Virus record (IMG/VR): IMGVR_UViG_3300013947_000002
Coordinates: 1 to 64,000 of that record
Length of the DNA stretch: 64,000 bases
Strand: one strand, 5' to 3'
From: a virus
Shown: positions 1 to 64,000 of the stretch, piece by piece
How the letters are laid out: the number at the start of each line of letters is the position of its first letter
Numbering within the stretch: position 1 is the first letter of the stretch
Notes under the pieces: model-generated
The model's input: only the letters and a program-made list of their open reading frames with translations
Databases searched by the model: none
What the model was told of the DNA's origin: nothing
Program-made: the position numbers and the translations under genes

Positions 1-521
1 CCATCGTTAAGCACCATTACAGTATGGCGGCTTTCATTGACTAGCACGTCGCCACGTCTTAGATAATCAGACGATGTCAGGTATTTCTTATCGGTCAACA
101 TATCAAATTTGCCCGTCTTAGCCCATTGTTGACGCATCTGGAATGTGGCTGGCGCATTACCCTGTGTATATGCCACGTCCATGTTGACACCAGCCGCCTC
201 TGCACAAACCGCCATAAATGCGCTACAGTCCGTCTCACATGGGGTCTTGATTGCGGCTAAGTTCCAACCCGCCTTCTTTGCCTCGGCTCTAAGCGTATTT
301 CTCTGCCACTGGTCATAGCCAATATTTTTATTAGCCACGCCAGACTCGCACACCTTAGCCATCTTTTCAGCTAGATTGGGGTCTTTGGCTCTAATTAGCA
401 ATGTCCATCCATTGCTATACCAACCTGATTTGTTCAGTTCACGCCCCGACTGATTGCCAGCTTGACCGTTCTTGATATTACCATTTTCATCAATGCTTGC
501 TTGACCAATATATACAGCCAT
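1..521 (-). CDS. putative endolysin (cysteine-peptidase type cell-wall hydrolase), 3' end cut by window edge
   Basis: Not in the ORF track because it runs off the window. Hand translation from ATG 519-521 gives MAVYIGQASIDENGNIKNGQAGNQSGRELNKSGW...TPCETDCSAFMAVCAEAAG...RRGDVLVNESRHTVMV. The Cys in 'DCSAF' plus a downstream His resembles an NlpC/P60-like catalytic pair. The start overlaps the holin stop (TAATG). Confidence 0.6.
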   Translation of the reverse strand, partial: MAVYIGQASIDENGNIKNGQAGNQSGRELNKSGWYSNGWTLLIRAKDPNLAEKMAKVCESGVANKNIGYDQWQRNTLRAEAKKAGWNLAAIKTPCETDCSAFMAVCAEAAGVNMDVAYTQGNAPATFQMRQQWAKTGKFDMLTDKKYLTSSDYLRRGDVLVNESRHTVMVLND

Positions 522-850
522 TACTTGCTCTCCTTCTTGGCGTTCACGTTCTTAGTCAGATTGGTCAGCTGGTCAATCATATCGCTAAGAGCTGTCACGT
601 CCATTGGATACTGTACATATTCGGCGCTCGTCTGCACCATAGCCATAACCCATTCTTTTCGGGTCGCGCCATCAGCGAATTTCTTCTCAGCCTGTTCCAT
701 GAGCTTCATAACTAGATCAAGTAGACCAGCCCAGTTCTTTTCTTGGGTCGCCTTCTTTACATACTGCACCAGCTTGAGAACAAGCGGGATGCAGGTTGCA
801 AGACCGGCAAGTAGCGCTACCACTAGATTAACAATTTGTTCTGCACTCAT
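521..850 (-). CDS. holin-like small membrane protein
   Basis: 109 aa with one N-terminal TM helix (IVNLVVALLAGLATCIPLVL) and a charged soluble tail. AGGAGG RBS. Lies directly upstream of the lysin and overlaps it. Confidence 0.55.
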   Translation of the reverse strand: MSAEQIVNLVVALLAGLATCIPLVLKLVQYVKKATQEKNWAGLLDLVMKLMEQAEKKFADGATRKEWVMAMVQTSAEYVQYPMDVTALSDMIDQLTNLTKNVNAKKESK

Positions 851-874
851 TATATATTTCCTCCTATATTCCTA

Positions 875-1513
875 TTATTCCGTAATTTCTTTCCAACCGG
901 CAGGATATGCATCTGGGCTATATGTATTGCCATCAATCAGGCTCTCATATACCTTGCCATTATATTTTACCTTGTCGCCCTTTGCATAGGCATCATGTGC
1001 GCCTGTGGGCTGAACAAAGTCGGGGATTGTATCAGTGGGGGTGTCCGGCTCTTCTGGCTCAATTGGTTCAACAGGGTCGGTCTCTCCACTATCCTCGGCC
1101 ACTTCTTCCCAACCATATACGCCCGGCTCCCATACATTGGCATCAATCGTGCTTTTCCACTTCTTGCCATTGTGCATGACGATATCGCCTAGCTTATAGG
1201 CATCGGTTGCGCCTAGTGGCTGAACCCATGTTGGAATGCCACTAGGGTCAATACCAACCGCCTTATATAGGCTAGTAGCCGTATCTGGTGTATATTGCTC
1301 TTGGCTTGTATGGTCTTGTAGCACCTGATACAACTGTGGGTCGCCCACCGTATTGACACCATATGACACCCATTCGCCTGTGATATATTTTACATTGATT
1401 GCCCATGCATCAAATACGCTAGATACAACTAGCGCCTTTTCTTCAGGTAATGTAGCCGTGAAATATTGTACCGCTTTTCTAAATTGCTGGGCTTGTGCTA
1501 TTCTGTCAATCAT
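875..1513 (-). CDS. fibre-associated protein with two carbohydrate-binding (CBM5/12-like) repeats
   Basis: Two internal repeats of the form AY.xGD.V..NGK.(W/Y).S....N.(W/Y).P (..DAYKLGDIVMHNGKKWKSTIDANVWEPG.. and ..DAYAKGDKVKYNGKVYESLIDGNTYSPD..), separated by an acidic, Pro-rich linker. Confidence 0.5.
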   Translation of the reverse strand: MIDRIAQAQQFRKAVQYFTATLPEEKALVVSSVFDAWAINVKYITGEWVSYGVNTVGDPQLYQVLQDHTSQEQYTPDTATSLYKAVGIDPSGIPTWVQPLGATDAYKLGDIVMHNGKKWKSTIDANVWEPGVYGWEEVAEDSGETDPVEPIEPEEPDTPTDTIPDFVQPTGAHDAYAKGDKVKYNGKVYESLIDGNTYSPDAYPAGWKEITE

Positions 1514-1722
1514 TCAGTCGCCACCTCCTGTTCCTTAACGCCAACCATCGCATCAATTACAGAATTTGCCTCCACTAGCCTATTCTGTAGCTCAAGGACG
1601 AGATTTTCTTGGTTCTGTCTATCAATTGTCTCTTGAGTTGGCCTGTATACGTGCTCGCCATTCTCATTGATAATTTCTACATATCCAGCTCTTGCTGGTA
1701 AAATTGGAGTTGATAACGCCAT
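1510..1722 (-). CDS. hypothetical small protein (fibre module)
   Basis: 70-aa ORF with ATGA stop/start overlap onto the downstream gene. Sits between fibre genes. Confidence 0.6.
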   Translation of the reverse strand: MALSTPILPARAGYVEIINENGEHVYRPTQETIDRQNQENLVLELQNRLVEANSVIDAMVGVKEQEVATE

Positions 1723-1736
1723 TTTTTGTTGCCTCC

Positions 1737-3032
1737 TTAATTTTTTGCTTTGATATAAGTGTACAGCCCATCAGATTGAGAAACTGAAGGTAAATTCAAT
1801 ACAGATTGAGCAGATGTACTATATGCCGTTGTATCGTTAGTGGTATAAAAATTATTTGTTCCAATTACAACTGGAGTAGATGTTGTGATTTTGTTTTTTG
1901 CAACATGTACAGTTCCTTCGGTGTCAATGTAGTAACTTCCGCCTAGCACCAATATATTATTTATTTTGCTAGCACTAGAGCAAGTTACACTAGTGCCACC
2001 ATATAACAACATCGTATACCCAGATGTTAATGAATCACTAATATACACATCATAATCATCAAAGGATCTCACCTTAATAAATAAATAGTATTTACCACCC
2101 CAATATATTGCAAATATATCTCTCGGTGTATCTGACTGTTCAGGAAATTGTACGGCTTTAGAAGTTACATCACCAGAGCTATTTGTAATAATAACGGTTA
2201 CAGAGTTCTTTGAAATGTTGTTAGACCGATATAATCCAACCCCATCTGGTAAATCCCAAAAGCTACCGCCTACTGATATGTTACTGCTACTGCTTTCATA
2301 CCATGAGGATATTTTTACGATATTTGGCTCATTTGCTAAATCATCCCAAATATACATATTACAATATTCAAGCGTACTACCAGTCACGTTATGAAAAGAA
2401 AAATAATGATTATCATAATATATAATATCATCGCCGCCATTACTCAACCCATTTATCTGAAGAGCTGTTTCAGTTGTTATGTTATTACTTGTCCAATAAT
2501 GACTCGAGCCACTAGATGACAACCCAATAAAATTGTTATTTAATCGCTTTGCCTTAAATGAGCTACCAACATCAACGCTATATAACCTTGTCCATGAGGA
2601 ACTATCTCCGGTTAACGTATTGGTTACAAATAGCTTAGTGCCTGATACAATAAGAAACGTGTCATCATCTGTAGCCAATTCCGAGATTTCATATGGCGTA
2701 CTCCCCATAGATTCCCAGTCAAAATCATAGACACTTTTTAGCATACCCGCTAATTCAGGATATTCAGTAATAGATATTGCTTGACCATTACACAATAACC
2801 ACTTATCACCAAGATTAGTTCTTGTTATAGTTAATGTATCACCAATCTGATAAGTTCCACCATCTTTGGTAATAGATTGTAAAGCATCGTCTAATGTTGA
2901 ATCTGATGGTAAATTAGTTGATGCTTGAGCAGTTGAATCGAGTAATACTTGTTCTGAAGTTGTCTGAGGATAGAGCGTATCATAATCTGTACCGGTATAA
3001 TTTTTTATGGTAAAATTTTTCTTTTCAGCCAA
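1737..3032 (-). CDS. tail fibre protein with tail-collar-like motif
   Basis: The N-terminus 'NYTGTDYDTLYPQTTSEQVLLD' is typical of fibre N-termini. 'WLLCNGQAISITEYPELAGML' resembles the phage tail-collar motif. Confidence 0.6.
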   Translation of the reverse strand: MAEKKNFTIKNYTGTDYDTLYPQTTSEQVLLDSTAQASTNLPSDSTLDDALQSITKDGGTYQIGDTLTITRTNLGDKWLLCNGQAISITEYPELAGMLKSVYDFDWESMGSTPYEISELATDDDTFLIVSGTKLFVTNTLTGDSSSWTRLYSVDVGSSFKAKRLNNNFIGLSSSGSSHYWTSNNITTETALQINGLSNGGDDIIYYDNHYFSFHNVTGSTLEYCNMYIWDDLANEPNIVKISSWYESSSSNISVGGSFWDLPDGVGLYRSNNISKNSVTVIITNSSGDVTSKAVQFPEQSDTPRDIFAIYWGGKYYLFIKVRSFDDYDVYISDSLTSGYTMLLYGGTSVTCSSASKINNILVLGGSYYIDTEGTVHVAKNKITTSTPVVIGTNNFYTTNDTTAYSTSAQSVLNLPSVSQSDGLYTYIKAKN

Positions 3033-3043
3033 CTATATTCACC

Positions 3044-5122
3044 TCATTCTTCAATTACTGGGCCAACAGTGAATTCACCTGTGCCCCCATTTTCATAAAA
3101 TATATTATGCACGTTGTCCCATAGCCCAACATTGCCCCACTTGTTACGATATGGAACATAATCCCTAATCAGCACACCATTATCCCATATTTTACATGAA
3201 TGTAGGAACGCCGCTATGGCTGGCTTCTGGAAATAGCCATCTTTGCTATAGGTTAATAGCGCCATATTATTCTTCATCTTAAATTCGCTTGCGTCATATT
3301 GCACAGATTGCCCATTGACAGCAAGCTGATTTTTATTCATATCAATGGTCATCTTAGCAAATGACGTGCCAACCGATATCGTCTGAGTGTTATCCTGATT
3401 ATAACCAAACGTGACCGTACCATTACTGTATGATACACCAAAATACGTATATGTATCATCTGCGGCTTGGTCTTCCTTCTCATTGGTATACAATGAGCCG
3501 AATAGATAGCCACTTGTATTATTCATTGGCGTTATCACCATCTGAACACGTGTATTATTATTTGGGATAAATCCGGTGCTAATAAGCTGGTTACCTGTAG
3601 ACATGATATACTGTAACTCAACTGGCTCAGATGTTCCGTCGACCAAATAATAAGGATACCAACTTGACGCTGATATGGTCATACTGTTTGCATCGCCATA
3701 TTGGGCATTATATGACTGTATCATATATTTCTTTTGATCGCCCTGTAATTTCATGGCATGACTCATGATGATATTGACATCGAGCCAAGGAATTGGTATA
3801 GTAGCCAATGAGATACCGTCATTGAGCCGACAACGCCAGTATAGCTCTAAATCGGCACGTTGCTTAGCTAGGTCGTTTGATGTGATATTATCGTATTCAC
3901 CACTATAGCATACATGTCTAATAATACCAACTGAGCTAGAACCAACAGGGTCACCTACATAGAAGGGACTGTCTGGATTATTATCATATGCTACAGCAGA
4001 TGCTTGATCATTTCCCAAATCAAGAAAAGTGCCGTTTGCTTGAAATTGAGAAACATAATATTTATCCTTTTCTAGCTTCTTTACACTAGACCCATCACTA
4101 TTAACAAGCTTGTATGTACCCAATACAGTAGACTCGGATTCGCTAGCCCCAGCCGTTATAGTCAAATAAACAGACCCCTCTACATTGCTAGGCGGCACAA
4201 ATCCAACCAATGTCCACTCTTGTAATGGTGAAGCGCCACTAACAGTTGGCGTTAATGACGGTATATGCAACGTGACGGTCGAGCCATCTACAGTTGTCTT
4301 ATCGCTAAAGTGGTCGATGTCATGACTGCGTCCATATACCTCTATATAGTTCTTGACATTCTCAAAATCAGTGCTTACTGATTCTTGAATAACAATATTT
4401 TGCCACACATCATCATCAATCAACACTGGGTCATTTGCTCCGGTTGGGATTGGCTCATAGTGAAATACGCCATCAACATCAAAATACATCTGATACTGAG
4501 GTAGGATAGCAAGTAACTCTTTGAGAATATCATATACTGTGCCACCCTGTGCTATCTCAATATCATATGGCACTTCCTGTATTGTGTCATCTACGTTCTT
4601 ACATTCACTGACAATATATTTGGTAAATCCACCCAATTCCAACGCGGCGATAATTGCCCCGCGCACATCTGAGCCAATAGGAATTTTTGTCGGTACGCCC
4701 GGTAATTCACCATTTCTCAGTCCTGTCAACTTGGCCATCAGGTCAAGTCCAGAAAATGACAAAGTGTAATTAGCGGCATCATACTGATAACTAGGTGCAT
4801 TGATTAGATATACGCCCTGATTGTACCATTGAATGTTCCTTGTTCGCATATTCTCGTAACCAATCCATGGGCGAATATATCTATCAAGAAAAATCTTACC
4901 ACCAGCCTTAATCTCAAATGAGCTGTCTGTAACAACTAAGCTACATTCACATGAACGTCGCAAATCAGCATTTGCATCAACCGCCACAGAGAAACCGATA
5001 AGATTACCACTTAGTTCATCTACGACGTTCATGTTGAAGTCCAATAGGTCGAGCTTAATATACTGCTTGATATATGATTGCCTAAGAATGTTATAATCGT
5101 CCTGTGTAATATTTAATGCCAT
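3044..5122 (-). CDS. large tail-tip / baseplate hub-type structural protein (Tal-like)
   Basis: 692 aa. Call rests on its position among tail genes and its size. No catalytic motif recognised. Confidence 0.45.
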   Translation of the reverse strand: MALNITQDDYNILRQSYIKQYIKLDLLDFNMNVVDELSGNLIGFSVAVDANADLRRSCECSLVVTDSSFEIKAGGKIFLDRYIRPWIGYENMRTRNIQWYNQGVYLINAPSYQYDAANYTLSFSGLDLMAKLTGLRNGELPGVPTKIPIGSDVRGAIIAALELGGFTKYIVSECKNVDDTIQEVPYDIEIAQGGTVYDILKELLAILPQYQMYFDVDGVFHYEPIPTGANDPVLIDDDVWQNIVIQESVSTDFENVKNYIEVYGRSHDIDHFSDKTTVDGSTVTLHIPSLTPTVSGASPLQEWTLVGFVPPSNVEGSVYLTITAGASESESTVLGTYKLVNSDGSSVKKLEKDKYYVSQFQANGTFLDLGNDQASAVAYDNNPDSPFYVGDPVGSSSVGIIRHVCYSGEYDNITSNDLAKQRADLELYWRCRLNDGISLATIPIPWLDVNIIMSHAMKLQGDQKKYMIQSYNAQYGDANSMTISASSWYPYYLVDGTSEPVELQYIMSTGNQLISTGFIPNNNTRVQMVITPMNNTSGYLFGSLYTNEKEDQAADDTYTYFGVSYSNGTVTFGYNQDNTQTISVGTSFAKMTIDMNKNQLAVNGQSVQYDASEFKMKNNMALLTYSKDGYFQKPAIAAFLHSCKIWDNGVLIRDYVPYRNKWGNVGLWDNVHNIFYENGGTGEFTVGPVIEE

Positions 5123-5125
5123 ATA

Positions 5126-6034
5126 TTAAGCCTCCGTTGGGATAAGCCCATTCATAAATAGATCGCTCTTGCTATCTGCCTTGCCTGTCTCTGTCCAGCT
5201 TGCACTAACATCGCACATACCCATGCCATAACTTGCGTCATAAGATACAGATGGATTACCAGTAACGCAAACAAGCCAAGAACCGCCATTCCAGTCCTTA
5301 ATAATCTTTGGCTTACCATTCGTCAAGAATTTGAGCAGAGTATTGCGCCTTGCTACAATTTCTTGTCTATCAATATTACCTGTTTCCTCAAAGTCGGCTG
5401 GTAGTACCTTGCCTTGAATTGAGCCAGTCTGATAATTCTGCAAGCCGTTACTAATAACAATAGGGAATTCGCGCCCATATGGAGTAAATACGCCTACTTG
5501 CCGCACTTGGTCATTATTGCCATATGCCACACCACAGTACATCTTATATACAGTATCCAAGTCGCAGATAAACACGCCCTTGAAATTAGTAGTAATCTGC
5601 TCGACCATATAGTCTCCCTCAACACCACTCATCATGAGCACATAGGCATATTGATAGTCGGTGAAGTTAAGCGCCAAGTTGTCAGTGAATGTGAACGCCA
5701 ATTCAGACAAGTCGTTAATCTCAGCCTCTTTAATCGTTGTCCACTCAAATTCACCAACTTTGCGCCTCTTGAGTCTATAACCCGTAATATCCTTGGTAAT
5801 CTGGTCGACATTACCAGCTGAGATATTACCGTCAAAGTTACAATCCATAATAGTCTCCCAATCCCAATCAGTGGGCTTTTCTGGACTGTATGGCTTTGTC
5901 ACGTTATTAGTCACATTGAAATGGTCATATATGCCATTCTCAATGCGCGTCTTAGTAATATGTGAGACGTTGGTAGGCATTGGGTCGATGGCATTCCTGT
6001 CCGAACAAAAATTATATCCTAATACAGCTATCAA
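5126..6034 (-). CDS. tail/baseplate structural protein
   Basis: 302-aa ORF that overlaps the upstream gene by 4 nt (6031-6034). Lies in the tail module. Confidence 0.45.
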   Translation of the reverse strand: MIAVLGYNFCSDRNAIDPMPTNVSHITKTRIENGIYDHFNVTNNVTKPYSPEKPTDWDWETIMDCNFDGNISAGNVDQITKDITGYRLKRRKVGEFEWTTIKEAEINDLSELAFTFTDNLALNFTDYQYAYVLMMSGVEGDYMVEQITTNFKGVFICDLDTVYKMYCGVAYGNNDQVRQVGVFTPYGREFPIVISNGLQNYQTGSIQGKVLPADFEETGNIDRQEIVARRNTLLKFLTNGKPKIIKDWNGGSWLVCVTGNPSVSYDASYGMGMCDVSASWTETGKADSKSDLFMNGLIPTEA

Positions 6035-7113
6035 ACAATCTCACCTCTATTCTCAATCTTTAAGTCATATACATTGTTGATGCGCCGATTCCAAATGAAT
6101 AGATATTCTGTGTCAGATGGTTTGGCTATCTTATTAGAGAAGATACCATAGTAATGTTCCCATTTTGGATGCTTGGCCACTAATTCTACCCACACATACT
6201 CATTCTCTTCGCGATATGTTAATGTGACAGTCGCGCCATCATCATTAGTGAATGTGAGAATTTTTGAGTTAGAATTAAAGTCGCGCCCCCATATACCCAT
6301 GGTATAATCACCAGCTATCTCGTAATTATCCTTCCATTCAACCCATGAACCGGACTCTCTAAGGTCAACCTCTTTATCGTCAATATATGTGGGAGGATAT
6401 GGATTAGAATCGCCCGCAATGCCAACCGTGTTATTCTCAATTGTAACATATCCATCATGGCAATTATTTGTCAGATACATGGTGGTATAGACGCGCGGCA
6501 CATAGTAAACGATGTATATGCTCGTCTTACCAGATTCTACGGCTGTGCCCTCTACAGTCTGCCCCACCACCTCAATCTGATAGGTAAGCCCATCCTCAAA
6601 ACCTGAAAATGTATATGCTATAACCGTAGGTACGGCCTGATTTTGTAGATATTTAGTGCCGCTTGTTGCCACTAGGCCACCCTGCGCGTCATATAAATTG
6701 AATTGATACTGTGCCAGTTGCTCAGATTCGGCCTGATTATACTGTGCCTCAAATTCAAATGAAGCATTGGGGATGTTATTGCTTGCGGGCATATTAGTGA
6801 ACGCTAAAGTAGGCTGAGTATAACAATAGAATAAAATTGGGTCTGACTCAACCGATATATTGCCCTGAGCGTCAATCGTTTGAATTGTCGCCTGATAGCG
6901 TGTACCATTGGTCAATGTATCAGCAGGTAATGTATGAATATAAGCAAACGTTGTAACTGTCTGTTTATATACCTGCTCTAGGGTTGCATTATTTTTTATT
7001 GTTAATATGTTGCCTGTGACCTGAGAGCCGCCTTGTGAATAAAATCTGAACTTCTGTTCCTTAGTCGCGTCAAATGCGGCTACAGGAAATAGGCTGGGTT
7101 TAGTAAGCGCCAT
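6031..7113 (-). CDS. tail/baseplate structural protein
   Basis: 360-aa ORF in the tail module with a beta-rich repetitive composition. Confidence 0.45.
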   Translation of the reverse strand: MALTKPSLFPVAAFDATKEQKFRFYSQGGSQVTGNILTIKNNATLEQVYKQTVTTFAYIHTLPADTLTNGTRYQATIQTIDAQGNISVESDPILFYCYTQPTLAFTNMPASNNIPNASFEFEAQYNQAESEQLAQYQFNLYDAQGGLVATSGTKYLQNQAVPTVIAYTFSGFEDGLTYQIEVVGQTVEGTAVESGKTSIYIVYYVPRVYTTMYLTNNCHDGYVTIENNTVGIAGDSNPYPPTYIDDKEVDLRESGSWVEWKDNYEIAGDYTMGIWGRDFNSNSKILTFTNDDGATVTLTYREENEYVWVELVAKHPKWEHYYGIFSNKIAKPSDTEYLFIWNRRINNVYDLKIENRGEIV

Positions 7114-7129
7114 ATCTCATCCTCCTCTC

Positions 7130-7345
7130 TTAAATATTTGCCGTTCCGGTGACGTGATACCAGTAGTCCCCAGATGATTGATTAGTAGGTTGTGCTGTGC
7201 TAGTGGTTATGTTGGTTCCGGCTAATTTGTCGGATATGAAATAAAGCTGATTCTCGTCAATAGTTCTAGCCGCCAATGCCGCATCATATTGACTCTGAGT
7301 CAAATAGTTAATTAGTAATTCTTGTAGATTTGTTGTTGTAGCCAA
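7130..7345 (-). CDS. hypothetical small structural-module protein
   Basis: 71-aa ORF, tightly packed between tail genes. Confidence 0.5.
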   Translation of the reverse strand: MATTTNLQELLINYLTQSQYDAALAARTIDENQLYFISDKLAGTNITTSTAQPTNQSSGDYWYHVTGTANI

Positions 7346-7363
7346 TTATCTCATATCCCCCTC

Positions 7364-8089
7364 TCATACATATGTTATTGTCAAATCACATCTTACATAG
7401 TCAGATGAGCTATTTCTTGTACTCATATCTATGGCTATATTTGCCGAACCAGTTAAGCCACTAATAATACAAACGAACATCATCTCCGCAGCGTTGCCAG
7501 TACCAAATTTAGACGGTGCTATTAGCGTTACACCAGATGGTAAAGACGCTGCATAAAAATATATATTCTCATACGACGTTGACGTTCCGCCTTGCATAGA
7601 TATCATCACGTCACCATTTGCCATATACCCAATTTTTACACCATAAGATGTATTATAATAAGTACTATTTGCATATGTGCCAGTTGGTGTGATTGAACCA
7701 TCGTTCACAATAATCGGCTCGATACCCTCATTCGGTACATTGACAACTACGGTTTTGTATCCATTTATATTCTCTGTGCTGGCTGTATATGTACCATTCT
7801 CAGTAATCGACTTATTACTTAGTTTCATGGCGCTTACAGCTACCTGATTTAATCCATAATTGCCTGTATCAGCTGTTATGACTTGCGTTGATTCTGTTGG
7901 TTGCACCGTTTTAGATTGAAGTGGCGCACCGTTTACTGTAAATTCGCTAAATGCATCATAATCCGCTGATGGCAAATATGATACCGCATTCTCTGTCGGA
8001 CTAACCGTTTTTTGTTCAAGATTTACATCAACCAAATGTTTAATTGTGTCAACTCTTCCTATTTTATTACTTCCTAAATATAATGGCAC
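7364..8089 (-). CDS. tail fibre-module protein
   Basis: 241-aa ORF lying 1 nt downstream of the preceding fibre-like gene. Confidence 0.5.
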   Translation of the reverse strand: MPLYLGSNKIGRVDTIKHLVDVNLEQKTVSPTENAVSYLPSADYDAFSEFTVNGAPLQSKTVQPTESTQVITADTGNYGLNQVAVSAMKLSNKSITENGTYTASTENINGYKTVVVNVPNEGIEPIIVNDGSITPTGTYANSTYYNTSYGVKIGYMANGDVMISMQGGTSTSYENIYFYAASLPSGVTLIAPSKFGTGNAAEMMFVCIISGLTGSANIAIDMSTRNSSSDYVRCDLTITYV

Positions 8090-8090
8090 G

Positions 8091-8426
8091 CTACCACCTC
8101 ACAATCTTGACTTGAGTGCCACCACCCGATACGTCTATCGTAATATCACCTGTTTCCCCGTTTACACTTGTAACTGGATAAGGCGGCGGATTAGTTGAGC
8201 TGTATTGCTTAACGTTATCAACATTGCCCAAGCCGATATCTGACTTGTTTAATGTGACAACACCGGTTTTTCCATTGACCGATTTTACCGGAATATCATC
8301 AGATGTAATATAGCCGCTATCATTTGTTAGCTGACTTACATCAGTAGGGATACTATTTTTTACATTATCTAATTTATCTTTTGTTGCAATGGATTCATCG
8401 TTGAGGTAAGTGCCAACATATTTCAT
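8091..8426 (-). CDS. short tail-fibre-like protein
   Basis: Contains repeats 'VKSVNGKTGVVTLNKSDIGLGNVDN' and 'VTSVNGETGDITI', which are typical of phage fibre shafts. Confidence 0.5.
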   Translation of the reverse strand: MKYVGTYLNDESIATKDKLDNVKNSIPTDVSQLTNDSGYITSDDIPVKSVNGKTGVVTLNKSDIGLGNVDNVKQYSSTNPPPYPVTSVNGETGDITIDVSGGGTQVKIVRW

Positions 8427-8441
8427 TGGTTGTCACCTCTA

Positions 8442-10181
8442 TCATCCAATAATTACTACTCTATATGTGCCAGCGGCAAGCGTTCCTGTTCCGTTAATTT
8501 TAATCGTTACCGCACCATTCGTTGCGATTACAACATCAGCGATAACCTGTTCGTTAGTCGCTACTTCGTACAGCTGTACCGCCACAGGCGTTTCAACGCC
8601 ATGGGTTGCCTTGGTAATAGTCCATGTATATGCTCCCCCAGATGCAGTAATGGCCGCATTGGTAGCAGTATATTTCTTGAGGATGGTTGGCATATTTTGC
8701 CAAGTTGGCGCATCAGAGCCATTAGAGACAAGATGCTGACCGGCAGTACCTCCGGTAGTAGGTGCATAGAAACTTGGTTTCTTGGTTGTCGTGCCGTTTA
8801 GTGTAATTTCATTATTGGTTGCGCCAGCTTCAATACCAGCCAGTTTACTGAAATCATCGGCGCTCATAGCACCTGCGGTAGTAGCAGAAGCCGCACCCAT
8901 CTTAATGCCATTAGCATCAACTGATAGACCGTTGCCAGTCACAACCTTGACCGACACAACATTGGCTGCGCTAATCTCGATACCATTGCCAGCCGTATAT
9001 ACATCAACTAGGTCTTCAACATTTAGATAAATATGGCTCTCTGTGCCAGTGCCGCTTGCACTATCATATGTATTGACGGTAAAATCAATGTACTTAGTGC
9101 CAGATGGTAGACCAGAGGGGTCGCCTGTGCCAGTAGATGTCTTGATTTCGGCGCTCTTGACCAGATAGTCCTTGGGGATATTGATGACCTCACCAGCCTT
9201 AACACCGTCCTTCTCAAGCTGATAGGATGCAAGATAGCCAGTAGTAGCCGTAGCCAACTTGGTAATGGTATATTCTGGCACATCAACTTCTGGGATAGTA
9301 ACCATAAGGCCGTCAGCAGATAGAGATGCCGCATTGCCCGCCTTGGTGTCGAGCTTAATACCAACAGTAGGCGCAGTAGCCGTACCATCAATTGCAATGC
9401 CGCCATTAGCAGTAGCGCCAACAGAGGCCACCTTCGCATCAGCTGTCGCCTGTGCGTTGTCTGCCGCCGTTTGTGTTGCCTCAACAGCATCAGTAGTTGC
9501 CGCACCAATAGCCGCTGGGGTAATGGCTACATTCTGCGCCGCAGTAACATGACCAGCCGCATCAACTGTAACCTGAGCCACAGAGCCAGCCGCGCCATAT
9601 GTGCCAGCAGTAGCACCGCTCAGACTATGACCAATATTAACCGTCTTACCAGAGCCGTTGATGTCAACCCACTTATTGCCAGACGCTACAGAGAACGTAT
9701 CTGTCTTGCTTGTCGCGGCAATTGTCGTATCAGCAGTCGCACCAGCAACAGCCGTAGTAGCCGTACTCTGCTTCTTTACGCTGATATTTGACCATGCGTT
9801 CTGGTTGACTTCGCCGCCACCGGCCACGGCATTTTTAATTGCCTCGTCCATCGCTGCCATAGCTTCTTGTAGGCTCATCCCAACCGTAACATAGCCGCCC
9901 TCAACAGGGGCATAGCCAGTAAGCGTCAAGTCGACAACGTTAGTGACCTCGACACCTCCTTGGTCATTAAGTCCAGTAACGACAGCACCAGTTGTAGAAT
10001 CTTGATTATATAGGACACCAACATTGACCCATGCCGTGCCCATGTACTGTCTCAACACTTTGTTTGTGCTGTTATAATAAATCTGTCCTTCTCTGCCATC
10101 GGCAGGGTCAATCGCTAGTACCTGAATGACCGCATTTTGTAGCTCATTCTTTAAGAGATTAAGATTTGTTAAAAATTGCAT
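8442..10181 (-). CDS. tail fibre protein
   Basis: The N-terminus 'MQFLTNLNLLKNELQNAVIQVLAIDPADGREGQIYYNSTNKVL' is a common phage-fibre N-terminal motif. A long Ala/Thr/Gly-rich shaft follows. Confidence 0.6.
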   Translation of the reverse strand: MQFLTNLNLLKNELQNAVIQVLAIDPADGREGQIYYNSTNKVLRQYMGTAWVNVGVLYNQDSTTGAVVTGLNDQGGVEVTNVVDLTLTGYAPVEGGYVTVGMSLQEAMAAMDEAIKNAVAGGGEVNQNAWSNISVKKQSTATTAVAGATADTTIAATSKTDTFSVASGNKWVDINGSGKTVNIGHSLSGATAGTYGAAGSVAQVTVDAAGHVTAAQNVAITPAAIGAATTDAVEATQTAADNAQATADAKVASVGATANGGIAIDGTATAPTVGIKLDTKAGNAASLSADGLMVTIPEVDVPEYTITKLATATTGYLASYQLEKDGVKAGEVINIPKDYLVKSAEIKTSTGTGDPSGLPSGTKYIDFTVNTYDSASGTGTESHIYLNVEDLVDVYTAGNGIEISAANVVSVKVVTGNGLSVDANGIKMGAASATTAGAMSADDFSKLAGIEAGATNNEITLNGTTTKKPSFYAPTTGGTAGQHLVSNGSDAPTWQNMPTILKKYTATNAAITASGGAYTWTITKATHGVETPVAVQLYEVATNEQVIADVVIATNGAVTIKINGTGTLAAGTYRVVIIG

Positions 10182-10200
10182 AATCTATACCACTCCTTAT

Positions 10201-10902
10201 TTAATTTAGATATGCCTTACCAGAAAATGGCGCGGTAAATGTAATTATTAAAGAATTCAATGTTGTATATTCAACATCGCCAACCACCTGATTATCTCCT
10301 GAATCAACAACCGACACAGACGGATATTTATACATATTATGCTGAATTACCCATGTTGCCGCCGCAATGTTCTGCGTATGCACATATGTTTTATCGCCAC
10401 CACCCTCAGTAGGAACAGGAATATCACTAAGCTCGTATTGATGTGTTTTGACATTCCAAATCATCCAGAATCCGCTCATATCTGGGTATGGAGGATGATT
10501 ATTTAACTCATTGATATTTTCTTCAATCTGGTAAAATTCACTTGGTACTGGGTCATAAGTTGAACCCGGCTCAAGGCTGCGCTCCACCCATCCTTCAAAA
10601 ATATCACTATGATAAATCTGTGTTCCATTAGTAGCTCTTAACTGCATGATATATCGACCGTCAAATGGGAGCATTGCCGCAGTAAGTAATGCAGTGCATA
10701 GATTACCAGTCCTGTTTAGGTCGACAATATTATACAATGTCTTACCAGAACAATCTTTATGAGTATATTGCACATCTAGTTTATACTGCCATGATTCGTC
10801 AGTATCAACTTCAACTGTAATATTATCAACTAAATTATTTTTCTGAAATGCAAGCGTCTGCACATCTTGCGTCACCTTGGTACCAATTAGCTTTAAGTTC
10901 AA
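10201..10902 (-). CDS. tail structural protein
   Basis: 233-aa ORF lying second downstream of the tape measure gene. Confidence 0.5.
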   Translation of the reverse strand: MNLKLIGTKVTQDVQTLAFQKNNLVDNITVEVDTDESWQYKLDVQYTHKDCSGKTLYNIVDLNRTGNLCTALLTAAMLPFDGRYIMQLRATNGTQIYHSDIFEGWVERSLEPGSTYDPVPSEFYQIEENINELNNHPPYPDMSGFWMIWNVKTHQYELSDIPVPTEGGGDKTYVHTQNIAAATWVIQHNMYKYPSVSVVDSGDNQVVGDVEYTTLNSLIITFTAPFSGKAYLN

Positions 10903-10908
10903 ATTATA

Positions 10909-11226
10909 TCACCTCCATACTAATCGCCCACTGCTATCTACGGATAATGTTTTCCCAGCATCATCTTTTGTATAAGCCGGTAATGGCACGATAACAAACG
11001 CCTGATTCATCGAGCCGTTTGGGCAAAATACCCTATAACTCTTATTAACACTAGGGGTCGCCACGTAATACGCTACACCACTATGCGTTTTGCCATTCAC
11101 CTTGACTGAGCAGGTATTATCATCCGCTACAGAAGTGACAATGGCTGTATATATTTTTACTGAATCCTTGACCGCATTTTGAGCTAAGATATCAATAGAT
11201 TGTAATAATTCTTCGCTAGGTAACAC
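10909..11226 (-). CDS. small tail structural protein
   Basis: 105-aa ORF with an AAGGAGG RBS. First gene downstream of the tape measure gene. Confidence 0.5.
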   Translation of the reverse strand: MLPSEELLQSIDILAQNAVKDSVKIYTAIVTSVADDNTCSVKVNGKTHSGVAYYVATPSVNKSYRVFCPNGSMNQAFVIVPLPAYTKDDAGKTLSVDSSGRLVWR

Positions 11227-11293
11227 TAAATCACCTCCTTATGATAATCATGGTGGGCGGACATAACTCAACCCACCATGATATGATATTATG

Positions 11294-14200
11294 TTAACTA
11301 CGTCTTGTCACATATTGCTGTGCCAGTTCTCTAAGTCCGCTTACGAACGACTGAGCGTCGCGCACATTAGGCAACATGACATTGCTAATATTGAGCGTCT
11401 GCGCCCAACTCTGTGCCTTCTGAGCCAAGGAGGTCAGCATATCGCTAGGTGTCATAGAACCCCAGCGCCATAGATTGTCCGTAATACCACTAGGTAAAAT
11501 GCCATCGCCTTGATTTAGAACTCTAAGCTCTGGGCCATTTTCGCCAACTAGAGATAACCCTTTATTGGCGCACCTTGTACCACGAGCATAACCCGTATAT
11601 CCAGCCTTGTGCATTTCTGAGGCGAGATTGAGAAAATATCCTTTAGACCTGTCAGATTGAGCTTTATTATATAATTCTTGAATTTCATCTTTTGTGATTG
11701 TGCCACGGAATATTTTATTATATAGCCTTTGGTCGCCAAAACCTTCCATGTCAACAGCAGTGACAGCATTGTATTGCGCCGCCGTTAAATCTGGATTTTC
11801 TTCTGTCCACTCATCCTCGGGTTCTACATAATGTTGCCGGTGAAATTCTTCTTTGCTAGTCCACCAGGCGTTACTTCCGGATTCATACGCTTCCTTATAT
11901 ATGTCCTCATTGGTCTTCCATGTATCCATTTGAGATACGTCTGTGCCAAAATATTTGGACGCTACTTCATCGCCATATGCATCGCGATAGTCCTGAATCA
12001 TATCGAGCTTTGCATTTCTAAGTTCTGTCCAATATTCAACTTCGGCTTGCGACTGAGCATTCTTTATCTTTTCGCCAAAGTCAGTGTCAACACCATAGTA
12101 CTTGAGATTCTCTTCGCGAATTTGCTTTTTTAGCTCTTCCTTACGAGCGCGTTTTTCTTCAAGAGCCGCTTCTTTAGCATTTTCAGCGGCAACAAGCTGT
12201 TCGTATGCCTCACCCGGCTTCATAGCCTCGCCAAATATATCATATAACTCACTATCAGACAAGCCCTCTAACACAGTTCCGCTCAGATTTTCTCTTAAAT
12301 AATCCATGAGGTGATCTTTAAGTACACCTTTATATCCACGTACTTTGCCACCTTCGCTGAAATATTCCTCAAAGAATGCGGATGACTCATTACTAACCAT
12401 AGTTAGAAGATCTTGAATCTGACTCTGCTCAATGTCTCGATACTTTTCTTGATAATCAGCTTGTGCGCTAGATATGGCATCGACATCTTGCATATATTGG
12501 AAACGACCTTCGCTATAGACAAGCATACGGCGCTGTTTGGCTCGCTCTAGTGCCTCTAACTTTTCTTCTAGGGCGATTTTATCCTCAAGCAACTGATTTT
12601 GACGGTTGTATTCGTCTGCTACTTCTTGAGCAACGTCCTTTTCAGCATCGGCATTTTTAATGGCGGCTTTTCGCGCTTTATCGTATCGCTCATTGATAGA
12701 ATCGCCGTATGCTCTAATCACGTCCCAAGCTGATTCGTATCCGCTAACAATGTCTTCGGCACTTAAATCACCACTTTTATAAGCTTCGCTAATTTCAACA
12801 CGATGCCCTGTAGCCGACTCCATTGCGACAACATTGAGCGTTTGAAGCTTTTTCTCTTGCTTGATCATCTGCTTCAGACTACTGGTAGCTTCGTCTACGC
12901 TACTTGAGACAGAGCTAAAACCGTCAGCCAGACTACTTGCCAGTTCGCTACTATCGCCCAATGCACTTTGCAATTTTTGATACAGCTCTTCAATGGTATA
13001 ATTACCCTTTTGAGCAATCTGATTAAACAAGTCTTCAAGCACCGCTAAGAATTGAGCAAATTCAGCCTCGGCAGCTTTATATTGTTCGCTTGTTTCATCA
13101 AATCCCTGTTGTTTGAGCTGGGATAGATAATCCTGATAGGACTGATATATAGTGGCTACTTCTGATAGGGTTGACTGTAAATCAGATTTACTAATGTCTG
13201 GGTCAATCAGCTTGAGACGGGTCGATTCATCGGTTAGATAATCGCGCAGTTCCTCAATGGTGTTGATGGTTTGGGCTTTGACTTCTTCTTGGTCGGATTT
13301 GGTCGAGGATGAACTGCCACCACCACCACCATAAGACGATGGGACAAAAGACGATATCTGCTCAAGTTGCTCTTGATATTTCTTTTGCTCTATTTGATAT
13401 TTCTCTTGTCCAGCCTTATAAGCATAGTCCTGCAACCATTTTTTATATGCTGCGGGGTCGCTTTCTACGCTCTTCTTATACTTTTCTTGATAGGTGCGAC
13501 GAAGATTTTTTGATAATTCTGTATCACTAATTCCAATTCCAACACCAGCAGCGGACATCATACTTGATATTTGAGAAGTCGTTATTGATGCCGCTTGACC
13601 GACTGAATATATTTGGTTAATTAGGTTTTGGAAGTTTGCTTGAGACTGCGCTTGTTGGGCTTGAATAAATGACTGTGCCATGTCTGCCATAGAGCCATTC
13701 GTCGACAAAGCATAACTGGCAGTATCGGTAAGTTGACCATTGGTATCAAATAACGATTTAACAAGATTCTCAGTTGCACCAGATGCTCCTGCTGTTGCAG
13801 CTTCATAATTCGCAAGTATGTTATTGTATTGCTCAAAAGCGCCCACTGATTCTTCTGCGGCTGTGCCTAGCTCTCGAATGTTCTGAGCTTGAGTCCCACC
13901 AATTTCAGCAATGGCTTCGTAGCCGTCTACAAACTTCTGTTGTGCTTCATTCAGCGTTTCAAGCCCAGTAAGGTATACATACTCAGCTTCATTAGCATTC
14001 ATATAGGCATCACGTTGCTCTAATACTGCATCTGATACCTCACCGGATTTACTTGCTGTTTCAGCCAAATCGAGCATGAGTTGTCCCTGAGTGGACTGAT
14101 ACTCAGACGCAGATACCGTGGTAGAATCAAATGTATAATGCAGAGCTTCAAGATTCTGTTTAAGGAAATCAATGGCTTTGGCAGCACGTTCACCATCATC

Positions 14201-15721
14201 GGTTAGCTCAGATAGTTCATCAATCTGCTCGCTTGTTAGAGTTACGCCCTCTTCTTCAGCAAGTTTGGTTACAGCTTCTGTAGTTGTCGAATATCTACCA
14301 ATTTCTTTTGATTCAGCGCCATATTTGCCTTGATAGTATCGTCCAACCGTAACACCAGATTCTCTGTCAGCGCTATATGCCGCAGCCCCTGCCTCATCAG
14401 CTTGCGCCTTTCTCGCACGTTCAAGCTGATTATAATATTCAATAAGCGTCTTAACCTCAGCTTGTTCATCACGCCACTGTTGGTCTCGGTCATCCTCTGG
14501 CACGGCGTTAAGGTCTTCTAGCTTTTGCTTTAGCTCTTCTAGCTTGTCTGCCGCGCCGTCTGCTTCTTCTTTAAGCGACTCATAGTTATTAACTAGATTC
14601 TCAAATTTTTTGGCTTCTTGGGCTTCTTCAAATGCCTTATACGCCTCTATACATCCGATAATAGCAGCTGAGATGGCAAGTATAATTGGCAGGGCTACAC
14701 TAGCTCCCCCACCAACTGCTTTAATCGCCTCGCCAAAAGTACGCGCTCCACTGGCCGCTAATTTAATAGCTTTGCCCAAGTTGGTAAACTGTTTGCCAAT
14801 GGTTTGCAAAATTTTACTCACATGAAACAAGCTCTCAATGCCCCAACTAGCACCGCCAAGTAATCCTACTTTAGTTACAAATTGACCAAAGTCTGTATTG
14901 GCAACCTTGAGCATTGTTTGACCGAGGTTCAAAAATCCGGTTATAACCTCTTTATCAATAACATTGTTTGCTAAATCTTGGAACTCAGCTTTAAGCTCTG
15001 AGGTTTGATATTCGAGTGAGGATTGATACGCTTCATTCTCGCGCATTGCCGAACCGGCGGAATTAAGCGCAGTTGCTGTTGCTTTAGCCGCTGTGTCGAA
15101 ATTTGAAAGAATAGCGGCCAAATTCTGCGACTGGTTAGCACCCGCTTGCTGATTCAGATAATACGCCTGTTCATTCTTTGTTAACGTCGGCCAAATTTCG
15201 GAAACGTCTGTTAATACATCGTATAGACTACGAAGTTGTCCCTCTTGGTCAAGAATCGCAATCCCATGCTCTTGGTACCATTCTGTTAACGCTTGTCCCG
15301 TAGACGACGATTCATCGATAACTTGGTTCAGGCGAGATTGCACAGACACAAGCGCGCGAGATACCTTGCTTGCATTTCGTGTCACCTCAACGCCCGCCGT
15401 CAGAAGACCAAGACTTTCTTCAAATGAATTGTTGCCAACCGCCAACGCCGAGGACATATTACCAAGATTCTTGGCTAATTGCCCAGATGACACAGCATAG
15501 GAGTTACTTACAGCGTTGACCGCATCGATGATATGCTCTGCGTCATCAGCCTCAATATTAAATGCCTTCATTTGGGCAATAATAAAGTCGGCTGATTCAC
15601 TTGCGCTTATTGCCTCATCGCTGACATTCTGGAATGTGGTAGCCACCTTTGCCAGCGTTGCTGAATCGCTATCATTAAAGCTATTTTTTCTGAAGCTTGT
15701 TGCAGCTTCAACCATTTCCGA
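11294..15721 (-). CDS. tail tape measure protein, exon 2
   Basis: About 1475 codons. The N-terminal part (...VEAATSFRKNSFND...QLAKNLGNMSSALAVGN...LLTAGVEVTR) looks like the conserved TMP core. Long coiled-coil body. The ATG at 15713-15715 has no convincing RBS, and the open frame extends only 3 codons upstream. Confidence 0.75.
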   Translation of the reverse strand, partial: SEMVEAATSFRKNSFNDSDSATLAKVATTFQNVSDEAISASESADFIIAQMKAFNIEADDAEHIIDAVNAVSNSYAVSSGQLAKNLGNMSSALAVGNNSFEESLGLLTAGVEVTRNASKVSRALVSVQSRLNQVIDESSSTGQALTEWYQEHGIAILDQEGQLRSLYDVLTDVSEIWPTLTKNEQAYYLNQQAGANQSQNLAAILSNFDTAAKATATALNSAGSAMRENEAYQSSLEYQTSELKAEFQDLANNVIDKEVITGFLNLGQTMLKVANTDFGQFVTKVGLLGGASWGIESLFHVSKILQTIGKQFTNLGKAIKLAASGARTFGEAIKAVGGGASVALPIILAISAAIIGCIEAYKAFEEAQEAKKFENLVNNYESLKEEADGAADKLEELKQKLEDLNAVPEDDRDQQWRDEQAEVKTLIEYYNQLERARKAQADEAGAAAYSADRESGVTVGRYYQGKYGAESKEIGRYSTTTEAVTKLAEEEGVTLTSEQIDELSELTDDGERAAKAIDFLKQNLEALHYTFDSTTVSASEYQSTQGQLMLDLAETASKSGEVSDAVLEQRDAYMNANEAEYVYLTGLETLNEAQQKFVDGYEAIAEIGGTQAQNIRELGTAAEESVGAFEQYNNILANYEAATAGASGATENLVKSLFDTNGQLTDTASYALSTNGSMADMAQSFIQAQQAQSQANFQNLINQIYSVGQAASITTSQISSMMSAAGVGIGISDTELSKNLRRTYQEKYKKSVESDPAAYKKWLQDYAYKAGQEKYQIEQKKYQEQLEQISSFVPSSYGGGGGSSSSTKSDQEEVKAQTINTIEELRDYLTDESTRLKLIDPDISKSDLQSTLSEVATIYQSYQDYLSQLKQQGFDETSEQYKAAEAEFAQFLAVLEDLFNQIAQKGNYTIEELYQKLQSALGDSSELASSLADGFSSVSSSVDEATSSLKQMIKQEKKLQTLNVVAMESATGHRVEISEAYKSGDLSAEDIVSGYESAWDVIRAYGDSINERYDKARKAAIKNADAEKDVAQEVADEYNRQNQLLEDKIALEEKLEALERAKQRRMLVYSEGRFQYMQDVDAISSAQADYQEKYRDIEQSQIQDLLTMVSNESSAFFEEYFSEGGKVRGYKGVLKDHLMDYLRENLSGTVLEGLSDSELYDIFGEAMKPGEAYEQLVAAENAKEAALEEKRARKEELKKQIREENLKYYGVDTDFGEKIKNAQSQAEVEYWTELRNAKLDMIQDYRDAYGDEVASKYFGTDVSQMDTWKTNEDIYKEAYESGSNAWWTSKEEFHRQHYVEPEDEWTEENPDLTAAQYNAVTAVDMEGFGDQRLYNKIFRGTITKDEIQELYNKAQSDRSKGYFLNLASEMHKAGYTGYARGTRCANKGLSLVGENGPELRVLNQGDGILPSGITDNLWRWGSMTPSDMLTSLAQKAQSWAQTLNISNVMLPNVRDAQSFVSGLRELAQQYVTRRS

Positions 15722-15731
15722 CGGTTATAAA

Positions 15732-15950
15732 TTATCTAATATATCCCCAATCATTATCATATTTATCTTGGGCTTTTACTTGTGCTATATCACGCCGTTT
15801 TTCTTCTTCATCTTGTTTGCGCTCTTCCGGCGTTCTATCGCCCGGCTTTGCATATCTTGGCACACAACATTTATATGTAAACCAACAGAAGAAGATGAGC
15901 CAAATAATAATAGCAAATGTGTATACGTCCTCCATTACAATCTCCCCCAT
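15732..15950 (-). CDS. small single-pass membrane protein encoded inside the TMP intron
   Basis: 72 aa with TM helix FAIIIWLIFFCWF followed by a highly charged tail. Overlaps the upstream small ORF by 16 nt. Confidence 0.55.
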   Translation of the reverse strand: MGEIVMEDVYTFAIIIWLIFFCWFTYKCCVPRYAKPGDRTPEERKQDEEEKRRDIAQVKAQDKYDNDWGYIR

Positions 15951-16141
15951 GTATCATCCTTGGTTGTTTCAACTTCTACCGTATTATCATCGACAGATTC
16001 AGACGCATCATTATTGTCACTGTTAAATAATCGCCTGAACAGACAAGAAATTGGCTGAAATAAAGCCTGTAGAATAATGATAGCAAGCCAACCAAGACAA
16101 TAAATAGTGCCGCAAAAAATAACGATAGACATTGTAATCAT
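15935..16141 (-). CDS. small membrane protein encoded inside the TMP intron
   Basis: 68 aa with an N-terminal hydrophobic segment (SIVIFCGTIYCLGWLAIIILQALF) and an acidic tail. A GAAGAGG RBS-like sequence lies upstream. Confidence 0.55.
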   Translation of the reverse strand: MITMSIVIFCGTIYCLGWLAIIILQALFQPISCLFRRLFNSDNNDASESVDDNTVEVETTKDDTWGRL

Positions 16142-16174
16142 GCTAGATACCTCTTCTCTCTATCAAGTATCTAT

Positions 16175-16203
16175 ACCATAGCATATATCAGATAATTTGT
16201 CAA
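16175..16203 (-). promoter_or_regulatory. sigma-70-like promoter inside the TMP intron
   Basis: The minus strand reads TTGACA-17 nt-TATGGT, about 30 nt upstream of the first intronic small ORF. Confidence 0.45.
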
Positions 16204-16550
16204 GGGGTTTTCAATCCCTTCCTGAATAATTCTTCACCCTATATATTTTGGAGGGCCGCCCTGTATATTCGATTGACACATCCCTCATCAGGACTTCGTG
16301 CCCAATCTGCCCTTTTGTCACGAATTTTATACATTATTCGTGACAGATTCTTTAGAGCTTTTACCCATGGAATCATCCTTATCGTCTTTCTGCTTTCGCA
16401 CAAATTCATTGTAAATAATGAATAATTCACACTCAGGCATATCTCATCCTCATGTTGTAGTGATAAGGCTCTTGAGGCTTTCAAGGGTTTAGGGGCTGTT
16501 CTCTATGCCGCTTTTCCATCGCGACATACCGGCTCAGACCGATTTGGTTT

Positions 16551-16949
16551 ACCGGTGCGGCCAACTGTTTGACCGATTTTGGTTAATTTGTCTACATAAT
16601 TGTCAAGTTCAGAGCCAGACAGCTCGGAGACTTTGCGAAACTCTGTAAGTGCATCATCAAGTTCATAGACCTGACCAACCATACTTCTAATGACATCTGA
16701 GAATTTACTAAATACCTCATTTGCCACGTTGAACGTCATTTGCAGGTCTTCACCAGAATCGTTGAGCCGCTTAGTAGCATCGGTCGCCTCATTGGCGTTC
16801 TTAGCTACCTTGTCTAGTCCATCTGCTCCAACCTTGAAGTTGATTTGCATATCCTTGCTATTTTGGATTTGCTTTAATTGCTTCTTTATACTCTCTTCTT
16901 GAAGCTGAACATCGACCAGAATCGAGTAGTTTGAGTTACTTCCAGCCAT
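16551..16949 (-). CDS. tail tape measure protein, exon 1
   Basis: ORF 16503-16949. Its N-terminus (..DALTEFRKVSELSGSELDNYVDKLTKIGQTVGRTG) is TMP-like. The read-through tail (KPNRSEPVCRDGKAA*) is taken to be intronic. Confidence 0.7.
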
Positions 16950-16952
16950 TCA

Positions 16953-17459
16953 TCACACTCCCTTTTTTATTTGTGAGTAGGCTATAAGAATAGACTCTGC
17001 GATATCATCATCATTGAGCCTACTTTTTGGCTTCACCCATCTTAGATTAAGCCCAAATTTTTCGTTAGCCGTCAGTACGGCCTTCTCCTTCATCGCATCT
17101 CGCTTTGTGCCCATCTTTGAGCCATCAAACAAGCCAATATCGCTGCGCCATTGAGACGGTAATAGGAAATGAACCGGCACATTATAATGTGTGGCAATAC
17201 TAAGGATATATCCCTGTACCGCCCCAAGCAACACAAGTGTCTGCATCTGCTTGCCAATCAAAGGAACGTCTTCAATGTAAATACAGAATGGCCTATATTG
17301 CTTGATAATCGCCTCAATTTCTTTACCCTCTTCTTCAAGTCGCTCACGCCAATGCAGGTCTTTTGATGGCTTGACCGCGCCATGATAAATAAGCTTATCA
17401 TCTTCAAAAACGGCAATTCCAGTACAGGTTGAAGATGCATCTATCCCCATATATCTCAT
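16953..17459 (-). CDS. RuvC-like Holliday junction resolvase
   Basis: Motifs 'MGIDASSTCTGIAV', 'IYIEDV' and 'DDDIAESILIA' match the RuvC-fold acidic residue pattern. 168 aa. Confidence 0.7.
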   Translation of the reverse strand: MRYMGIDASSTCTGIAVFEDDKLIYHGAVKPSKDLHWRERLEEEGKEIEAIIKQYRPFCIYIEDVPLIGKQMQTLVLLGAVQGYILSIATHYNVPVHFLLPSQWRSDIGLFDGSKMGTKRDAMKEKAVLTANEKFGLNLRWVKPKSRLNDDDIAESILIAYSQIKKGV

Positions 17460-17461
17460 AT

Positions 17462-18010
17462 CTAGTCCACCTTGGTTGTAGTGACCTCTATAGCCTTATT
17501 GTGCATCTGCACTTTAAGCCCAGCCGCCTCCAAACCCTCTTTCATCCATTGTTTCATCTTACGCCTGCCTATACGCTTATTGAGTTCAGCCCATGCATCA
17601 CGTTGCTTACGAAATACACCATCCCCAAAGAATGAACCGGTTGCGCCATTGTATATCAGTTCAGCTAAATAAGGTCGCGCATCCTGCCCATAGAAATCGC
17701 CGCCTACGCCAATATGCTGTGCATAGCTGGATGATTGCCGGTCGGTGCTACCAATGCTCATTTTTTCGGGCTTATACTCAAATGTGCCACGGCTCGTCCG
17801 CTCATTTATCGCCTTAGTATCGCCAGCGCCCCATGCTCTATAGAAATCGCCAGTACGATTATATTCTTCTGGGCTATATGCCATATAGACCACATCATGA
17901 ATAGCGCCAATATTCTCATCATATATTTTATCTATGACATAATTTATCGCTTTCATAATGGGGCTACGCAACATAGCTAGGACTTCTTTATCATTTCTTG
18001 CTTGAGGCAA
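17462..18010 (-). CDS. hypothetical virion-module protein
   Basis: 182-aa ORF. The track start is a TTG that overlaps the upstream gene by 20 nt. An ATG at 17972-17974 is an alternative start. Confidence 0.5.
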   Translation of the reverse strand: MPQARNDKEVLAMLRSPIMKAINYVIDKIYDENIGAIHDVVYMAYSPEEYNRTGDFYRAWGAGDTKAINERTSRGTFEYKPEKMSIGSTDRQSSSYAQHIGVGGDFYGQDARPYLAELIYNGATGSFFGDGVFRKQRDAWAELNKRIGRRKMKQWMKEGLEAAGLKVQMHNKAIEVTTTKVD

Positions 18011-18386
18011 GTTTCATCACCTCATCGACCTTATTACTGAATCGTGGCATTTCTCTTGCAATCTGAGTAATGGACTTCTGTAGCGATTCCTCATATTTAA
18101 TAGCGTCATACAACTGGAAGATATTCTCAATCCGTGCCTGTACCTCTTCAACAATACCCGTCTTGAGCCAATAATCATGGTCGTGCGCCTCAATCTCTTC
18201 CTTCTTCAAGTCGGTCGCGAAATAGAGGATACACATATCAATGCTCTGCTGTCTAGCCGCCCATGAATCCAGCTTTTTTAGTCCATCAACAATAGACTGA
18301 ATCTGGCTATATGTCAGGTACGGATTGACCTTGATGCCGTATTCCTTAATCTCTACTGGTTCTTTACTCATAATATTTTCCTTCAT
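17991..18386 (-). CDS. putative tail assembly chaperone
   Basis: 131-aa acidic protein lying between the major tail and tape measure genes. The call is positional only. Confidence 0.45.
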   Translation of the reverse strand: MKENIMSKEPVEIKEYGIKVNPYLTYSQIQSIVDGLKKLDSWAARQQSIDMCILYFATDLKKEEIEAHDHDYWLKTGIVEEVQARIENIFQLYDAIKYEESLQKSITQIAREMPRFSNKVDEVMKLASSKK

Positions 18387-18700
18387 TATTCCTTATTCTC
18401 CTTTACTACCTTATATGTTCCTTTATATTTCCTCAGTTCTACATTGTCAGGGATGTAGTCATACGGGTTCTTTACCTTGATAACTTTGTCATCAACCTGA
18501 ACATATAGATATCCATGCCGCTCAAACTGCACATTGCCGGTTGGCGCGGTCTTAATTGGACAATTAGCCATATACGCTAGGGGCTTCCAAATATGATGCT
18601 CTAAGCAACGCCGCACATGAGGACAAATATGGTTACCGCTTTGCTTATCACAAGTCGGTACTTTCTCATAATTAACCACATTGCAATATGGACAATCCAT
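18386..18700 (-). CDS. Cys-rich (zinc-binding?) small protein
   Basis: 104 aa with CPYC..C..C-type cysteine pairs near the N-terminus. Start and stop share 1 nt with the neighbouring gene. Confidence 0.6.
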   Translation of the reverse strand: MDCPYCNVVNYEKVPTCDKQSGNHICPHVRRCLEHHIWKPLAYMANCPIKTAPTGNVQFERHGYLYVQVDDKVIKVKNPYDYIPDNVELRKYKGTYKVVKENKE

Positions 18701-18713
18701 TATTTCTCACCTC

Positions 18714-18752
18714 GTAATAAAATGGGGAAAGATATTGCTATCTCTCCCCATT
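18714..18752 (-). terminator. rho-independent terminator after the major tail gene
   Basis: Minus strand shows a 13-bp stem (one mismatch), ATGGGGAGAGATA/TATCTTTCCCCAT, followed by TTTTATT. Confidence 0.55.
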
Positions 18753-18765
18753 AGGAATAATCAAA

Positions 18766-19697
18766 TTAGCCGGTTACAGTAACCTCGAAATAACCAACGA
18801 CAGGAACGCCACCATCAGCGCCCTTGAGCGTTGCAGAGATATGAGCCGTGCCAGCCGCCTTAGCGGTCACAACGCCCTTAGCGTCAACAGATGCATAGGT
18901 GTCGCCATCTTCAACCGCAAAGGTAAAGTTGGAGTTGTCCATAATCTTAGGCGCTTTATTGCCATCAAACAGGACATAGCAAACAGCGGTCTGAGTACCC
19001 TGAGCGGCTAGAGACATGTCAGCGTCCTCAAATGCAATAGCCTTGACTTCGTTCTGCCACTTTGCACCAAAGATTTCTTCGGTCATAGTGCCATAGTAGG
19101 ACTCGGATTCGCAAGAATCGGTGTTGTCAACTGCTAGAGCAGAGCCAGACAGAGAAACAGTGGCTGCGGAAGTTGCGGTCAAATTGAGGTCTTGAGCACC
19201 ATCAAGCTGTAGTCTGGGAATATCAGTAATCAGACGGCCAATCTTCGTTGCATTGTTCGTGGTGAAAATATCTGCATTGAACAGGTCGTTCAGAATGATG
19301 ACGTGAAGCTCATCAGGGACGTAGTCAACAGGAATAATGATGCTATCTGCATTGGCGTTCTGATAGAAATACATAACACAATACTTCTCACCAGCCTGTG
19401 CATTAGGAATAGCCATAGTATAAGTGCCAGTAGATTCAGTGATAGTACCAACAGAATAGTCGGCTTCACCGGGTTTACGATACCAGCCGATTAGAGAGCC
19501 TGCAACTGCGGACGGGGACTGTGGTAGAGTGACCTGACCAGCCGTAGCAACGGTAAGCTCATTCTGATAAACACCAAGACCGCCTTTGGTTAGGTCAACG
19601 CCTAGATTAGCGGCAATATACTCAAGCTTGAAGCAAGAGTCAGTAATCTGAACAGTAAGACCGGAATCATGGTAATATTTACCGATTAGTGCATTGC
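18766..19697 (-). CDS. major tail protein, exon 2 (C-terminal Ig-like Big_2-type domain)
   Basis: The frame stays open upstream of the track ORF as far as 19707, reading ..ALIGKYYHDSGLTVQITDSCFKLEY... The C-terminus 'DAKGVVTAKAAGTAHISATL..VTVTG' is Big_2-like. Confidence 0.65.
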
Positions 19698-20149
19698 CTA
19701 TTATATTTTATACCAAAAAAAATGGCATGAAATATTTTGTATTCATATTGGGTCGCAACGCCAATATCGACTTACTATCACTAGCAGTCTGCTCATGTTT
19801 TCACATGAGAGTAGAATATATGTTCACCCTATTTAATAGGGGTCGGATTTTTCCTCCTCCATACGCTTGAGGTTCTACTTCTCCCACAAGGAGATATTCG
19901 TTGAAAGTTTCCCATGTATATTATATCATATTACTATAAATATGTCAATATATTTAGGGATTTCTCTGCTAAACACCCATTTTTATCGGCATAGACTATT
20001 TAGGATTTGACCATGTAGTCATCCCACAACTTTTTTCTACTTTCGCAACCATTCAGCTTGTCGTTTCCAACTACTGTTTAGGTGTGTGGGCTTTAGGGAT
20101 TCAAAGCATTTAACCCGAAGTCATACGCTGATTACTCAACGTAGAGAGC
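19698..20149 (-). mobile_element. ORF-less group I intron in the major tail gene (boundaries +/- ~8 nt)
   Basis: About 450 nt with no ORF. It shares near-identical blocks with the MCP intron: 19968-19980, 20000-20014 and 20090-20114 match 25877-25891, 25900-25914 and 25996-26020. Confidence 0.65.
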
Positions 20150-20291
20150 AATTATTACCCTTACCACCGCGAATTTCTTCGCTAGAAATAGTGAAACCAA
20201 AGGTTGATTCGGTCAAAGTCTTAGCGAAGCCAATGATATTCTGACCTTTTAGGAGAATAGCATCGCCAACGCCAGCTAGGAATTTTCTCAT
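20150..20291 (-). CDS. major tail protein, exon 1
   Basis: Hand translation from ATG 20289-20291 (AGGAGG RBS) gives MRKFLAGVGDAILLKGQNIIGFAKTLTESTFGFTISSEEIRGGKGNN, then runs into a stop at 20136. Below the 60-aa track cutoff. Confidence 0.65.
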
Positions 20292-20305
20292 ATAGAATTT
20301 CCTCC

Positions 20306-21130
20306 TTATTTATTTATAATATTGTTTATATTCGCAATCGTATTGGGGTCGGCTTGTTTTACCTTGCCATCTCCACCCATAGATTTATTGTAGGATTCAA
20401 CAGATGTAATATATCCATCAAATCTATCTTTCTTCTTCTTATATATCCAATGCTCAAGCTCTTTGGCTTTACCGGCATATAGCATGATTGGACGCAAGGT
20501 TGTGAACTCAACCTCGCCTGCACATTCTTCAAATAACAACTGTAATGACCGCATAGAATATTGCATGAGCGCCTGTTTGCTAATGCCACAATGAGCCGTA
20601 ATGATAGCCATGCGCCGCTCTAATGATGGAACATCAATACCCTTGCTTTTTAACCTATCTACATCTTGCATTGCCTTCTTTAAGTCAGGGTCAATATATT
20701 CATCATCATAATGCGCTATATTCTGATATAATATAACCCGCTTAATATCATCGAATTGCTTGCCCGTTATCTCAAACGAATCATCGGGCGCAACTAGGTT
20801 GATTTTCTTCTTTTCATTCATCTTGATTTTCCAGTCTGGCATACCAAGACACAATTTCATGATATTGCAGAATTTATCTAACCCTATCTTCGATTGGTCT
20901 GTTGGTAGCATAACTTTGAACAAAAAATCAAGATAGCTCATCTGAATTATCTCAACGGAATTAAGTGCGTTTTTATCTATTTGAAGAATATCACAACTTG
21001 ACAAAAAGACCTCACTATCATATACTGATATAGGCGTGATATCTATATGTGTCGTGTCAGATAGCTTATATGGCACTGGCTTATCGAAATAAAAATATGC
21101 CTTCTCAAGGACGGATATATCAATCGCCAC
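20306..21130 (-). CDS. hypothetical protein (head-tail region)
   Basis: Track ORF is 20306-21208. The likely start is GTG 21128-21130, which has an AAGGAGA RBS and overlaps the stop of the upstream gene. Confidence 0.6.
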   Translation of the reverse strand: MAIDISVLEKAYFYFDKPVPYKLSDTTHIDITPISVYDSEVFLSSCDILQIDKNALNSVEIIQMSYLDFLFKVMLPTDQSKIGLDKFCNIMKLCLGMPDWKIKMNEKKKINLVAPDDSFEITGKQFDDIKRVILYQNIAHYDDEYIDPDLKKAMQDVDRLKSKGIDVPSLERRMAIITAHCGISKQALMQYSMRSLQLLFEECAGEVEFTTLRPIMLYAGKAKELEHWIYKKKKDRFDGYITSVESYNKSMGGDGKVKQADPNTIANINNIINK

Positions 21131-21707
21131 AACTAGTCTCCTTGCCAGCATCGCCAACATTGACCGCCATGTAGAGCTGTACGCCTGTGAACGTCTTATT
21201 ATTACCAATGGTTGACCGCGCCGCGCTATATCGGCTCATATCATCTAGGAACATGAGCTTGCCAATGCCGCCTACATCTACACCATTAAGTAAGTATAAA
21301 ATGCAATGAATGAACAAATCTCCGCGATTGACAGGAATGCCGTTATATTCAGCCAAGCTCATCTGGCCACCATATAGGCAATCAAACGCATAGACTACCG
21401 TACTAGTATATAGCTCAGAGGCATGGATATAATACTGGTAAATCTTGACAATCTGCTTAGATTCAGCCATAGCGTCCTCAATCAGATTAGTTAGGAATAC
21501 ACTGTAATTATCCTGCTTGCCCTGCGCCCACACCAGTTGCATCTTCTGCTTAAATGTAAGCGGCTCATGGCTTAACGCCTTATAGTCCTTATATGCCAGC
21601 ATCTTCCAAAAAATATCAGCCATAGGGTCGGTCGATTTAGCTAGATATACCATAATATTATATGGTATAGTCGGTAACCTTGACAATGAATTAAAAATCG
21701 TTATCAA
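21120..21707 (-). CDS. hypothetical protein (head-tail region)
   Basis: 195-aa ORF in the packed late operon. Confidence 0.65.
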   Translation of the reverse strand: MITIFNSLSRLPTIPYNIMVYLAKSTDPMADIFWKMLAYKDYKALSHEPLTFKQKMQLVWAQGKQDNYSVFLTNLIEDAMAESKQIVKIYQYYIHASELYTSTVVYAFDCLYGGQMSLAEYNGIPVNRGDLFIHCILYLLNGVDVGGIGKLMFLDDMSRYSAARSTIGNNKTFTGVQLYMAVNVGDAGKETSCGD

Positions 21708-21717
21708 CCTCCCTTAC

Positions 21718-22476
21718 TTAGCCCATCGGGAACGGCTCGTTCTCGTCCATAGGATAATCAATCGAGCTATTGTCTGCTAGTTGATTCTCAATGTCATCGC
21801 CAGTATGAGCCTCATCAAGATATAGGTCGAGATAAAGCAGGGTCGGCTTTGACATGCCTGCCGCATTGATTGCATTCTGATAAGATAACAGTTTAAACGG
21901 TCTGCCACCTAGCATATAGCGCGTATTCAACTTGAACAACCTATACACATCATCATTACCCTGAACCATAACAACCGCATGGTTATTTGGTGTGATAATG
22001 GGCGTACTGACCTGTGCGGATGGACTAGCCATATCGTAGTCAACAATGACAGGGACACTAAAGATGGTATCGTCATCCTTGATGCGCATATAGTTGTTGC
22101 AACGGCGCACGCCTATTGCTTTTGGTAGACCATCGAAGATGCCTGAGTCGTGAACTAGCCACACATCGTTTGAGAATTTATAGTATAAACCCCTGTCAAC
22201 GACATGGTTGATATCCTTAAAGATGAACTGTAGGAAATCCCTCGTATCCTTCAAACCAGTGCTTGTAGTAGCCACAGTCGGCTTCACCCAAGCCTCAATA
22301 CAATTATACTCATCAGAACCAATCGCCACCTGTTCGAGCAATGCGTCGCCATTCTCAGGCGTTTTAGCCGAGGTGTCATACCATTGTGCGTTTATAAATT
22401 CTTGCGTCAAGTCGCGGTAATAATCATTGGGGTCAGGCTGGTAATTAAACATCTCATATGCCATGTCAATCACCAA
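21718..22476 (-). CDS. hypothetical protein (head-tail region)
   Basis: 252-aa ORF that overlaps the upstream gene by 11 nt. Confidence 0.65.
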   Translation of the reverse strand: MVIDMAYEMFNYQPDPNDYYRDLTQEFINAQWYDTSAKTPENGDALLEQVAIGSDEYNCIEAWVKPTVATTSTGLKDTRDFLQFIFKDINHVVDRGLYYKFSNDVWLVHDSGIFDGLPKAIGVRRCNNYMRIKDDDTIFSVPVIVDYDMASPSAQVSTPIITPNNHAVVMVQGNDDVYRLFKLNTRYMLGGRPFKLLSYQNAINAAGMSKPTLLYLDLYLDEAHTGDDIENQLADNSSIDYPMDENEPFPMG

Positions 22477-22732
22477 TCCTTTCCATCTTATTGGTCATGC
22501 GCAATACGCATGAACGAATAATAGGATGGGTAAGCTCAAGCCCCATTTTACTAAGACCGGCCAACGTATCGGCAATTTCGCCATCAACCGCCCTAAATCG
22601 CACAGATAGCCGCTCACAATATGTCGTATAGTCGGCTTCGTCAATACTAGGGTTGGCGCTGGTTAGGTCTTCAAACAGCAATAACACCTTATATAAGGCA
22701 TGGATTTTTTCTTGTTTTTCTGTTCTACTCAT
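22466..22732 (-). CDS. hypothetical small protein (head-tail region)
   Basis: 88-aa ORF. Confidence 0.6.
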   Translation of the reverse strand: MSRTEKQEKIHALYKVLLLFEDLTSANPSIDEADYTTYCERLSVRFRAVDGEIADTLAGLSKMGLELTHPIIRSCVLRMTNKMERIGD

Positions 22733-22744
22733 ATATCCACCCCT

Positions 22745-23185
22745 TTAATAATCATAGGAGGATAGATATAAGAGCTGGTATTTATCGTGAATGAGCCTAT
22801 CTACATCTTCTTCGAGCTTATCAATGACGTTCTGTTTTTCCTTGAAATTCTGTGAGGATACGCCATCCATCTGGAAAGATGATGGAACTTTAAGTTTCTG
22901 TGCAATCTGAGATGCTACGTCCGTCTCGCCGCGCCACCAGTTGATAACCCAATAATCGGCAAGAATCTGAATCTCTAAATTTGTTAAGTCTGCGTCAAAT
23001 TGTCTAAGCTCTGAATCGTATGTTAGAGGTTGTTCACATTCTATAAACTTGGCCGCAGAGCTAATGACCCAACCATCAATTTTGTCGTGGAACATATCAA
23101 TGCTTGCATCATATAACTTACGCAGTTTATAGTCATCGATTACGCTTAATGCTCTTTCGCCAATAACATCAAATGATGTTGCCAT
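22745..23185 (-). CDS. hypothetical protein (possible head-tail connector)
   Basis: 146-aa ORF. The call is positional only. Confidence 0.55.
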   Translation of the reverse strand: MATSFDVIGERALSVIDDYKLRKLYDASIDMFHDKIDGWVISSAAKFIECEQPLTYDSELRQFDADLTNLEIQILADYWVINWWRGETDVASQIAQKLKVPSSFQMDGVSSQNFKEKQNVIDKLEEDVDRLIHDKYQLLYLSSYDY

Positions 23186-23191
23186 AATTTA

Positions 23192-23842
23192 TCACTCCTC
23201 TTCGAGGGGTTCAATATCTAGGAAATCTACACCTGTCAGCTTGCCAAGACGAACAAGGATATTAGCATCTACGGGCTGGCCGTTGAGCTGCTTATTTGAT
23301 ACCATGTCAATGATAATGCGCTTTTGCGAATCGGTCGCATTTTCAAACACGTCACAGACGTGATTTGCGTCCTGACTCAGTAGTGTCTTTAACTGTGCGT
23401 CAGTAAGCATACCATCATATACACCGCCCATGTTACAGGATTCTAGGAACTCATTATCAGGGATATATACATAACCCTCTGCAATGGTATTTGGCATATT
23501 CGCCACAATAATACGCGCCTCAGATTCTTGCACGCTCTTAGTACCAAACTGATTGTCGATATGATACATACGAGTGCCCTTGAGGTTAAGACCGCCTGTG
23601 GTCATATTGATAAATACAATCTGCTTGTTGGAGTTGACAGAATTAACAGGCGTTGCTACATTGCTCTGTGCTTGCATAAGAACCTGCATCTGCGCCATCA
23701 TTTCTTCCATGCGCTTCTGCTGTTCTGCAAGTTGCGCCTTTAGCTGTTCCTTTTCGGTATCAACAATTGGGGCAGTTGCAGTTGTCTCTTTCTTTGTCGC
23801 CGTCTTAGCTGTGGAGGTTGTAGATTTGGTTGTAGTTGCCAT
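23192..23842 (-). CDS. hypothetical protein with Thr/Lys-rich N-terminus and coiled coil
   Basis: 216-aa ORF. First gene downstream of the capsid gene. Confidence 0.6.
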   Translation of the reverse strand: MATTTKSTTSTAKTATKKETTATAPIVDTEKEQLKAQLAEQQKRMEEMMAQMQVLMQAQSNVATPVNSVNSNKQIVFINMTTGGLNLKGTRMYHIDNQFGTKSVQESEARIIVANMPNTIAEGYVYIPDNEFLESCNMGGVYDGMLTDAQLKTLLSQDANHVCDVFENATDSQKRIIIDMVSNKQLNGQPVDANILVRLGKLTGVDFLDIEPLEEE

Positions 23843-23878
23843 TCCTTTTAATTTCCTTTCTTATTTCCGTTATAAATT

Positions 23879-23903
23879 AAGGTGGGGTTATTAGCCCCAC
23901 CTT
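23879..23903 (-). terminator. strong hairpin after the capsid gene (attenuator/terminator)
   Basis: 9-bp perfect stem AAGGTGGGG/CCCCACCTT with a weak U tract. Confidence 0.4.
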
Positions 23904-23911
23904 AGACATGA

Positions 23912-24586
23912 TTACTCTGTAATCGTGAAAATACCAGCGTATGCGGATGCCACGAACTGGAAGTCGTATGCCTTACGGAGAGTTGCGTTCTGGCTGATAT
24001 CAGCATTGTCATAGAACTGGTTGATATTGCTGAGAGAAGTGCTGAGAGCGCCTTCAATAACCTTATTGACGGATGGGCTGATAACATAAAGAACGTTATC
24101 ATTTAGAGTCATGCCAAAGTTAGAGCCAGTGGGCATCTGAGGTAGCTCGTAAACATCAAAACCGTAGAAGTTCTTGACGAAAGAAACAACGCCTTCCTTG
24201 CCATCAACAGTCATACGATAGCCCATGGTGCTATCAGGTAGAACGTTCATAAGAGCGGCAGCAGTGCCAAGGATGACAGGCTTTGCCATCTGGTTATAAG
24301 CCTGAACGCGCTGTGCAAGCTGAACGAGCTTCTTGGCATCGAATGCGCCGGTTTCCTTGAACTGTGCAGGATAAGTGGCGGCATTTAGACCGGTGTTAAG
24401 AGCATTGATAATTTCGTTATTCATGCCGATTTCGGCAGAGATAACAACGTTACGCATGGACTCGGCAAGATCATCCTTACGGGCATAAACACGAGCCATG
24501 TCAACATAAGTAGTGATGATATGCTCAACAGGAGTTAGAACCATATCGCCACGGAACTTTCTCTGACGGAAAGATGTACGCTCACC
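23912..24586 (-). CDS. major capsid protein, exon 2
   Basis: The frame is open upstream of the track ORF (23912-24544) as far as 24601, reading ..AKGERTSFRQRKFRGDMVLTPVEH... There is no start or RBS for that extension. Confidence 0.6.
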   Translation of the reverse strand, partial: GERTSFRQRKFRGDMVLTPVEHIITTYVDMARVYARKDDLAESMRNVVISAEIGMNNEIINALNTGLNAATYPAQFKETGAFDAKKLVQLAQRVQAYNQMAKPVILGTAAALMNVLPDSTMGYRMTVDGKEGVVSFVKNFYGFDVYELPQMPTGSNFGMTLNDNVLYVISPSVNKVIEGALSTSLSNINQFYDNADISQNATLRKAYDFQFVASAYAGIFTITE

Positions 24587-24690
24587 CTTTGCACGTTGTG
24601 TTCACATAGATTCGCAATATCTATGCCGCCTTGCAGAGCGTTAAGCAAGGCTGCTTATGCTTTCACATAAGACCAGATTATTTCTTCATC

Positions 24691-25086
24691 TTATATATTC
24701 ATATCTATATATGTAAGCGAACGATTACCCTTGACCAAATAATCTATCGCATCAATTAGTTGTTGCTTTGTTGGCAGGTCGTCTTTTTTATTCGCCTTAA
24801 TTCTAAGCACTTTATAACCCTGCCCAATTAACCAATAATTTCTTCTCTTATCCTTTTCTTCTCTGTCTCGATGCCAATATTTACCATCATATTCAACGTC
24901 AATCTTACAATCGTTGAAAGATACGAAACAGTCCATGTTACATGAGCCACAAGAATAACCATCTATACAATTATCATCACCATAAATTTCGTGTAACATT
25001 GCACCTACCGCTTGCTCTGGCTTAGACGATGCAACGTTGCCACTTTTCATCAAGGCTTCGCGCATCTTGGCTATAACTTCTGGCAC
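24691..25086 (-). CDS. Vsr/DUF559-like PD-(D/E)XK nuclease domain (C-terminal half of the intron endonuclease)
   Basis: 'KIDVEYDGKYWHRDREEKDKRRNYWLIGQGYKVLRI' resembles the Vsr-like endonuclease core. It is in the same frame as ORF 25105-25734. GTG start with no RBS. Confidence 0.55.
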   Translation of the reverse strand: MPEVIAKMREALMKSGNVASSKPEQAVGAMLHEIYGDDNCIDGYSCGSCNMDCFVSFNDCKIDVEYDGKYWHRDREEKDKRRNYWLIGQGYKVLRIKANKKDDLPTKQQLIDAIDYLVKGNRSLTYIDMNI

Positions 25087-25104
25087 TTGTGTAGTATAAG
25101 GAAC

Positions 25105-25734
25105 TCAGTACTTAGCCATATTGGATTGTTTTATCTTTTCTGAGATTTTAGGAGTATGAGCAATATTTCCAGCTCCATACTTCTTTTCATTGGTCTCTTT
25201 TATCTTGTCTTGAATTTCTTTAAGCTCGAACACGTTCTTTACGCCAAATTTTTCTCTACATGAATTTTCTCTTTTGGCTCGAACAACATCTGAAATAATG
25301 GCTTTTTTATTGCCATATCGTTCGAGATTTGTTTGCTCTATTCTCTCTTGCACTTCTTTTGATTGAGCAGCATTCTCAACACCATATTTCTCAAGACAAG
25401 TCTGCTTAGACTTTTCTTTTATATCTTTAAGCTGAAAAGGATTAGAAACCCCAAAATTTTCTTGGTAATATTCTACAAATTTCTTTGGTTGGCATTTCTT
25501 GCAACAATCTCTGCCGTTCTCTCGTTCACTAAGATAGTTTACATATTGCTTGGTAATTTCTTTGCTACAATAATCACATATTACTTTAACTTTCTCGTGC
25601 GAACCATTAGGTAAATCTTCTGCATTTACTAATACCTTATCACGACATTTTGTATATTGATATCCCTTATCAATATAATGTTGCCTATTGGCTGGCATCC
25701 AAGTTGTCAATATCTTTTGATTTGGAACTAACAC
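25105..25734 (-). CDS. intron endonuclease N-terminal (DNA-binding repeat) half
   Basis: Cys-rich N-terminus followed by four repeats of the form (K/R)(Y/F)G..N......(EKYGVENAAQ, ERYGNKKAI, EKFGVKNVFE, KKYGAGNIAH). Ends at TGA 25105-25107. Confidence 0.55.
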   Translation of the reverse strand: MLVPNQKILTTWMPANRQHYIDKGYQYTKCRDKVLVNAEDLPNGSHEKVKVICDYCSKEITKQYVNYLSERENGRDCCKKCQPKKFVEYYQENFGVSNPFQLKDIKEKSKQTCLEKYGVENAAQSKEVQERIEQTNLERYGNKKAIISDVVRAKRENSCREKFGVKNVFELKEIQDKIKETNEKKYGAGNIAHTPKISEKIKQSNMAKY

Positions 25735-26080
25735 ATTACTTCATCTCCTTTCGTATAAAGTGTGTCAAGTTAAGTCATAAATATATAAGAGTCGCATTTT
25801 TCGCCCACCATTAGCTTGTGGACTACTCCGCCATTAGCGGATAATCGTTGAACCTATCCCTATTCGGGATGTGGATGCTAAACACCCATTTACATTCACT
25901 TAGGATTTGACCATATGAATATCTCTTGTGCTTTTTTATGCTTTCGCAGCGTATCGCATTTAGGCATATTTCATCCTTATGCTGTAGCGACAAGAGCTTT
26001 AGGGATTCAAAGCAGTTAACGCGAGATACTTGCCAATCGCTTGACAAGCAGGGCGATTGCCATTAAGCGGCAATTTTGTT

Positions 26081-26491
26081 ACCCTTGGAATTGGTGTATA
26101 GAGTACGGGCAGGAATCTCGACATGGATAGCATCAGCATAGCCAGTTAGACGCATATTAACAAATGGAGCAAAGGTACTTGCGACATAGCCGGGGAGGAT
26201 GGTGTTAAGAATGGCATTCTCAACAGCAAGCTCTGCCCAACGAACGACAGGGTTGGCAAACCATGCGTCACGGTTAGCCTCAGTTAGAGGGCAGTTGGAC
26301 ATCTTTTCGATCTCTGCAAAGTAAGCAGAGCAAACCTTCTCAGACTTCTCGGCAAGAGAAACGGAAGCATCATATGCGCCCATCTTCTGATGCCACTCGG
26401 TGTCGGCCTTATGATTGTGGTAATCTTCAAAAGCAGTATAGAAATCAGCATTGCCCTTGGCAAAGGTGATTAGTTCGTTAGAAATTGCCAT
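26081..26491 (-). CDS. major capsid protein, exon 1
   Basis: ORF 26063-26491 (MAISNELITFAKGN...LYTNSKG) with an AAGGAG RBS. Lies after the scaffold and decoration genes. Confidence 0.6.
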
Positions 26492-26531
26492 AGTTATATA
26501 ATCTCCTTTATATAAATTTATTCTCTATGGA

Positions 26532-27017
26532 TTAAGCCATCTTCATTAGAATCCAAGTCTTGACAAGCTCGCCACCAACATCAATAGAGTGGTTTGCAAG
26601 AATCTTGAATGCGTCAGAAGTAGTAGTGGTACCAGTCAGCTTGCCAGTGGTATCAACCTTAGCATAAGTAGAGGTAAGTGGGTCAGTGGTGAAAGCATCA
26701 ATGGAAACCTCAATGCAGTCGCCCTTAACTAGACGCTTGACAGAGATAGGCTTGCCGGCCTTGTTAGTGAAATAACGGGGGTCGGCATAAATCTGAGCCT
26801 CTAGGCCGTAGCCAACTTCGGGAGTACCAGCGATAAGGTCTGCGTTCTGACCAGCAGTAACAGTAAATTCATAGCCGCCAGTAGCGTCCTTGAGCTTCAT
26901 ATCGCCAAGAGTTAGAAAAGTACCATTATCAATATCAGCAGCAGCAATACCAACCATATTGTAGCTGTCTACATCCCAGTAAGCACAGTGAGTGCCGTTA
27001 AAAATGGTGTGTGCCAT
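26532..27017 (-). CDS. putative head decoration/auxiliary capsid protein
   Basis: 161-aa ORF between the scaffold and capsid genes. Its 5' leader is nearly identical to the capsid gene leader. Confidence 0.45.
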   Translation of the reverse strand: MAHTIFNGTHCAYWDVDSYNMVGIAAADIDNGTFLTLGDMKLKDATGGYEFTVTAGQNADLIAGTPEVGYGLEAQIYADPRYFTNKAGKPISVKRLVKGDCIEVSIDAFTTDPLTSTYAKVDTTGKLTGTTTTSDAFKILANHSIDVGGELVKTWILMKMA

Positions 27018-27042
27018 AGTATATAATCTCCTTTATAATAAA

Positions 27043-28557
27043 TTAAATTCTATCCCAAACAGAGTTGGATTTCTTGTTGTTTTCGATGGGTGCCGCAAAG
27101 CGGAATAGCCCATCACTATTTTTCTTTACATTCTTCTTAACAGTAGAGAAACAAACCGCCTTAGCCTTATTTGTCCAACCATCAAGTTCGGCCATATTGC
27201 AAGCCATGCCCTCTTCGCGCATTTCCTTATACTGCTCGTCTGACATAAATTCCTTACATTCAGCCATGATGGATTCAACGGTTGCGGCCTTACGCTGTTC
27301 CTCAACCTCTGCCTTAAATTTGCGCAGTTCTTCTAGCTCTGCGTCCTTTTCCATGATAATATTGTCACGGGATTCAATATCTTTCTCAAGCTCAGCCATC
27401 TTAGCCTTTAGCTCGTCACAGGATAGCTCTTCTTCGTGCTCATCATCATCGTCATGGTCAGGTTCGCATTCGCATTCTTCGGCTTTAACCTCAATCTCTG
27501 GCTCGGTCATTTCTTCTTTCTTTTCTTCTTCAAGAGCGGATTCGGCGCTTGCCTCGACCTCGGTTTCAACGGTAGCGAGTTCCTTAACTTCTTCCATTTT
27601 AGCCTCCTCCTTTCTTTCAGAATCATCATCAAGGTCTAATTTCTTATAAATAGCCTCAATTTTATTTACAACCAAAGCCTCATCATTCTGCTTTGCATAT
27701 GCTAGAGCATATGCTAGAGCCTTGGTTGAATAACGCCATTCACCGTCATATAATCCCATGACGGGATAACCCAACTTGGTTGCCTCTCTATCTTCCCAGC
27801 CTTCCTCAAGTCTGAGGCATACTTTGGGTGCTAGAGTTTTATAATTTTTCTCTTTGACTAAATTTTTTCTTGCTTCATCGCCATCCCATTCGCCTGTATA
27901 TACAGCATCCTTAGACGTGTTGATAGGATGGTTTACATATTTTTCAGTCATTGATTGTTTCCTTTCTTCGACAAAGTTCTTGAGTTGCGATAGAGAATCA
28001 GACTTGGCAAAATATGCCTCAGCCTCCTCGGCAGAGAATCGCACCATTTTAATATCTGCATCAGGACAACTTCCGGCTACGGTTTTTCCGAGCACAGCCA
28101 GCGCGTAGAGGTCTAGTGACAATACTTTGCCATCATCTTTATCATCTTCCACGTTTACGGTCATCTCAACAGAACTATTGCGAAGATTGTCAAACTCAAA
28201 AATATTGTTTAATTCCTTACCGTATCGTTTACTTACAACGGCATACGCGTATGCCTTAGTAATGCCATCTTCTTCAACAAACTCAACCTCTTGTTCGCGA
28301 GGGAAATACCCGTACTGAATTTCCGTGGGGAGATGCGTAGTTGCATCCCCATTCTCAATCTTAGCTACAAGCATAGAACCAAGAATAGATGGAGCATCAC
28401 GACGCAACACCTCGTCGCTAATATCTAAATGATGAGAGTTTTTAGCGGTGCTTAAAAAGCAACACTTAAATACGGTAAACTTGTGCTCTGGGTAAGCATC
28501 GCACCAATCAGGATATTCAACAACATCTTCAAGCTCAAATTGTACATTTTTTTGCAA
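27043..28557 (-). CDS. prohead scaffold protein (possibly protease-scaffold fusion)
   Basis: 504 aa with a long acidic coiled-coil segment (..EEEKKEEMTEPEIEVKAEECECEPDHDDDDEHEEE..). Lies between the portal and capsid genes. Confidence 0.5.
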   Translation of the reverse strand: MQKNVQFELEDVVEYPDWCDAYPEHKFTVFKCCFLSTAKNSHHLDISDEVLRRDAPSILGSMLVAKIENGDATTHLPTEIQYGYFPREQEVEFVEEDGITKAYAYAVVSKRYGKELNNIFEFDNLRNSSVEMTVNVEDDKDDGKVLSLDLYALAVLGKTVAGSCPDADIKMVRFSAEEAEAYFAKSDSLSQLKNFVEERKQSMTEKYVNHPINTSKDAVYTGEWDGDEARKNLVKEKNYKTLAPKVCLRLEEGWEDREATKLGYPVMGLYDGEWRYSTKALAYALAYAKQNDEALVVNKIEAIYKKLDLDDDSERKEEAKMEEVKELATVETEVEASAESALEEEKKEEMTEPEIEVKAEECECEPDHDDDDEHEEELSCDELKAKMAELEKDIESRDNIIMEKDAELEELRKFKAEVEEQRKAATVESIMAECKEFMSDEQYKEMREEGMACNMAELDGWTNKAKAVCFSTVKKNVKKNSDGLFRFAAPIENNKKSNSVWDRI

Positions 28558-28594
28558 TCATCTTCCTCCTTTCTTCAAGGATGGTAATATATGG

Positions 28595-29014
28595 TTAATT
28601 GATATCCTGAGAATCTACTCCGGTATAATCAACAGACCACGTTTTCATTTCCTCAATAAGCCCTTTAGTATAGTGATTCTTTTGCAATTTATTTACATAA
28701 ATATCCTCAATTTGTAACATATGCATCTTTTCATAATATGGTAGCGTCTTGCTATCCATATAACGATAAAACATATTTTTAATCTCACCACGACAGGCCT
28801 CAGTGGTATATGCCACAGTCGCGTCTAGTTTGTTCTCAATTCTCTTGAGTGTCGCCTTAAGAGTGTTTTGTTTTATTTTGTCATCTTGTTCGCTAATATG
28901 CTTATCTAGGATTTTCGCAATATATGCCTTGATAGGTTTGCAAAACAGGGTAATTACTGCACTTAATGAAAGGATTGCTCCTAAAATTGCGGCAATATTC
29001 TTGATTGTCTCCAA
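28595..29014 (-). CDS. membrane-anchored hypothetical protein
   Basis: 139 aa with an N-terminal TM helix (IAAILGAILSLSAVITLF). Confidence 0.6.
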   Translation of the reverse strand: METIKNIAAILGAILSLSAVITLFCKPIKAYIAKILDKHISEQDDKIKQNTLKATLKRIENKLDATVAYTTEACRGEIKNMFYRYMDSKTLPYYEKMHMLQIEDIYVNKLQKNHYTKGLIEEMKTWSVDYTGVDSQDIN

Positions 29015-29039
29015 TCATAGCTCCTCCTTTCTCAGTAAA

Positions 29040-29219
29040 TTATCCTTCTGTTATTCCATTCTTTTCCAGCCATTTAAGCAGCTTTGCGTTTTTCTTATAA
29101 TAATGCGCGTCGTCGTCTAGGTATTTAGCTGAAAATCCAGCTTTATCCAATTCCCATGCAAGCGCACTATCAGCAATAAAATAATCTTCTGGGTTCTTTG
29201 GGATTCCTAAAATAATCAT
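29040..29219 (-). CDS. hypothetical small protein
   Basis: Hand-found 59-aa ORF (MIILGIPKNPEDYFIADSALAWELDKAG...), below the track cutoff. Its ATG lies 2 nt after the portal stop. Confidence 0.45.
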   Translation of the reverse strand: MIILGIPKNPEDYFIADSALAWELDKAGFSAKYLDDDAHYYKKNAKLLKWLEKNGITEG

Positions 29220-29221
29220 GT

Positions 29222-30799
29222 CTAATCCTCTAATGTTTCACGACTTGCTTCACCGCTGTCGGTAAGCGATGTCGAACTAGCCCTCGGACGGCCACCTTCA
29301 TTGCTTTGACTTGTCGTGTATGTGTTCATAAGCATCTGGCTATACTTGTCAATCCAACCAGTATATTTACTCTCAGCAAGCATCCTATCAAATATAACAG
29401 GATTCATGCCAACAGCGCTAGCCCATGCGGACGAGTTAAGCACAAGCCCCTTATCGGCCATCTTTATCAACTTGTCAAATCGCGCCTCACGCTCGAATGG
29501 GTAGTTGGAACCAGTGAACTCAAACTTAAACTTATACTTGCTAGTCATTTGATTGATATAGAAGTCAAGAAAATTATTGAACTGAGCGTACATTGGCTTC
29601 ATGGTCTGATAGACCTCATTGAGTGCCGCCTCTAATTCAGCATTACTCATCTTATCAGATGAATAGATGACACGGCTAATGCCCGTACCAATACCGGCGG
29701 TGGTGGTTAACTCATTGGTATAGCTGTCTGGGTTCTTGTCCTCGAATTGGAAAAATTTGATGTTCTTTAATGGCACGGCGGCCAGCTTAATCGTATTCTG
29801 CAAGCCCTGTTTACACTTCTGCATAAACGCTCCAAGCGTCTTCGGGTCGATTGCAAATTGGTTGGCTTTTTGGCCTGAGCGAGCTTGGTCAAACAACTCA
29901 ATTTCACCAGCTAGAATACCAGCCGCAGAAATAAGGTCTTTATTATATTGAAGTTCACCAATTTCGTCGCTACGTAGAACATTGGCTACGTATGGGGATA
30001 GAAACGGATTGTTAGCAAAATTATCTGTACTCCATTTGAAACACCACGCGCCATCATTTGGTGATGTGTCCATCCACATAGCATATGTGCCATCTCGTTT
30101 ATCTAGTGGAGCTGACGGGACATACGGCTTTTCGCCGTGGGATGTATCTAGATATTTTTTAACAAGAGTCGGATCCCATAAGCCCAGATCGACACCAACC
30201 TGATTAAAGTAGAGAATGTTGAATGACCAAATCATGCCCTTTTCAAAGTACCCTGTCAGCATACAATAATCCTGAGGCATAATCTGTAGAACATATTTCA
30301 TCTTGCCGCGATTGCCACTCTTGGTCTTTCTGAACCAAGTGAAATACGAGTCGCGCTTGAGAACATTAAGCAAGACATTGTAAAATTCTTTCTTGTAATC
30401 GAAATTGGTCAAGAAATTATCTACTGTCTGTCTATCCTTCTTATATTCATCTGACTCATAGTCCGCCTTTGTATATGCATTTTTACACGTTATCTGAAGG
30501 TCGAAAGATAGCGCGTTTGCATAAGAATACAATGTGCGCTTGAAAATCATGTCAAACGCCGATGCAAATTCTACAAACCCCTGTAAATCAGCGCCGCTAT
30601 TCTTATAATCATTAAGCGCCTTTTTGACCGCCTCTGCATTGGGCAGGCGCGGATTATTATTTAGATTGGTCAAGAGCTGATTGCTCAGGAATGGTGAATA
30701 GAAATTATCAACCGCCATAAGACCGGCACTAAAATCAATAATATCCTGAAGGTCACTCTTTGACAGCTTTACATCTTCATTATTTTTTGGCATCTTCAA
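29222..30799 (-). CDS. portal protein
   Basis: 525 aa, lying immediately downstream of the large terminase and upstream of the scaffold. The call rests on position and size. Confidence 0.6.
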   Translation of the reverse strand: MKMPKNNEDVKLSKSDLQDIIDFSAGLMAVDNFYSPFLSNQLLTNLNNNPRLPNAEAVKKALNDYKNSGADLQGFVEFASAFDMIFKRTLYSYANALSFDLQITCKNAYTKADYESDEYKKDRQTVDNFLTNFDYKKEFYNVLLNVLKRDSYFTWFRKTKSGNRGKMKYVLQIMPQDYCMLTGYFEKGMIWSFNILYFNQVGVDLGLWDPTLVKKYLDTSHGEKPYVPSAPLDKRDGTYAMWMDTSPNDGAWCFKWSTDNFANNPFLSPYVANVLRSDEIGELQYNKDLISAAGILAGEIELFDQARSGQKANQFAIDPKTLGAFMQKCKQGLQNTIKLAAVPLKNIKFFQFEDKNPDSYTNELTTTAGIGTGISRVIYSSDKMSNAELEAALNEVYQTMKPMYAQFNNFLDFYINQMTSKYKFKFEFTGSNYPFEREARFDKLIKMADKGLVLNSSAWASAVGMNPVIFDRMLAESKYTGWIDKYSQMLMNTYTTSQSNEGGRPRASSTSLTDSGEASRETLED

Positions 30800-30938
30800 C
30801 CTCCTTTCTTTGTTTTATATTTTTGAGTGTTTTTATTTTCGGCTTTTGATTAAGTCTAGTTGGAACTTGGATTTCACTAAACCCTAATAGCGCCTCCACA
30901 ACAACATACCAACATAGCCGTTGCTTCATAGGTAAATA

Positions 30939-32780
30939 TCACCAAACTAACTGCACGGAATCGATGTCAAACTCGTCCTCTTGCATCTGTTGTTGCCATG
31001 CGTTTTCAATTAAATCAATAACATAATTGCCGTACATAATGGTCACAATTCTATCCTTTGTACCATTGCGCGGCTCCTCTAGTTTAATCTTATCTTGCTT
31101 GATTACCGTCTTGAGGTTAACCGCCTCAATGACTGTCATATCGGTCTGACCATATGGCTCTAGCACATTAGCTAATTCCTCTGCGGTATATTTGTAATAT
31201 TCACCGCTATCAGTTAGCTCGTTCTGATAATCCTGCATAGAGATGAGGAATTTTATGTTGTTGGTTTCAAGCTGTTTGCGCAAAGATAACCAGCCCTGAC
31301 TATTTATTTCGGGAGTGGCTATAACTGGGATTAAGCATGGTATGGCGTTTTTATCAACAACACGGCTATGATAGTCGGCCAGTTTTGCATCTGACACAAC
31401 ATGATATTTGTCTGCGGGACTAAATCCGCAACTGTTCCATCTTGCGCCAAGGTTAGGCATTGACAATGGTTCTGTTAAGTGATTATAGAGAACTTCTCCA
31501 CCACTTCTTCCATCGAACACGGCATAGTCTGCATTATACACCCATTTGAGGTATCTAAATCTATCAGACGCGCCTATCGTATCAGATGCGTCATGCCCTT
31601 CAATATAATCAACATGGCGCTCAAACCGATTCTTCTTATTACTCCAATGAGCCGACATCAAAGCAATGATGGTATTGTCGTTCTTGGTACAACCAGTAGT
31701 GTTCGCGAAGGCCACATCCATCAATACAAGTCGCACTTCGTCGTCTTTCTTTGCTGGAAAATCAGGTTGTTCGCCAGAGAAGAATTGTAGTGCTGTAGGT
31801 GGACGGAAACATGGATTAAGGACTTGAGATTCTTTAAATTGCTGAATGGTAAAAAATGCATCTTCGTTCTCACCTATTGCCTCATTCAGCATCTCCATTC
31901 TAAAATCTTGGTCGTTCATAGTGCGCTTCTTCTGACGATAATCACCCCATGTTTTTAGACCATTCTCGATATTGTCAAAAAAGTCAGACGCAAACACATT
32001 GTATCTTGACTTTTTATCCATATAATATCCTGTTACACAATCCTTCCAAGTTCGATACCACCACTGATACTTATACTTAGAAGATGTCAGATATATACTC
32101 TTTGGTTCTTCAAGCCATCTTTTATTATTTGCGTATTTTGGATTATTCAAATAAAGAGGTTGCCTTGGAAATGCCATGCCTTCAAAAATCTGGTCAATAG
32201 CAGACTTTTTCATAACTGCCGCTTCGTCATAAATTGTAAAATTAGAACGACTGCGACGGCTAGACTCGACAGGCGCTAATACGCGCAGGACAGAATTATT
32301 AAGAGTGTTCTCTATTCTATAACCATCGCCCGGCTTGGTTATAACCAACCATTGTTTTTCGTAGCAATACCTGAGATAAGGAGAGAGTTTGTTAATCAAT
32401 TCCCTTTGAATCTTGTCCTCAACAATAGCATTGGCCTGATCTACGGTGGATGCCGTGACAACAATCCAACAATTCGGATAAAGCATAAGCTTACACATTG
32501 CAGCACAAGCCGTAACAAACGTTTTGGCACCGCCGCGCCCAGCTCTCCAAAAGAAGGTATCACTAACACCGATTTCATGTATAGCATCGCGCTGATACGG
32601 CTTTAACGATATACCAAGATGAAACTCTGTATAAATATCCCAGTTGTAACGGTACAAGGAGTCCCAATCTATAACCCTTTCTTCTATCTCTGCATCGAGA
32701 TTCTCATTACCAGATACTGTGCCACGCAATTTGTCAGCCATATACGCCCTACGAATGCCACCCATCTGAGAGCGCCCCAT
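30939..32780 (-). CDS. terL: terminase large subunit
   Basis: Walker A-like 'GRGGAKT' and Walker B-like 'TIYDEAA'. 613 aa. Lies upstream of the portal gene. Confidence 0.8.
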   Translation of the reverse strand: MGRSQMGGIRRAYMADKLRGTVSGNENLDAEIEERVIDWDSLYRYNWDIYTEFHLGISLKPYQRDAIHEIGVSDTFFWRAGRGGAKTFVTACAAMCKLMLYPNCWIVVTASTVDQANAIVEDKIQRELINKLSPYLRYCYEKQWLVITKPGDGYRIENTLNNSVLRVLAPVESSRRSRSNFTIYDEAAVMKKSAIDQIFEGMAFPRQPLYLNNPKYANNKRWLEEPKSIYLTSSKYKYQWWYRTWKDCVTGYYMDKKSRYNVFASDFFDNIENGLKTWGDYRQKKRTMNDQDFRMEMLNEAIGENEDAFFTIQQFKESQVLNPCFRPPTALQFFSGEQPDFPAKKDDEVRLVLMDVAFANTTGCTKNDNTIIALMSAHWSNKKNRFERHVDYIEGHDASDTIGASDRFRYLKWVYNADYAVFDGRSGGEVLYNHLTEPLSMPNLGARWNSCGFSPADKYHVVSDAKLADYHSRVVDKNAIPCLIPVIATPEINSQGWLSLRKQLETNNIKFLISMQDYQNELTDSGEYYKYTAEELANVLEPYGQTDMTVIEAVNLKTVIKQDKIKLEEPRNGTKDRIVTIMYGNYVIDLIENAWQQQMQEDEFDIDSVQLVW

Positions 32781-33604
32781 TATGCTTCCTCCTTGCTAAC
32801 GTCTGGATATTCGCGAGTACAACAAATTGCATTGCGCAAGCTGCGCATCATCATTGCCTTTTCTTTCTCATAACCAACCTTATCGAGAAATTCTTGTAAT
32901 TCCTCACATTCAGCCGGTCTAGTTGATTCTATAATGGCAACTCTCTTCTCAAATGCCCTTTCAGCGTCCGACTTTTGATTACTCTTAAAGTCATCAAGTT
33001 TAAGCAAAGACATAAGTGTCTTAATCTGCGCCTGAGTGTCTTTAGTTACGCCATTTTTATACTGTTCCAATTCCAACTTGCACAAATCACGATAGCGCAT
33101 CTCCATAGCGGTGCCCATCTCAAATACGCCAGACGTATAGCTATCAAACATATCGTCTAGCCATTGACAGTCCTCGTCCTCATAATCGCCACCCCACTGT
33201 TTGCGCCATCTTGCTTTAAGCGCCACCTCATCAGTTTCGCCCTTAGCAACATCGCCCAAATCCTTGAAATTAGACAGCTCCATATCACTATCCCATACAC
33301 CCGTTAATTTATCGGGCGATGTAGACAAGTAGGTATGATACAACATAAATAGACTAGGTTTTTTGCCCTTAGCCGCCTTATCTAGTGTCTCTAAGCATGA
33401 ATTATATTCTGCCCGCCGCATAGGAATGCCAGTCATCATACAGGTTGACCATAACGCCGCGCCTTGGTCTTTGGTCGCATCGAGCGCCTGTTTATATAGC
33501 TCAGTCACGCATGATTTACACGGCTTAATATATTCGCCCGTCTTGATTGGGCTTTTGTAAAATTGGCTATCTTGCTTTTCTTTGCCACAATACGGGCAAA
33601 ACAT
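32780..33604 (-). CDS. putative terminase small subunit (N-terminal zinc ribbon)
   Basis: Likely start at ATG 33602-33604 (MFCPYCGKEK.., GAAAGGAATGAG RBS). Shares 1 nt with the terL start. The call is positional. Confidence 0.5.
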   Translation of the reverse strand: MFCPYCGKEKQDSQFYKSPIKTGEYIKPCKSCVTELYKQALDATKDQGAALWSTCMMTGIPMRRAEYNSCLETLDKAAKGKKPSLFMLYHTYLSTSPDKLTGVWDSDMELSNFKDLGDVAKGETDEVALKARWRKQWGGDYEDEDCQWLDDMFDSYTSGVFEMGTAMEMRYRDLCKLELEQYKNGVTKDTQAQIKTLMSLLKLDDFKSNQKSDAERAFEKRVAIIESTRPAECEELQEFLDKVGYEKEKAMMMRSLRNAICCTREYPDVSKEEA

Positions 33605-33639
33605 ATTCTCATTCCTTTCAATTTCCAAATATAACAAAA

Positions 33640-34441
33640 CGGCCAGCCCACACAGAGCCAGCCGTTCGTTTATTTCATTTATTCAGTTGTCAAGGTTCAT
33701 ACTGTGATACCCTATCGCTAGGGGCATACGGCGTTTCGCCTTTAGTTGAACAACAGTTCCCATTGAGTTGGGCTTATTGTAGATATGAGGCCGTAGCCTC
33801 CGTCACCTCCTTTCGTCAATTATGCTTCGGATAAACCAGTGGATAATTCAAGAGAAAGTGACCTCCCTTCGGATATTCATAGCCGCCAATGAGTAGTAGC
33901 GACAGGCAGTTTCAGTATGTGCCTAGATACAAGCATTTCGTCAAAGCTCTTACTTGTCAAGCGCCATCAAGCATCTAGCGCTACTCACTGTTATGTTTTA
34001 ATCACGGCTAAGACTCGCTTGGTGTTACCGCCAATTTGGTCTTATTTAATCCCTCATCCCATGCACACGGGAACCGCAGTGCGCCTCATCTTATTTCACC
34101 CACGCATGGCGCTATGTTGGGAAATATGGTGCAATGGGTCTTAGATGTCTGCTCATCTCGCCTTTGCCTACTTATAGCAGAATCACCTGATATTTCTTTG
34201 CCGCATATCAGAAGCGTTTTTGAATATACGGTTTTCATCGTTGCCTTATGGTATACCGCAAACCTTCGATAAGCGTCCACATATCACTCATAGGCAACCG
34301 AGCCATATGCTTCATACGTTCGTATAACACACCTGTTGCTATACGCCTATCATCAAGGATAGGATTTTCGATACTATATTGACGTAGCCCGCCACAGCCA
34401 ACGTCATGCTCGTATTAGGCTCCACTGAATTGTGGATTCAC
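33640..34441 (-). ncRNA. candidate ~0.8-kb structured ncRNA or long leader of the packaging/late operon
   Basis: No credible ORF on either strand. A consensus promoter lies at its 5' end. Contains tetraloop hairpins (33787-33800 GAGGC-UACG-GCCUC; 33710-33723 CCCUA-GCGA-UAGGG). G+C is well above that of other spacers. Confidence 0.5.
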
Positions 34442-34447
34442 GGCTCG

Positions 34448-34476
34448 ATTATATTCAACCCTACTAGATGCGTCAA
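34448..34476 (-). promoter_or_regulatory. sigma-70 consensus-like promoter
   Basis: The minus strand reads TTGACG-17 nt-TATAAT. Confidence 0.7.
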
Positions 34477-34529
34477 TCGCCCCGCAAGCATGATTGACCA
34501 GCCGTAGCTATCACCTAGTAGAGAATGAA

Positions 34530-35714
34530 TCAAAGATAAAATGTTTTACGCCACTCTGCACCATCTTCTGAATATGTAGTAAACATACAGGACGGTCTTG
34601 ACGCTTTACGAATTTTCTTGGCAAATCCATCAACGCCACATACAGAACCAACTCGCCAGCACAGCTTATCGCCTAGCTCGGTAATACCAGCGTTCTTCAT
34701 TTCTTGCCGATGCAGATGCCCAACATAGCACTCGTCAACGTCGATATTATATAAGTTCTCAAAATATCGCATTGTCTCGGCTACGTCGCCGCCATCACCA
34801 TGATGAAGCATAATTGCATTATTTTTAATATACTTAATGGCACAATCTGTATAATCATCAACCGTAATGCCGTCTATTGACTTTAGTCGCTCTTGTAGAT
34901 ACCATACAATGATTTTACCTAGATTTTCTTCCTCAAACTGTGGTTTAGATGTAAGAATGCGGCAGGTATCATGATTACCCCCGACCATTACAACGTTGAC
35001 AGGGATTTCAAGCCGGTCATGCAATTCAACAAACCAATCAGCTAGATATTCAGACAACTTGATAACTGTATCAATAACCGGCTCTCTCAGCTTAGTCAGG
35101 CTGGACGTGCGTAGAATATTCTCTACACAATCACCAAGCACAGCAACCGTAATATCATCAAGCCAAATGCAGTTATCATCATTGCACATCTTGTTAAGCA
35201 ACCCATCAAGCCGCGCCCTCATAATGTTGAAATCGTATTTATTCACAATTTCATTATATGCGCCCTTAATCTCGTAAGTTGAACCAGCATGAAGGTCTGA
35301 AATACAAAGAAGTCCACTCATATTTGTTTGAGGCAATTTATTAAACTCACGAATAGTAAAAGGCTCAAGACATCTAATCGACTCTGCAATCCTCTCCTGA
35401 ATCATGTCAGCTCTTGCGTCTAACCGCTGATTCTGGACATGCTGAATGTTCTCGCTCTGTAATTTCTTGCGCTCTTTCTCCAACTCAGTCTTCGCTTCTC
35501 TGAGTTGGTCTAAAATCTCCGCATCTTTCTCATCTGTCTCGACATCATCTGCACCATTCAGCATATTGCGGACAAACACGGCGCATCTTCGCAGATATTC
35601 GCTTGACCAGACATCCCTATAATCTTCACCAAGACAACGAGCCGTCCATTCTTGCAAGTCAATCAACTTGCTATCTAGTAGCTCAGTCGCTTGTCGTATC
35701 TTCGTTAGATTCAT
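34530..35714 (-). CDS. calcineurin-like metallophosphoesterase
   Basis: Motifs 'ISDLHAGS', 'GDCVEN', 'GGNHD' and 'GHLH'. The N-terminus is a coiled coil. Confidence 0.75.
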   Translation of the reverse strand: MNLTKIRQATELLDSKLIDLQEWTARCLGEDYRDVWSSEYLRRCAVFVRNMLNGADDVETDEKDAEILDQLREAKTELEKERKKLQSENIQHVQNQRLDARADMIQERIAESIRCLEPFTIREFNKLPQTNMSGLLCISDLHAGSTYEIKGAYNEIVNKYDFNIMRARLDGLLNKMCNDDNCIWLDDITVAVLGDCVENILRTSSLTKLREPVIDTVIKLSEYLADWFVELHDRLEIPVNVVMVGGNHDTCRILTSKPQFEEENLGKIIVWYLQERLKSIDGITVDDYTDCAIKYIKNNAIMLHHGDGGDVAETMRYFENLYNIDVDECYVGHLHRQEMKNAGITELGDKLCWRVGSVCGVDGFAKKIRKASRPSCMFTTYSEDGAEWRKTFYL

Positions 35715-36246
35715 TCAATTTCCGTTCCTTTTCCTTCTGTTTCCGTTCATATTCCTCTTTTTTCTTATTGATGACATTGATAAAATCATCATAGTTCTGT
35801 TGCTTTGCCTTTTCCATGCGCTCTTGTGCTCTTTGCTCAAGCGTTTTTCTTGCTGTTCGTTCTGCCTCGGCCTGAGTCAGCAACTTTAGGTCATTTGGAG
35901 TCAACTTGCGCTCACGGACGCGCTTACGGTATTTCTTTGTAACACCGCGCCCATTGACATTGTTAAGAAAATCTTCGTTGACTTTGTATAATATTTTAAA
36001 CCAAGCCGGATTGATTTGCTCAATAAGCTCCCCTTGTTCATTTTTAGCCATCACCCTACGTTCAGGTAATTCCTCCAATGAGAATGTTCCTACTGCTGGC
36101 ATTTGACACCTGCCATCAAAATGAAGAATGTGTATAATAGTATCAACAAATCCCATCCAGTATTTCTTGGCAGTCTGGGGCGATACATTGAGCAATCCAC
36201 CTGCATAAGTATAAAATTCTTGATTCAGCTTGTTATGTTCGGCCAT
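35683..36246 (-). CDS. divergent HU/IHF-like DNA-binding protein with basic C-terminal tail
   Basis: Likely start at MAEHNK (AAGGAAG RBS), overlapping the upstream gene. The HU-like core is weak ('VGTFSLEELPERRVMAKNEQGELIEQINP'). Confidence 0.45.
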   Translation of the reverse strand: MAEHNKLNQEFYTYAGGLLNVSPQTAKKYWMGFVDTIIHILHFDGRCQMPAVGTFSLEELPERRVMAKNEQGELIEQINPAWFKILYKVNEDFLNNVNGRGVTKKYRKRVRERKLTPNDLKLLTQAEAERTARKTLEQRAQERMEKAKQQNYDDFINVINKKKEEYERKQKEKERKLNESNEDTTSD

Positions 36247-36658
36247 CTTCTTCTTCCTTAGCAAACTTAGGATTGTCAGGATAATTCTCTAGTACCCAAG
36301 CGTCCCATTCTTCCTTGGCCGGGCCTTTACCGTACAATGTGCCAGCCTTAACATAACTTGCCATATGTTTCTCGGCCTTGAACTCTAGCCGATAGTAGCC
36401 CTTCCTATCAGGGTAATACATACGCCGCTTCTGAAAGCCGTTCCAATATTCACCCGCTGGCTTGGGCGGATGGTCGCGGAACGTAATCACGCCAATGTCA
36501 GGCAATGAATACTCGACACCGTGCTGTAGCGTCTCGCGGATGATGTCGTGATATGCCGTTAGCACAATTTCAATAATTTTTGTGTCAACGCCTGTGCGCC
36601 GAATCAGCTCTTTTTTCATATCGGCCTTGCCAAGCCGTGGATATTTATTCTTGTGCAA
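36233..36658 (-). CDS. divergent HU/IHF-like DNA-binding protein
   Basis: 'MKKELIRRTGVDTKIIEIVLTAYHDIIRETLQHGVEYSLPDIGVITF' follows the HU N-terminal pattern. Confidence 0.5.
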   Translation of the reverse strand: MHKNKYPRLGKADMKKELIRRTGVDTKIIEIVLTAYHDIIRETLQHGVEYSLPDIGVITFRDHPPKPAGEYWNGFQKRRMYYPDRKGYYRLEFKAEKHMASYVKAGTLYGKGPAKEEWDAWVLENYPDNPKFAKEEEDGRT

Positions 36659-36734
36659 TTATATTGCTCCTTCCCTATTACTTTACCACTATATATTGTG
36701 GCTGACTCATTTTATCCATATATTTCCTACGATT

Positions 36735-37415
36735 TTAACATATCCCCCGTTCGGACAGGCGGGCTTCACGTGATGCAATGCGGCGCTGATTATCCGCTTT
36801 TTTGCCACACTCCTCAGAGCAATAATGCTGGCATACATCACGTGGTTTGAACCGCTTGCCGCAAATTGGGCAAATTGGATTAAGTGTGGCTGCATTGACT
36901 TTCAGATTCTCTACAATCTGCTTGCCAAAACAAGCCCACAACATTTTTTTATTGCTTGCTTTCTTAACCGTATATAGATACGCCACCAAGCTATTAACCA
37001 CAACATCCAGTGGCTCTTTGCTGTAATCCACAATATCTTGTGCTATGCACCGATACTTGTACAAATCGTCCTCATTGATATGCGGGTCATCGCCATAATC
37101 AAATCGGCGCTGATTCTTAATCCAGTAATTATACCGCTCAATGATTGGCGATTCTTCTCGCGTCGTATAATCAACTTGTTTGTTAATCAGCATTATCCAA
37201 TCAAACTTCCCAATTTTGTTATTATAGTGGATTCGGGAAGTAGGAATTTTGGCCGATATACGATTCATCGTGGAATTGTTGGGAGGCTCTACTTGGGTAT
37301 CCGGGTCTTTGTCTTTGGCGTATTGGAAGAAATTTGGCAATTTGGATTTAGTATATTTTTTTATAATATCTGAAATTTCTTTTGGCGGTTCCGATTTCCA
37401 CAATGTCTTTGCGAA
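36735..37415 (-). CDS. YonO-like single-subunit RNA polymerase, exon 2
   Basis: The track ORF starts at a TTG with no RBS. The frame is open 4 more codons upstream (FAKT). The C-terminus has a Cys4 zinc ribbon (CPICGKRF..CQHYCSEEC). Confidence 0.6.
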   Translation of the reverse strand, partial: FAKTLWKSEPPKEISDIIKKYTKSKLPNFFQYAKDKDPDTQVEPPNNSTMNRISAKIPTSRIHYNNKIGKFDWIMLINKQVDYTTREESPIIERYNYWIKNQRRFDYGDDPHINEDDLYKYRCIAQDIVDYSKEPLDVVVNSLVAYLYTVKKASNKKMLWACFGKQIVENLKVNAATLNPICPICGKRFKPRDVCQHYCSEECGKKADNQRRIASREARLSERGIC

Positions 37416-38426
37416 CCTTTAATACCGTCTCTTTCGAGATACTTTAACACCACTCTAAGCGGTCGGAGTAGACTATCTCTTCATCTCAATGAGATGGATG
37501 GCACTTCGCAAGTAGGAATTTCACCTACAAGCTACACTGAAAACAGTTAGTCGTTACAGCTTCAAATGTTTGATATTTTAATTTTCTTGATAACCAAATA
37601 TCCAATCCTTATGGGTTTTATTTCGTCCGTGTAACACTCTGTCAATACAGGAATAACTTAAATTGCGGTCTTTTGCAAAATTTCTAATATTCACAAATTC
37701 TACATATTCGCCAGTTTTTAAGTTTCTTCCCCAACACGCCTTTTCGTGCGCCCTAGATGAATTGTCATGCAGGGTGAGCCATCTACAATTTTCTGGACAA
37801 TAATCACCATGTGGATTTATTCTGTCGATAGTCAAATCTTCTTGATAACCATTGGATAACGCCCAATCTCTGAATGTTTCATAAGAATTTAACCACTCGT
37901 CACAAACCGTAATACCCTTTGCTCCATAATCCGCATAGCTACGAACGTTAGGATTATAGCAACGCGACTTCATATTTGACCACGTCCTATAAAGTTTGCT
38001 TCGATTGCCAACTATCGCACCACCAGACTCTCCATGACGAGTTTTGTTCTGATGAACTCTCTCAAGTCTTAAACATCCACAAGAACGAATTGGTTTATAC
38101 TGCTGGACTAATTTGTATTTAACAACCTCGACAATGTTGCCGCAATCACACTTGCATACTACAAGTAATTTACCTTCTTTATTTCTTTTGTCTGGTAATT
38201 CAACAACCGTCAATTTTTCAAATTTATCGCCTATCTTAATTTCATTTGATCTCACACCTAAACCTCCTTTCTTTTATGATAACATCAAACATTCGCTTGC
38301 CACGGTATTGCCATGCGCTCATGCGTTTAGGGTTTTACCGTTAGCACGGCATATGCCGCACACCCTACATTTGTAGGTTCACCATCATTCACATCATATG
38401 TCACCATATGAGTGGACTATCGTTTA
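37416..38426 (-). mobile_element. group I intron (HNH endonuclease-bearing) in the RNA polymerase gene
   Basis: 1011 nt. The exon 1 nucleotide before it is U and the last intron nucleotide is G. Splicing in phase 0 joins ..KNNQVID|FAKTLWK... The 5' part has hairpins and a 'CCGUGCUAAC' block like phage IA2 introns. Confidence 0.65.
37578..38255 (-). CDS. HNH homing endonuclease
   Basis: 'LYRTWSNMKSRCYNPNVRSYADYGAKGITVCDEW..F..W' and 'IDRINPHGDYCPENCRW', plus a C-terminal HTH-like 'NIRNFAKDRNLSYSCIDRVLHGR'. GTG start with an AGGAGG RBS. Confidence 0.8.
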   Translation of the reverse strand: MRSNEIKIGDKFEKLTVVELPDKRNKEGKLLVVCKCDCGNIVEVVKYKLVQQYKPIRSCGCLRLERVHQNKTRHGESGGAIVGNRSKLYRTWSNMKSRCYNPNVRSYADYGAKGITVCDEWLNSYETFRDWALSNGYQEDLTIDRINPHGDYCPENCRWLTLHDNSSRAHEKACWGRNLKTGEYVEFVNIRNFAKDRNLSYSCIDRVLHGRNKTHKDWIFGYQEN

Positions 38427-40325
38427 ATCTATAACTTGATTATTCTTCATTGTCAACCAAGCGATAACCTTGATTTGTTCCTCCGTCATCTTACCGCCAT
38501 TAGCGTTTTTTACCTTCGAAATTGCATTACTGATAGGGCCGATTGAGCCGCCTGTATATGCTGTACTTACACCTTCATATAGCCTGTCTGCGTCGATAAT
38601 ACCACCACGAGCTTTTTTAAGGTCATATGACAGCGGAACAATCCCTTGCATATTGCGCTTTGCTACAGTTGTTAGCGTCTTATCCTTGACAACTAAAGAA
38701 ATATCTCCGTCAAAATCTTGCTGCAAGATACGGCTAATCATGTCATGACAACTAAAATAAACACACTTTGTCCCACCCAACCATTTATCAGTCAATTCAT
38801 TTCGCTTGTTGACACGAACGGCGTGTTCTTGGTATAGGTGCGGACTTCTCAGACAATCAAGCTCGTCGCCATCCTTGAATTGATTAGTATATACTTCACC
38901 ATTCTCAAGTAATCCAGTTGGGAATTGTTCACCCTTGAATAACCACTCACAGAACGCCACAGGGTCAGGTGAGATGAACAAGTATTTGCCATTGATTCTC
39001 AATCTACCGCCTTTTGCTTGTTTGACAAGACTTTTTTTAGTTTGCTTTAATATTTCCCGATTGTAAACATCCTTGAATAATTCTGGATAAATCGTCAACG
39101 CCTCTTGCATGGCTGTTTTTGTCTGATTATACTCAGTTGCCCCAAGCAATCTCATCGTTGTTTGATAGTCACGCCCAACACTGTCAATTTCATCTACTGT
39201 CTTCGCGATAAGCCGCTCAATTTCATTGTCGGTCATATCGCTCAATGATTGTAGCATCTGATAATTGATTCGAGCCTTTGGGATATAATCCTCCTCGACT
39301 TTGCAGCAACCGAAGTGACAACCATAACTCTTAAAGTTCGACTTGTAGCAGAACCAGCTAGGGTAGAATTTGTACAGCTTAAACATTGATTTCGTTAGGA
39401 TATACTGAATATCATCTTCAATGATTTTCCATTCCTTTCCATATATATCCGTAACAGACCAATCATCAGCGGAACAATATTCTTTGAGCCATCCTCTAAA
39501 ATCAAAGTAGGACACCAACCCCTTTATCCACGGGCCGCGCACGATTTGCGTCTTGAATCCGGGCTTACAACACATGCCCCACCCGTCAGTTTCAGCTATA
39601 ACCGTCTCTGATACTTTGCGCGTAATGCTATAATCTGTATAATCAATAAAGTCCGACTCGGCAGTTACCGGCATCTCAAAATCATCCACCACTATACACC
39701 GGTCTATATCAAAATCGTCCATTCTGTCTGTTGCAGATGCCATAAGGCTCTTATAGCTCAACAGCTTGTTTTCATTCATACCGCCCTGAGCGTTAATTGA
39801 ATCGATGGTTAATCCGCACATGAGCGTCTGCTCAACTTCATTATAGTCTTTTTCCCTAACGGCCATAAACCGCTTTGTGCGTATCATGCCAGCGCCGCAT
39901 GAGTAGAAAATGTAATGCTCGCCTTTGTAATTGAAACCATTGTGAATGATGCTATTAAGAATCTCAAAAAAGAACACGTTGACAATGATTATTTTGTCGC
40001 TACGCTCGAACGTCTTGATTCCTAGACTTCGAGTCAACTCAGAACAGAATAGATTGATGATTGTCTTGTCTTTTACTGCGTCTGGATTGAGTTCTCTAGT
40101 AATATTATCTTCGAGAGATTTTTTAAGCAATTTGACAAGTTCGTCTTTATGCTTTTTAATAACACGATTGATAGATGAGACACGCCATTTGCGATTTTGC
40201 CCATCTTTTTCTCGCATACGCAATGTATATAATTTAACAAGACGATTATGAATGGCTTGTTCATCCGATGTATAGAAAGCATCTGTATTGATGGAGGGGA
40301 TGAAGCAAAACTCTGTTAATGGCAC
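38427..40325 (-). CDS. YonO-like single-subunit RNA polymerase, exon 1
   Basis: 'LDCLRSPHLYQEHAV' and 'QQDFDGDISLVV', the D.DGD metal-binding motif of two-barrel RNAPs and RdRP-like enzymes. GTG start with an AGAGGTGA RBS. Confidence 0.7.
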
Positions 40326-40457
40326 TTAGTAAATCACCTCTAATTCATTTTCTGAACTTCCATATATCCAAAGCGCCCAATCGCACTCAGTTGGCTCATA
40401 TTCATCATCCCATACCTCTGGTTCAGTATCGTCGCGCCGATACCAGTTATAGCTCAT
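40326..40457 (-). CDS. small acidic protein
   Basis: Hand-found 43-aa ORF (MSYNWYRRDDTEPEVWDDEYEPTECDW..). ATGA overlap with the BRO gene, and its stop abuts the RNAP start. Confidence 0.45.
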   Translation of the reverse strand: MSYNWYRRDDTEPEVWDDEYEPTECDWALWIYGSSENELEVIY

Positions 40458-41113
40458 TTCGCTCCACAATTCTCCTTATCACCTCTTTCCTGCGACTGAA
40501 TAAACTTGCAAAATTCCTCCATTAGTCCATTGTCTGCAATCCACTCAATCTTTGTCTTATGTTCAGCAACCGCCTTAGTGTTGATATTATAACCAAGTTG
40601 CTTACTGAACCCAATATACATATCGCGCCAAGCATTGTCGGCGTTGTGCTTGTTCATATTATTAGCTCGGATGATATCTCGCATCAGCCTATAGCAATAA
40701 GCGCGGTCGAATTTGACTGGACACGTCTCTTTGAACACACCACTACTGTCAATGTATCGACCATACTTACGAATTGACGGTAAGACCTCATGTGTGACCC
40801 AGCGTCTGAATTTGCGCAACTCGGCTTCGCGCCTTGCAATGTCTTCTTTAGCTGCTCCACGAACCATCTTTGGCTTCATTATGAACAACGCCTGATAAAG
40901 ACCCGGTTCATTGACAGTCAACACCTTCTGCTTTCCGCCAAGGGTGTTCACAATGCGAATACCCTTTTCATCGTCATCGAGCCGATTTGCGATGTGGCTG
41001 ACGTTCTTAACATACAAAATATCGCAAATATCCTTTAGTACAAACCAGACCTCACCATCAACTTCTGCGACTCTCACGCCTTGTGTAGTATATTCAAATT
41101 CCTTAAATTCCAT
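40454..41113 (-). CDS. BRO-N domain protein (antirepressor-like)
   Basis: 'VRVAEVDGEVWFVLKDICDILYVKNVSHIANRLDDDEKG...NEPGLYQALF' matches the BRO N-terminal pattern. Confidence 0.7.
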   Translation of the reverse strand: MEFKEFEYTTQGVRVAEVDGEVWFVLKDICDILYVKNVSHIANRLDDDEKGIRIVNTLGGKQKVLTVNEPGLYQALFIMKPKMVRGAAKEDIARREAELRKFRRWVTHEVLPSIRKYGRYIDSSGVFKETCPVKFDRAYCYRLMRDIIRANNMNKHNADNAWRDMYIGFSKQLGYNINTKAVAEHKTKIEWIADNGLMEEFCKFIQSQERGDKENCGAK

Positions 41114-41258
41114 ATTTTTATTAGCCTCCTTGAGCTTAATGCCATTATATCATAATATAACTTGATATTTGTCAAGTAATAATTTCGGTCTAAAATTTAT
41201 CCCCCTATAACCCCCTATAAGGTATAATTAAATACTAACGTATTTAATTATTTACTAT

Positions 41259-41287
41259 ATTATATCACAAATTTTTCTATTTGTCAA
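41259..41287 (-). promoter_or_regulatory. consensus sigma-70 promoter for the leftward BRO/RNAP operon
   Basis: The minus strand reads TTGACA-17 nt-(TGa)TATAAT. Confidence 0.65.
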
Positions 41288-41310
41288 TAGCAAAAATAAA
41301 AAATTTTCTC

Positions 41311-41339
41311 TTGACATTGTATTGCTTCTATGATATATT
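41311..41339 (+). promoter_or_regulatory. sigma-70 promoter (rightward, distal)
   Basis: TTGACA-17 nt-(TGa)TATATT. Confidence 0.55.
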
Positions 41340-41427
41340 ACTAGTATAGTAATATATAAGTATTAACAGTATATACTGTAATAATAATTATTTTTTATAG
41401 AAAAGGGGTTGTAGGGGGAAAACCGTC

Positions 41428-41460
41428 AAATTGTAAACGAATTGTAAATGAAATTGTTCT
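41428..41460. repeat. three tandem AAATTGTAAA-like operator-type repeats
   Basis: AAATTGTAAAC, GAATTGTAAAT and AAATTGTTCT at 11-12-nt spacing, abutting the -35 element of the rightward promoter. Confidence 0.5.
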
Positions 41461-41488
41461 TGACAAGTTGCGCGACATATGCTATAAT
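41460..41488 (+). promoter_or_regulatory. consensus sigma-70 promoter (rightward early operon)
   Basis: TTGACA-17 nt-TATAAT. Confidence 0.7.
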
Positions 41489-41509
41489 CTTGCCATGAGG
41501 TGAAAAACA

Positions 41510-41722
41510 ATGCCACGAACAAAGAAAATTAACCCGCGCGTCCAATATGGCGACACTAGCTGGATTGTCAATGATTGCGGCAATGGGCAATTCGAGCTGT
41601 ATAATACCAGCACCAAACAAATTCCAGCAAAGAGTAATAATCCACTGGATTTTGATAAATATATTGACAAAATTTTTGGTAAGGAGGCGGCTAAGAATGT
41701 TCGAGATTTTCAAGCTGAATAA
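41510..41722 (+). CDS. hypothetical small early protein
   Basis: 70 aa with a GAGGTGA RBS. First ORF after the early promoter. Confidence 0.6.
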   Translation: MPRTKKINPRVQYGDTSWIVNDCGNGQFELYNTSTKQIPAKSNNPLDFDKYIDKIFGKEAAKNVRDFQAE

Positions 41723-42857
41723 GAAGAAGAAAGAGCTTGAAGGGCAGATTTCCAAATTAGAATCAACTATTGCAGAGCAACAAGAGAATATTTCTTACAC
41801 ACAGCTCAACATCGATATGTTGCACAAAGAAGAAAAGAAAGCACAATCTGCCGCGCTTCAAGAACAGAACAACTTAGATATTCTTGAAAACAAAATCCAC
41901 GCTATCGAAGAAATGCAGGATTATAACATCCCATATTATCAGGATTCGCTTGATGAACTTGAACATCGCCGCTATGAACTACAGAGCAAGATTGAATTGG
42001 CTGTGAATACTGGTCTGTATCGCATCGAACAAGGATATACGCTCAATGGCTCTGACAGGCGCGGCAAGGAAATGCAGGACGTATATGGGCGAGGACTGGT
42101 TTGCAGTTGCAACGCTTATATTGACAGCAAAGAAAAATCGCTGACAACAGGCAATATTGCTAAAAGCAAAGAATTGATTAAGAATAAATTTAATTCTTAT
42201 CAGTCCAAAGCCGGTAAGGTCGGCTTGGCGCTTAATGCTGAATATGTCAAGGCGCGACTTGATATGTTTGATGTCAATTTGGCCATCAAGGTTAAAAAGA
42301 AGGAAGAAGCAGCTAAGATTAGAGAAGAAAAGCGGCGGCTTAGAGAGCAAGAGCAATTGTTGGCTGATATTGCTAGAGAACGCGCCAAGCTGATTGAAGA
42401 AAAGAAAGCAATGAATATTGCATTTAGCAAGGCATTGACAGATGATGAGCGCAATGAGATTAAGGCTCAGCTTGCTAGTATTGATAAGCGACTTGATTCT
42501 ATTGCATATCGTGAAGCACATAGTAAAGCTGGTTGGCTATATGTTATTAGCTCGCCCAGCTTGCCCGGATTGACCAAAATCGGTTGCACGCGGAGATTGG
42601 TACCAATGGTGCGCGTGAAAGAATTATCAAGTTCCTCGCTCCCGTCACCATTTGTAGCTCATTGCTTTGTATTTAGTGATGATTGCTTTGAGCTTGAATC
42701 GCAGATGCACAAATATTTTGACAAAGAGCGAGTCAATCCTGATAGAGAATTTTTCCGCATTGAGCCGAAAGAGGCCATTGAGGTGCTAAGAGAAATTTTT
42801 GACGTTGATGTCCATTTTGTAGATGAAGATTGTGAAGATAATGAGGAGGATAAATAA
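41697..42857 (+). CDS. DUF4041-like coiled-coil protein with C-terminal T5orf172 (GIY-YIG-related) domain
   Basis: Start at ATG 41697 with an AAGGAGG RBS; the track's longer N-terminus is rejected. C-terminus: 'GWLYVISSPSLPGLTKIGCTRRLVPMVRVKELSSSSLPSPF...LESQMHKYFDKERVNPDREFFRI'. Confidence 0.65.
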   Translation: MFEIFKLNKKKKELEGQISKLESTIAEQQENISYTQLNIDMLHKEEKKAQSAALQEQNNLDILENKIHAIEEMQDYNIPYYQDSLDELEHRRYELQSKIELAVNTGLYRIEQGYTLNGSDRRGKEMQDVYGRGLVCSCNAYIDSKEKSLTTGNIAKSKELIKNKFNSYQSKAGKVGLALNAEYVKARLDMFDVNLAIKVKKKEEAAKIREEKRRLREQEQLLADIARERAKLIEEKKAMNIAFSKALTDDERNEIKAQLASIDKRLDSIAYREAHSKAGWLYVISSPSLPGLTKIGCTRRLVPMVRVKELSSSSLPSPFVAHCFVFSDDCFELESQMHKYFDKERVNPDREFFRIEPKEAIEVLREIFDVDVHFVDEDCEDNEEDK

Positions 42858-42858
42858 T

Positions 42859-43371
42859 ATGACAAGAAAAGAAAAGATTGATATTCTTGAATGGTATTGT
42901 GACCATTGCGGCGATACTTGTGATGGATGCCCGTTTAATACTGTCGAGAACTATGGATGTGACTTTTCAGAAATGAATGACACAAAACTAGACAAGTTGT
43001 GTAAACACCTGAATGACGCAGACCAAGCCGCTTATGAAAACGCTGTTAATGAGTATTGTCACACAGAACCAGATGATCTTGAACTCCATATCGACCCAAA
43101 GGCGGCTCGCCACTATGCTATCTGCCAAAAACTCAATGCGGTATATAAGGCTAAGAATCATGATTATGGGGATTCATTTGGTGATACGTTCAAAAAGCTC
43201 GGCATTATCAGCGCAGTGACTCGCCTGAGCGATAAAATGAACCGACTTATGTCACTTGCTGTGGCACACGATGCCCAGGTAAAAGATGAAAAGATTGAGG
43301 ATACGCTACTTGACATGGCTAATTATGCAATTATGACGCTGATTGAATTGGGATATGAGGTAGATGAATAA
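42859..43371 (+). CDS. DUF1599-like domain protein with N-terminal Cys cluster
   Basis: Start at ATG 42859 (GAGGAGGA RBS). 'KNHDYGDSFGDTFKKLGIISAVTRLSDKMNRL...IEDTLLDMANYAIMTL'. Confidence 0.55.
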   Translation: MTRKEKIDILEWYCDHCGDTCDGCPFNTVENYGCDFSEMNDTKLDKLCKHLNDADQAAYENAVNEYCHTEPDDLELHIDPKAARHYAICQKLNAVYKAKNHDYGDSFGDTFKKLGIISAVTRLSDKMNRLMSLAVAHDAQVKDEKIEDTLLDMANYAIMTLIELGYEVDE

Positions 43372-43619
43372 TGGCTGATTGTATTGATCGTGATGCACTG
43401 ATTGATAATTTGCAGAAATTCGCGTCAAACAGTTATGACGCTTATGTGAACAATATCATCATGGGTATGCCTAGAGCCAATGTTAAAAAAATTGTAACGG
43501 CACATTGGTTTTTTGGTGACGATGGTGTGTTCATTTGTAGCAAATGTGGCAATGCAGAGTCTAGCAATGGTCGTTACTGTTCGTATTGTGGTGCTGAAAT
43601 GAGCGAGGTTGCAGAATGA
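43371..43619 (+). CDS. small zinc-ribbon protein
   Basis: 82 aa with 'CSKCG...CSYCG'. Confidence 0.65.
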   Translation: MADCIDRDALIDNLQKFASNSYDAYVNNIIMGMPRANVKKIVTAHWFFGDDGVFICSKCGNAESSNGRYCSYCGAEMSEVAE

Positions 43620-43789
43620 GTGTATATATCAAACTTGAGGATGCGGTTGAAGCATTTAAGAAAGCCGAAGCAGATGACATTGAGAGGTTTGGTTATCATA
43701 TCGTTGACTGCTTTCCATCGGACAGAGCCATTGAAATCATCTGTAAATGTCATAGGTATTTGAGTAAAGACTACGAGGTTACAGAATGA
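43616..43789 (+). CDS. hypothetical small protein
   Basis: Hand-found 57-aa ORF with ATGA overlaps at both ends. Confidence 0.5.
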   Translation: MSVYIKLEDAVEAFKKAEADDIERFGYHIVDCFPSDRAIEIICKCHRYLSKDYEVTE

Positions 43790-43968
43790 CTAATCGTGAA
43801 TGGTTTGAGTTGAATTACTCGGAAGATAATAGGTTGGATTATATAAATAGTAAATGTCCACCCAGCACTGGTGGATATCCCAATTGTTCACATTTAATTG
43901 ATGATGTAACCTGTGATATTTGTTGGGAACAATGGCTCAGAGAGGAATACAATGAACCAGAGAACTAG
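43786..43968 (+). CDS. hypothetical small Cys-rich protein
   Basis: 60-aa ORF. Confidence 0.6.
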   Translation: MTNREWFELNYSEDNRLDYINSKCPPSTGGYPNCSHLIDDVTCDICWEQWLREEYNEPEN

Positions 43969-44368
43969 GCGCGGCATTGAATCGGCGCGTCGAGCTAGCT
44001 ATGAATCTGCTTTTCCTCGCTATCATCTTGGAGCGGCGTTGTATTATAAGGGTGTATTGCTTGCTACTGGTTGCAACAGTACCAAAACAAGCCCATTGCA
44101 AAAGCGGCTCAATGCAGAGCGCGATTTCAACCCAGACCAGAGTGGCGTGGTCAATTCGCTCCATGCGGAAATTAGAGCATTGAGCAAAGTAAAATATCTG
44201 GATATTGATTTTGATAAAACCACGCTTTATATTTACAGAGAATATGCAAATGGCAATAAAGCAATGGCGCGACCATGCCCAGCCTGTATGCGATATATTA
44301 AAGAGCTGGGTATTAAGAATATATGCTATAGTACGGCCGATGGAATTGCCGAAGAAAGGATTGATTGA
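43952..44368 (+). CDS. dCMP/cytidine deaminase family protein
   Basis: 'SLHAEIRAL' (HAE) and 'PCPACMRYI' (PC..C) zinc motifs. Start at ATG 43952 with a GAGAGGA RBS. Confidence 0.7.
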   Translation: MNQRTRRGIESARRASYESAFPRYHLGAALYYKGVLLATGCNSTKTSPLQKRLNAERDFNPDQSGVVNSLHAEIRALSKVKYLDIDFDKTTLYIYREYANGNKAMARPCPACMRYIKELGIKNICYSTADGIAEERID

Positions 44369-44370
44369 TA

Positions 44371-44622
44371 ATGCAACCGATTGACCTAGATTCTGAATAT
44401 ATCAAAGAAACCCTATATCGCACCGGCTTTAAGTCGAGAAAAGATATTGAGGATTGGTTGAATGCTGCGCCAGTTGTTGATGCTGTACCGGTTGTTAGAT
44501 GTAAGGATTGCATCTATTTTGGCGTGAATGATGAAAATGTACCATATTGCTTTAACAGGTTTGGACTTGATGACCTTGAGCTAAATGGATATTGTAATTA
44601 TGGGAGGGTAAATAATGGCTGA
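44371..44622 (+). CDS. hypothetical small protein
   Basis: The track ORF starts at TTG 44365. ATG 44371 is preferred. Confidence 0.6.
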   Translation: MQPIDLDSEYIKETLYRTGFKSRKDIEDWLNAAPVVDAVPVVRCKDCIYFGVNDENVPYCFNRFGLDDLELNGYCNYGRVNNG

Positions 44623-44929
44623 TTATATCCGGCGCGAGGATCTGATGGCCGCACGGGAACAAGCGATTCGTGTGTATGAAAATGCAAATATTTTCAATGC
44701 CGCCGCAATCCGAGAAGATTTAAGACCGCTTCTGGATGCTGTTGTCGACGTACCCGCTGCAAATATTACAGAGATTATCCATTGTAAAGATTGTGCCTAT
44801 TTTCATCCATATCCATTTGAGCCCGAGTATGGCAGTTGCAAATATCATCTTGACCCCGACTTACAATGGGAAGAAAAGAAAGAAACGGACTACTGTAGTG
44901 ATGCAGAGAGGTTAGAAGATGAAGATTGA
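44615..44929 (+). CDS. hypothetical small protein (paralogue-like of 44371-44622)
   Basis: Shares '..V(D/P)A..V..CKDC.YF' with the preceding ORF. Confidence 0.6.
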   Translation: MADYIRREDLMAAREQAIRVYENANIFNAAAIREDLRPLLDAVVDVPAANITEIIHCKDCAYFHPYPFEPEYGSCKYHLDPDLQWEEKKETDYCSDAERLEDED

Positions 44930-45419
44930 AAGAATCTGGGCAATGCCGAACAAATGGACTTTTAGTATTAAGCCAATTGCACAGTTGCTTAGAGATGAAA
45001 TTGGCGATGGTCTATGGGTCGACCCGTTTGCTGGCGAAATGTCTCCGGCTCAAATTACAAACGACCTGAACCCAGAACGGCCAACAACATACCATATGGA
45101 CGCGCTTGATTTTCTAAAGATGTTTGACGGTAATTCCATAGACGGGATTCTATATGATCCGCCATATTCCCCAAGGCAGGTTAAGGAATGCTATGATGGT
45201 ATTGGTGGCGAGTTGAAATGGGATGGCCGGACAAACTTTTGGAGCGATACAAAGAACGAATGTGCGCGTATTCTAAAGTTAAACGGTAAGATTATTTGTT
45301 TTGGTTGGAACAGCATGGGGCTTGGAAAAAATCGCGGCTTTGAGATGACAAGGATTTTGCTTGTACCTCATGGTGGGAGTCGTAATGATACAATCTGTAC
45401 AGTTGAGGTTAAGTGTTAA
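44919..45419 (+). CDS. DNA methyltransferase (DPPY motif; N6-adenine or N4-cytosine)
   Basis: 'VDPFAGE' (AdoMet-binding motif) followed by 'ILYDPPYS'. Confidence 0.7.
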   Translation: MKIERIWAMPNKWTFSIKPIAQLLRDEIGDGLWVDPFAGEMSPAQITNDLNPERPTTYHMDALDFLKMFDGNSIDGILYDPPYSPRQVKECYDGIGGELKWDGRTNFWSDTKNECARILKLNGKIICFGWNSMGLGKNRGFEMTRILLVPHGGSRNDTICTVEVKC

Positions 45420-45546
45420 TGTGGACAAAATTCAAACGATGGCTAATTCGAAAGCTGGGCGGCTTTGCTGATGGATATAGGGTGCCTGATGAATGTAAGG
45501 AGAAGGTAAAGAAAGTGATTGAGAAATGAAAGGAGAGTAAAGATAA

Positions 45547-45810
45547 ATGAAACGGATTGCAATTATCATCAGCATGATTTTTTGTGTATTGCTTGGTGCT
45601 TGTAGCGTCACTATGGTAAATGCAGAACAAAACAGACCGGTTAAAATTTGGGCTGAAAATAGCAATGGATCTTACGATGTTTGTATTGTCGTAGATGAAA
45701 CTACTGGCGTGAATTATATTGTTGTTGGCGGAGATATGTATCAACGCCCAAGAGGAACTGCAATCACTCCTAGACTAAACGAGGATGGTACGCTATATGT
45801 TAGTAAATGA
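45547..45810 (+). CDS. lipoprotein
   Basis: Signal peptide with lipobox 'VLLGAC'. 87 aa. Confidence 0.65.
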   Translation: MKRIAIIISMIFCVLLGACSVTMVNAEQNRPVKIWAENSNGSYDVCIVVDETTGVNYIVVGGDMYQRPRGTAITPRLNEDGTLYVSK

Positions 45811-46006
45811 TAAAATTATTACATCGGTATGTGATGGTTGCTTAAATTGGCACATCTGCAAATTTAGCGACGATGTGAAGCGCGCCGAGATTGAGTACAG
45901 AAAGATGCAGGAGGGCGCAAATTGGCCTGAATGTGTAGAAACGACGCTAGGATGTAAGCATAAGCAATGTGTAAGTAACCAGTGGTTGTATGACATCGGT
46001 AGATAG
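45797..46006 (+). CDS. hypothetical Cys-rich small protein
   Basis: ATG 45797 has a GAGGATGG RBS. The track start at 45785 is less likely. Confidence 0.55.
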   Translation: MLVNDKIITSVCDGCLNWHICKFSDDVKRAEIEYRKMQEGANWPECVETTLGCKHKQCVSNQWLYDIGR

Positions 46007-46123
46007 CACAACGACAAAAGCTGAATATATGCCGTCTGATTATACAAAATACGTTAATTATGATGATGACGATATTCATGATATTTTAGACGGATATAGT
46101 AAGGCTCGTTATAAATAAAATAA

Positions 46124-46176
46124 AAAATCTGCCCCAAAACCCTATATATGTAGGGAATGAAATGGGGCAGATTTTT
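46124..46176. terminator. bidirectional rho-independent terminator
   Basis: AAAATCTGCCCCA...TGGGGCAGATTTT with a nested CCCTATATATGTAGGG hairpin. A/T runs lie on both sides, between convergent genes. Confidence 0.7.
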
Positions 46177-47218
46177 ATTGCTTATTGCGCTCATTTTTAA
46201 TCAGGTCTTTGAGTTTATCTGGTTGCGCAGGATTCATGTTAATATCAACGAACTCGCGCCGCTCTTTGCCAGTGATACAACTGAGCTGACTGGTCTGAAT
46301 AATCTTAACACAAGCCTCTTTATTGATTTTTTCAAAGCTAGGATAATGCTCATAGACATCTAAGAGCCGGTTGGCAATCCATTCTTTAGTGGCTGGCTTA
46401 ATGACATACACCTCTTTCACAAGGTCGTATTTGCCGCCAAACGCCTCTTTGGTCAGTTCGCCAAGTCGCGCCTCAAATTTATTATATAGCTCTTGACTGA
46501 CATATGGCTTATATACCTTGTTGTCAACAACTTTGCCCCAATTTGGTGGCATAATCTCAGAAACAGCCTTGGAATGAATGGCTAGGCACGTCTGATGGTC
46601 TACGCTGTCTTCAGGCACGTCATGGGTGGCCATATACTCCTCACCGTTTTTATTGGTTTTGAGTTTATAGAGCCGGTAACCGCGATTTAGGTCGATGACG
46701 TAACGGTTCTTCATAGTCAGCAATTTGCGCCTAGTCCATTGAGCAAGGATATTGTATACTATACCATTGACTATGCCCATGTATCCATAACGCTCTGAAT
46801 CTGAGACGGCTTGACTGTAGGTATAATTAAAATTATCATTGACCTCTTGGAACATCCTGAGCAGATTGCTGGTCGAAGCATAAATGGTGGCACAGTTAGT
46901 CTTGAGGAAGATCTGGTAAAGGGCGGCTTCAAATGCGGCCTGATACGAGTCTTTGTCTAGCTCATTGATAAGAGAATCAGCCTCTGGATAGACTTCTTGG
47001 ACAATATAGCGGGTCGGATATGAATTAGGCACAATATCAAGTTGGCAATAGTTGCGAATTTTATCAAGTTGATAGGAGCGAGAATTTCCGTTTTTTGGTG
47101 GAATATCAACTGCAGCACATAACTCTGAATATTTTAATTCGCGCCCTTCTATACCGACTAGAGCGTCAATTAGTTTATTATCTTCATTGGACGGCAGATA
47201 TTTTGATTTGTTTGGCAT
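46175..47218 (-). CDS. hypothetical protein, the only leftward gene in the early arm
   Basis: Likely start at MPNKSKY (ATG 47216-47218, AAAGGAAA RBS). 347 aa with no recognised motif. Confidence 0.6.
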   Translation of the reverse strand: MPNKSKYLPSNEDNKLIDALVGIEGRELKYSELCAAVDIPPKNGNSRSYQLDKIRNYCQLDIVPNSYPTRYIVQEVYPEADSLINELDKDSYQAAFEAALYQIFLKTNCATIYASTSNLLRMFQEVNDNFNYTYSQAVSDSERYGYMGIVNGIVYNILAQWTRRKLLTMKNRYVIDLNRGYRLYKLKTNKNGEEYMATHDVPEDSVDHQTCLAIHSKAVSEIMPPNWGKVVDNKVYKPYVSQELYNKFEARLGELTKEAFGGKYDLVKEVYVIKPATKEWIANRLLDVYEHYPSFEKINKEACVKIIQTSQLSCITGKERREFVDINMNPAQPDKLKDLIKNERNKQ

Positions 47219-47618
47219 ATTATTTCCTTTCTGTAACAATTTTGTAATGTTGGGACGTTCGTGGGTCTCCACTGGGACTTTGCGTGACGCTTTTATAGAA
47301 ATACTATATTAGTATCAGCGAACGTCCCAGTCCGCCCCATTATCTAATTATACTATATTTTGATTGGCTATTTGTTAATAAATTGTAAATTATGTCATAG
47401 ATTATTGGATTTACCGATTAAGTAAAATAGCAATCGTTATAAGGTGTGTGGTTTGATTTATTTTTTTTATCATGCTTTACAGGGTATGTGATTTGTAGTG
47501 CTACATACCATTTTCATCCATTTTTACCAGTTTCATCCATATCCCAGCCCCCGTCCTGGAAAATGCTGGCATCTTGAAAAACACCTGAAAATAGCACTTT
47601 GCAGGCGTATCGGCGAAG

Positions 47619-47647
47619 TTGTCCACTTTTCCACAGGTTTATCCACA
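47619..47647 (+). promoter_or_regulatory. cluster of three co-oriented DnaA-box-like 9-mers
   Basis: TTGTCCACT (47619), TTTTCCACA (47627) and a perfect TTATCCACA (47639). Confidence 0.5.
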
Positions 47648-48433
47648 AGTTGCCAAGTGGTAACTCAAAAATCCAGATTCTGGTATCAAAATCGATATCC
47701 AAAATTTTGATATATAACGCGTGTTATATTACACGGATCGCATTTTTAGTAAACACAATTCACCTATTTACTCCAAGTAAATACCTATTACCATCATATA
47801 AATAATTATTATATCCACGTCAATAAACATTTACTTAAAATAAACATATACTATATCCTGCAATATAACCTAATATACCGCACTAGATGTTATACTATTG
47901 TAACTATTGTAATAAGTATATCATATCACTATTTTTATCAATACAATATATCGATAAAAAGTTAGTATAGTCAATATCGATATAAATATACTGATTGATA
48001 ACAAGAATCATTCTCATATGTATAATAATACAGTATATACATAGCATACTCATAGTCAATAGCGCACATTCTAACTTTTTTATAGTATAATGGCCGCCTT
48101 TACCTATAAAACAGTGAATATTGTAACTGTATAAAAACTGTATAACGGAATAAAAAGATCAGGCATATAAAAACACGCCTGCACATAAAAACGGCATCAC
48201 AGGACTATTATAGCTTTTTGTCCAGTCCAGCTATCATATACTATATAAATAAGAGATAGCCGTTAGTCAATTTATACAATTCAAACGCTTGTAATTTGTG
48301 CAAAATGTACTATTGACTTTTGCAGCGTTCTGGTATATCATATCGCAGCAGTGACGCGGGGAAGGCCGGCGAAATATCCGGCAAACCGCTAAAATAAACA
48401 AAACAATCACTTAAAAATTTTACAATATGCCGA

Positions 48434-48462
48434 TTGACAAAAAGAAATTTATCGGATATACT
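48434..48462 (+). promoter_or_regulatory. sigma-70 promoter
   Basis: TTGACA-17 nt-TATACT, about 50 nt upstream of the gene at 48511. Confidence 0.65.
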
Positions 48463-48510
48463 CAAGGCACGATAAACAACTACAACAAAACATTTTAGGA
48501 GGAACAAAAA

Positions 48511-48903
48511 ATGAAAATCACTGTAAAATCTTTTGAGCCGCAAGAAAACATGAACGCTTACATCAGGGACCAGGAAGCAAAGCATCTTTGCAAGGGATTC
48601 AAGGCTATAGCAATCGACGGGGAAAAACTGGTAGAACTGGTAGATTTGAGAATCGGTGCAACCGCATCAACTGCATATGCTTGCGTATGGTTCAAAGGCG
48701 CGGATAAGTGGGCATACGGTTCTGGCAAGGCTTCCGGCTATGGATACGATAAGGGGAGCGCCGCTGTTGAATCAGCCTTCCGTGCTGCTGGCATGGTAAC
48801 TTCTGGTTTCGGCGGTACTGGATGCAATCGAGAGGCTGTGCAAGCTGCCGGGGAATATCTGTCAAACGAAAAGCCCGTGTTCGTCGTAGAATTTTACGGA
48901 TAA
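48511..48903 (+). CDS. hypothetical protein (Gly-rich 'GYGYDKGSAAVESAF' core)
   Basis: 130 aa with a TAGGAGG RBS. Confidence 0.7.
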   Translation: MKITVKSFEPQENMNAYIRDQEAKHLCKGFKAIAIDGEKLVELVDLRIGATASTAYACVWFKGADKWAYGSGKASGYGYDKGSAAVESAFRAAGMVTSGFGGTGCNREAVQAAGEYLSNEKPVFVVEFYG

Positions 48904-48990
48904 ACATTTCCGCGCGGTTTCTTAAGGGTTTCCGCTCAAAAAGCCCTATTCCATGAACAAAAATTTTATAAAAATTTGGAGGAATTTACA

Positions 48991-49272
48991 ATGAAGTTTT
49001 ATCAAGTAAAGCACGAGGCCGACAACAAAAAACTTGACAAAAATTGGAATATTTTTGTCGGCGGCGAACTGTTTACCGAAAAAGAGATGGAAAAATATGG
49101 TAGACGGTGGGCAGATAGAAATAACTATGACCGGAATCGAGAAATGGCATACACAAAAAGACAACGTGAACTTTTTATGGAACATTTTATTGAACGAGAA
49201 ATTCCAAAAAACAAGACTTTTTGGATGTTTGGTGCGCGTTTCCCGTTCAAAGAATATAAACTGGAGGCGTGA
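48991..49272 (+). CDS. hypothetical protein
   Basis: ATG 48991 with a GGAGGA RBS. Confidence 0.6.
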   Translation: MKFYQVKHEADNKKLDKNWNIFVGGELFTEKEMEKYGRRWADRNNYDRNREMAYTKRQRELFMEHFIEREIPKNKTFWMFGARFPFKEYKLEA

Positions 49273-49274
49273 CC

Positions 49275-49391
49275 ATGAAAAGAAAAAAGTTAAACCCGGT
49301 TTACTGGGCATTTCAAATTTTGGGCGGCATGATTGCATTTACTAGCATTTTCTGGATTCCTGCGCTTGTCTGTAAAATTTTAGGAGGTTGA
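49275..49391 (+). CDS. 38-aa single-TM peptide
   Basis: Hand-found ORF MKRKKLNPVYWAFQILGGMIAFTSIFWIPALVCKILGG, lying 2 nt after the upstream stop. Confidence 0.4.
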   Translation: MKRKKLNPVYWAFQILGGMIAFTSIFWIPALVCKILGG

Positions 49392-49395
49392 CGTA

Positions 49396-49608
49396 ATGAA
49401 AAGATTCGTTCTCGAATATGCACATTTTGAAAAATCACGTCCGCGTGAGTATATGCCGGAGTGCGGACGCATTTTACATAATAAGGAATTGGACAAAATT
49501 GAATATTCATATATCCGTGGATATATCACGGAATCGGAAGCGGTAAAAATGATTTTGGAATCAGAAAGTAAAATCATTAAAGAATTACAGAAAGTAGGTT
49601 TAATGTGA
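49396..49608 (+). CDS. hypothetical small protein
   Basis: 70 aa with a TAGGAGG RBS. Confidence 0.65.
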   Translation: MKRFVLEYAHFEKSRPREYMPECGRILHNKELDKIEYSYIRGYITESEAVKMILESESKIIKELQKVGLM

Positions 49609-49829
49609 TGCACACTGTAAAATATTGGGATAAAAAATTGCTTGCCTTGCAGAGTCTCGCGGACTCCGTAGGATATGATATTGACAACGACGCGGACTAT
49701 ATAGCCGCTTGCGCTTGCCAACCTGCAACGTTTGCGGAGTTTTGTAGAATGAAATACCCGCGCCCGGAGATTTTACCACTTTTTTACAACGTGGTCGAGC
49801 GTGTTCAATCTGTTAAAAATTGTAAATAA
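49608..49829 (+). CDS. hypothetical small protein
   Basis: The track start is GTG 49605. ATG 49608 overlaps the upstream stop. Confidence 0.55.
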   Translation: MHTVKYWDKKLLALQSLADSVGYDIDNDADYIAACACQPATFAEFCRMKYPRPEILPLFYNVVERVQSVKNCK

Positions 49830-49845
49830 TATGGAGGAAATTACC

Positions 49846-50250
49846 ATGGAAAGAACTACCAATTTTATGAACCGTATCCGTACCATTGCCAGAAAAAATC
49901 AGTTCCAGTATATGGTACTTGACAATTATGAAATCCCAGCCGTGCGCTTTACACCGTCCGACTACTGGGAAAAATCGGAAATTGTAAGCAAACTGAGAAA
50001 AACTGGGAAATACCACGTCGAAGAATCCAGATATGACTATACTTGCTACAATGAGTTTTGCGGAACCGTGTTAGTATTTGATGCACGGCAGTATGCCGAC
50101 TGGCGAGCGTTTCAGGATCGGCGTTCTCTGCTTATCGATTCCTTTTTCCTTGCGAGGCGGCACGGCTCCGATGCCTATGGTAAAAAATGCCAAGAACACT
50201 ATGCTCGGCGCAAGGGCATGATGCAGGAGTTTAACAGCATATACGCCTGA
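49846..50250 (+). CDS. hypothetical protein
   Basis: ATG 49846 with a GGAGGAAA RBS. 134 aa. Confidence 0.6.
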   Translation: MERTTNFMNRIRTIARKNQFQYMVLDNYEIPAVRFTPSDYWEKSEIVSKLRKTGKYHVEESRYDYTCYNEFCGTVLVFDARQYADWRAFQDRRSLLIDSFFLARRHGSDAYGKKCQEHYARRKGMMQEFNSIYA

Positions 50251-50314
50251 GACGTCATACGCCGCCCGTAGCAAACCGAACAAGGAAAACGATAAACTAT
50301 AGCCAGACGCGCTG

Positions 50315-50416
50315 AAAAACCCGTGCGGAGGCGCTGAGGGCGTGAGACAAAAAAGGACGGCGAGAACATAAAACGGAATACAGATATAAACCCTCAGCGC
50401 CTCCGCACGGGTTTTT
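50315..50416. terminator. 26-bp perfect inverted repeat (long hairpin, bidirectional terminator-like)
   Basis: AAAAACCCGTGCGGAGGCGCTGAGGG (50315-50340) pairs with CCCTCAGCGCCTCCGCACGGGTTTTT (50391-50416). Confidence 0.6.
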
Positions 50417-50537
50417 CTTTGCTCCCCTATGTTCCTATATCCCGGCATAGTTCGCACCGTGTAAAGCCGCCAGAGCCGTCATAATGGCATTGTACAATAT
50501 GCCTAAAATGGACGACCATTTTTTATGCAATTTTTTG

Positions 50538-50566
50538 TTGACATATGGCGCACGATCTGCTATAAT
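50538..50566 (+). promoter_or_regulatory. consensus sigma-70 promoter
   Basis: TTGACA-17 nt-TATAAT. Confidence 0.7.
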
Positions 50567-50572
50567 CAAAGT

Positions 50573-50806
50573 GACCTAGGGAAGCACCTATGAGGAGGGG
50601 GAGGTCGACCATGAGTTAAAGGCGTTTAACTGAATTACCAGCGGCTTCCAATCACCAGATTTTCCCAGCTATGCTTTAGCCAAGTGAAGCAATAAATCGA
50701 GGCGAAAAATCCTCACGCATATGACCTTACAATTTTTCACATTTTCCCCAGCAATATACAGTACATATACCTGCTCGGCGCGGCAAAAATCGAGCAGGGT
50801 TTTTTC
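50573..50806 (+). ncRNA. candidate ~230-nt sRNA with its own promoter and terminator
   Basis: Lies between the consensus promoter and an intrinsic terminator (stem 50770-77/50791-98 plus a T run). The only ORF is ATG-AGT-TAA behind GAGGAGGGGGAGG. Helices GGAAGC/GCTTCC and GTTAAA/TTTAAC can form. Confidence 0.55.
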
Positions 50807-51533
50807 GTGTACGCGTGTGTGGATTAGGCCAAGCGGATTTCCCCCAGTAATATATGCGTATATATGATTGCGGCGCGGCGCAGGGACGGCTCAGGACAGG
50901 CGTGGAGGCTCGAATCGACCGTGGGCATAATCTGCCTAGGGTGGATGTAAACATGGCTCAAATCGGCACGAGCTGGCTGTGGTGGCTATGATATAATCTT
51001 GACGTAATCTGCGCTTAAAACTCGCCTATCTCATATCGGCGCAAAAAGCAAAATCTTGTGTTATCCATTCAGAACTCGGAATAAATGACAACAACACATT
51101 ATTTTACGACGGAAAAATGTGTGAATGTATAAAAATCTCCTACGAAAAAGTGTCATATGTGTGTGAATATTCATATGAAAAATGTGATTAGTGCAACTTT
51201 CATACTAATATAAATCGTGATATGTGCAAGAAAGTATGGTGATGTATATATGCGCATTGCCGATAAATACATATATCTACGTCATGCGTATTGCTATCTG
51301 CATCATTTATGTGCATGATGATGTAGATGTATATGCATATGAATATGTGAATGGATATGCAGATGGATATATAACGTGTGTTATATATAGGTGAATATTT
51401 ATGTATGTACGAGCCGGAAATTTGAAATCCGTCTGCGAGATTGTATATATGAATGGAAAATCGAAACTCAAAATCGAGATTGATATTTTGCTTACATACA
51501 TACAAGCCCTAGAATTAAAATTGATTTTTCTAC

Positions 51534-51562
51534 TTGACAAATGAAATCAAATATGCTATATA
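51534..51562 (+). promoter_or_regulatory. sigma-70 promoter
   Basis: TTGACA-17 nt-TATATA, running into a (TA)8 tract. Confidence 0.55.
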
Positions 51563-51603
51563 TATATATATACGAGCCACAGATTTGGAGAGGAGAAACG
51601 AAA

Positions 51604-52371
51604 ATGAAAAATGAGATTCGATATATCATTGCAGGAATTGGATTGGCTGTAATTGGATTTACTGCTTGTGGCGCATTTGTCTATCAGCAAATCAATGAAT
51701 ATAATGCCATGATGGATGAACGAGCCGCAAAATCAAAGCCGGTATCCTATTCAATTAAATGTGTGCCGATTGATGTACAAGAGCCGGTTGGCGCAACTGA
51801 AATCGAATATCTGCCATCCGATGATGATGATATAGGTATAGTCGAGATGGAGACTGTAGTCACCGAGGTTGAGCCTGAGCCTGAGCAGCAGATTGAAGAA
51901 TCAGAATCGGATTATGTCTATGTGCCGCCATTTCATTTGACAGAATACGAGACATGGTTTGTTGAATGTGTGGTAGCTGGTGAGGCTGCTGGTGAGCCGT
52001 ATAAGGGTAAACTGGCCGTTGCTCAGTGCTATTTTGACGCAATGCTGAAGGACGGCTTGTCAGCCACAGAAGTAAAATCGGCATATGGATATAGTGGCTG
52101 GAATGAAAATCTGGATAAGCAAGACCCCAAAGCATATGATGAGGTTAAAAATGCTGTAGCCGATGTGTTCTATGGCGGCAAATTTGTAACTGATAAACCG
52201 ATTTTATATTTCTATGCACCCGCATATGGTCGTAGTGATTGGCATGAAGCTCAGGAATATTGGAAAAGTATTGCTAACCATAAGTTCTTTTACCTTGCTG
52301 AAGATGTAAATGCAGAATGGACAAATATCCTCTTGACAAATGTAAATGAATATGATATGATTGAGCCGTGA
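51604..52371 (+). CDS. membrane-anchored SleB/CwlJ-like cell-wall hydrolase
   Basis: Start at ATG 51604 (GGAGAGGAG RBS). TM helix 'IIAGIGLAVIGFTACGAFV'. 'VVAGEAAGEPYKGKLAVAQC' resembles the Hydrolase_2 core. Confidence 0.55.
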   Translation: MKNEIRYIIAGIGLAVIGFTACGAFVYQQINEYNAMMDERAAKSKPVSYSIKCVPIDVQEPVGATEIEYLPSDDDDIGIVEMETVVTEVEPEPEQQIEESESDYVYVPPFHLTEYETWFVECVVAGEAAGEPYKGKLAVAQCYFDAMLKDGLSATEVKSAYGYSGWNENLDKQDPKAYDEVKNAVADVFYGGKFVTDKPILYFYAPAYGRSDWHEAQEYWKSIANHKFFYLAEDVNAEWTNILLTNVNEYDMIEP

Positions 52372-52386
52372 GAGGTGAATTGAGAT

Positions 52387-52872
52387 ATGGATTTTGAGTA
52401 TATGAAAAAATGTTTCCCAAATTATACCTATAATATGTGGTGCGGTAATGAGCCAAAGAATCACGCGCCGTGCGTTAATGGCGATGAATTTGACAATTAT
52501 GAGGATATGTCAACGCCAAATCAGGGTTTCTGTCAGGCGTATCATGGCGAGTGCATCAATGGTGAATGGTCTTTTGAACCATATAGAATTTTCGTATCTA
52601 ATACGCGCCAATTCGATAATAATTATCATCTTGGTATCATGTATAATGTTGGCGATTTGGAATCGTATTGGCTCTATGAGAATTGGAATGGTAAATGCGA
52701 GCTTAAGACGACAACGAGTTGTAAGAAGTTACCTTATGTATCTGAATCCAAACTGCGCAGAATTTTGAATCCAAAGACAGAGCCTAAATCAATCGCATAT
52801 ACAATGTTTATCACTAAAGCAAGAGAGTTATTTGAGCTTGGAGATTGGAAAGGGGAATATAGAGATTTATGA
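52387..52872 (+). CDS. hypothetical protein
   Basis: 161-aa ORF with a GAGAGGTGA RBS. Confidence 0.7.
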   Translation: MDFEYMKKCFPNYTYNMWCGNEPKNHAPCVNGDEFDNYEDMSTPNQGFCQAYHGECINGEWSFEPYRIFVSNTRQFDNNYHLGIMYNVGDLESYWLYENWNGKCELKTTTSCKKLPYVSESKLRRILNPKTEPKSIAYTMFITKARELFELGDWKGEYRDL

Positions 52873-53306
52873 TTAAATTAAAAGAGCCATATGTCTATTA
52901 TGATGACACAAACGATGTATTGTATATTTACGACGGAAAGACAGAGGTTGCGCAAATTGAACAGCCCCAATTTGATTTGAAATATGTCGCAGAATCACTT
53001 GGATGTGAGATAGAAAATTCGGCTGTTGTTAGTCAGAATCGAGAATTGGTCAAAATCGAACCATCTGGGATTTGTAGATTGTCTAAACCAGTTGCAGAAA
53101 TTGACGGTCGTCATGTTTTGTGGTATAGGTTTGCTGGTGAAGAATATAAGGTCGTAGAGGCTTTTACGGATGAGAATGGCGAATTTGTAATGTTTGACGT
53201 TGGGAATGTGGATTCAAATATAGTTGAGACCGTGTATTTTGTGAATGTGAAAGCTGAATGCTATCTGCGCGATTGCTTAATTGATGAGGGTGATAATGAT
53301 GATTGA
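52869..53306 (+). CDS. hypothetical protein
   Basis: 145 aa with ATGA overlap. Confidence 0.7.
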   Translation: MIKLKEPYVYYDDTNDVLYIYDGKTEVAQIEQPQFDLKYVAESLGCEIENSAVVSQNRELVKIEPSGICRLSKPVAEIDGRHVLWYRFAGEEYKVVEAFTDENGEFVMFDVGNVDSNIVETVYFVNVKAECYLRDCLIDEGDNDD

Positions 53307-53679
53307 ATTTCTTGCTGATAATTATGAAGTCTGGAATGGGCATTTTATATTTCCGGATAAAGTGTATGAAAAATTACAACGTGTTCAGGCTTATTGCGAT
53401 GGGATTAAGCCGGTCGCATATTGTAGTGAGGCGATGGGCAAACTGATATTTGATATGAAATATGGAGATGAGCAAAAGAAATGGCAAGGATTTACTATTA
53501 GAATGGATAAGCGTCTTCCATTCTCTTATATCATCATATATTGCAAAAGAAAAAGTTGGAGAACGAAGAATCTTATTGTGTGGGATGAGGTTGTCCAATT
53601 TGGTGATTGCTCAGACAGAGAAAAAGAAACTGTCTCGCGCATTCTTTTGAGGAACCTGAAAGAGGGTGTTTGCTTATGA
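53296..53679 (+). CDS. hypothetical protein
   Basis: ATG 53296 is preferred to the track start at 53281. Confidence 0.6.
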   Translation: MMIEFLADNYEVWNGHFIFPDKVYEKLQRVQAYCDGIKPVAYCSEAMGKLIFDMKYGDEQKKWQGFTIRMDKRLPFSYIIIYCKRKSWRTKNLIVWDEVVQFGDCSDREKETVSRILLRNLKEGVCL

Positions 53680-54065
53680 GCATTGAATTTTCTATTTCAT
53701 CTGGCATTCCCATTGCTATTTCTGGCGTAGGATATGTATACGATGAATACGACATTGAGATTGGTAGATTCTTAGTTGATTCTACATCAAGAATGAATGC
53801 GCCTCAATATTTCTTTTTGCATACACATGGTAATATTGACATATGGGAATCTGCTAATTATTTCGAAGATTGTATCCCAGAGCCAGATATGTTAGAATGC
53901 TTTACAGACAAAATCAAGATTGTAATGGATGTTATTAGCGCGGTCAATGTTGATTGGGTGATTGATGGATTTGAACTCCTCAAAGAAGGAGCTAAAATTG
54001 GTGAATTGACGTTTTGGTATTCTAAATGTGAGAAAGGAATATATAGGATTGAATCTAATGGATGA
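53676..54065 (+). CDS. hypothetical protein
   Basis: ATG 53676 overlaps the upstream stop (ATGA). Confidence 0.6.
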   Translation: MSIEFSISSGIPIAISGVGYVYDEYDIEIGRFLVDSTSRMNAPQYFFLHTHGNIDIWESANYFEDCIPEPDMLECFTDKIKIVMDVISAVNVDWVIDGFELLKEGAKIGELTFWYSKCEKGIYRIESNG

Positions 54066-54333
54066 TGGTGTTTATAAAATCCAAAATCTTGACGATGTTG
54101 AAATCAAAAAGATTGATGACGTTGATGCAGGATATATATATCCACTTAAGCGCGGCGACATCATTGACGTGTTCAAACCCGCTATCAAATGTAAATTGAA
54201 GCCAGACCAAATCTGGTCTGAATATCCTATGCTCAAATGCATCTCGCGTATTTATGAACGGCATAAGTGGTGGCAATTTTGGAAATGGGGCAAGGTGATT
54301 GGATATCAAATGATGTATATTGGAAAGGATTAA
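54058..54333 (+). CDS. hypothetical protein
   Basis: ATG 54058 is preferred to the track start at 54028. Confidence 0.6.
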   Translation: MDDGVYKIQNLDDVEIKKIDDVDAGYIYPLKRGDIIDVFKPAIKCKLKPDQIWSEYPMLKCISRIYERHKWWQFWKWGKVIGYQMMYIGKD

Positions 54334-54350
54334 AAGGGAAAGAAATACAG

Positions 54351-54530
54351 ATGAAGATTGTAGTAGACGAAATGCCAGCCTATCCCTATGAATGTCGCAA
54401 TTGTTGTCTTGAAGGCGACATGGAATTTCATAATTGGGTATGTCTGGTTGGTGAAGAAAAGCACGTCTGTAAAAATGTAAAGGATTGCCCGTATTTTATT
54501 GGATTGGATGAGGTATTGAAAAATGATTGA
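54351..54530 (+). CDS. hypothetical Cys-rich small protein
   Basis: ATG 54351 (MKIVVDEMPAYPYECRNCC..). Confidence 0.5.
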   Translation: MKIVVDEMPAYPYECRNCCLEGDMEFHNWVCLVGEEKHVCKNVKDCPYFIGLDEVLKND

Positions 54531-54711
54531 TTTTCTGCTACGCGCATTGTGGATATTTATTATTACAATTTTAGTATGTCTTGGATTTTTTGTTATATAT
54601 TTGGGTTGTTCTTGTGGAAGTTGGCTTGGATTATTTGCGATTCCAGCTTTGGCACTGATCATAGCCGGTATATTTGAAATAAATGATTGGGGGTATTGGC
54701 ATTGGCTATGA
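54523..54711 (+). CDS. two-TM small membrane protein
   Basis: 62 aa, strongly hydrophobic. Confidence 0.6.
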   Translation: MIDFLLRALWIFIITILVCLGFFVIYLGCSCGSWLGLFAIPALALIIAGIFEINDWGYWHWL

Positions 54712-54965
54712 CGGAGAATAAATTATTTGAATTACTAAAATCATACGACGAAGAATGCTGGACTATGGAACAAAAAGCAGATGGTAATTATCACATTATG
54801 TATAAGAGGCGCATGATAAACAATGATGGCTCAGATGCTGGTTGGCTATACACCGATGTTCCAAATGTAAGATTAAACAAGAATAACAAATGGGTCATCG
54901 AGTTGCCACGAGAAGATAGAATTGGAAGTCGAGCCGAACGTAGGAGAAAGCGAAATGAACAATAG
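54708..54965 (+). CDS. hypothetical protein with basic C-terminus
   Basis: ATG 54708 overlaps the upstream stop. Ends ..GSRAERRRKRNEQ. Confidence 0.6.
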   Translation: MTENKLFELLKSYDEECWTMEQKADGNYHIMYKRRMINNDGSDAGWLYTDVPNVRLNKNNKWVIELPREDRIGSRAERRRKRNEQ

Positions 54966-55182
54966 ACTTTCTGAATATCTTGAATCGTGCGATGACGAAG
55001 GAATGATCACATAGACTGCGGGATTTGACGAATGGTGGCGTATATGGTGTGACAAGTTAAATTTACCATACGACACATCATTTGAGGATTTCACGTTAGC
55101 ATTACAGCATTATCTATGGCCAAATGGTGTTTTATATCCTCTAAATAGAGCCGAACGCCGCAAATCAAAAAGAAAGAAATGA
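54955..55182 (+). pseudogene. small ORF interrupted by an in-frame TAG (pseudogene or read-through)
   Basis: MNNRLSEYLESCDDEGMIT-TAG(55012)-TAGFDEWWRIWCDKLNL...LNRAERRKSKRKK. The 55 codons after the TAG contain no in-frame ATG, GTG or TTG. Confidence 0.45.
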
Positions 55183-55188
55183 CAACCT

Positions 55189-55764
55189 ATGTACGTCTTA
55201 TATAATCAAAAATATTATCTTATGCAAAACGCAATCGGACAGTGGATTCCAGCCGATAATCTAGCTGAGGCGTTCAAATTCAAAGACCGTATCAAAGCCG
55301 AAAATGCGCTTGCCAATTTACCAAAAGCAACACGCAATCTTGGCTATCAGATCAAGCAAATCGATGAGCCATCTAAACCCGTCGATATCGACCAGTTTGA
55401 AAATGTCGAATTGGTAAATTACGATTCAGCATTGGCACAAATTGGGGCATTCTGTGATTTGCATGACCAGCTTGTAGCAAGGGCGGCATGGGTTGAATAT
55501 AAGCTCAATGAGGTCGAAAACAAGATTCAGGATGTGCTACACGCCATTGAATTTAATAGCTATAATGCGCGAGATGGATATAAGATGTATAAGCTGCTAC
55601 ATGATTTGCGGCTCGAACGGCGCAGATACAAAGACGAGCAGATTATAGCAGACGTTACAACTAAGGGATTTGCCGGGTCAAATTGGGAAACAACTAAGAC
55701 CAGAGTGGACGATTTAAAGAATAGGAAATATCATGTAAGAAAAATGGAGGAGTTGTTTGAATGA
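55189..55764 (+). CDS. hypothetical protein
   Basis: 191-aa ORF. Confidence 0.7.
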   Translation: MYVLYNQKYYLMQNAIGQWIPADNLAEAFKFKDRIKAENALANLPKATRNLGYQIKQIDEPSKPVDIDQFENVELVNYDSALAQIGAFCDLHDQLVARAAWVEYKLNEVENKIQDVLHAIEFNSYNARDGYKMYKLLHDLRLERRRYKDEQIIADVTTKGFAGSNWETTKTRVDDLKNRKYHVRKMEELFE

Positions 55765-55898
55765 CTGATATATTGTGGAATATTATTTCTCTTGCCGGTA
55801 CTATTGCACTTGCATTGGCAACCATTGGAACTTGTATTCTTTTAGCATGTGGTATAATTTGCATCATTCAGCAAGTCAAGGAGAAAATTAAGAAATGA
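55761..55898 (+). CDS. 45-aa single-TM peptide
   Basis: Hand-found ORF MTDILWNIISLAGTIALALATIGTCILLACGIICIIQQVKEKIKK with ATGA overlaps at both ends. Confidence 0.45.
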   Translation: MTDILWNIISLAGTIALALATIGTCILLACGIICIIQQVKEKIKK

Positions 55899-56320
55899 TC
55901 GAAACAACGATTTATAAATGCGAATACTGTGGAGCGGAGTTTGATGATGAATATGAGGCGAATTGCCATGAATGGGTGTGTTGGTATGTCGACGTGAAGA
56001 AACGTGACGGTGGCAGCCTTAGATTTTATAAGGAAGATGGCACAGAAATCAAATTTGATGACCCTGGTTTCGTATGGGCTGAATTTGACGATGTGATGGC
56101 ATTTACAGTTGCTAATGATAGCGACGTAAAATTCGCTAAAGACTTCTTTGAATGGCATGGCTATAGCAATCCATTTCGAGCCATTGAGGACGATGAGCAT
56201 CCGAACTATTATGGTCTATGGTGGTTCGACCCAGATCTGCATTATGGTGGATGGGTGCGCGTAGACGACCAGATTAAAAAATGGGTAGATACTAAAAATA
56301 AATTTGTCAAAAGGGCTTGA
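55895..56320 (+). CDS. hypothetical acidic protein
   Basis: 141-aa ORF. Confidence 0.7.
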   Translation: MIETTIYKCEYCGAEFDDEYEANCHEWVCWYVDVKKRDGGSLRFYKEDGTEIKFDDPGFVWAEFDDVMAFTVANDSDVKFAKDFFEWHGYSNPFRAIEDDEHPNYYGLWWFDPDLHYGGWVRVDDQIKKWVDTKNKFVKRA

Positions 56321-56345
56321 CATATGCGATTCTATATGGTATAAT
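56317..56345 (+). promoter_or_regulatory. consensus sigma-70 promoter
   Basis: TTGACA-17 nt-(TGg)TATAAT. Confidence 0.65.
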
Positions 56346-56375
56346 CCAATTATCAAATGAACGGAGATAACGATT

Positions 56376-56531
56376 ATGCTTAATACTTATTTCAAAATTG
56401 GCGATTATATTTGCCGCGTTGACCGCTATGACCGAGAAACTGGTCTGTGGGGATATCGTTGTGACGATGTACCTGTGTTCAATGGCTGGGCTTGTGAAAA
56501 ATTTATTGAGATGAATAAAATTTGTAGTTGA
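56376..56531 (+). CDS. hypothetical 51-aa protein
   Basis: Hand-found ORF (MLNTYFKIGDYICRVDRYDRETGLWGYRCDD..) with a GGAGA RBS, lying behind the promoter. Confidence 0.45.
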   Translation: MLNTYFKIGDYICRVDRYDRETGLWGYRCDDVPVFNGWACEKFIEMNKICS

Positions 56532-56556
56532 CAAACAGCAAATCGTGTGGTATAAT
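56528..56556 (+). promoter_or_regulatory. consensus sigma-70 promoter
   Basis: TTGACA-17 nt-(TGg)TATAAT. Confidence 0.7.
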
Positions 56557-56653
56557 TAAGAAGCAATGAGGGAATTGGGAAGCCTGATTTGCGGCATTGT
56601 GAACCTCCTGAAAATATAGTCCTGAGCATGACGGTAAAACTGCTCGACAATAT

Positions 56654-56731
56654 GGTAGGGACGCCAATGTGGTATCGGCACCGCCCTTATAAGACGGAGA
56701 TAGTTTGGTTCGAATCCAACCCCTATCACCA
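56654..56731 (+). tRNA. tRNA-like gene, anticodon UAU (Ile-type) if functional, with encoded CCA
   Basis: 7-bp acceptor GGTAGGG/CCCTATC. T arm with GTTCGAATCC. Anticodon loop CUUAUAA. Irregular features: no U8, an A-C in the D stem, a C-A in the anticodon stem, and a bulge or mismatch in the T stem. Confidence 0.45.
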
Positions 56732-56764
56732 CGAAAAAATATAGATAATTAATGAGGCGATAAC

Positions 56765-57028
56765 ATGAAATTGTTCAAAGTATGGGTAGACAAGGTTGAC
56801 TATGACACCTATGATTCGTTTGTGTGTGTAGCAAATAGCGAAGAGGAAATTAGAAACAGTATCAGCGTAGATAGGTATAACAGTCGTGTTATACATTTGG
56901 ACGAGGGTGATGACAAGTATGAAACCTATGTCGCTTTTGAGGATTTTCAGGGCGAAATTCATATTGAAGAGGTAAATCTTGATGTAGATAAGCCATACAT
57001 TGTATGCGCAAGCTATAATGCTGGTTGA
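56765..57028 (+). CDS. hypothetical protein
   Basis: 87 aa with a GAGG RBS. Confidence 0.7.
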   Translation: MKLFKVWVDKVDYDTYDSFVCVANSEEEIRNSISVDRYNSRVIHLDEGDDKYETYVAFEDFQGEIHIEEVNLDVDKPYIVCASYNAG

Positions 57029-57037
57029 GGTGATAAT

Positions 57038-57376
57038 ATGAGACTATATTTCGACATCGATGACTCTTGGTATGAGGGCTATGATAGTTATGATTTTAGA
57101 AAAGACATTGAGTCTGGAATTGTAGAATCGATCACTAATCGTCTATTGTCGGAAGACAAATACAGTTTCGCCGAAGAAGAGGCACGACAAATTGTTAAAG
57201 AAAACAAAACCGAGATTATTGATAAGGTAGTGCAGACAGTCAGTGCTACAATTCTCAAAAAACAAGAAATCAAATTGCTTGCGCCGTCTCTGTCTGAACT
57301 AAAAAATGCTGATGCTCAGGTTGTCAAATATTTTGAGGAAATGGTTGACAAGGCTATTGCTAAGAGGTTTAAGTAA
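57038..57376 (+). CDS. hypothetical protein
   Basis: 112 aa with a GAGGTGA RBS. Confidence 0.7.
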   Translation: MRLYFDIDDSWYEGYDSYDFRKDIESGIVESITNRLLSEDKYSFAEEEARQIVKENKTEIIDKVVQTVSATILKKQEIKLLAPSLSELKNADAQVVKYFEEMVDKAIAKRFK

Positions 57377-57377
57377 T

Positions 57378-57626
57378 ATGGAACAATCTCCGCTAAAAGC
57401 TATACGCGCCCACTGCATCGAATGTAGTTGTGGCTCAACCAGCGAAGTCAAAAATTGCGTCATCCGTGATTGTGAGCTGTGGCCGTTTCGCATGGGCAAC
57501 AATCCATTCCGTACCCGCTCAATGACCGATGAACAGAAGCAAGCTGCGGCTGAACGGCTCAAATCCGCTCGTCTCGCTAAAAAATCTTCATTAAATAATG
57601 TAGAAAATTCTGAACAAGAAGATTAG
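57378..57626 (+). CDS. small Cys4 zinc-finger protein
   Basis: ATG 57378. 'CIECSCGSTSEVKNCVIRDC'. Confidence 0.6.
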   Translation: MEQSPLKAIRAHCIECSCGSTSEVKNCVIRDCELWPFRMGNNPFRTRSMTDEQKQAAAERLKSARLAKKSSLNNVENSEQED

Positions 57627-57792
57627 TAAGGTAAGTTGTAGTGTAAATAATAAAGGAAATTTTATTGATTATTAGTGTATGAATCTTAACGATTGGATTT
57701 GTTTACTTGCTGGAATCGGCTATTCATTGTTTATGTTTGTGTGTGGTGCAGCATGGGCAAGCGACGTGTTGAAAAAATAATTAAAATACCTC

Positions 57793-57821
57793 TTGATAAA
57801 TAAAATCAAATGTGGTATAAT
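57793..57821 (+). promoter_or_regulatory. sigma-70 promoter with extended -10
   Basis: TTGATA-17 nt-(TGg)TATAAT. Confidence 0.65.
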
Positions 57822-57827
57822 TGAGAA

Positions 57828-58830
57828 TGTAAAGATGATGGTGCTACGAAGCCCACAGAGGACACTATCCATGGAGTGCCGAGCTGGGGAATACAGGAGC
57901 AGTAGTAAATGGAGTGAGATGAACAGCCATCATTATATGCCATATGAGGTCTTGAATGCGAATGAGCCAATGGCTGAAATTGCTCATCCAGATTTGGAGT
58001 AGTATTCAAGATATAACCTTAGCATTGCTCGTGCGAGAGGCAAGCCAAGCTAACTGCATATCCTACGTGGAATGTCTGTCTTGGATGGAAAAGAGCGAAT
58101 TAGGGAACGTGCGTGAGATAAATGAGAGAAGCATAAAAGCGGGTCACAGTCGTGTGAAAGACCGTAATGCCAAGTAGGGCGCACCAGTCAATCTGTTCGG
58201 CATAATAAAGGGATTGGGGTTGACGATTATAGAATGGCACATCGGAAAGACGATGATAATATCCGACCGGATTTGAAGATAACCGTCAAATCTATATCAC
58301 GCCTGCACTGGGGTCTGCGCAGAGTTTGAGAAGCGGCAGATACAGACTAGAGAATTGGGGTCGCGCCCAATCGTGCCACGTTAGCATCCATGCAAAAACG
58401 TAACGTCGAAGGTGATATAAGGATGTTATGTAAACAGCATTCACGAGCCGATGCTAGAAGTAGCTATGAGGTAGGAAGTCGGCTTGAGATTGAATATGGA
58501 AGTGTAAGCTAACTGGATAAACCTCGCCAATTTGGTGAGATTGCAAGTTCGATTCTTGTCACTTCTATTCCCCCACATCCATCACGCTTCTGTTTAGCAT
58601 TGCAAGCGTACCACGATGGATGTATAGAAAAGTCTAAAATCCTAGCTTTGTAAGGCTGAACACAAGAATTGGTCACTTGTGAACGGTCTAGTTTATAAGT
58701 TATAATGCTAGTTGCCGAATAGTTGAAAGCTGACCACCTGACGCTATGAGGCAGCGCTCGCCACACTCCCGATTTTAAGATGGTTGCGCAACTGTAAATT
58801 CAATTTAGCCTGAATTTGTAAGGAGTGTGG
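57828..58830 (+). ncRNA. candidate ~1-kb highly structured ncRNA (GOLLD/ROOL-like class or novel)
   Basis: No credible ORF. Long-range helices: 57834-41/57927-34; 58576-83/58615-22 with a nested ACGCTT/AAGCGT; 58761-69/58822-30. Contains an embedded tRNA-shaped module. Preceded by a strong promoter. Confidence 0.55.
58498..58567 (+). other. degenerate tRNA-like module (possible attP core or RNA domain)
   Basis: Acceptor GGAAGTG/CACTTCT (7 bp). T arm GCAAG-TTCGATT-CTTGT. Anticodon-like stem CTCGC/GTGAG. No D stem, no U33 and no CCA. Confidence 0.4.
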
Positions 58831-58917
58831 CAATTCTATCAGGTCAATATGCGCATGAACATAGCGACTTGTTTTAATAAAATTTTATTAGAAATCGAAA
58901 GGAATTTATCAGGAACA

Positions 58918-59193
58918 ATGACAAAGAAGGAACTAATCAAGTATGTTGCTGGCTCGACCGAGCATACCATTAAGGACACAGAAGAAATTGTTGATGAATT
59001 TATCGACTATGTCAAGAATGCGCTGATTGAGCATGAGGATGTAACCATCCACGGCTTCGGCACATTCAAGACCAAGCTACGCGATGCTCGTACAGCTAGA
59101 AACCCCCAGACCGGTGAAACCATTGAAGTCCCTGCCAAGTATGCACTGGCATTTAAGCCGACAAGCACATTCAAGGCGGCTATCAATGAGTGA
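58918..59193 (+). CDS. HU-family histone-like DNA-binding protein
   Basis: 'MTKKELIKYVAG...VTIHGFGTFKTKLRDARTARNPQTGETIEVPAKYALAFKP' is a canonical HU pattern. Confidence 0.85.
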   Translation: MTKKELIKYVAGSTEHTIKDTEEIVDEFIDYVKNALIEHEDVTIHGFGTFKTKLRDARTARNPQTGETIEVPAKYALAFKPTSTFKAAINE

Positions 59194-59206
59194 ATAATCC
59201 TCCTGT

Positions 59207-59245
59207 TAAAAATCCCTATGGTCGAAAGATTGTAGGGATTTTTCT
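59207..59245 (+). terminator. rho-independent terminator
   Basis: Stem AATCCCTA/TAGGGATT followed by TTTT. Confidence 0.7.
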
Positions 59246-59256
59246 AAAAATAACCC

Positions 59257-59285
59257 TTGACAAATCGCCGCTGTGGTGCTATACT
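59257..59285 (+). promoter_or_regulatory. sigma-70 promoter
   Basis: TTGACA-17 nt-TATACT. Confidence 0.65.
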
Positions 59286-59314
59286 TAAACCATCAAATAA
59301 AGGAGCTGAATGAT

Positions 59315-60151
59315 ATGAACGAACTATTTATTATGTCGCTTAAAGCAAAGCATCGTAGTGAGGGTACCATTCGCGAATATACCAAGGCGATCGAGAACTG
59401 CTTGTCGTATGTCAAGAAGCCTGAAACCGACATCAAGCCGATTGACCTTGAGTTGTGGCAGTCCAGCATGAGCAATCTTAGCTCTGCATCCGTAGCACAG
59501 CGCACATCGGCTGTTCGCGAGTATTTCAAGTTCTTGTATCGCAATGAATTTATCAGTCGCAATCCTGCTGATATGCTTGAAGCGCCGAGTATCAAGAATC
59601 GTGAGCAGTCGGCTCTTGATGGAGAGCAGGTCAGAGCGATGATTAACGCCGCAACAAATCTGCGTAACAAGGCGATTATTACGATGCTGGCTCAGACCGG
59701 TCTTCGCATCCATGAGCTTGCCAATATCACGCTTGAGCAGTATCAGAGCCGCAATGGTAATGTGTTGGTCATTCGTGGTAAGGGTGATAAGGATAGGCTG
59801 GTTGGCCTGGCTGATGAGACGATCAAGCTGATTGATAGCTATATTGCTAATGAGCGCAAAGACGGCTGCGAATACCTGTTCGTCGGCAATCGCGGCAATA
59901 AGATGGACGGCAAGAACACCAGTGCTATGCTCAAGGTGTGCGCTAAGAAGGCTGGTATTGAGAATTGGGAGGAGTTGCATATCAGCAATCATACGATGCG
60001 CCGCACGTTTGCTACGATGATGTCCGAAGCCGACGTACCTATTGAGATAATTAGTAAGGCAATGGGGCACTCAGGTTTGGCTATCACGTCCAGATACATC
60101 AAGCGCACCGAGCAGAGAGCGGTCAATGCTATGGCTGTTATGAGTTTTTAA
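59315..60151 (+). CDS. tyrosine recombinase (Xer/integrase family)
   Basis: ATG 59315 (AAAGGAG RBS). Catalytic pattern 'TGLRIHEL', 'HTMRRTFAT' and 'GHSGLAITSRYI' (R..H..R..H..Y). Confidence 0.8.
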   Translation: MNELFIMSLKAKHRSEGTIREYTKAIENCLSYVKKPETDIKPIDLELWQSSMSNLSSASVAQRTSAVREYFKFLYRNEFISRNPADMLEAPSIKNREQSALDGEQVRAMINAATNLRNKAIITMLAQTGLRIHELANITLEQYQSRNGNVLVIRGKGDKDRLVGLADETIKLIDSYIANERKDGCEYLFVGNRGNKMDGKNTSAMLKVCAKKAGIENWEELHISNHTMRRTFATMMSEADVPIEIISKAMGHSGLAITSRYIKRTEQRAVNAMAVMSF

Positions 60152-60169
60152 GTTGAGGAGGATACAACA

Positions 60170-60724
60170 ATGATTCCGTATTCACTGTGGTTAGACGTAC
60201 TGAAAGAATTTGAAGAAAGGATGAAGAAAGACATGAAATTTGAGTACAAATTTTACGAAAAGAATCTAGCGCCAAAGTGGCTAGAGGGCGATTATGATCT
60301 TCATATTGAGGGCAATCGCATGGTTATGACGAGCAAGGATGGCAAGCAGGTTGAGACGCACTGCCATCCAGATGACGATTGGCAGTTACAGGTTGGGCTT
60401 GATGAGCTGAAGGATAGAATGGATAAGGCGAAGAAGCCAAGGGAGATTAAGGTTGGAGATGTTGTTAAAGTAAAGTTCCCGCAGAAGTATGGTTCTACAG
60501 ACTTGACAAGTTTCTTTGAAGAAAACAATATTCCTGTAGAGTGCATTATTCGTGTTGTTCAGGCTAATTCAAACCTTAATATGCCGTCCATTGATTACAA
60601 ATACCGCGTTTTGGCTATTGGATGTTTGTCTGCAAAGAGCGGCAAAAAATTGGCTTTAATCAAAAGCAATGTAACCGCATACCTGTATGTAGTTGACTAT
60701 GACAATCTGAGGTTAGTAGAATGA
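60170..60724 (+). CDS. hypothetical protein
   Basis: 184 aa with a GAGGAGGA RBS. Confidence 0.7.
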   Translation: MIPYSLWLDVLKEFEERMKKDMKFEYKFYEKNLAPKWLEGDYDLHIEGNRMVMTSKDGKQVETHCHPDDDWQLQVGLDELKDRMDKAKKPREIKVGDVVKVKFPQKYGSTDLTSFFEENNIPVECIIRVVQANSNLNMPSIDYKYRVLAIGCLSAKSGKKLALIKSNVTAYLYVVDYDNLRLVE

Positions 60725-61017
60725 TCGAGATGCACAATGAGGTCGTGGAGGCCGTTGTAGAGCAGTACAAGGGCGCTGATGAGGATATTGCGGCTGATTG
60801 CTTGGTATATTTATCTAGCCTAAAAGTCCTGCCATTAGCGTACACAGCGACCACGGCACTAGAATCAATGGGGCGATGCCCTACTTGCGGCTGTAAGCTA
60901 GAGTCATACACTCATAGGGTGTATCATAGCGAAGTTGATGAGCCGCCGTATTATGAGTCAGTCACAGAGGTATATTGCCCATATTGCGACATCAGAGGAG
61001 GAGATTATGTCGGATAA
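60721..61017 (+). CDS. hypothetical Cys-rich protein
   Basis: 98 aa with ATGA overlap. 'CPTCGC...CPYC'. Confidence 0.65.
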   Translation: MIEMHNEVVEAVVEQYKGADEDIAADCLVYLSSLKVLPLAYTATTALESMGRCPTCGCKLESYTHRVYHSEVDEPPYYESVTEVYCPYCDIRGGDYVG

Positions 61018-61216
61018 TAAATTACATGACGTACTGAAAGCCGAACTTGAGCCTAAATTTCAGAGCTATTTCAATCAGGGCTTGATGACCGGCTGGGATG
61101 CTTGTATCTATGAGATTGACAAGCTGACGAACGGCCTGACTTCTGCCAAAGCAATCAAAGAGGTAATTAAGCGCAAGGTGGCTGAAGCCAATACAAGAGG
61201 AAAGAAGAATGGATGA
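61007..61216 (+). CDS. hypothetical small protein
   Basis: ATG 61007 with a GGAGGAG RBS. Confidence 0.6.
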   Translation: MSDNKLHDVLKAELEPKFQSYFNQGLMTGWDACIYEIDKLTNGLTSAKAIKEVIKRKVAEANTRGKKNG

Positions 61217-61288
61217 TGTATGGCGGCTGGGTGTGTTTATGCTTCTATGGCTCGGCTTAATGTTCTATGAAATCAAGAAAGGTGATGT

Positions 61289-61558
61289 ATGAAAGACAAA
61301 AATCATCTATTGCCACTGTGGATTGCTGGCGGCTCGATATTATTTGTATCAGCCGCTATGCCGCTTATTGACTCTATGGTTACATGGATTTCATCGGCTA
61401 TTAATGCGCATATTAACCGTATGCAGATTGACTTAGAGCTTGACCAAAGAGAGGCACAGGCTGCTGCTGAGACGATTAAGCCAACACCTCAGATGACACA
61501 AGCCATTGGGTTTCATGTTGATTCTGAATCTGAATATGAGGATGATGATTATGAGTAA
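61289..61558 (+). CDS. membrane-anchored small protein with acidic tail
   Basis: 89 aa with TM helix 'LLPLWIAGGSILFVSAAMPLI'. Confidence 0.65.
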   Translation: MKDKNHLLPLWIAGGSILFVSAAMPLIDSMVTWISSAINAHINRMQIDLELDQREAQAAAETIKPTPQMTQAIGFHVDSESEYEDDDYE

Positions 61559-61748
61559 ACGCCCCTGCCACGTCTGGCAAATCCCATGTATGCGTTGTGA
61601 TTATCAATCTGATTGCGATAAGTACGTGAAAATTGATAATCGCATGGTTGCACAAAGAGAAAAAATGTGGAATGATGCCGATTTGAATTGTATGGACTGC
61701 ATCTTGAGGACGGTGCTGAAGATGAAGAAGGAGGGCAAGACGGCGTAA
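61551..61748 (+). CDS. hypothetical Cys-rich small protein
   Basis: ATG 61551 overlaps the upstream gene end. Confidence 0.55.
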   Translation: MSKRPCHVWQIPCMRCDYQSDCDKYVKIDNRMVAQREKMWNDADLNCMDCILRTVLKMKKEGKTA

Positions 61749-62071
61749 TGGAATGGATTGAAAAAATTGTATGGCATGAGGTTGTGAGTAGACCGCCTAC
61801 TGAACAAGAAAATGAATGGGCGGCTGAATGTGGACTTGCCGAATCAGAATATCCACCATACGTCTTTGACTGTGAAATGCCAGATGATAACCGTGATATT
61901 CTAGTATTGGGAAAAAGTGGCGATGTGTGGCAGGACACCTGCATGGCTGACGATGGATACGCTGGCTACAATTCGCTATATCTGGATAATCATGGCGATT
62001 GGGATGATGTTGTAGCATGGGCTTATATGCCCACTGGCAAGAGAGATATGGAGGCGGCTGATGCCAGCTAA
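61748..62071 (+). CDS. hypothetical acidic protein
   Basis: ATG 61748 (TAATG overlap). Confidence 0.6.
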   Translation: MEWIEKIVWHEVVSRPPTEQENEWAAECGLAESEYPPYVFDCEMPDDNRDILVLGKSGDVWQDTCMADDGYAGYNSLYLDNHGDWDDVVAWAYMPTGKRDMEAADAS

Positions 62072-62089
62072 ATCATCTGAAAATAATTC

Positions 62090-62118
62090 TTGACATCTAG
62101 TTGATTCTGTGGTATAAT
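62090..62118 (+). promoter_or_regulatory. consensus sigma-70 promoter
   Basis: TTGACA-17 nt-(TGg)TATAAT. Confidence 0.7.
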
Positions 62119-62228
62119 ATAATAGAGGTGAGAAGTGGGTGCGCACCTACGATCTTTAAGGGAAGGTTGCTTGTCTCAATCTTCCCTACTCTAATAAATT
62201 AAATTCTTAGACAAGGAGAATATTAAAT

Positions 62229-62855
62229 ATTAAGAAATTTGGTAAAGAACATCCTAATTTTAAGGGGAATGAGTGGCGTATCGATGGTAATGTTGCAATC
62301 GGTATAGATGCTAGAGGGAATGAATTTTTGATTGATATCGCAGACATGGACGCTGTGAGTTATCATAGATGGAGTGGGCGAGATAAATCATCAAGACGTG
62401 CTTTGGGTGGCATTTATTTTACTGCTAGAATGTCGCGTACAGCACCTACTGGCAACAAAATTAAAATGTTGCAGAATTTTATATGGGAGATACATAATGG
62501 TGAAATTCCTGATGGATATATGGTTGATCATATAAATATGAAGCCCTATGATAACCGCTATTCTAATTTGCGCCTAGCCAATAAGAGTGTCAACGCTTTT
62601 AATGCACAGCGCATAAACAAAGTAAGCAATTGTGGTATTGTAGGCGTTATGAAGGTCAAAGATAATACTAAATATAAAGCTGGTCAATACCGCGCGTATA
62701 TTTCATACGGTGGTAAACGACATGAATTAGGATATTATAAAAATATAGAAGACGCAATTATCGAACGGCTCAAAGCAGAGCTTGAGCATTTTGGAGAAAT
62801 TTGTCCAAATAATAGAGAGTTATATAAAGAGTATGAGGATAGAGTGAATGGTTAA
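62229..62855 (+). CDS. free-standing HNH + AP2-domain homing endonuclease
   Basis: 'VDHINMKPYDNRYSNLRLANKSVN' (HNH) and 'GVMKV...YRAYISYGGKRHELGYYKNIEDAI' (AP2). The conserved-looking N-terminus (WRIDGNVAIGIDARGNEFLID) lies upstream of the track TTG start. An ATT at 62229 lies 9 nt after AAGGAGA. Confidence 0.7.
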   Translation: MKKFGKEHPNFKGNEWRIDGNVAIGIDARGNEFLIDIADMDAVSYHRWSGRDKSSRRALGGIYFTARMSRTAPTGNKIKMLQNFIWEIHNGEIPDGYMVDHINMKPYDNRYSNLRLANKSVNAFNAQRINKVSNCGIVGVMKVKDNTKYKAGQYRAYISYGGKRHELGYYKNIEDAIIERLKAELEHFGEICPNNRELYKEYEDRVNG

Positions 62856-64000
62856 TAAAGGCGCATCTAGGCCATATCTAAAATGCATCGGCGCATCGGC
62901 TGTTGGTGTTACTCAATCATGCTATATGGTTCGTTTTCAAAAATACTGTATTATGTTAGATTGCGGCATTTACCAAGAGAGCGACATCCTTACTAATTAC
63001 AGACAGAATCAAGCGTTGCTTAAAAAGATTAAGCCAAGAGAGGTGGATTGGCTTATTTTACATGAGGCTCATGCCGATCACACATGTCTTGTTCCGGCTC
63101 TATATGCTAAAGGATGTCAAGCTCATATCATATGCCCAAAAGGAACTACGGCTTATCTTAAGGTGTTATGGGAAGATTCTTGTAAAATAATGACGCAGGA
63201 TTGTCAAAAGATTACAAACAAGCACGGGATTAAAGCTGCGCCATTATATACACCGGATGATATTGCGACAGCTCTTAGTAGATGTATCGAAGTCGAGGCA
63301 TTGACAAAATACAACTTAACACCTAATATTGTACTAACATATTATCCAGCCAATCACATTATCAATTCGTGCCAATTATCACTTGTAATGACGCAAGGCT
63401 ATCAACGTAAAGTGTTAAATTTTACTGGTGATATTGGAGGAAAAACGTCGCAGTTTTATCTTGAGTCAAGAGTTGATTTGCCGTTCTGCGACGTGCTGCT
63501 TGGTGAAAACACATATAATGCCATTGGGCGCAACAACAAGCCGTATGATAGGCAGAAAGATTTAGATAAGATTGAAGCCGTTCTTAATCAGTCTAAACGA
63601 ACACTGTTCCCTGTATTTGCATTAGGTCGATGCCAAAGTATATTAACTATACTATACCAGTTGTGGAAAGATAACAAGATTCCGCACGATGTTCAAGTAT
63701 ATGTAGATTCGCCTATGGCCCAAAAGATATGTGCTTTATATCCAGAAGACGATGTGCTGTGGAATGAAGTATATCATTGGGATAAATTGCAGTTTGTGCC
63801 TGACCACGCAACTACATTATTACTTCAAAATACAAAACCAACTCATCCTATGGTGGTTTGCTCGTCTGCGGGTATGCTATCGGGCGGTAAGAGTATATCA
63901 TGGGCTAAGGCGTTACTGCCAGACCCAAATGCCCATATTATGTTCTGCGGTTATAGCTCTGAAAATACGCTTGCTTCAAAGATTAGATTTGGTGAGAGAA
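62848..64000 (+). CDS. metallo-beta-lactamase / beta-CASP family nuclease (3' end cut by window)
   Basis: Not in the track because it runs off the window. Hand translation gives MVNKGASRPYLKCIGASAVGVTQSCYMV...'LILHEAHADH' (H.H.DH motif)... Confidence 0.7.
   Translation, partial: MVNKGASRPYLKCIGASAVGVTQSCYMVRFQKYCIMLDCGIYQESDILTNYRQNQALLKKIKPREVDWLILHEAHADHTCLVPALYAKGCQAHIICPKGTTAYLKVLWEDSCKIMTQDCQKITNKHGIKAAPLYTPDDIATALSRCIEVEALTKYNLTPNIVLTYYPANHIINSCQLSLVMTQGYQRKVLNFTGDIGGKTSQFYLESRVDLPFCDVLLGENTYNAIGRNNKPYDRQKDLDKIEAVLNQSKRTLFPVFALGRCQSILTILYQLWKDNKIPHDVQVYVDSPMAQKICALYPEDDVLWNEVYHWDKLQFVPDHATTLLLQNTKPTHPMVVCSSAGMLSGGKSISWAKALLPDPNAHIMFCGYSSENTLASKIRFGER

Follow-up and report, generated by a model that had tools for sequence, protein, structure and literature searches.

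Three late structural genes of this phage, encoding the capsid, major tail and tape measure proteins, are very probably interrupted by self-splicing group I introns, an already known kind of element. All three lie within the minus-strand late structural operon of the window, that is, the whole 64,000-nucleotide stretch of DNA analysed here. Two of them, the capsid and tail copies, are members of a rare lineage of ribozymes that has so far been described only in IStron transposons and that most likely cuts one base 5' of the usual site.

A sequence-only reading had proposed three related group I introns in these genes, and comparison with intron-less homologues upholds it, as does the covarying core described below. 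In each gene both halves align to one uninterrupted homologue, and because such homologues span the two halves in one piece, the splitting is real. The boundary first given for the tape measure insert was exact, while those of the other two were off by 1–8 nt and have been revised. The inserts, read as group I introns, and their exons are as follows:

24594–26081, minus strand: capsid intron, predicted to be IA2-like, 1488 nt, most likely with a G|U 5' splice site (intron-less homologue, spliced ORF, junction scan)
26063–26491, minus strand: capsid exon 1, with coding part 26491–26082; the annotated ORF continues into the intron up to a stop codon
23912–24593, minus strand: capsid exon 2 (homologue alignment, spliced ORF)
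19697–20157, minus strand: major tail gene intron, predicted to be IA2-like, ORF-less, 461 nt, most likely with a G|U 5' splice site (homologues, Rfam, covariation)
20158–20291, minus strand: tail exon 1 (homologue alignment, spliced ORF)
18766–19696, minus strand: tail exon 2 (homologue alignment, spliced ORF)
15722–16550, minus strand: tape measure intron, 829 nt, with predicted canonical splice sites (homologues, P1, P10, spliced ORF)
16551–16949, minus strand: tape measure exon 1 (homologue alignment, spliced ORF)
11294–15721, minus strand: tape measure exon 2 (homologue alignment, spliced ORF)

Excision of 26081–24594, 20157–19697 and 16550–15722 gives single ORFs of 363, 354 and 1608 aa (capsid, tail and tape measure, respectively), each a continuous frame matching the intron-less homologues. 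For the capsid gene these homologues (L004 and L005) are 94% identical, and L004 reads AAG GGT GCA AAG GGC at the insertion site; for the tail gene (L013–L017) they are 87–91% identical and read GGT AAG GG[C/T] AAT GCA. Uninterrupted homologues of both genes also occur in Enterocloster phage PMBT24. Intron-less tape measure homologues (L039–L042 and L045) read ..KTG|(T/S)(E/D)MV.. across the junction. The last base of exon 1 and the first of exon 2 would be G26082 and U24593 in the capsid gene, G20158 and C19696 in the tail gene, and U16551 and U15721 in the tape measure gene. The terminal (omega) G would be G24594, G19697 and G15722, and a terminal G fits every family site examined.

Could the inserts instead be selfish DNA, either a free-standing endonuclease or a moron cassette, that splits the genes permanently and leaves the halves to be translated separately or the genes dead? 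The unmet Rfam gathering threshold, the broken endonuclease gene and an internal ATG at 24544 in capsid exon 2 would suit such a reading, but it is very unlikely, as every examined site regains its exact frame on excision and the non-coding flanks adopt a conserved, covarying ribozyme fold. The interrupted genes are moreover essential, many phage contigs that look complete retain the same inserts, and the downstream exons of the tail and tape measure genes begin mid-domain without a start codon. Inteins, group II introns and translational bypass elements together carry almost no probability. Short direct repeats at the junctions, AAGGGT...AAAGGGT (capsid) and GG[T/C]AAT (tail), first suggested take-off and landing codons, but a natural AKG/KG repeat of the gene, together with P1/P10 mimicry, accounts for them, and 461–1488 nt far exceeds known bypass lengths. 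Inteins are excluded by host-frame stop codons inside the inserts, and group II introns by the lack of a reverse transcriptase and of domain V.

Alignment and folding of the copies supported the group I intron reading: the inserts carry a core with P1 and its internal guide sequence, P3–P9 with the P3/P7 pseudoknot, the R and S elements and a terminal G. We scored a hand-built structure of the capsid/tail subfamily on an alignment of 19 sequences (the tail intron, 15 ORF-less IMG/VR relatives, the c-st IStron, and copies from Enterococcus and Staphylococcus phages). In this alignment 89.8% of cells pair, compared to 34–42% in slid controls, and 55 of the 84 pairs have changed on both sides; the observed values were reached in none of 500 shuffles. 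Changes on both sides affect 4/5 pairs of P3, 5/6 of P5a, 5/6 of P2 and 2/5 of P7, where one G-C is invariant. In every one of the 19 sequences this first P7 pair, which lies in the motif CAAC-GAWUA / UAWUC, is G-C; it marks a putative G-binding site recognized at the level of sequence. P1 pairs in 47% of cells and could not be scored in the multiple alignment, because the helix is site-specific. It can nevertheless be drawn with a U·G pair in all three introns: AGGGU/GCCCU (capsid), AGGGUAA/UUGCUCU (tail) and ACCGGU/GCCGGU (tape measure). In the capsid intron the wobble places U26081 opposite the G of the guide sequence, and the core elements were located as follows:

26050–26054, minus strand: internal guide sequence GCCCU, read as pairing with AGGGU (26085–26081)
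25780–25846, minus strand: P7 5' strand (25846–25842), P7.1 (25840–25828), P7.2 (25821–25805), P3 3' strand (25796–25792) and P8 5' strand (25790–25780), from the hand-built fold
24606–24699, minus strand: 3' core, comprising the P8 3' strand (24699–24689), J8/7 with the P7 3' strand (24680–24676), P9 with a GAAA loop (24671–24654), then P9.1 and P9.2 (partial Rfam Intron_gpI match)

The capsid P7–P8 region (25780–25846) shows compensatory changes when set against the tail copy and the broader family. Compensatory changes are likewise seen in P7.1/P7.2 of the capsid (25840–25805) and tail (19893–19856) introns. Both introns carry P7.1/P7.2 between the P7 5' strand and the P3 3' strand, have P9, P9.1 and P9.2, and contain a large P5 extension with GAAA loops; on this modelled structure they are assigned to an IA2-like subgroup. 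A search with Rfam Intron_gpI matched the tail intron (23.9 bits, E = 5e-4) and the 3' part of the capsid intron (21.1 bits, E = 0.011), both below the RF00028 gathering threshold of 50 bits, and gave no match to the tape measure core; none of the three introns reached the threshold, and whole-window scans found nothing. The homologous c-st IStron ribozyme, used as a control, scored 55.7 bits, above the gathering score. The low scores probably reflect large insertions in P5 and L6 together with the ORF in L8.

For the capsid and tail introns, the 5' splice site most likely lies one base before the position that the canonical rule gives, at G|U. Both are inserted at AAGGG|U, and sites of the subfamily are all GG|U or UG|U. 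At least nine subfamily insertion sites have intron-less homologues, and at all of them G|U...G| is among the best-matching junction choices; at five loci (L061, L074, L075b, L072 and L076) an mRNA that retained the U would encode another residue in place of a conserved one. In the window's own two cases, capsid and tail, the choices G|U...G| and U|...Y| yield the same mRNA, so support for the shifted site comes from the pattern across the family, from the requirement for a terminal G and from the published relatives. The same shift was reported for group B IStrons and confirmed experimentally for BcISt1, which splices after G (Tourasse et al. 2014, PMC4227781), and splicing of a C. botulinum IS607 IStron with a TGGG target regenerates the wild-type coding sequence in E. 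coli (bioRxiv 10.1101/2023.11.20.567912). Canonical splicing, with the U of the U·G pair left on the exon, is unlikely here, even though every member keeps that pair and, with U as the last intron base, the capsid mRNA would be unchanged. Under it, the last intron base would vary between U, C, A and G by site (C in the window's tail intron), which is incompatible with the G-binding site, and combining the canonical site with a terminal G would add one base to the mRNA and shift the frame. The BcISt1 experiment likewise speaks against it.

The closest described relatives of the capsid and tail introns are these group B (IS607-type) IStron ribozymes, namely BcISt1 of Bacillus cereus and CbISt1–4, including those of Clostridium botulinum phage c-st. 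The tail intron is 67.5% identical in nucleotides to the c-st ribozyme over 81% of its length (blastn, E = 2e-13), and the two groups share an IA2 fold with P7.1/P7.2 and P9–P9.2, GG-ending insertion sites (AGGG, TGGG), G as the last intron base and, most likely, the U of the U·G pair as the first. Their 3' ends differ, being ACG and AGG in the capsid and tail introns and CGG in group B IStrons. We therefore weighed whether the two inserts are themselves IStrons, group I ribozymes fused to an IS607/IS605 transposon and moved by TnpA/TnpB. The c-st element, where IS OrfA and OrfB come after a homologous ribozyme, and the shared target and G|U junction point in that direction. Such an identity is nonetheless highly improbable: the ORF list, Pfam and PHROG revealed no transposase or TnpB ORF in or adjoining any insert, only the endonuclease and two small membrane ORFs, which argues that the inserts are not IStrons. 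They also lack the omega-RNA; L8 of the capsid intron holds a DUF7487/DUF559 gene instead, and the tail copy has no ORF. Finally, each intron sits at the same structural-gene site in different phages, a pattern of homing rather than transposition, whereas group B IStrons occupy scattered chromosomal sites.

Read as group I introns, the inserts also resemble other phage systems. IA2 introns occur in Herelleviridae phages (Staphylococcus Twort/K-like, Enterococcus Brockvirinae and Bacillus SPO1/Bastille; PMC11878797, PMC3984707). These are likewise phage-borne and endonuclease-associated, have P7.1/P7.2 and often number several per genome, although Herelleviridae are a different host phage group from this siphovirus-like phage. 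Unannotated stretches after Herelleviridae tail-tube genes are 65–76% identical in nucleotides to the tail intron. The classic Twort orf142 introns were described with a canonical U-1 site. Phage T4 also carries three group I introns in one genome (td, nrdB and sunY). The T4 introns have ORFs in peripheral loops with their own promoters and home via intron-encoded endonucleases; their host genes serve nucleotide metabolism, the endonucleases are of the GIY-YIG or HNH type, and the splice sites are canonical U-1. An account of Cluster J mycobacteriophages (PMC3706429) describes siphovirus capsid and tail genes interrupted by introns that are present or absent among relatives. The host there is unrelated, and the likeness rests on gene placement and on presence/absence. 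The present phage has a siphovirus-like genome of ~90–100 kb, with Enterocloster phages as its nearest cultured relatives.

The sequence-only reading had assigned the inserts to three states: ORF-less (tail), endonuclease-bearing (capsid) and cargo-bearing (tape measure). This assignment holds, with the qualification that the endonuclease gene contains an in-frame TGA. The genes and promoter-like sequences of the inserts are:

24691–25734, minus strand: homing-endonuclease gene in loop L8 of the capsid intron (Pfam, PHROG)
19920–19948, minus strand: sigma-70-like site in loop L6 of the tail intron (TTGACA, 17 nt spacer, TATAAT and TG extension; 12/12 matches)
15732–16141, minus strand: cargo of the tape measure intron, two overlapping small ORFs of 68 aa (16141–15935) and 72 aa (15950–15732)

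The endonuclease combines DUF7487 repeats with a DUF559 PD-(D/E)XK nuclease domain (Pfam) and matches phrog_12131 'homing endonuclease' (E = 1e-35). A single TGA at 25107–25105 breaks its frame, and its homologue is an uninterrupted ORF of ~345 aa in >20 related loci. A same-site tail intron in another phage (L020) has a DUF7487/DUF559 gene in its terminal hairpin. The sigma-70-like site of the tail intron is conserved in alignments of same-site introns from other phages.

In the tape measure intron the catalytic core spans 16550 to ~16200 and is followed by the cargo; no endonuclease gene is present in this intron. A U·G pair in P1 involves the last exon base (canonical U-1), P10 (UCGGA/UCUGA) lies directly 5' of the guide sequence, and P3 is short (4 bp). 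P7 leads straight to P3', with P7.1/P7.2 absent. By inspection of six sequences only, P2, P4, P5 and P7 covary in this subfamily. Both cargo ORFs encode a hydrophobic segment and are predicted to be small membrane proteins; they have no match in Pfam or PHROG, and a promoter scan placed a promoter-like site before them at 16203–16175. The second ORF (72 aa) is kept in same-site introns of L034, L035, L037 and L038.

The shared sequence blocks noted in the sequence-only reading are all present in the order described, and a repeat search recovered them independently. GCTAAACACCCAT occurs at 19968 and 25877, TTAGGATTTGACCAT at 20000 and 25900, CTTTCGCA at 16393, 20040 and 25941, GCTTTAGGGATTCAAAGCA[T/G]TTAAC at 20090 and 25996, and ATG[T/C]TTTCACAT at 19795 and 24657. 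The likeness among the copies is far beyond chance. In nhmmer searches within the 64-kb window, the capsid core matched the tail core at E = 1e-16 and the tape measure core matched the capsid core at E = 1.4e-5 (reciprocal 1.6e-5); the tape measure core compared to the tail core alone was not significant (E = 0.15–0.36). For a tape measure segment (16393–16495) previously put at 75% identity, alignment gives 82% identity with the capsid copy over 77 columns and 66% with the tail copy over 93 columns. The tape measure intron is only a distant relative of the other two: P7.1/P7.2 are absent, the 5' splice site is canonical, and Rfam gave no match.

The further proposal that one intron family had spread within this single phage did not hold up. 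Introns at the tail site in other phages match the tail intron at 93% and 79% identity, compared to 62% for the capsid intron of its own genome; for the capsid intron, copies at the capsid site elsewhere share 78–84% identity. Introns at one site in different phages are thus closer than same-genome copies, and there is therefore no sign of recent spread within the genome. The introns instead form site-specific lineages that are polymorphic for presence or absence among related phages.

We propose that each intron would fold into a group I core in which P1 forms between the internal guide sequence and the 5' exon, P3–P9 assemble with the P3/P7 pseudoknot and the G-C pair in P7 binds G. Two transesterifications would then excise the intron and ligate the exons in frame. 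For the capsid and tail introns the 5' exon would end in GG, the U opposite the guide-sequence G would be the first intron base, and the usual terminal G would close the intron. The tape measure intron would use a canonical U·G 5' splice site, and the two small membrane-protein genes after its core may be expressed from their own promoter-like site. At the DNA level, the DUF7487/DUF559 endonuclease encoded within the intron would drive homing. An endonuclease gene broken by one stop in the capsid intron and lost from the tail intron would fit a cycle of invasion, decay and loss.

The late genes of the window lie on the minus strand in the customary late-gene arrangement, the portal gene being followed by the capsid gene, the tail genes, a RuvC-like gene and the tape-measure gene:

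32780..30939, minus strand, large terminase gene
30799..29222, minus strand, portal gene
16953-17459, minus strand, RuvC-like resolvase gene (Pfam RuvC, E = 3e-5), placed between the tail genes and the tape-measure gene

Among cultured phages, the nearest relatives are those of Enterocloster, PMBT24 for example, which share this gene order at ~35% protein identity for capsid and tail; the placement of the RuvC-like gene is matched in PMBT24. IMG/VR contig 3300013383_000025 is a very near, though not identical, relative. Elsewhere in the window, the Rfam 'drum' RNA motif (gathering score 43) is matched twice on the minus strand: at 30822-30934, in the gap that separates large terminase from portal, with 51.5 bits, and at 34224-34320, with 43.3 bits. 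A tRNA-like match at 58498-58567 (plus strand; 30.9 bits, barely above the gathering score) is aligned with an anticodon region that is unusually short.

The capsid, tail and tape-measure genes are each split, as the sequence-only reading had proposed, and comparison with intron-less homologues bears this out. The capsid gene is unbroken in loci L004 and L005 from other phages (94% identical), where it reads ...TNSKGAKGERTSF... (DNA AAG GGT GCA AAG GGC). The tail genes of loci L013-L017 (87-91% identical) are likewise unbroken and read ...EEIRGGKGNALIGKYYHD..., and more distant tape-measure homologues span the junction as ...KTG^(T/S)(E/D)MV... (carets mark junctions throughout). With 26081..24594, 20157..19697 and 16550..15722 excised, each gene becomes one ORF (363, 354 and 1608 aa) in agreement with the unbroken homologues.

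The sequence blocks that the same reading had described as shared are all present at their positions and in their order, and a repeat search recovered them independently; no fourth copy was found in the window. Within the window, nhmmer matched the capsid and tail inserts mutually (E = 1e-16) and the tape-measure and capsid inserts in both directions (E = 1.4e-5), and found no significant match between the tape-measure insert and the tail insert alone. Rfam returned no group I match at the gathering score over the whole window, nor at E ≤ 10 over 12 kb. The Intron_gpI search proposed earlier was informative for two of the three inserts: searched alone, the tail insert scored 23.9 bits (E = 5e-4), in an alignment that sets out P3, P4, P5, P6, the R element UUCAACGAAUA, P8, the S element and P9, and the 3' part of the capsid insert scored 21.1 bits. 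The tape-measure core had no Rfam match, and at its curated threshold the Rfam group I model misses all three introns. A local hairpin formed by GCUUUGAAUCCCUAAAGC was considered and dropped, as the covariation seen among relatives speaks for the P4/P5 pairing set out in the Rfam alignment.

Searched by megablast, the 12-kb region had no match among GenBank phages, and matches appeared only in the more sensitive blastn mode, in which the tail insert found 89 GenBank phage records at 65-76% identity, from Staphylococcus Twortvirinae, Enterococcus Brockvirinae and Clostridium phage c-st. In c-st, the matched stretch is a ribozyme belonging to a published IStron, with IS OrfA and OrfB after it; its 55.7 bits exceed the Rfam threshold. 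One strict P3-P5-region motif retrieved 66 IMG/VR stretches. The tail intron was aligned with 15 non-redundant ORF-less relatives, c-st and the Enterococcus and Staphylococcus copies, and scored against a hand-built structure in which P3 and P7 were entered as a pseudoknot. Paired cells amounted to 89.8%, versus 34-42% with slid partners; both sides had changed in 55 of 84 pairs, and none of 500 shuffles reached the observed covariation values. Compensatory changes were found in P2, P3, P5a, P6, P7.2, P8 and P9, and P7 begins with a G-C pair that is invariant. The capsid and tail introns belong to subgroup IA2, because two hairpins, P7.1 and P7.2, lie between P7 and P3'; IStron ribozymes have likewise been put in IA2 (PMC4227781). 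Their low Rfam scores are probably explained by a large L5 insertion, which comprises a covarying stem, two hairpins capped by GAAA, an A-rich stretch and a further hairpin whose loop, AUGGUCAAAUCCUAA, is conserved.

The predicted splice sites of the tape-measure intron are canonical: P1 (ACCGGU/GCCGGU) has its U·G pair at the junction, the terminal base is G, and P10 (UCGGA/UCUGA) adjoins the guide sequence on its 5' side. The capsid (AGGGU/GCCCU) and tail (AGGGUAA/UUGCUCU) introns also have a clear P1 with U·G, yet their splice sites appear non-canonical. With U closing the exon, the intron would end in U (capsid) or C (tail), and canonical sites (U at -1 with a terminal G) are impossible in frame in the tail gene and would remove two conserved residues from the capsid. 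We set 79 family instances against every ORF of the fetched loci; intron-less homologues were available for 35 instances, at no fewer than nine distinct sites in capsid, tail and terminase genes and an RNA-polymerase-like gene. At every site, the best-matching junction choices include one in which the exon ends in G and the intron starts with U(A/G)A and ends in G; at five sites, a retained U would change a conserved residue (Ala to Val at two of them, and Arg to Cys, Glu to Val or Gly to Val at one each).

A 5' site shifted in this way is already established in group B (IS607) IStrons, which are inserted after AGGG, TGGG or GAGG with U as the first intron base; splicing of BcISt1 after G has been demonstrated by experiment (PMC4227781), and the C. 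botulinum IS607 IStron, whose target is TGGG, has been shown to splice in E. coli, restoring the wild-type coding sequence (bioRxiv 10.1101/2023.11.20.567912). Based on the family-wide junctions, the IStron survey and this later work, we place the probable capsid junctions at G26082^U26081 ... G24594^U24593 and the probable tail junctions at G20158^U20157 ... G19697^C19696. The shifted site is argued from family and literature because, for these two introns alone, the U^...Y^ alternative yields identical mRNA. Short junction repeats had also suggested translational bypass, a target-site duplication or a non-G terminal intron base, all three of which were dropped on the family-wide junction analysis and PMC4227781. 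The Bastillevirinae paper makes no mention of splice-site shifts.

Loop L8 of the capsid intron holds one 347-codon frame with DUF7487 repeats and a DUF559 PD-(D/E)XK nuclease domain, matching phrog_12131 'homing endonuclease' at E = 1e-35. The frame is broken by a single in-frame TGA at 25107-25105 (minus strand), and its homologues are unbroken in >20 related loci; two explanations of the TGA are a recent nonsense mutation and a stop that is read through or recoded. No ORF is present in the tail intron, while among tail-site introns elsewhere that of L020 carries the same kind of endonuclease gene in the terminal hairpin and that of L018 a short remnant there. Loop L6 of the window's tail intron contains a promoter-like site:

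19920-19948, minus strand, perfect TTGACA-17-TATAAT site with a TG extension

This site, kept in the same-site introns of L018, L030 and L059, may have served as promoter for an endonuclease gene since lost, or may be a late promoter in an internal position.

Tail-site introns elsewhere match the core of the tail intron at 93% and 79% identity, versus 62% for the window's own capsid intron, and capsid-site introns elsewhere match the capsid core at 78-84%; these identities show site-specific intron lineages. One or other intron is absent from close relatives. Given these absences and the site-wise core identities, endonuclease-driven homing with decay and loss would fit, rather than gene-to-gene copying within this genome. 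Of the proposal that one intron family had spread through three genes, the relatedness of the inserts and their group I core hold; spread within a single phage is not borne out by these identities.

The tape-measure intron has the P4-P6 region in common with the other two, without P7.1/P7.2. Its core ends at ~16200 and is followed by a second promoter-like site:

16203..16175, minus strand, promoter-like site after the tape-measure core

Two small ORFs with hydrophobic segments lie 3' of the core and this site. Neither matched a family in Pfam or PHROGs, and the second has relatives in same-site introns of four other phages. Related phages have a second tape-measure intron site (L043:1427-3001 and L044:1452-3001), between residues equivalent to 267 and 268, where the exon ends in C or G and the intron begins with an A paired with U, with no U·G and with G as the terminal base; relatives' tape-measure genes carry up to three inserts (L055).

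Unannotated family copies adjoin the annotated end of Herelleviridae tail-tube genes in Enterococcus phage EF1TV (L123:2940-3330) and Staphylococcus phage Stab23 (L122:2428-2830). The EF1TV gene is probably annotated too short, because its annotated TAA stop is formed by intron bases 1-3 (CAG^UAA). Another member (L003:1458-1845, minus strand) lies in an RNA-polymerase beta-like gene (...GGKGVISRV...VNMCGV^YGRENGGQ) of a large phage (IMG/VR contig 3300028886_000046, 178 kb), and further members occur on contigs of 150-280 kb.

To our knowledge, neither this ribozyme lineage without an IS, with a DUF7487/DUF559 gene or no ORF and at many fixed phage-gene sites, nor a related intron with non-endonuclease cargo has been described. 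Our joint reading, to which we give an even chance of being right, is that the capsid and tail introns belong to a large IS-free phage ribozyme lineage (66 stretches with the strict motif; at least nine sites in capsid, tail, terminase and RNA-polymerase-like genes), with a homing endonuclease or no ORF and a shifted G^U 5' site so far described only for IS607 IStrons, and that the tape-measure intron is a group I intron with moron-like small membrane-protein cargo and no endonuclease.

The basic picture is unchanged, in that group I introns in phage structural genes, several per phage, are already established (PMC3706429; PMC11878797; PMC3984707). In annotation, unless the introns are recognised, this phage group will have its capsid, tail and tape-measure genes miscalled as fragments. 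To RNA biology, the family brings numerous natural variants of a group I ribozyme, which seemingly cleaves one position 5' of the U·G pair, and these ease testing of how 5' splice-site choice shifts, the cause of which was left open for group B IStrons. For mobile-element evolution, it connects phage homing-endonuclease introns with the ribozyme part of IS607 IStrons. If the joint reading is true, the lineage would supply the separate copies of the intron component that a 2014 survey did not find (PMC4227781), the unusual cleavage position would be intrinsic to a lineage of phage introns, from which the IStron ribozymes would probably have been recruited.

Follow-up and report, generated by a model that had tools for sequence, protein, structure and literature searches.

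Group I introns of bacteria and phages are normally viewed as selfish elements, with a homing endonuclease as the sole passenger. The locus described here raises the question of what an insert within a phage tape-measure gene carries in place of such a passenger, and what might keep it there. We analysed a stretch of 64,000 nucleotides (the window; positions 1 to 64,000 of the IMG/VR virus record IMGVR_UViG_3300013947_000002), for which a first-pass annotation had proposed an 829-nt intron at 15722-16550, with a promoter and two small membrane-protein genes where an endonuclease would be expected. The genome that harbors the insert is that of a siphophage of ~96 kb, relatives of which have Enterocloster as a host and are found in gut metagenomes. 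We put at roughly 0.78 the probability of our main reading, namely that a divergent group I intron is combined at this locus with a hairpin-gated, promoter-driven cassette for small membrane proteins, including the expression switch that we infer below.

The features of the tape-measure locus lie on the minus strand, and position i of the intron corresponds to window position 16551 - i. As delimited from the list of open reading frames and an alignment of the joined protein, exon 1 of the tape-measure gene occupies 16551-16949 (133 codons, ending ...GRTG, with U as the final base) and exon 2 occupies 11294-15721 (SEMVEAATSF... through the stop codon), so that the group I-type intron between them (15722-16550, 829 nt) splits the gene after codon 133. 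Exon 1 reads ...ACC GGU up to 16551, the last base of the insert is G at 15722, and exon 2 opens with UCG GAA AUG from 15721. The predicted spliced junction is GGCCGCACCGGU joined to UCGGAAAUGG, the exon 2 side of which may also be given as UCGGAAAUGGUU. We observed that the joined protein (...GQTVGRTG followed by SEMVEAATSF...) aligned without a gap over the junction with the uninterrupted tape-measure protein of Enterocloster phage PMBT24, and that Pfam domain PF10145 crosses the junction (residues 121-324 of the joined protein). Two alleles without the intron (L079 and L081) have an uninterrupted ...RTGSEMV... reading. The proposed position of the insert is thus borne out by the colinearity that appears on its removal and by the domain that spans the junction. 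The exon 1 frame as called, of 148 amino acids, includes 15 read-through codons of the intron (KPNRSEPVCRDGKAA), and these 15 residues vary among relatives in step with the covarying P2 helix.

For structural comparison we used a survey set of 44 distinct intron variants, representing 58 IMG/VR loci together with three fetched by other routes; the insert is at the same tape-measure codon in all 58 of the IMG/VR loci, and structural pair counts were made over 30 variants. The internal guide sequence (16528-16538), as read from the sequence, consists of UCUGA, the P10 guide, followed by GCCGGU, the 3' strand of P1. Pairing of exon 1 ACCGGU with GCCGGU would form P1 and would place U(-1)·G18 at the splice site, and UCUGA, directly 5' of the P1 guide, would form P10 with exon 2 UCGGA here and with UCAGA in relatives. 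The pairs between exon and guide covary (ACUGGU/GCCAGU in L031 and AGCGGU/GCCGC in L067), and one of them is C-G in 27 variants, U-A in 2 and G-C in 1. In 4 of the 30 variants the splice-site pair is G-C, C-G or other, instead of U·G; a G-C or C-G pair at this position is unusual among group I introns. An alternative P1 partner, AUCGGU (intron positions 7-12), which would give U-A at the splice site, was rejected because the covariation in L031 tracks positions 18-23. The 3' tail of the intron (15722-15728), also read from the sequence, is AUAACCG, the CC of which can pair with the GG of J7/9 (P9.0); the terminal G is present in 43 of 44 variants.

The ribozyme core from P2 through P9 occupies 16202-16527 and includes P2 (16527-16505), P3 (16496-16493 with 16261-16258), P4 and P5 with a three-helix P5 extension, P6 (16300-16277), P7 (16270-16266 with 16228-16224), P8 (16256-16236) and P9 (16220-16202). 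In the 30 variants, 96.0% of the cells of the 65-pair model were paired, compared with 31-45% when the model was slid, and compensatory changes were found at 31 of the 65 pairs; none of 500 shuffles was as high. Three of the 4 pairs of P3 showed compensatory change. In P7, the G-C pair expected of the guanosine site and the A-U pair were invariant, and the third pair was A-U in 20 variants, G-C in 6 and C-G in 3, with the versions GAAUA/UAUUC, GAGUA/UACUC, GAACA/UGUUC and GACUA/UAGUC represented. Covariation was also present in P8 and P9, and P5, its extension helices and P6 were supported by the pair counts. Elements resembling R (CAAUCGAAUAUACAGGGC) and S (GAAGAAUUAUUC) could be read from the sequence, and these, together with the order P7-J7/3-P3'-P8-J8/7-P7', agree with the Rfam alignment of a homologue, L011. 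The catalytic core is confined to the 5' 350 nt of the intron. P4 comprises only ~3 bp, and its register in L011 and L025 is not that of the window's class. In the P5 region three helices meet in a non-standard junction; we give the group I class without a subgroup. A P4 consisting of CCCUU/AAGGG (intron positions 64-68 with 237-241) was dropped, since it does not hold in L011 or L025 and would separate P4' from P6 by 9 nt; P5 as GCCU/GGGC, the alternative, adds a compensatory change from G-C to A-U in L025. We likewise rejected UGUCAA/UUGACA (positions 273-278 with 348-353) as P7, GAAUA/UAUUC being the pairing that covaries and has the canonical position.

No Rfam family matched the insert, either at the gathering threshold or in a search of 15500-16800 at E <= 10; the families without a match included RF00028, the curated group I model, the gathering score of which is 50. 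The homologous intron of L011, located at the same site, gave a weak match (31.5 bits, E 3.5e-6), and neighboring tape-measure introns of relatives, which served as a positive control, scored 66-84 bits. The missing match is a detection limit and not a defining property of the group I class. A group II intron was ruled out by size and by the absence of any Rfam match.

Could the gene instead be divided into two tape-measure polypeptides, with an ordinary moron between two genes and no splicing? The absence of a group I match in Rfam and the two ORFs given by gene callers would suit such an arrangement. Yet the break falls within PF10145, the colinearity with intact homologues is exact to the base, and the ATG at 15715, from which a second polypeptide would begin, is without a Shine-Dalgarno sequence. 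Moreover, the 350 nt that follow exon 1 are more conserved as DNA than the exons are (87% versus ~78%) and covary as RNA, including the pairs between exon 1 and insert, and the 15 read-through codons change with the P2 helix. We consider this arrangement very improbable. Colinearity, the P1, P10 and terminal G features, and covariation that extends to the P3/P7 pseudoknot support the earlier proposal of a self-splicing type of intron; judged by its sequence, the tape-measure insert, though divergent, is a true group I intron, for which splicing is predicted. In practical terms, gene callers break this tape-measure gene into two, and since RF00028 misses the class, such introns are probably under-counted.

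The promoter-like element of the intron (16175-16203) was located by a consensus scan and by conservation. Its sequence, TTGACA-17-TATGGT, is as the first-pass annotation described, with the addition of the TG of an extended -10. The element scores 10/12 plus TG against the consensus and ranks in the top three of the matches within 9 kb. Lax promoter matches numbered 32, compared with 20.9 expected, and a single match alone is not significant, so that conservation carries the weight: TTGAC(A/T), a spacer of 16-18 nt, TAnnnT and TG are kept in 44/44 distinct variants, while the rest of the -10 and the flanking sequence vary. Both L011 and the L022 class have a perfect TTGACA/TATAAT within otherwise different sequence. 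In the tape-measure intron variants a strong Shine-Dalgarno sequence is always found 19-40 nt after the promoter. The element is predicted to be a host-type sigmaA/sigma-70 promoter with an extended -10.

As had been claimed, the promoter is followed by two overlapping ORFs (16141-15935 and 15950-15732). ORF1 (15935-16141) would encode 68 amino acids, with a transmembrane helix at residues 6-24 and the acidic tail ...KDDTWGRL. The length of 72 amino acids given earlier for the second ORF is that of the frame as called, 15950-15732; most likely, translation would start at the second ATG (15935) to yield a protein of 67 amino acids (15732-15935) with one transmembrane helix and the charged tail ...DKYDNDWGYIR. 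This second ATG overlaps the ORF1 stop codon as UAAUG and is preceded at six nt by GGGGGAG, and ORF2 homologues behind other first ORFs share a MEDVY/MENVY start. ORF1 and ORF2 thus appear to be translationally coupled genes for predicted single-pass membrane proteins. The single hydrophobic helix and charged tail attributed to each protein agree with Kyte-Doolittle 19-residue maxima of 2.55 for ORF1 and 2.04 for ORF2; the cargo maxima fall within 2.0-2.6, and the tail motifs are invariant over synonymous changes. An AlphaFold2 model of ORF2 (mean pLDDT 65.6) has a helix at residues 2-24 (pLDDT 80-87), a linker and a low-confidence helix at 36-63. Comparisons of both proteins with Pfam, PHROGs, PADLOC and NCBIfam yielded nothing above noise and no nuclease, in accord with the earlier statement that neither has a nuclease motif, and no match to a holin family was found in Pfam or PHROGs. 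Neither tblastn of two cargo types nor megablast of the region gave a match among INPHARED phages.

Homologues of ORF1 include 93%-identical and more distant ones. Both ORFs have a coding signature, with pN/pS of 0.36 for ORF1 (relative to L045) and 0.50 for ORF2, and with synonymous codon changes beneath C-terminal motifs, that of ORF2 among them, which are invariant at the protein level. By these measures of their sequences the ORFs are under purifying selection.

The cargo is bounded by a 16-bp closing helix, 94% complementary with a G·U as its single mismatch, that leaves it in a terminal loop of ~440 nt. The 5' arm of this helix (16183-16198; inverted repeat I1) lies within the promoter spacer, and the 3' arm (15729-15744) covers the end of ORF2, its final four codons and stop. 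A helix of 11-16 bp that joins the promoter region to the intron 3' tail can be drawn in all variants, in which its sequences differ. It had been stated that ORF2 ends 10 nt before the 3' splice site and therefore overlaps the 3' intron core. The distance is correct; the core, as described above, is wholly within the 5' 350 nt, and what ORF2 overlaps is the peripheral arm of the closing helix (15744-15729).

These structures also bear on the idea that the ORFs are chance frames in an AT-rich loop and that the promoter is kept only as part of an RNA helix. The -35 and the spacer do overlap P9 and the closing helix, and the proteins are short and without a known family. However, the -10 and TG are outside the closing helix, the positions relevant to sigma-70 are kept in 44/44 variants, and among variants the closing helix moves by -10 to +5 nt relative to the -35. 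In addition, intact ORFs occur in 182 protein clusters, pN/pS is below 1, variation in the tails is synonymous only, and sites of the AAAGGAGG type precede each ORF. There seems to be very little chance that this idea is correct.

A second structure, the RBS hairpin (16139-16180), is predicted to form between the -10/transcription-start region, UAUG...UAGAUACUU, and the ORF1 Shine-Dalgarno sequence with its start codon, AGGUAUCUA.CAUG. RNAfold gave -9.6 kcal/mol (z = -2.2) for this hairpin, and the value fell to -1.6 for an RNA begun 7 nt after the -10; by this calculation, a transcript must begin upstream of the promoter's own start site for the hairpin to form. Most variant classes have equivalent hairpins of other sequences, with values down to -14.5 kcal/mol (z = -5.5). 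Possibly, then, the closing helix and the RBS hairpin form on the long late transcript, where the latter would sequester the ribosome-binding site and the start codon against the -10/start-site region and so leave the cargo untranslated. With the cargo silent, the ribozyme would fold and splice itself out, and full-length tape-measure protein would be made. Transcripts from the internal promoter would contain neither structure's 5' arm, and the two small proteins would consequently be made. These proteins may insert into the membrane N-out/C-in, in which case their conserved C-terminal D-x-W-G tails might contact a cytoplasmic or membrane-proximal partner.

[quoted passage not shown] The present locus resembles those of the T4 intron endonucleases in that a phage protein gene is interrupted, a peripheral loop houses the cargo, which is served by a promoter within the intron, and the hairpin masks the RBS on upstream-started transcripts only, an arrangement that spares the folding ribozyme from ribosomes (PMC2988022). 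It differs from them in 3 respects: the cargo codes for between one and three small membrane proteins, with no nuclease in 44 variants; the promoter is of the host type, TTGACA/TAnnnT plus TG, where T4 uses a middle or late promoter; and the RNA is too divergent for RF00028. The first-pass annotation had suggested that an intron serving as a vehicle for membrane-protein cargo was without prior description. This is upheld for the cargo, and a limited literature collection yielded no account of membrane-protein or moron cargo in a group I intron; an intron promoter with an RBS-masking hairpin was already known from T4, so that the novelty is in the cargo and not in the promoter.

All 44 variants contain one to three small ORFs, mostly hydrophobic, with a single ORF in 33 of them. 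At least one ORF preceded by a Shine-Dalgarno sequence reaches a hydropathy maximum of 1.6 or more in 40 variants, and the remaining four are borderline at 1.55. The endonuclease that was reported to be missing from the tape-measure intron of the window is missing from all 44 variants as well, and the survey of related introns for the same cargo, which had been suggested, found the promoter and small ORFs in 44/44. The cargo appears to be swapped in modular fashion, the combination here being A+B and those elsewhere including C+B, C alone, D alone and others. The cargo proteins form 182 protein clusters from gut metagenomes, with lengths of 62-84 amino acids, and their genes are always between tape-measure exon 1 and the remainder of the gene. 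Since every variant keeps the promoter and at least one small gene, the intron seems to be a carrier for an accessory gene cassette.

The tape-measure genes of relatives have up to four introns. Neighboring introns of canonical type (in L011, L016 and L019) contain ORFs of 256-269 amino acids with the motif E-x-D-G-x-x-H of the Vsr/EDxHD type of endonuclease. We rejected the reading of L019 as one intron with both small ORFs and a 269-amino-acid endonuclease; there are two introns, 24 nt apart. The intron studied here is unlike these neighbors, which reach 66-84 bits with RF00028 and encode Vsr/EDxHD-type ORFs. Genes other than endonucleases are present in certain group I introns, such as the fungal mitochondrial rnl intron that encodes rps3 and the IStrons of Clostridioides; those systems, unlike the present one, are organellar or linked to a transposase, and they are not known to have a dedicated promoter for a fast-evolving family of phage membrane proteins. 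The intron shares with other group I introns of phage tail genes the interruption of a tape-measure or other tail gene, as in the cluster J mycobacteriophages (PMC3706429). What sets the family apart is that its members always have a promoter-driven cassette for small membrane proteins and never a nuclease, with gating that is predicted to spare splicing. Should the phage gain from its cargo, for instance by shutting out rivals, the family would plainly exemplify an intron that acts as a vehicle for accessory ("moron") genes inside an essential late gene. Compact phage genomes would then have a new way to acquire genes, and the persistence of endonuclease-free introns would have a new explanation.

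What such a benefit might be is suggested by phage HK97, in which gp15, a small inner-membrane protein encoded in the tail operon under its own promoter, next to the tape-measure gene, blocks the entry of related phages' DNA, an effect that depends on the tail of the incoming phage (PMC3594210). The 2 systems are alike in having a small membrane-protein gene with its own promoter at the tape-measure gene. They differ in that gene 15 is intergenic, has a terminator behind it, encodes a YebO-family protein and is expressed from a prophage, whereas the cassette here is in an intron within the tape-measure gene, without a terminator and without sequence similarity to gp15. By analogy with HK97, the cargo may block DNA entry by related phages, that is, act in superinfection exclusion; we offer this role tentatively, as our leading candidate. 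Were it correct, selection for the cargo, rather than homing, would retain the intron. A broader version of the same proposal, which we regard as rather doubtful, is that a lineage of phage group I introns has abandoned homing and become a portable module, made up of the host-type promoter, the start-site-gated RBS hairpin and the closing helix, into which fast-evolving membrane proteins that exclude competitors can be swapped. Exclusion might then operate through interference with tape-measure-mediated DNA entry, and the intron would be fixed at one tape-measure codon by selection for its cargo instead of by selfish spread.

Alternatively, the cargo may be functional in another role, in lysis timing as a holin or antiholin, as a membrane toxin with an addiction effect that makes intron loss costly, or as a membrane anti-defense factor; this, too, is possible but would not be our expectation. 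Small single-pass proteins with charged tails suit holins and type I toxins equally, and the coupled pairs A+B and C+B suggest two interacting partners. In type I toxin mRNAs a 5' structure typically masks the RBS, which is a further resemblance to the cassette. Against a holin, the cargo is inside the tape-measure gene, and the only cell-wall hydrolase candidate found (51541-52371) is ~35 kb from the intron and on the other strand, so that there is no lysis cassette here. The 33 of 44 variants with a single ORF argue against an obligatory two-component system, and a non-rigorous look for a conserved antisense promoter did not identify one.

On the minus strand no terminator-like site was found to the 3' side of ORF2, and for this reason the cassette is not a complete moron. 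Its predicted promoter and genes are supported by conservation. Without a terminator after ORF2, transcripts from the intron promoter would continue into the tail genes, and the promoter might therefore serve mainly to restart transcription of distal tail genes, with the ORFs as secondary passengers. Precedent for this exists in T4, in which promoters of downstream genes are embedded in mobile endonuclease genes and favor the retention of those genes (PMC2988022). Yet in the tape-measure intron a strong Shine-Dalgarno sequence always follows the promoter, as does a conserved ORF subject to purifying selection, and the RBS hairpin is built around the start site of this promoter; a mainly distal role thus seems quite unlikely to us. 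Service to the operon and expression of the cargo are mutually compatible.

Relevant in this regard is the tube gene of the same genome, which probably contains another group I intron (about 20156-19699; 30.6 bits with RF00028). On that strand the tube-gene intron has no ORF of 30 amino acids or more, and it contains a perfect promoter, TTGACA-17-TATAAT plus TG, at 19948-19920. The presence of this promoter in an intron without an ORF supports a transcriptional role, in that the intron promoters here may serve downstream transcription instead of, or besides, the cargo. Elsewhere in the window, a tyrosine recombinase gene is located at 59273-60151.

All genes in the tape-measure region of the window lie on the minus strand. 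There the tape-measure gene is present as a 5' half (148-aa ORF, 16949..16503) and a 3' half (1,473-aa ORF, 15715..11294), separated by an 829-nt insert. With codon 133 (...GRTG), whose last base is the U at 16551, joined to the codon that begins at 15721 (SEMVEAATSF...), the resulting protein aligns without gaps over the junction with the intact 1,508-aa homologue of Enterocloster phage PMBT24, and is recovered as one tblastn piece in five related Enterocloster phages; Pfam domain PF10145 occupies residues 121 to 324 and crosses the junction. Because the joined protein is colinear with intact homologues and the domain spans the join, the insert can be set at 16550..15722, as the first-pass annotation had it. 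Directly upstream is a RuvC-like resolvase gene (16953-17459, minus strand), syntenic in PMBT24 and metagenomic relatives, which occupies the place where tail chaperone genes are usual.

Searches of the insert against Rfam gave no match to group I or any other family, even at E <= 10, and the case for an intron was therefore built on anatomy and comparison. In P1, the end of exon 1, ACCGGU, has its partner in GCCGGU (intron positions 18-23, counted from 16550), with U·G at the cleavage site; in P10, the five bases just 5' of this guide, UCUGA, pair with the exon 2 start UCGGA (UCAGA in relatives); and the 3'-terminal base of the insert is G. We assembled P1-P9, including three P5-extension helices, into a 65-pair model in which P3 and P7 cross as a pseudoknot, and compared it, on an alignment of 30 variants, with slid controls whose partners were shifted by 1-3 columns. 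Standard pairs made up 96.0% of cells versus 31-45% in the slid controls, and the covariation score was 0.33 versus 0.03-0.06; both sides had changed at 31 pairs, and none of 500 shuffles reached the observed values. The P1 exon-guide pairs covary as well (ACUGGU/GCCAGU in relative locus L031, AGCGGU/GCCGC in L067), P7 occurs in four compensating versions, and the segment order P7-J7/3-P3'-P8-J8/7-P7'-P9, with R- and S-like sequences, agrees with the canonical core. A weak point of the model is its very short P4. The L011 intron at the same site, which has P6-P8 sequence in common with the window intron and a standard P7 (GACUA/UAGUC), matched the Rfam group I model in a local search (31.5 bits, E 3.5e-6). 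By these sequence criteria we conclude that this is a genuine, though divergent, group I intron, and the earlier proposal that an intron splits the tape measure holds. Another weak point is that in 4 of the 30 variants the cleavage-site pair is G-C, C-G or other instead of the near-universal U·G. At this position (alignment columns 11 and 29) it is G-C in L011 and L035, C-G in L024 and C·A in the L022 class; at such sites pairing is kept by covariation and the Gly codon change is synonymous.

A search with exon 1 yielded 12 IMG/VR loci, all 12 with an insert at the same codon. A second search of IMG/VR, with a degenerate DNA pattern of the conserved core, gave 58 loci, every one in the tape-measure gene at that codon; together with three loci found by other routes (L011, L016 and L019) these provided 44 different intron sequences, 584-1,066 nt in length. 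DNA conservation is ~87% in the 5' 415 nt of the intron versus ~78% in the flanking exon, and exon 1 protein identity is ~52%. With the patterns used here, intron-less alleles at the site were rare in IMG/VR (2 versus 58 intron-bearing).

The tape-measure gene of relatives is an intron hot spot, with canonical group I introns lying 24 nt, and also a few dozen codons, downstream of the cargo-bearing intron, and some loci (L025, L052, L057, L058, L065, L078) have an additional insert within exon 1. The canonical introns (L019:3290-4344; L016:3463-4618; L011:4969-6040, 6239-6526 and 7606-7921) served as a positive control, scoring 66-84 bits with the Rfam group I model RF00028. Several contain ORFs of 256-269 aa that have the E-x-D-G-x-x-H motif typical of Vsr/EDxHD-type homing endonucleases. 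In agreement with the first reading, no endonuclease ORF is present in the window intron, and its ORFs match no nuclease family; what retains the intron is therefore probably its cargo of small ORFs, or else co-conversion with the endonuclease-bearing introns that some relatives have at a distance of 24 nt.

P9 ends the ribozyme at intron position 349. Beyond it, a 16-bp closing helix (16198-16183 with 15744-15729, minus strand; complementarity 94%, with G·U as its one mismatch) encloses a loop of ~440 nt, and only AUAACCG lies between this helix and exon 2. All variants have an equivalent helix of 11-16 bp, differing in sequence and in offset to the -35 hexamer. The last four codons and stop of the second ORF fall in its 3' arm, so that the overlap previously assigned to the 3' intron core is instead with a peripheral helix.

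The putative promoter that had been annotated, TTGACA-17-TATGGT with an extended -10 TG (16203..16175, minus strand), would by itself be just a good match in AT-rich DNA; comparison makes it persuasive. Among the 44 variants the -35 is TTGACA in 41 and TTGACT in 3, the spacer is 16-18 nt, and T1, A2 and T6 of the -10, with the TG, are kept in 44/44, while the middle positions drift. The -10 and TG lie outside the closing helix, and RNA pairing therefore does not explain their conservation. If anything, the promoter is nearer consensus in the most divergent classes, whose flanks are unrelated (TTGACA-17-TATAAT in L011, TTGACA-16-TATAAT in the L022 class).

In ORF1 (68 aa, 16141..15935, minus strand) a single hydrophobic helix spans residues 6-24, with a mean hydropathy of 2.55, and the acidic tail terminates in KDDTWGRL. 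ORF2 had been read as 72 aa, but most likely begins at its second ATG (15935), which shares the sequence UAAUG with the ORF1 stop and is preceded, at a distance of six nt, by GGGGGAG; the resulting 67-aa product (minus strand) has a helix at residues 7-25 (hydropathy 2.04), and its highly charged tail terminates in DKYDNDWGYIR. The hydrophobic helices and charged tails stand as first described. Flanking charges suggest an N-out/C-in orientation for both proteins. AlphaFold2, given a nine-sequence alignment, predicted for ORF2 a helix at 2-24 (pLDDT 80-87) and, after a linker, a second helix at 36-63 of low confidence.

A profile of six cargo proteins, run against ENA, Logan, JGI and NCBI assemblies, recovered 182 clusters (90% identity) of 62-84 aa, none with a Pfam domain or meaningful name; those looked up all lay between tape-measure exon 1 and the remainder of the gene. 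The cargo is modular: protein types A and B occur together in the window and in the relative that is 97% identical, and elsewhere we found C with B, C alone, D alone, three genes (L036, L043) or several unrelated small hydrophobic types. At least one Shine-Dalgarno-preceded ORF with a hydropathy maximum >= 1.6 is present in 40 of 44 variants, and the other four reach 1.55. Many types have in common a C-terminal D-x-W-G motif. With pN/pS of 0.36 (type A), 0.50 (B) and 0.39 (C), and tail motifs in which codons differ synonymously over invariant protein, the ORFs carry a clear coding signature. In L053 (intron positions 701-817) a type-B gene is shortened to 38 aa and the first gene is intact; individual cargo genes can therefore decay.

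Between the -10 and the ORF1 start, a predicted hairpin (UAUG...UAGAUACUU with AGGUAUCUA.CAUG, -9.6 kcal/mol) buries the ORF1 Shine-Dalgarno sequence and AUG. RNA starting 7 nt after the -10 lacks the 5' arm and loses this fold (-1.6 kcal/mol). An equivalent hairpin, made of different sequences, exists in most other classes (down to -14.5 kcal/mol, z = -5.5); none was found in the L011, L035, L040 and L025 classes. In T4, read-through transcripts alone form such an intron hairpin; transcription from the promoter of the intron itself starts inside it, and splicing is impaired when the hairpin is lost (PMC2988022). By sequence and comparison, intron, promoter, gating hairpin, closing helix and conserved membrane-protein genes appear as one unit in every variant. 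On late read-through transcripts, we suggest, the ribozyme would fold, the cargo would be silenced and splicing would follow; transcripts from the internal host-type promoter would be unable to splice and would be translated into the small proteins. The latter may arise at an early stage of infection, or else from a prophage; a XerC/D-like tyrosine recombinase (292 aa, 59273..60151, plus strand) would allow for a temperate or plasmid-prophage lifestyle.

Function is the weakest step of this explanation. In position and protein type, the closest parallel is the HK97 moron product gp15, a small inner-membrane protein encoded beside the tape-measure gene, which blocks DNA entry in a tail-dependent manner (PMC3594210). 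By this analogy we tentatively favor superinfection exclusion, at a probability of roughly three in ten; lysis control, an addiction toxin or an anti-defence factor jointly carry similar weight, and the cargo proteins gave no nuclease, holin, defence or other family match in Pfam, PHROGs, PADLOC and NCBIfam. T4 introns are already known to contain promoters and RBS hairpins (PMC2988022), morons for small membrane proteins beside tape-measure genes are known (PMC3594210), and so are group I introns in phage tail and tape-measure genes. In the part of the literature covered we found no description of a group I intron with a conserved promoter-driven membrane-protein cassette in place of an endonuclease, in keeping with the novelty first claimed. 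The finding is well supported in anatomy, and what appears to be new is the cargo.

The major tail (tube) gene also contains an insert (19699-20156, minus strand), a probable second group I intron on sequence grounds (RF00028, 30.6 bits, E 1.1e-5, below gathering score). The first exon of this gene runs to ...EEIRGGKG near 20157 and the second begins near 19698; the two are colinear with the uninterrupted protein of PMBT24. This insert holds a perfect TTGACA-17-TATAAT with TG (19920-19948, minus strand) and no minus-strand ORF of 30 aa or more. Because of this ORF-less promoter, and because no terminator was found after ORF2, the tape-measure intron promoter may also feed downstream tail genes.

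Elsewhere in the window, drum RNA motifs (RF02958, minus strand) match at 30822-30934, in the short gap that directly follows the large terminase gene, and at 34224-34320, with scores of 51.5 and 43.3 bits, respectively, neither of them below gathering score. Rfam called a tRNA at 58498-58567 (plus strand; 30.9 bits, just above gathering score), and ARAGORN found none in the whole window. The plus strand also encodes a T5orf172-domain protein (41547-42857) and a free-standing HNH endonuclease (62328-62855).

Follow-up and report, generated by a model that had tools for sequence, protein, structure and literature searches.

Mosaic cassettes of structured RNA and a conserved leader ahead of the terminase genes in a phage with a YonO-type RNA polymerase

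Introduction

Directly upstream of the packaging and structural genes of the phage analyzed here, about 0.9 kb of DNA is devoid of recognizable genes. The question raised by this locus is what such an interval contains at the head of a late operon of 33 kb. The first-pass annotation of the sequence had suggested a non-coding transcript of about 0.8 kb, namely, a single large structured RNA or a long regulatory leader, and had considered that the packaging site may be located there. The window, i.e., the whole stretch of DNA that was analyzed, comprises 64,000 nucleotides (positions 1 to 64,000 of the IMG/VR record IMGVR_UViG_3300013947_000002), and all coordinates below refer to it.

Results

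Borders and coding content of the interval

The interval and its borders are represented by the following elements:

34530..35714, minus strand: phosphoesterase/exonuclease gene (Metallophos, phrog_284), the end of which is at 34530
33605..34529, minus strand: whole non-coding interval from the phosphoesterase/exonuclease gene to the terS-like gene, 925 nt
34477..34529, minus strand: conserved block 3' of the phosphoesterase stop codon and 5' of the −35 hexamer, about 45 of 58 loci, 84–94% identity
33602..33636, minus strand: ribosome-binding region of terS (GAAAGGAAUGAGAAU) and ATG

The terS-like gene starts with the ATG at 33604 on the minus strand and encodes a zinc-finger protein of 274 aa belonging to phrog_3314. 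Since the large terminase gene begins before the stop codon of this gene is completed, i.e., the two overlap, the phrog_3314 product is probably the small terminase (terS).

The gap reported between the two genes is real and contains no convincing ORF. No ORF of the gap had a convincing match in PHROGs, one marginal hit (E 0.0017) being located on the opposite strand, and no ORF is conserved among relatives. The G+C content is moderate, as first described (0.43–0.47). No tRNA adjoins the island. The fold of the putative 837-nt transcript gave z = −5.1 against 20 shuffles, while single modules gave values from +0.1 to −1.7, which are not significant and in no case reach that of the whole stretch. 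In the Rfam search, only drum was found in the gap at E up to 10, and large-RNA families were absent from the whole window at E up to 1; no riboswitch or leader family was matched in the window either.

Mosaic structure of the interval among relatives

A search with the terS protein yielded relatives with 67–99% identity on 26 contigs of viral and 32 of metagenome origin, and 59 loci (the window and 58 relatives) were scored for 17 block types. None of the 32 loci added by the metagenome scan is more distant than 67% identity, and all metagenome contigs with a source in their name originate from the human gut. A blastn search of the gap against INPHARED gave no DNA match to isolated phages.

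The homologous gap varies in length from 261 to 1509 nt. In blastn comparisons, the window sequence splits into blocks, each of which is present or absent independently among relatives. At least 30 architectures were found over the 59 loci, always colinear, with the block order M0, P1, a, DUF3800-VIII or GTAC element, drum, c and d, M4, core, hairpin. In the window the blocks from the promoter to the terminator are as follows:

34448..34476, minus strand: predicted sigma-A-type promoter P1, TTGACG-17-TATAAT, 11/12 consensus match, the top match in 6 kb
34368..34447, minus strand: cassette 'a', two hairpins, including UCCAC-AAUUCA-GUGGA (34436–34421)
34321..34367, minus strand: two hairpins always located 5' of the gap-type drum RNA, CCUAUC-CUUGAU-GAUAGG and CGUAUAGCA-ACAGGUG-UGUUAUACG
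34224..34320, minus strand: gap copy of drum RNA (Rfam RF02958), 43.3 bits, E 8e-5 in 64 kb
34001..34223, minus strand: rare cassettes c1, c2, c3 and d, hairpin modules, 3–26 of 59 loci
33878..34000, minus strand: cassette M4, conserved flanks and a variable central hairpin
33741..33877, minus strand: constant core leader RNA, about 135 nt, four hairpins
33685..33740, minus strand: 56-nt insertion with hairpins GGCG-AAA-CGCC and CCCUA-GCGA-UAGGG (33723–33710), about 8–10 loci
33637..33667, minus strand: predicted intrinsic terminator, 13-pair stem (7 G-C) and then UUUUGUUAUAUUU, about 30 nt 5' of the terS start codon

The core is present in 58 of the 59 loci, drum in 48, M4 in 42, the GTAC element in 34, M0 in 29 and DUF3800-VIII in 13, while the c3 and d cassettes of the window are present in 8–14. 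DUF3800-VIII RNA (RF03075) was called by Rfam in the homologous gap of relatives. Cassette 'a', whose stem is CCAC/GUGG in the window and CUGC/GCAG in locus L001, contains a weaker promoter-like site (34401–34373) and is swapped for the GTAC-hairpin element in many relatives. The two-hairpin unit preceding drum is 93–95% identical in 48 loci. Cassettes c1, c2, c3 and d matched no family, and their folds are no better than those of shuffles. M4 occurs with two very different central variants between identical flanks. Apart from genes of HNH homing endonucleases (L010 and L017), no protein genes were found in the homologous gaps.

Seven loci contain only the core and the hairpin, without any promoter; the island is therefore dispensable. 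The variable blocks and the number of architectures do not support a single structured RNA of 0.8 kb, as initially proposed: what had been proposed as one molecule is a mosaic of small cassettes that varies among near-identical phages. The locus is real, structured and non-coding, but modular.

Promoters

The promoter TTGACG-17-TATAAT had been annotated correctly at 34476–34448 on the minus strand. Its two hexamers are separated by 17 nt, within the spacing of 16–18 nt expected of sigma-70/sigma-A promoters, and the P1 block is kept in 46 of the 59 loci with the −10 variants TATAAT, TATATC, TATCTT and TATAAA. An 11/12 match is not rare in the window, in which 19 sites, against less than one expected, have at least this score, 7 of them being perfect. 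P1 thus belongs to the promoter set of the phage and is supported by its conservation in relatives rather than by its score. The 19 near-consensus sigma-A promoters, for their part, indicate that host polymerase is clearly used. In locus L016, P1 is joined straight to the drum cassette, and many relatives contain an additional 199-nt module beginning with a perfect TTGACA-17-TG-TATAAT. Transcript start and end points given throughout are consensus matches, and none of the computations points to one transcript of ~800 nt beginning at 34441.

Drum RNAs

In addition to the gap copy, a second member of the same family was found downstream, within the late operon:

30822..30934, minus strand: full-length drum RNA, 51.5 bits, which fills the intergenic space of the large terminase (TerL) and portal genes

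Both copies reach the gathering threshold of RF02958 (43 bits), the gap copy exceeding it by only 0.3 bits; drum copies in relatives score 43.6–57.6 bits. The TerL–portal copy has the inner 16-nt hairpin (model positions 84–99); in the gap copy, a single nucleotide stands in its place, a loss which the RF02958 model tolerates. In an alignment of 25 distinct homologues of the gap-type drum, in which one gap in the 3' arm was shifted by hand, 90% of cells are paired, compared with 18–46% in slid registers. Changes on both sides were found at pairs 25–39, 26–38, 69–101, 71–99 and 73–97 in P2 and P3; these include C-G to U-A and G-C to C-G replacements and one pair with four pair types. Because of this pairing and these compensatory changes, the gap copy was accepted as a drum variant. 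The TerL–portal copy is kept at the same position in nearly all relatives.

Both copies have the P1-P2-P3 arrangement of the class, the UGAA / GGA internal loop and the GGGUU / ACCA / GAAAAC stretches. In the description by Weinberg et al. 2017 (PMC5737381), drum is a highly conserved motif with no assigned function, associated with a nearby protein and usually carrying a Rho-independent terminator on its 3' side. Unlike in that description, no terminator-like site adjoins either copy in the window, where the neighboring genes are those of metallophosphoesterase, terS-like protein, TerL and portal. It also differs from the class as described that drum is here one unit of a multi-cassette island and, in its second copy, an intercistronic element of the late operon.

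The constant core leader

The core is 91–99% identical in 57–58 loci, while the neighboring terS protein falls to 67% identity. One architecture was predicted for all 24 core variants. Its first element is the mini-hairpin UCC-GAAG-GGA; in the long hairpin, an AAUUAU/AUAAUU helix is enclosed by the pairing of the pyrimidine tract GGUCACUAUUCUCUU and the Shine-Dalgarno-like tract AAAGAAAGGAGGUGAC; H2 is GAGGC-UACG-GCCUC (33800–33787), and H3 is ACAAUA..CCCA..UGGG..UGUUGU.

Variation within the core obeys RNA pairing rules, and its U-G pairs fit the minus strand only. For two base pairs of H2, both partners are substituted (in 6 and 3, respectively, of the 24 sequences), and one C-G to U-A change was found in H3. 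In the adjoining 56-nt insertion, CCCUA/UAGGG of the stem 33723–33710 is replaced by CCGUA/UACGG in relatives. The two tetraloop hairpins singled out in the first reading are thus placed where it put them and both have compensatory changes. The idea of a structured minus-strand RNA at the head of the packaging genes is supported. Exchange of arms between variants of the long hairpin gave a mean of −15.5 kcal/mol for cognate and −15.3 kcal/mol for non-cognate pairs, i.e., no clear signal of co-evolution, with a narrower energy range for cognate pairs. The long outer helix of the core is missed by alignment-based consensus folding because of indels.

A covariance model of the core, R1, scored 152.7 bits in the window. 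No match to R1 was obtained elsewhere, namely, in a 15-kb stretch of SPbeta, in stretches of phages D-1873, CB473P1 and TR-TP1 or in 26 other phage loci; among the sequences searched, the core RNA is present in this phage group only.

The leader also contains AAAGAAAGGAGGUGA, of which 13 nt are complementary to the 3' end of 16S rRNA, and GAAAGGAGGU, neither followed by a suitably spaced start codon. A micro-ORF of the core that runs through H2 and H3 (frame ...LISTISPTQWELLFN*) appeared promising at first from five silent-looking changes and was rejected when more relatives were added: in L115 and L119, this frame has TGA instead of TGG and three further non-synonymous changes, L128 lacks the TTG with which the first core mini-ORF starts, and start codons differ or are absent among the variants.

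Stabilizers at the 5' end of mRNA with a Shine-Dalgarno-like tract include STAB-SD of cryIIIA and the polypurine stabilizer of phage SP82. The core resembles them in that a long operon of a Firmicutes phage is preceded by a leader with Shine-Dalgarno-like tracts that lack a suitably spaced start codon. It differs in that all variants are predicted to have the longer tract base-paired, and about one quarter of them have it interrupted (GGAUGG).

The hairpin before terS

A G+C-rich stem-loop followed directly by a U run was found at 33667–33637. The U run had been noted before; the hairpin had been called weak, a description which does not hold for a stem of 13 pairs. In every locus, a long hairpin follows the core, either of the terminator type found in the window or, in most relatives, a different 15-bp stem capped by GCAA, with a poor U tract (CAUAUUUAU). 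Both types are kept by compensatory changes (39 variants). Given this poor U tract, the hairpin before terS may not be a terminator in most relatives and might instead serve in processing or stabilization.

The YonO-type polymerase and the upstream transcription unit

Two further features upstream of the interval are relevant to its transcription:

41259..41287, minus strand: perfect promoter TTGACA-17-TG-TATAAT, directed leftward towards the polymerase gene and the island
36735..40325, minus strand: split gene of a YonO-type single-subunit RNA polymerase, matching positions 7–644 and 654–844 of phrog_8308

The two parts of the polymerase gene encode 633 aa (40325..38424) and 222 aa (37403..36735) and are separated by a gene of HNH endonuclease (38255–37578). 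The polymerase is 43% identical to YonO of SPbeta. The gene order polymerase, HU-like protein, phosphoesterase, terS-like protein, TerL and portal is the same in SPbeta, Clostridium botulinum phage D-1873 and Thomasclavelia phage TR-TP1. The published start site for YonO of SPbeta is genome position 2225998 (PMC5467207), and YonO is described by Forrest et al. 2017 (PMC5467207) as having no flap domain, which is used in hairpin-dependent termination. Judging from the missing domains, a YonO-type polymerase would be insensitive to terminators.

The promoter at 41287–41259 is directed through the genes of Bro-N, polymerase, HU-like protein and phosphoesterase. The first terminator-like site downstream of it on the minus strand is 33667–33637, no other being found between the two. 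The gap is therefore read as the border between the unit of host polymerase and the late unit.

Related RNAs in other phages

The GTAC-hairpin element consists of TCATGTACCATG(N1-2)GTACAAGGAG and a hairpin. It is located after P1 in many relatives and is absent from the window. The element was found in 58 viral contigs, where it adjoins DUF3800-VIII in Bacillus prophages; in large Clostridia phages, it is located about 210 nt after drum, before ClpP and capsid genes. It also occurs beside skipping-rope RNA and within tRNA arrays.

In SPbeta, the 1.7-kb gap between yonN and yonK contains DUF3800-VIII RNA and, about 60 nt upstream of it, the GTAC-hairpin element. In D-1873, drum RNA is located in a 1.2-kb gap downstream of the polymerase gene. 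No drum or DUF3800 RNA was found in the 28 kb searched of Enterocloster phage CB473P1 and TR-TP1, both with YonO-like polymerases. The RNA-model scanning covered about 0.8 Mb in total. A search with the Bro-N protein, aimed at genome ends, returned unrelated phages only. The shared occurrences indicate that large Firmicutes phages carry these orphan RNA classes jointly, in non-coding islands.

The locus of SPbeta resembles that of the window in the YonO polymerase, in the HU-like and metallophosphoesterase genes upstream of terS, TerL and portal, and in a long gene-free stretch on the late strand; it has DUF3800-VIII, and its GTAC element is also present in relatives of the window phage. It differs in the position of this stretch, upstream of yonK-yonJ rather than between phosphoesterase and terS, and in the lack of hits to drum and, in the 15 kb searched, to the core model. 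GOLLD and ROOL (PMC5737381) are likewise orphan structured RNAs of Firmicutes phages, and GTAC element, skipping-rope and drum occur beside or inside tRNA arrays of other phages. The units described here are about 60–140 nt long, in contrast to 580–800 nt, several different ones are arranged in series, and the island of the window has no tRNA next to it.

Discussion

The locus can best be explained by two parts with different functions: an accessory island of small RNAs, and a cis-acting leader and insulator at the junction between the units of the host and phage polymerases. We put the probability of this reading at roughly 0.55. The analysis shows the anatomy, the drum membership, the covariation of RNA type, the mosaicism and the homology to YonO; which polymerase transcribes what, the read-through of the terminator and every function are what we infer.

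The variable island (34529–33878) consists of structured-RNA cassettes on the late-gene strand, which would be driven by the host-type promoter 34476–34448, with read-through from upstream probably contributing to their transcription. The cassettes behave as accessory units comparable to morons, gained, lost and swapped among related phages, and most likely act as stable small RNAs in trans. Morons are independent promoter-gene-terminator units inserted between phage genes. The island resembles them in that a host-type promoter and a terminator flank accessory content, variable among relatives, between two conserved genes; it differs in that the cargo is RNA rather than protein and the cassettes share a single terminator.

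The constant part (33877–33637) would act in cis as a four-hairpin RNA with the Shine-Dalgarno-like tract locked in a helix, followed by the hairpin or terminator and the ribosome-binding site of terS. Host RNA polymerase starting at 41287 or 34476 would produce the cassette RNAs and stop at the terminator, keeping the late genes off, while the YonO-type polymerase without the flap domain would read through into the 33-kb late operon. If a late promoter lies downstream of the hairpin, this read-through step would be unnecessary. The leader itself may determine how stable the terS message is, how it is processed or how well it is translated, the last through access of ribosomes. The locus provides a new context for drum and a variant not seen before; the conserved 135-nt leader before terS and the widespread GTAC-hairpin element are undescribed.

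A different function of the island, compatible with the same anatomy, is anti-defence. The cassettes would then be early RNAs made by host polymerase that act as decoys or antitoxin mimics. Their targets would be host nucleases, e.g., enzymes that attack tRNA or the retron type VII effectors with DUF3800. This is consistent with the fast turnover by presence and absence among near-identical phages, as in accessory and counter-defence loci, with the host-type promoters, and with the company of the same RNA classes in other phages, namely, skipping-rope RNA and the tRNA arrays that they adjoin or lie within. The fold of DUF3800 is that of RNase H, and the domain is a listed component of retron type VII; a Pfam scan of 35.6–64 kb revealed no DUF3800 protein, so that no partner is encoded in the scanned part. 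Against it, a DUF3800-type system of the host is only hypothetical, a remark in Weinberg et al. 2017 (PMC5737381) is the source of the link between drum and DUF3800, and early expression is at odds with the location of one drum copy within the late operon, where it has no promoter of its own. We regard this function as doubtful. With equally low confidence, drum, DUF3800-VIII, skipping-rope and the GTAC element can be seen as a counter-defence guild, like tRNA arrays, against RNA-targeting or RNA-guided immune nucleases. If so, cassette turnover would record an arms race, and several RNA classes that have been orphans since 2017 would acquire a function.

Just as tentative is the proposal, close to one made in the first-pass annotation, that the whole interval is one long cis-regulatory leader of the put, EAR or LoaP type licensing host polymerase into the late operon. 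Promoter, structured RNA and terminator do stand in series before terS, and the core is strictly conserved and adjoins the terminator, a position that fits an antitermination element. However, relatives lack or have exchanged about 650 of the 925 nt, a promoter is missing from seven loci, Rfam yielded only drum in the gap at E up to 10, with no match to put or EAR, and a late-type polymerase is encoded by the phage itself. Such an action is conceivable for the 135-nt core at most; a leader or processing role is possible for the core and the hairpin only.

It is improbable that the interval is functionless spacer, the debris of recombination and of homing-endonuclease traffic at a junction tolerant of insertions. 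The HNH genes in the same gap of two relatives, the mosaic structure and the non-significant folds of single modules would agree with such an origin. For drum and the core, however, it is already largely refuted: the drum model match has compensatory changes, the core and terminator hairpins are kept by covariation, conservation of the core far exceeds that of the flanking proteins, and the same RNA classes recur in unrelated phages.

The possibility that the conserved core is a pac or cos site bound by the small terminase, also raised initially, is very unlikely. In lambda, cos and, in SPP1, pacL are located directly upstream of terS, as is the core, and the motif TATCCGAA occurs twice, 42 nt apart. 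The variation within the core fits RNA pairing, including G-U pairs valid on one strand only, and most of the region is dispensable in relatives. In SPbeta-like phages, the pac site maps to the yonR–yonP interval, which precedes the polymerase gene yonO (bioRxiv 10.1101/2021.11.22.469490). In addition, five independent assemblies end 6.2–7.8 kb upstream of terS, near the polymerase gene, a weak indication against a site at the core.

One large ornate RNA comparable to GOLLD, ROOL or OLE, suggested by the length, the phage context and the z of −5.1 for the 837-nt fold, can be practically dismissed, since Rfam gave no match to GOLLD, ROOL, OLE, HEARO or raiA, the cassettes are present or absent independently, and conserved long-range helices were not found.

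The reading of the locus as an accessory RNA island with a cis-acting leader places drum and DUF3800-type RNAs in a testable setting, namely, a cassette island at the junction of polymerase units in human-gut Firmicutes phages. For drum, DUF3800-VIII and skipping-rope, conservation suggests sophisticated biochemistry according to Weinberg et al. 2017 (PMC5737381), and no function is assigned to them in the literature found. Dozens of natural variants with and without particular cassettes exist for the island, and SPbeta, a genetically tractable relative, has two shared elements in its late-operon leader. Provided that the host polymerase is stopped by the terminator before terS and that of the phage is not, this site would be a timing switch of a simple kind for such phage RNA polymerases, a class that is poorly understood.

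Apparently interrupted genes, homing endonucleases and introns

The major tail protein gene (minus strand) looks interrupted at 19690-20140. Its region begins with a short ORF with a strong ribosome-binding site, followed by a stretch of about 450 nt free of ORFs, within which a promoter match lies; downstream of this stretch an open frame lacking a start codon continues into the ORF 19416-18766 (minus strand).

20291-20136, minus strand: 51-aa ORF, first piece of the major tail protein region
19948-19920, minus strand: perfect promoter match, TTGACA-17-TG-TATAAT

An intron or other intervening sequence probably accounts for the interruption; Rfam gave no intron match at 19690-20140. The same stretch is probably what the first-pass annotation had counted as a first large non-coding transcript.

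The gene of the YonO-type RNA polymerase, a homologue of the single-subunit enzyme of phage SPbeta, is present in two pieces (36735-40325, minus strand), corresponding to positions 7-644 and 654-844 of phrog_8308, with an endonuclease gene between them. This arrangement represents either a split gene or an endonuclease-carrying intron.

38255-37578, minus strand: HNH endonuclease gene

Free-standing HNH homing endonuclease genes were found in the interval between the phosphoesterase and terS genes in two relatives (L010, 2872-3669; L017, 2623-3123), and this interval is accordingly an insertion hot spot. During the scan for drum, an orphan structured RNA class (RF02958), a group I intron was found in Enterocloster phage CB473P1 (L133, 8371-8701), and two large phage contigs (L038, 2208-3959; L052, 5359-7109) proved to carry domains of group II introns.

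Promoters and the GTAC-hairpin element

The window contains 19 promoter matches of at least 11/12 positions, versus fewer than one expected by chance; seven are perfect with an extended -10 TG. Three of the 19 are clustered in the divergent intergenic region 41114-41546. Examples are the following:

41287-41259
41460-41488
50538-50566
56317-56345
62090-62118

The GTAC-hairpin element consists of TCATGTACCATG(N1-2)GTACAAGGAG and a subsequent hairpin, often with a terminal U run. It is present in loci L027 (9597-9530) and L028 (5584-5562) and in 58 IMG/VR contigs (L029-L086), and was covered by no Rfam family in the searches made. Its neighbours are RNAs of the DUF3800-VIII, drum and skipping-rope classes, and it also occurs within phage tRNA arrays and in the leader of the SPbeta late operon. 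The element could be a small RNA or a YonO start region.

tRNA matches, recombinase and a possible genome end

Two tRNA matches were obtained with Rfam, neither of which is reported by ARAGORN. A canonical HU gene is followed by a gene of tyrosine recombinase (Phage_integrase, E 6e-33).

56654-56728, plus strand: tRNA match, 36.9 bits
58498-58567, plus strand: tRNA match, 30.9 bits
58825-60151, plus strand: HU gene, then tyrosine recombinase gene

The phage may be temperate, or the recombinase may be used for dimer resolution. Close to where the polymerase gene begins, 6.2-7.8 kb upstream of terS, lie the ends of five assemblies (the contigs of loci L008, L015/L124, L102, L107 and L109). They may represent a defined genome end, comparable to the pac site that SPbeta has between yonR and yonP.
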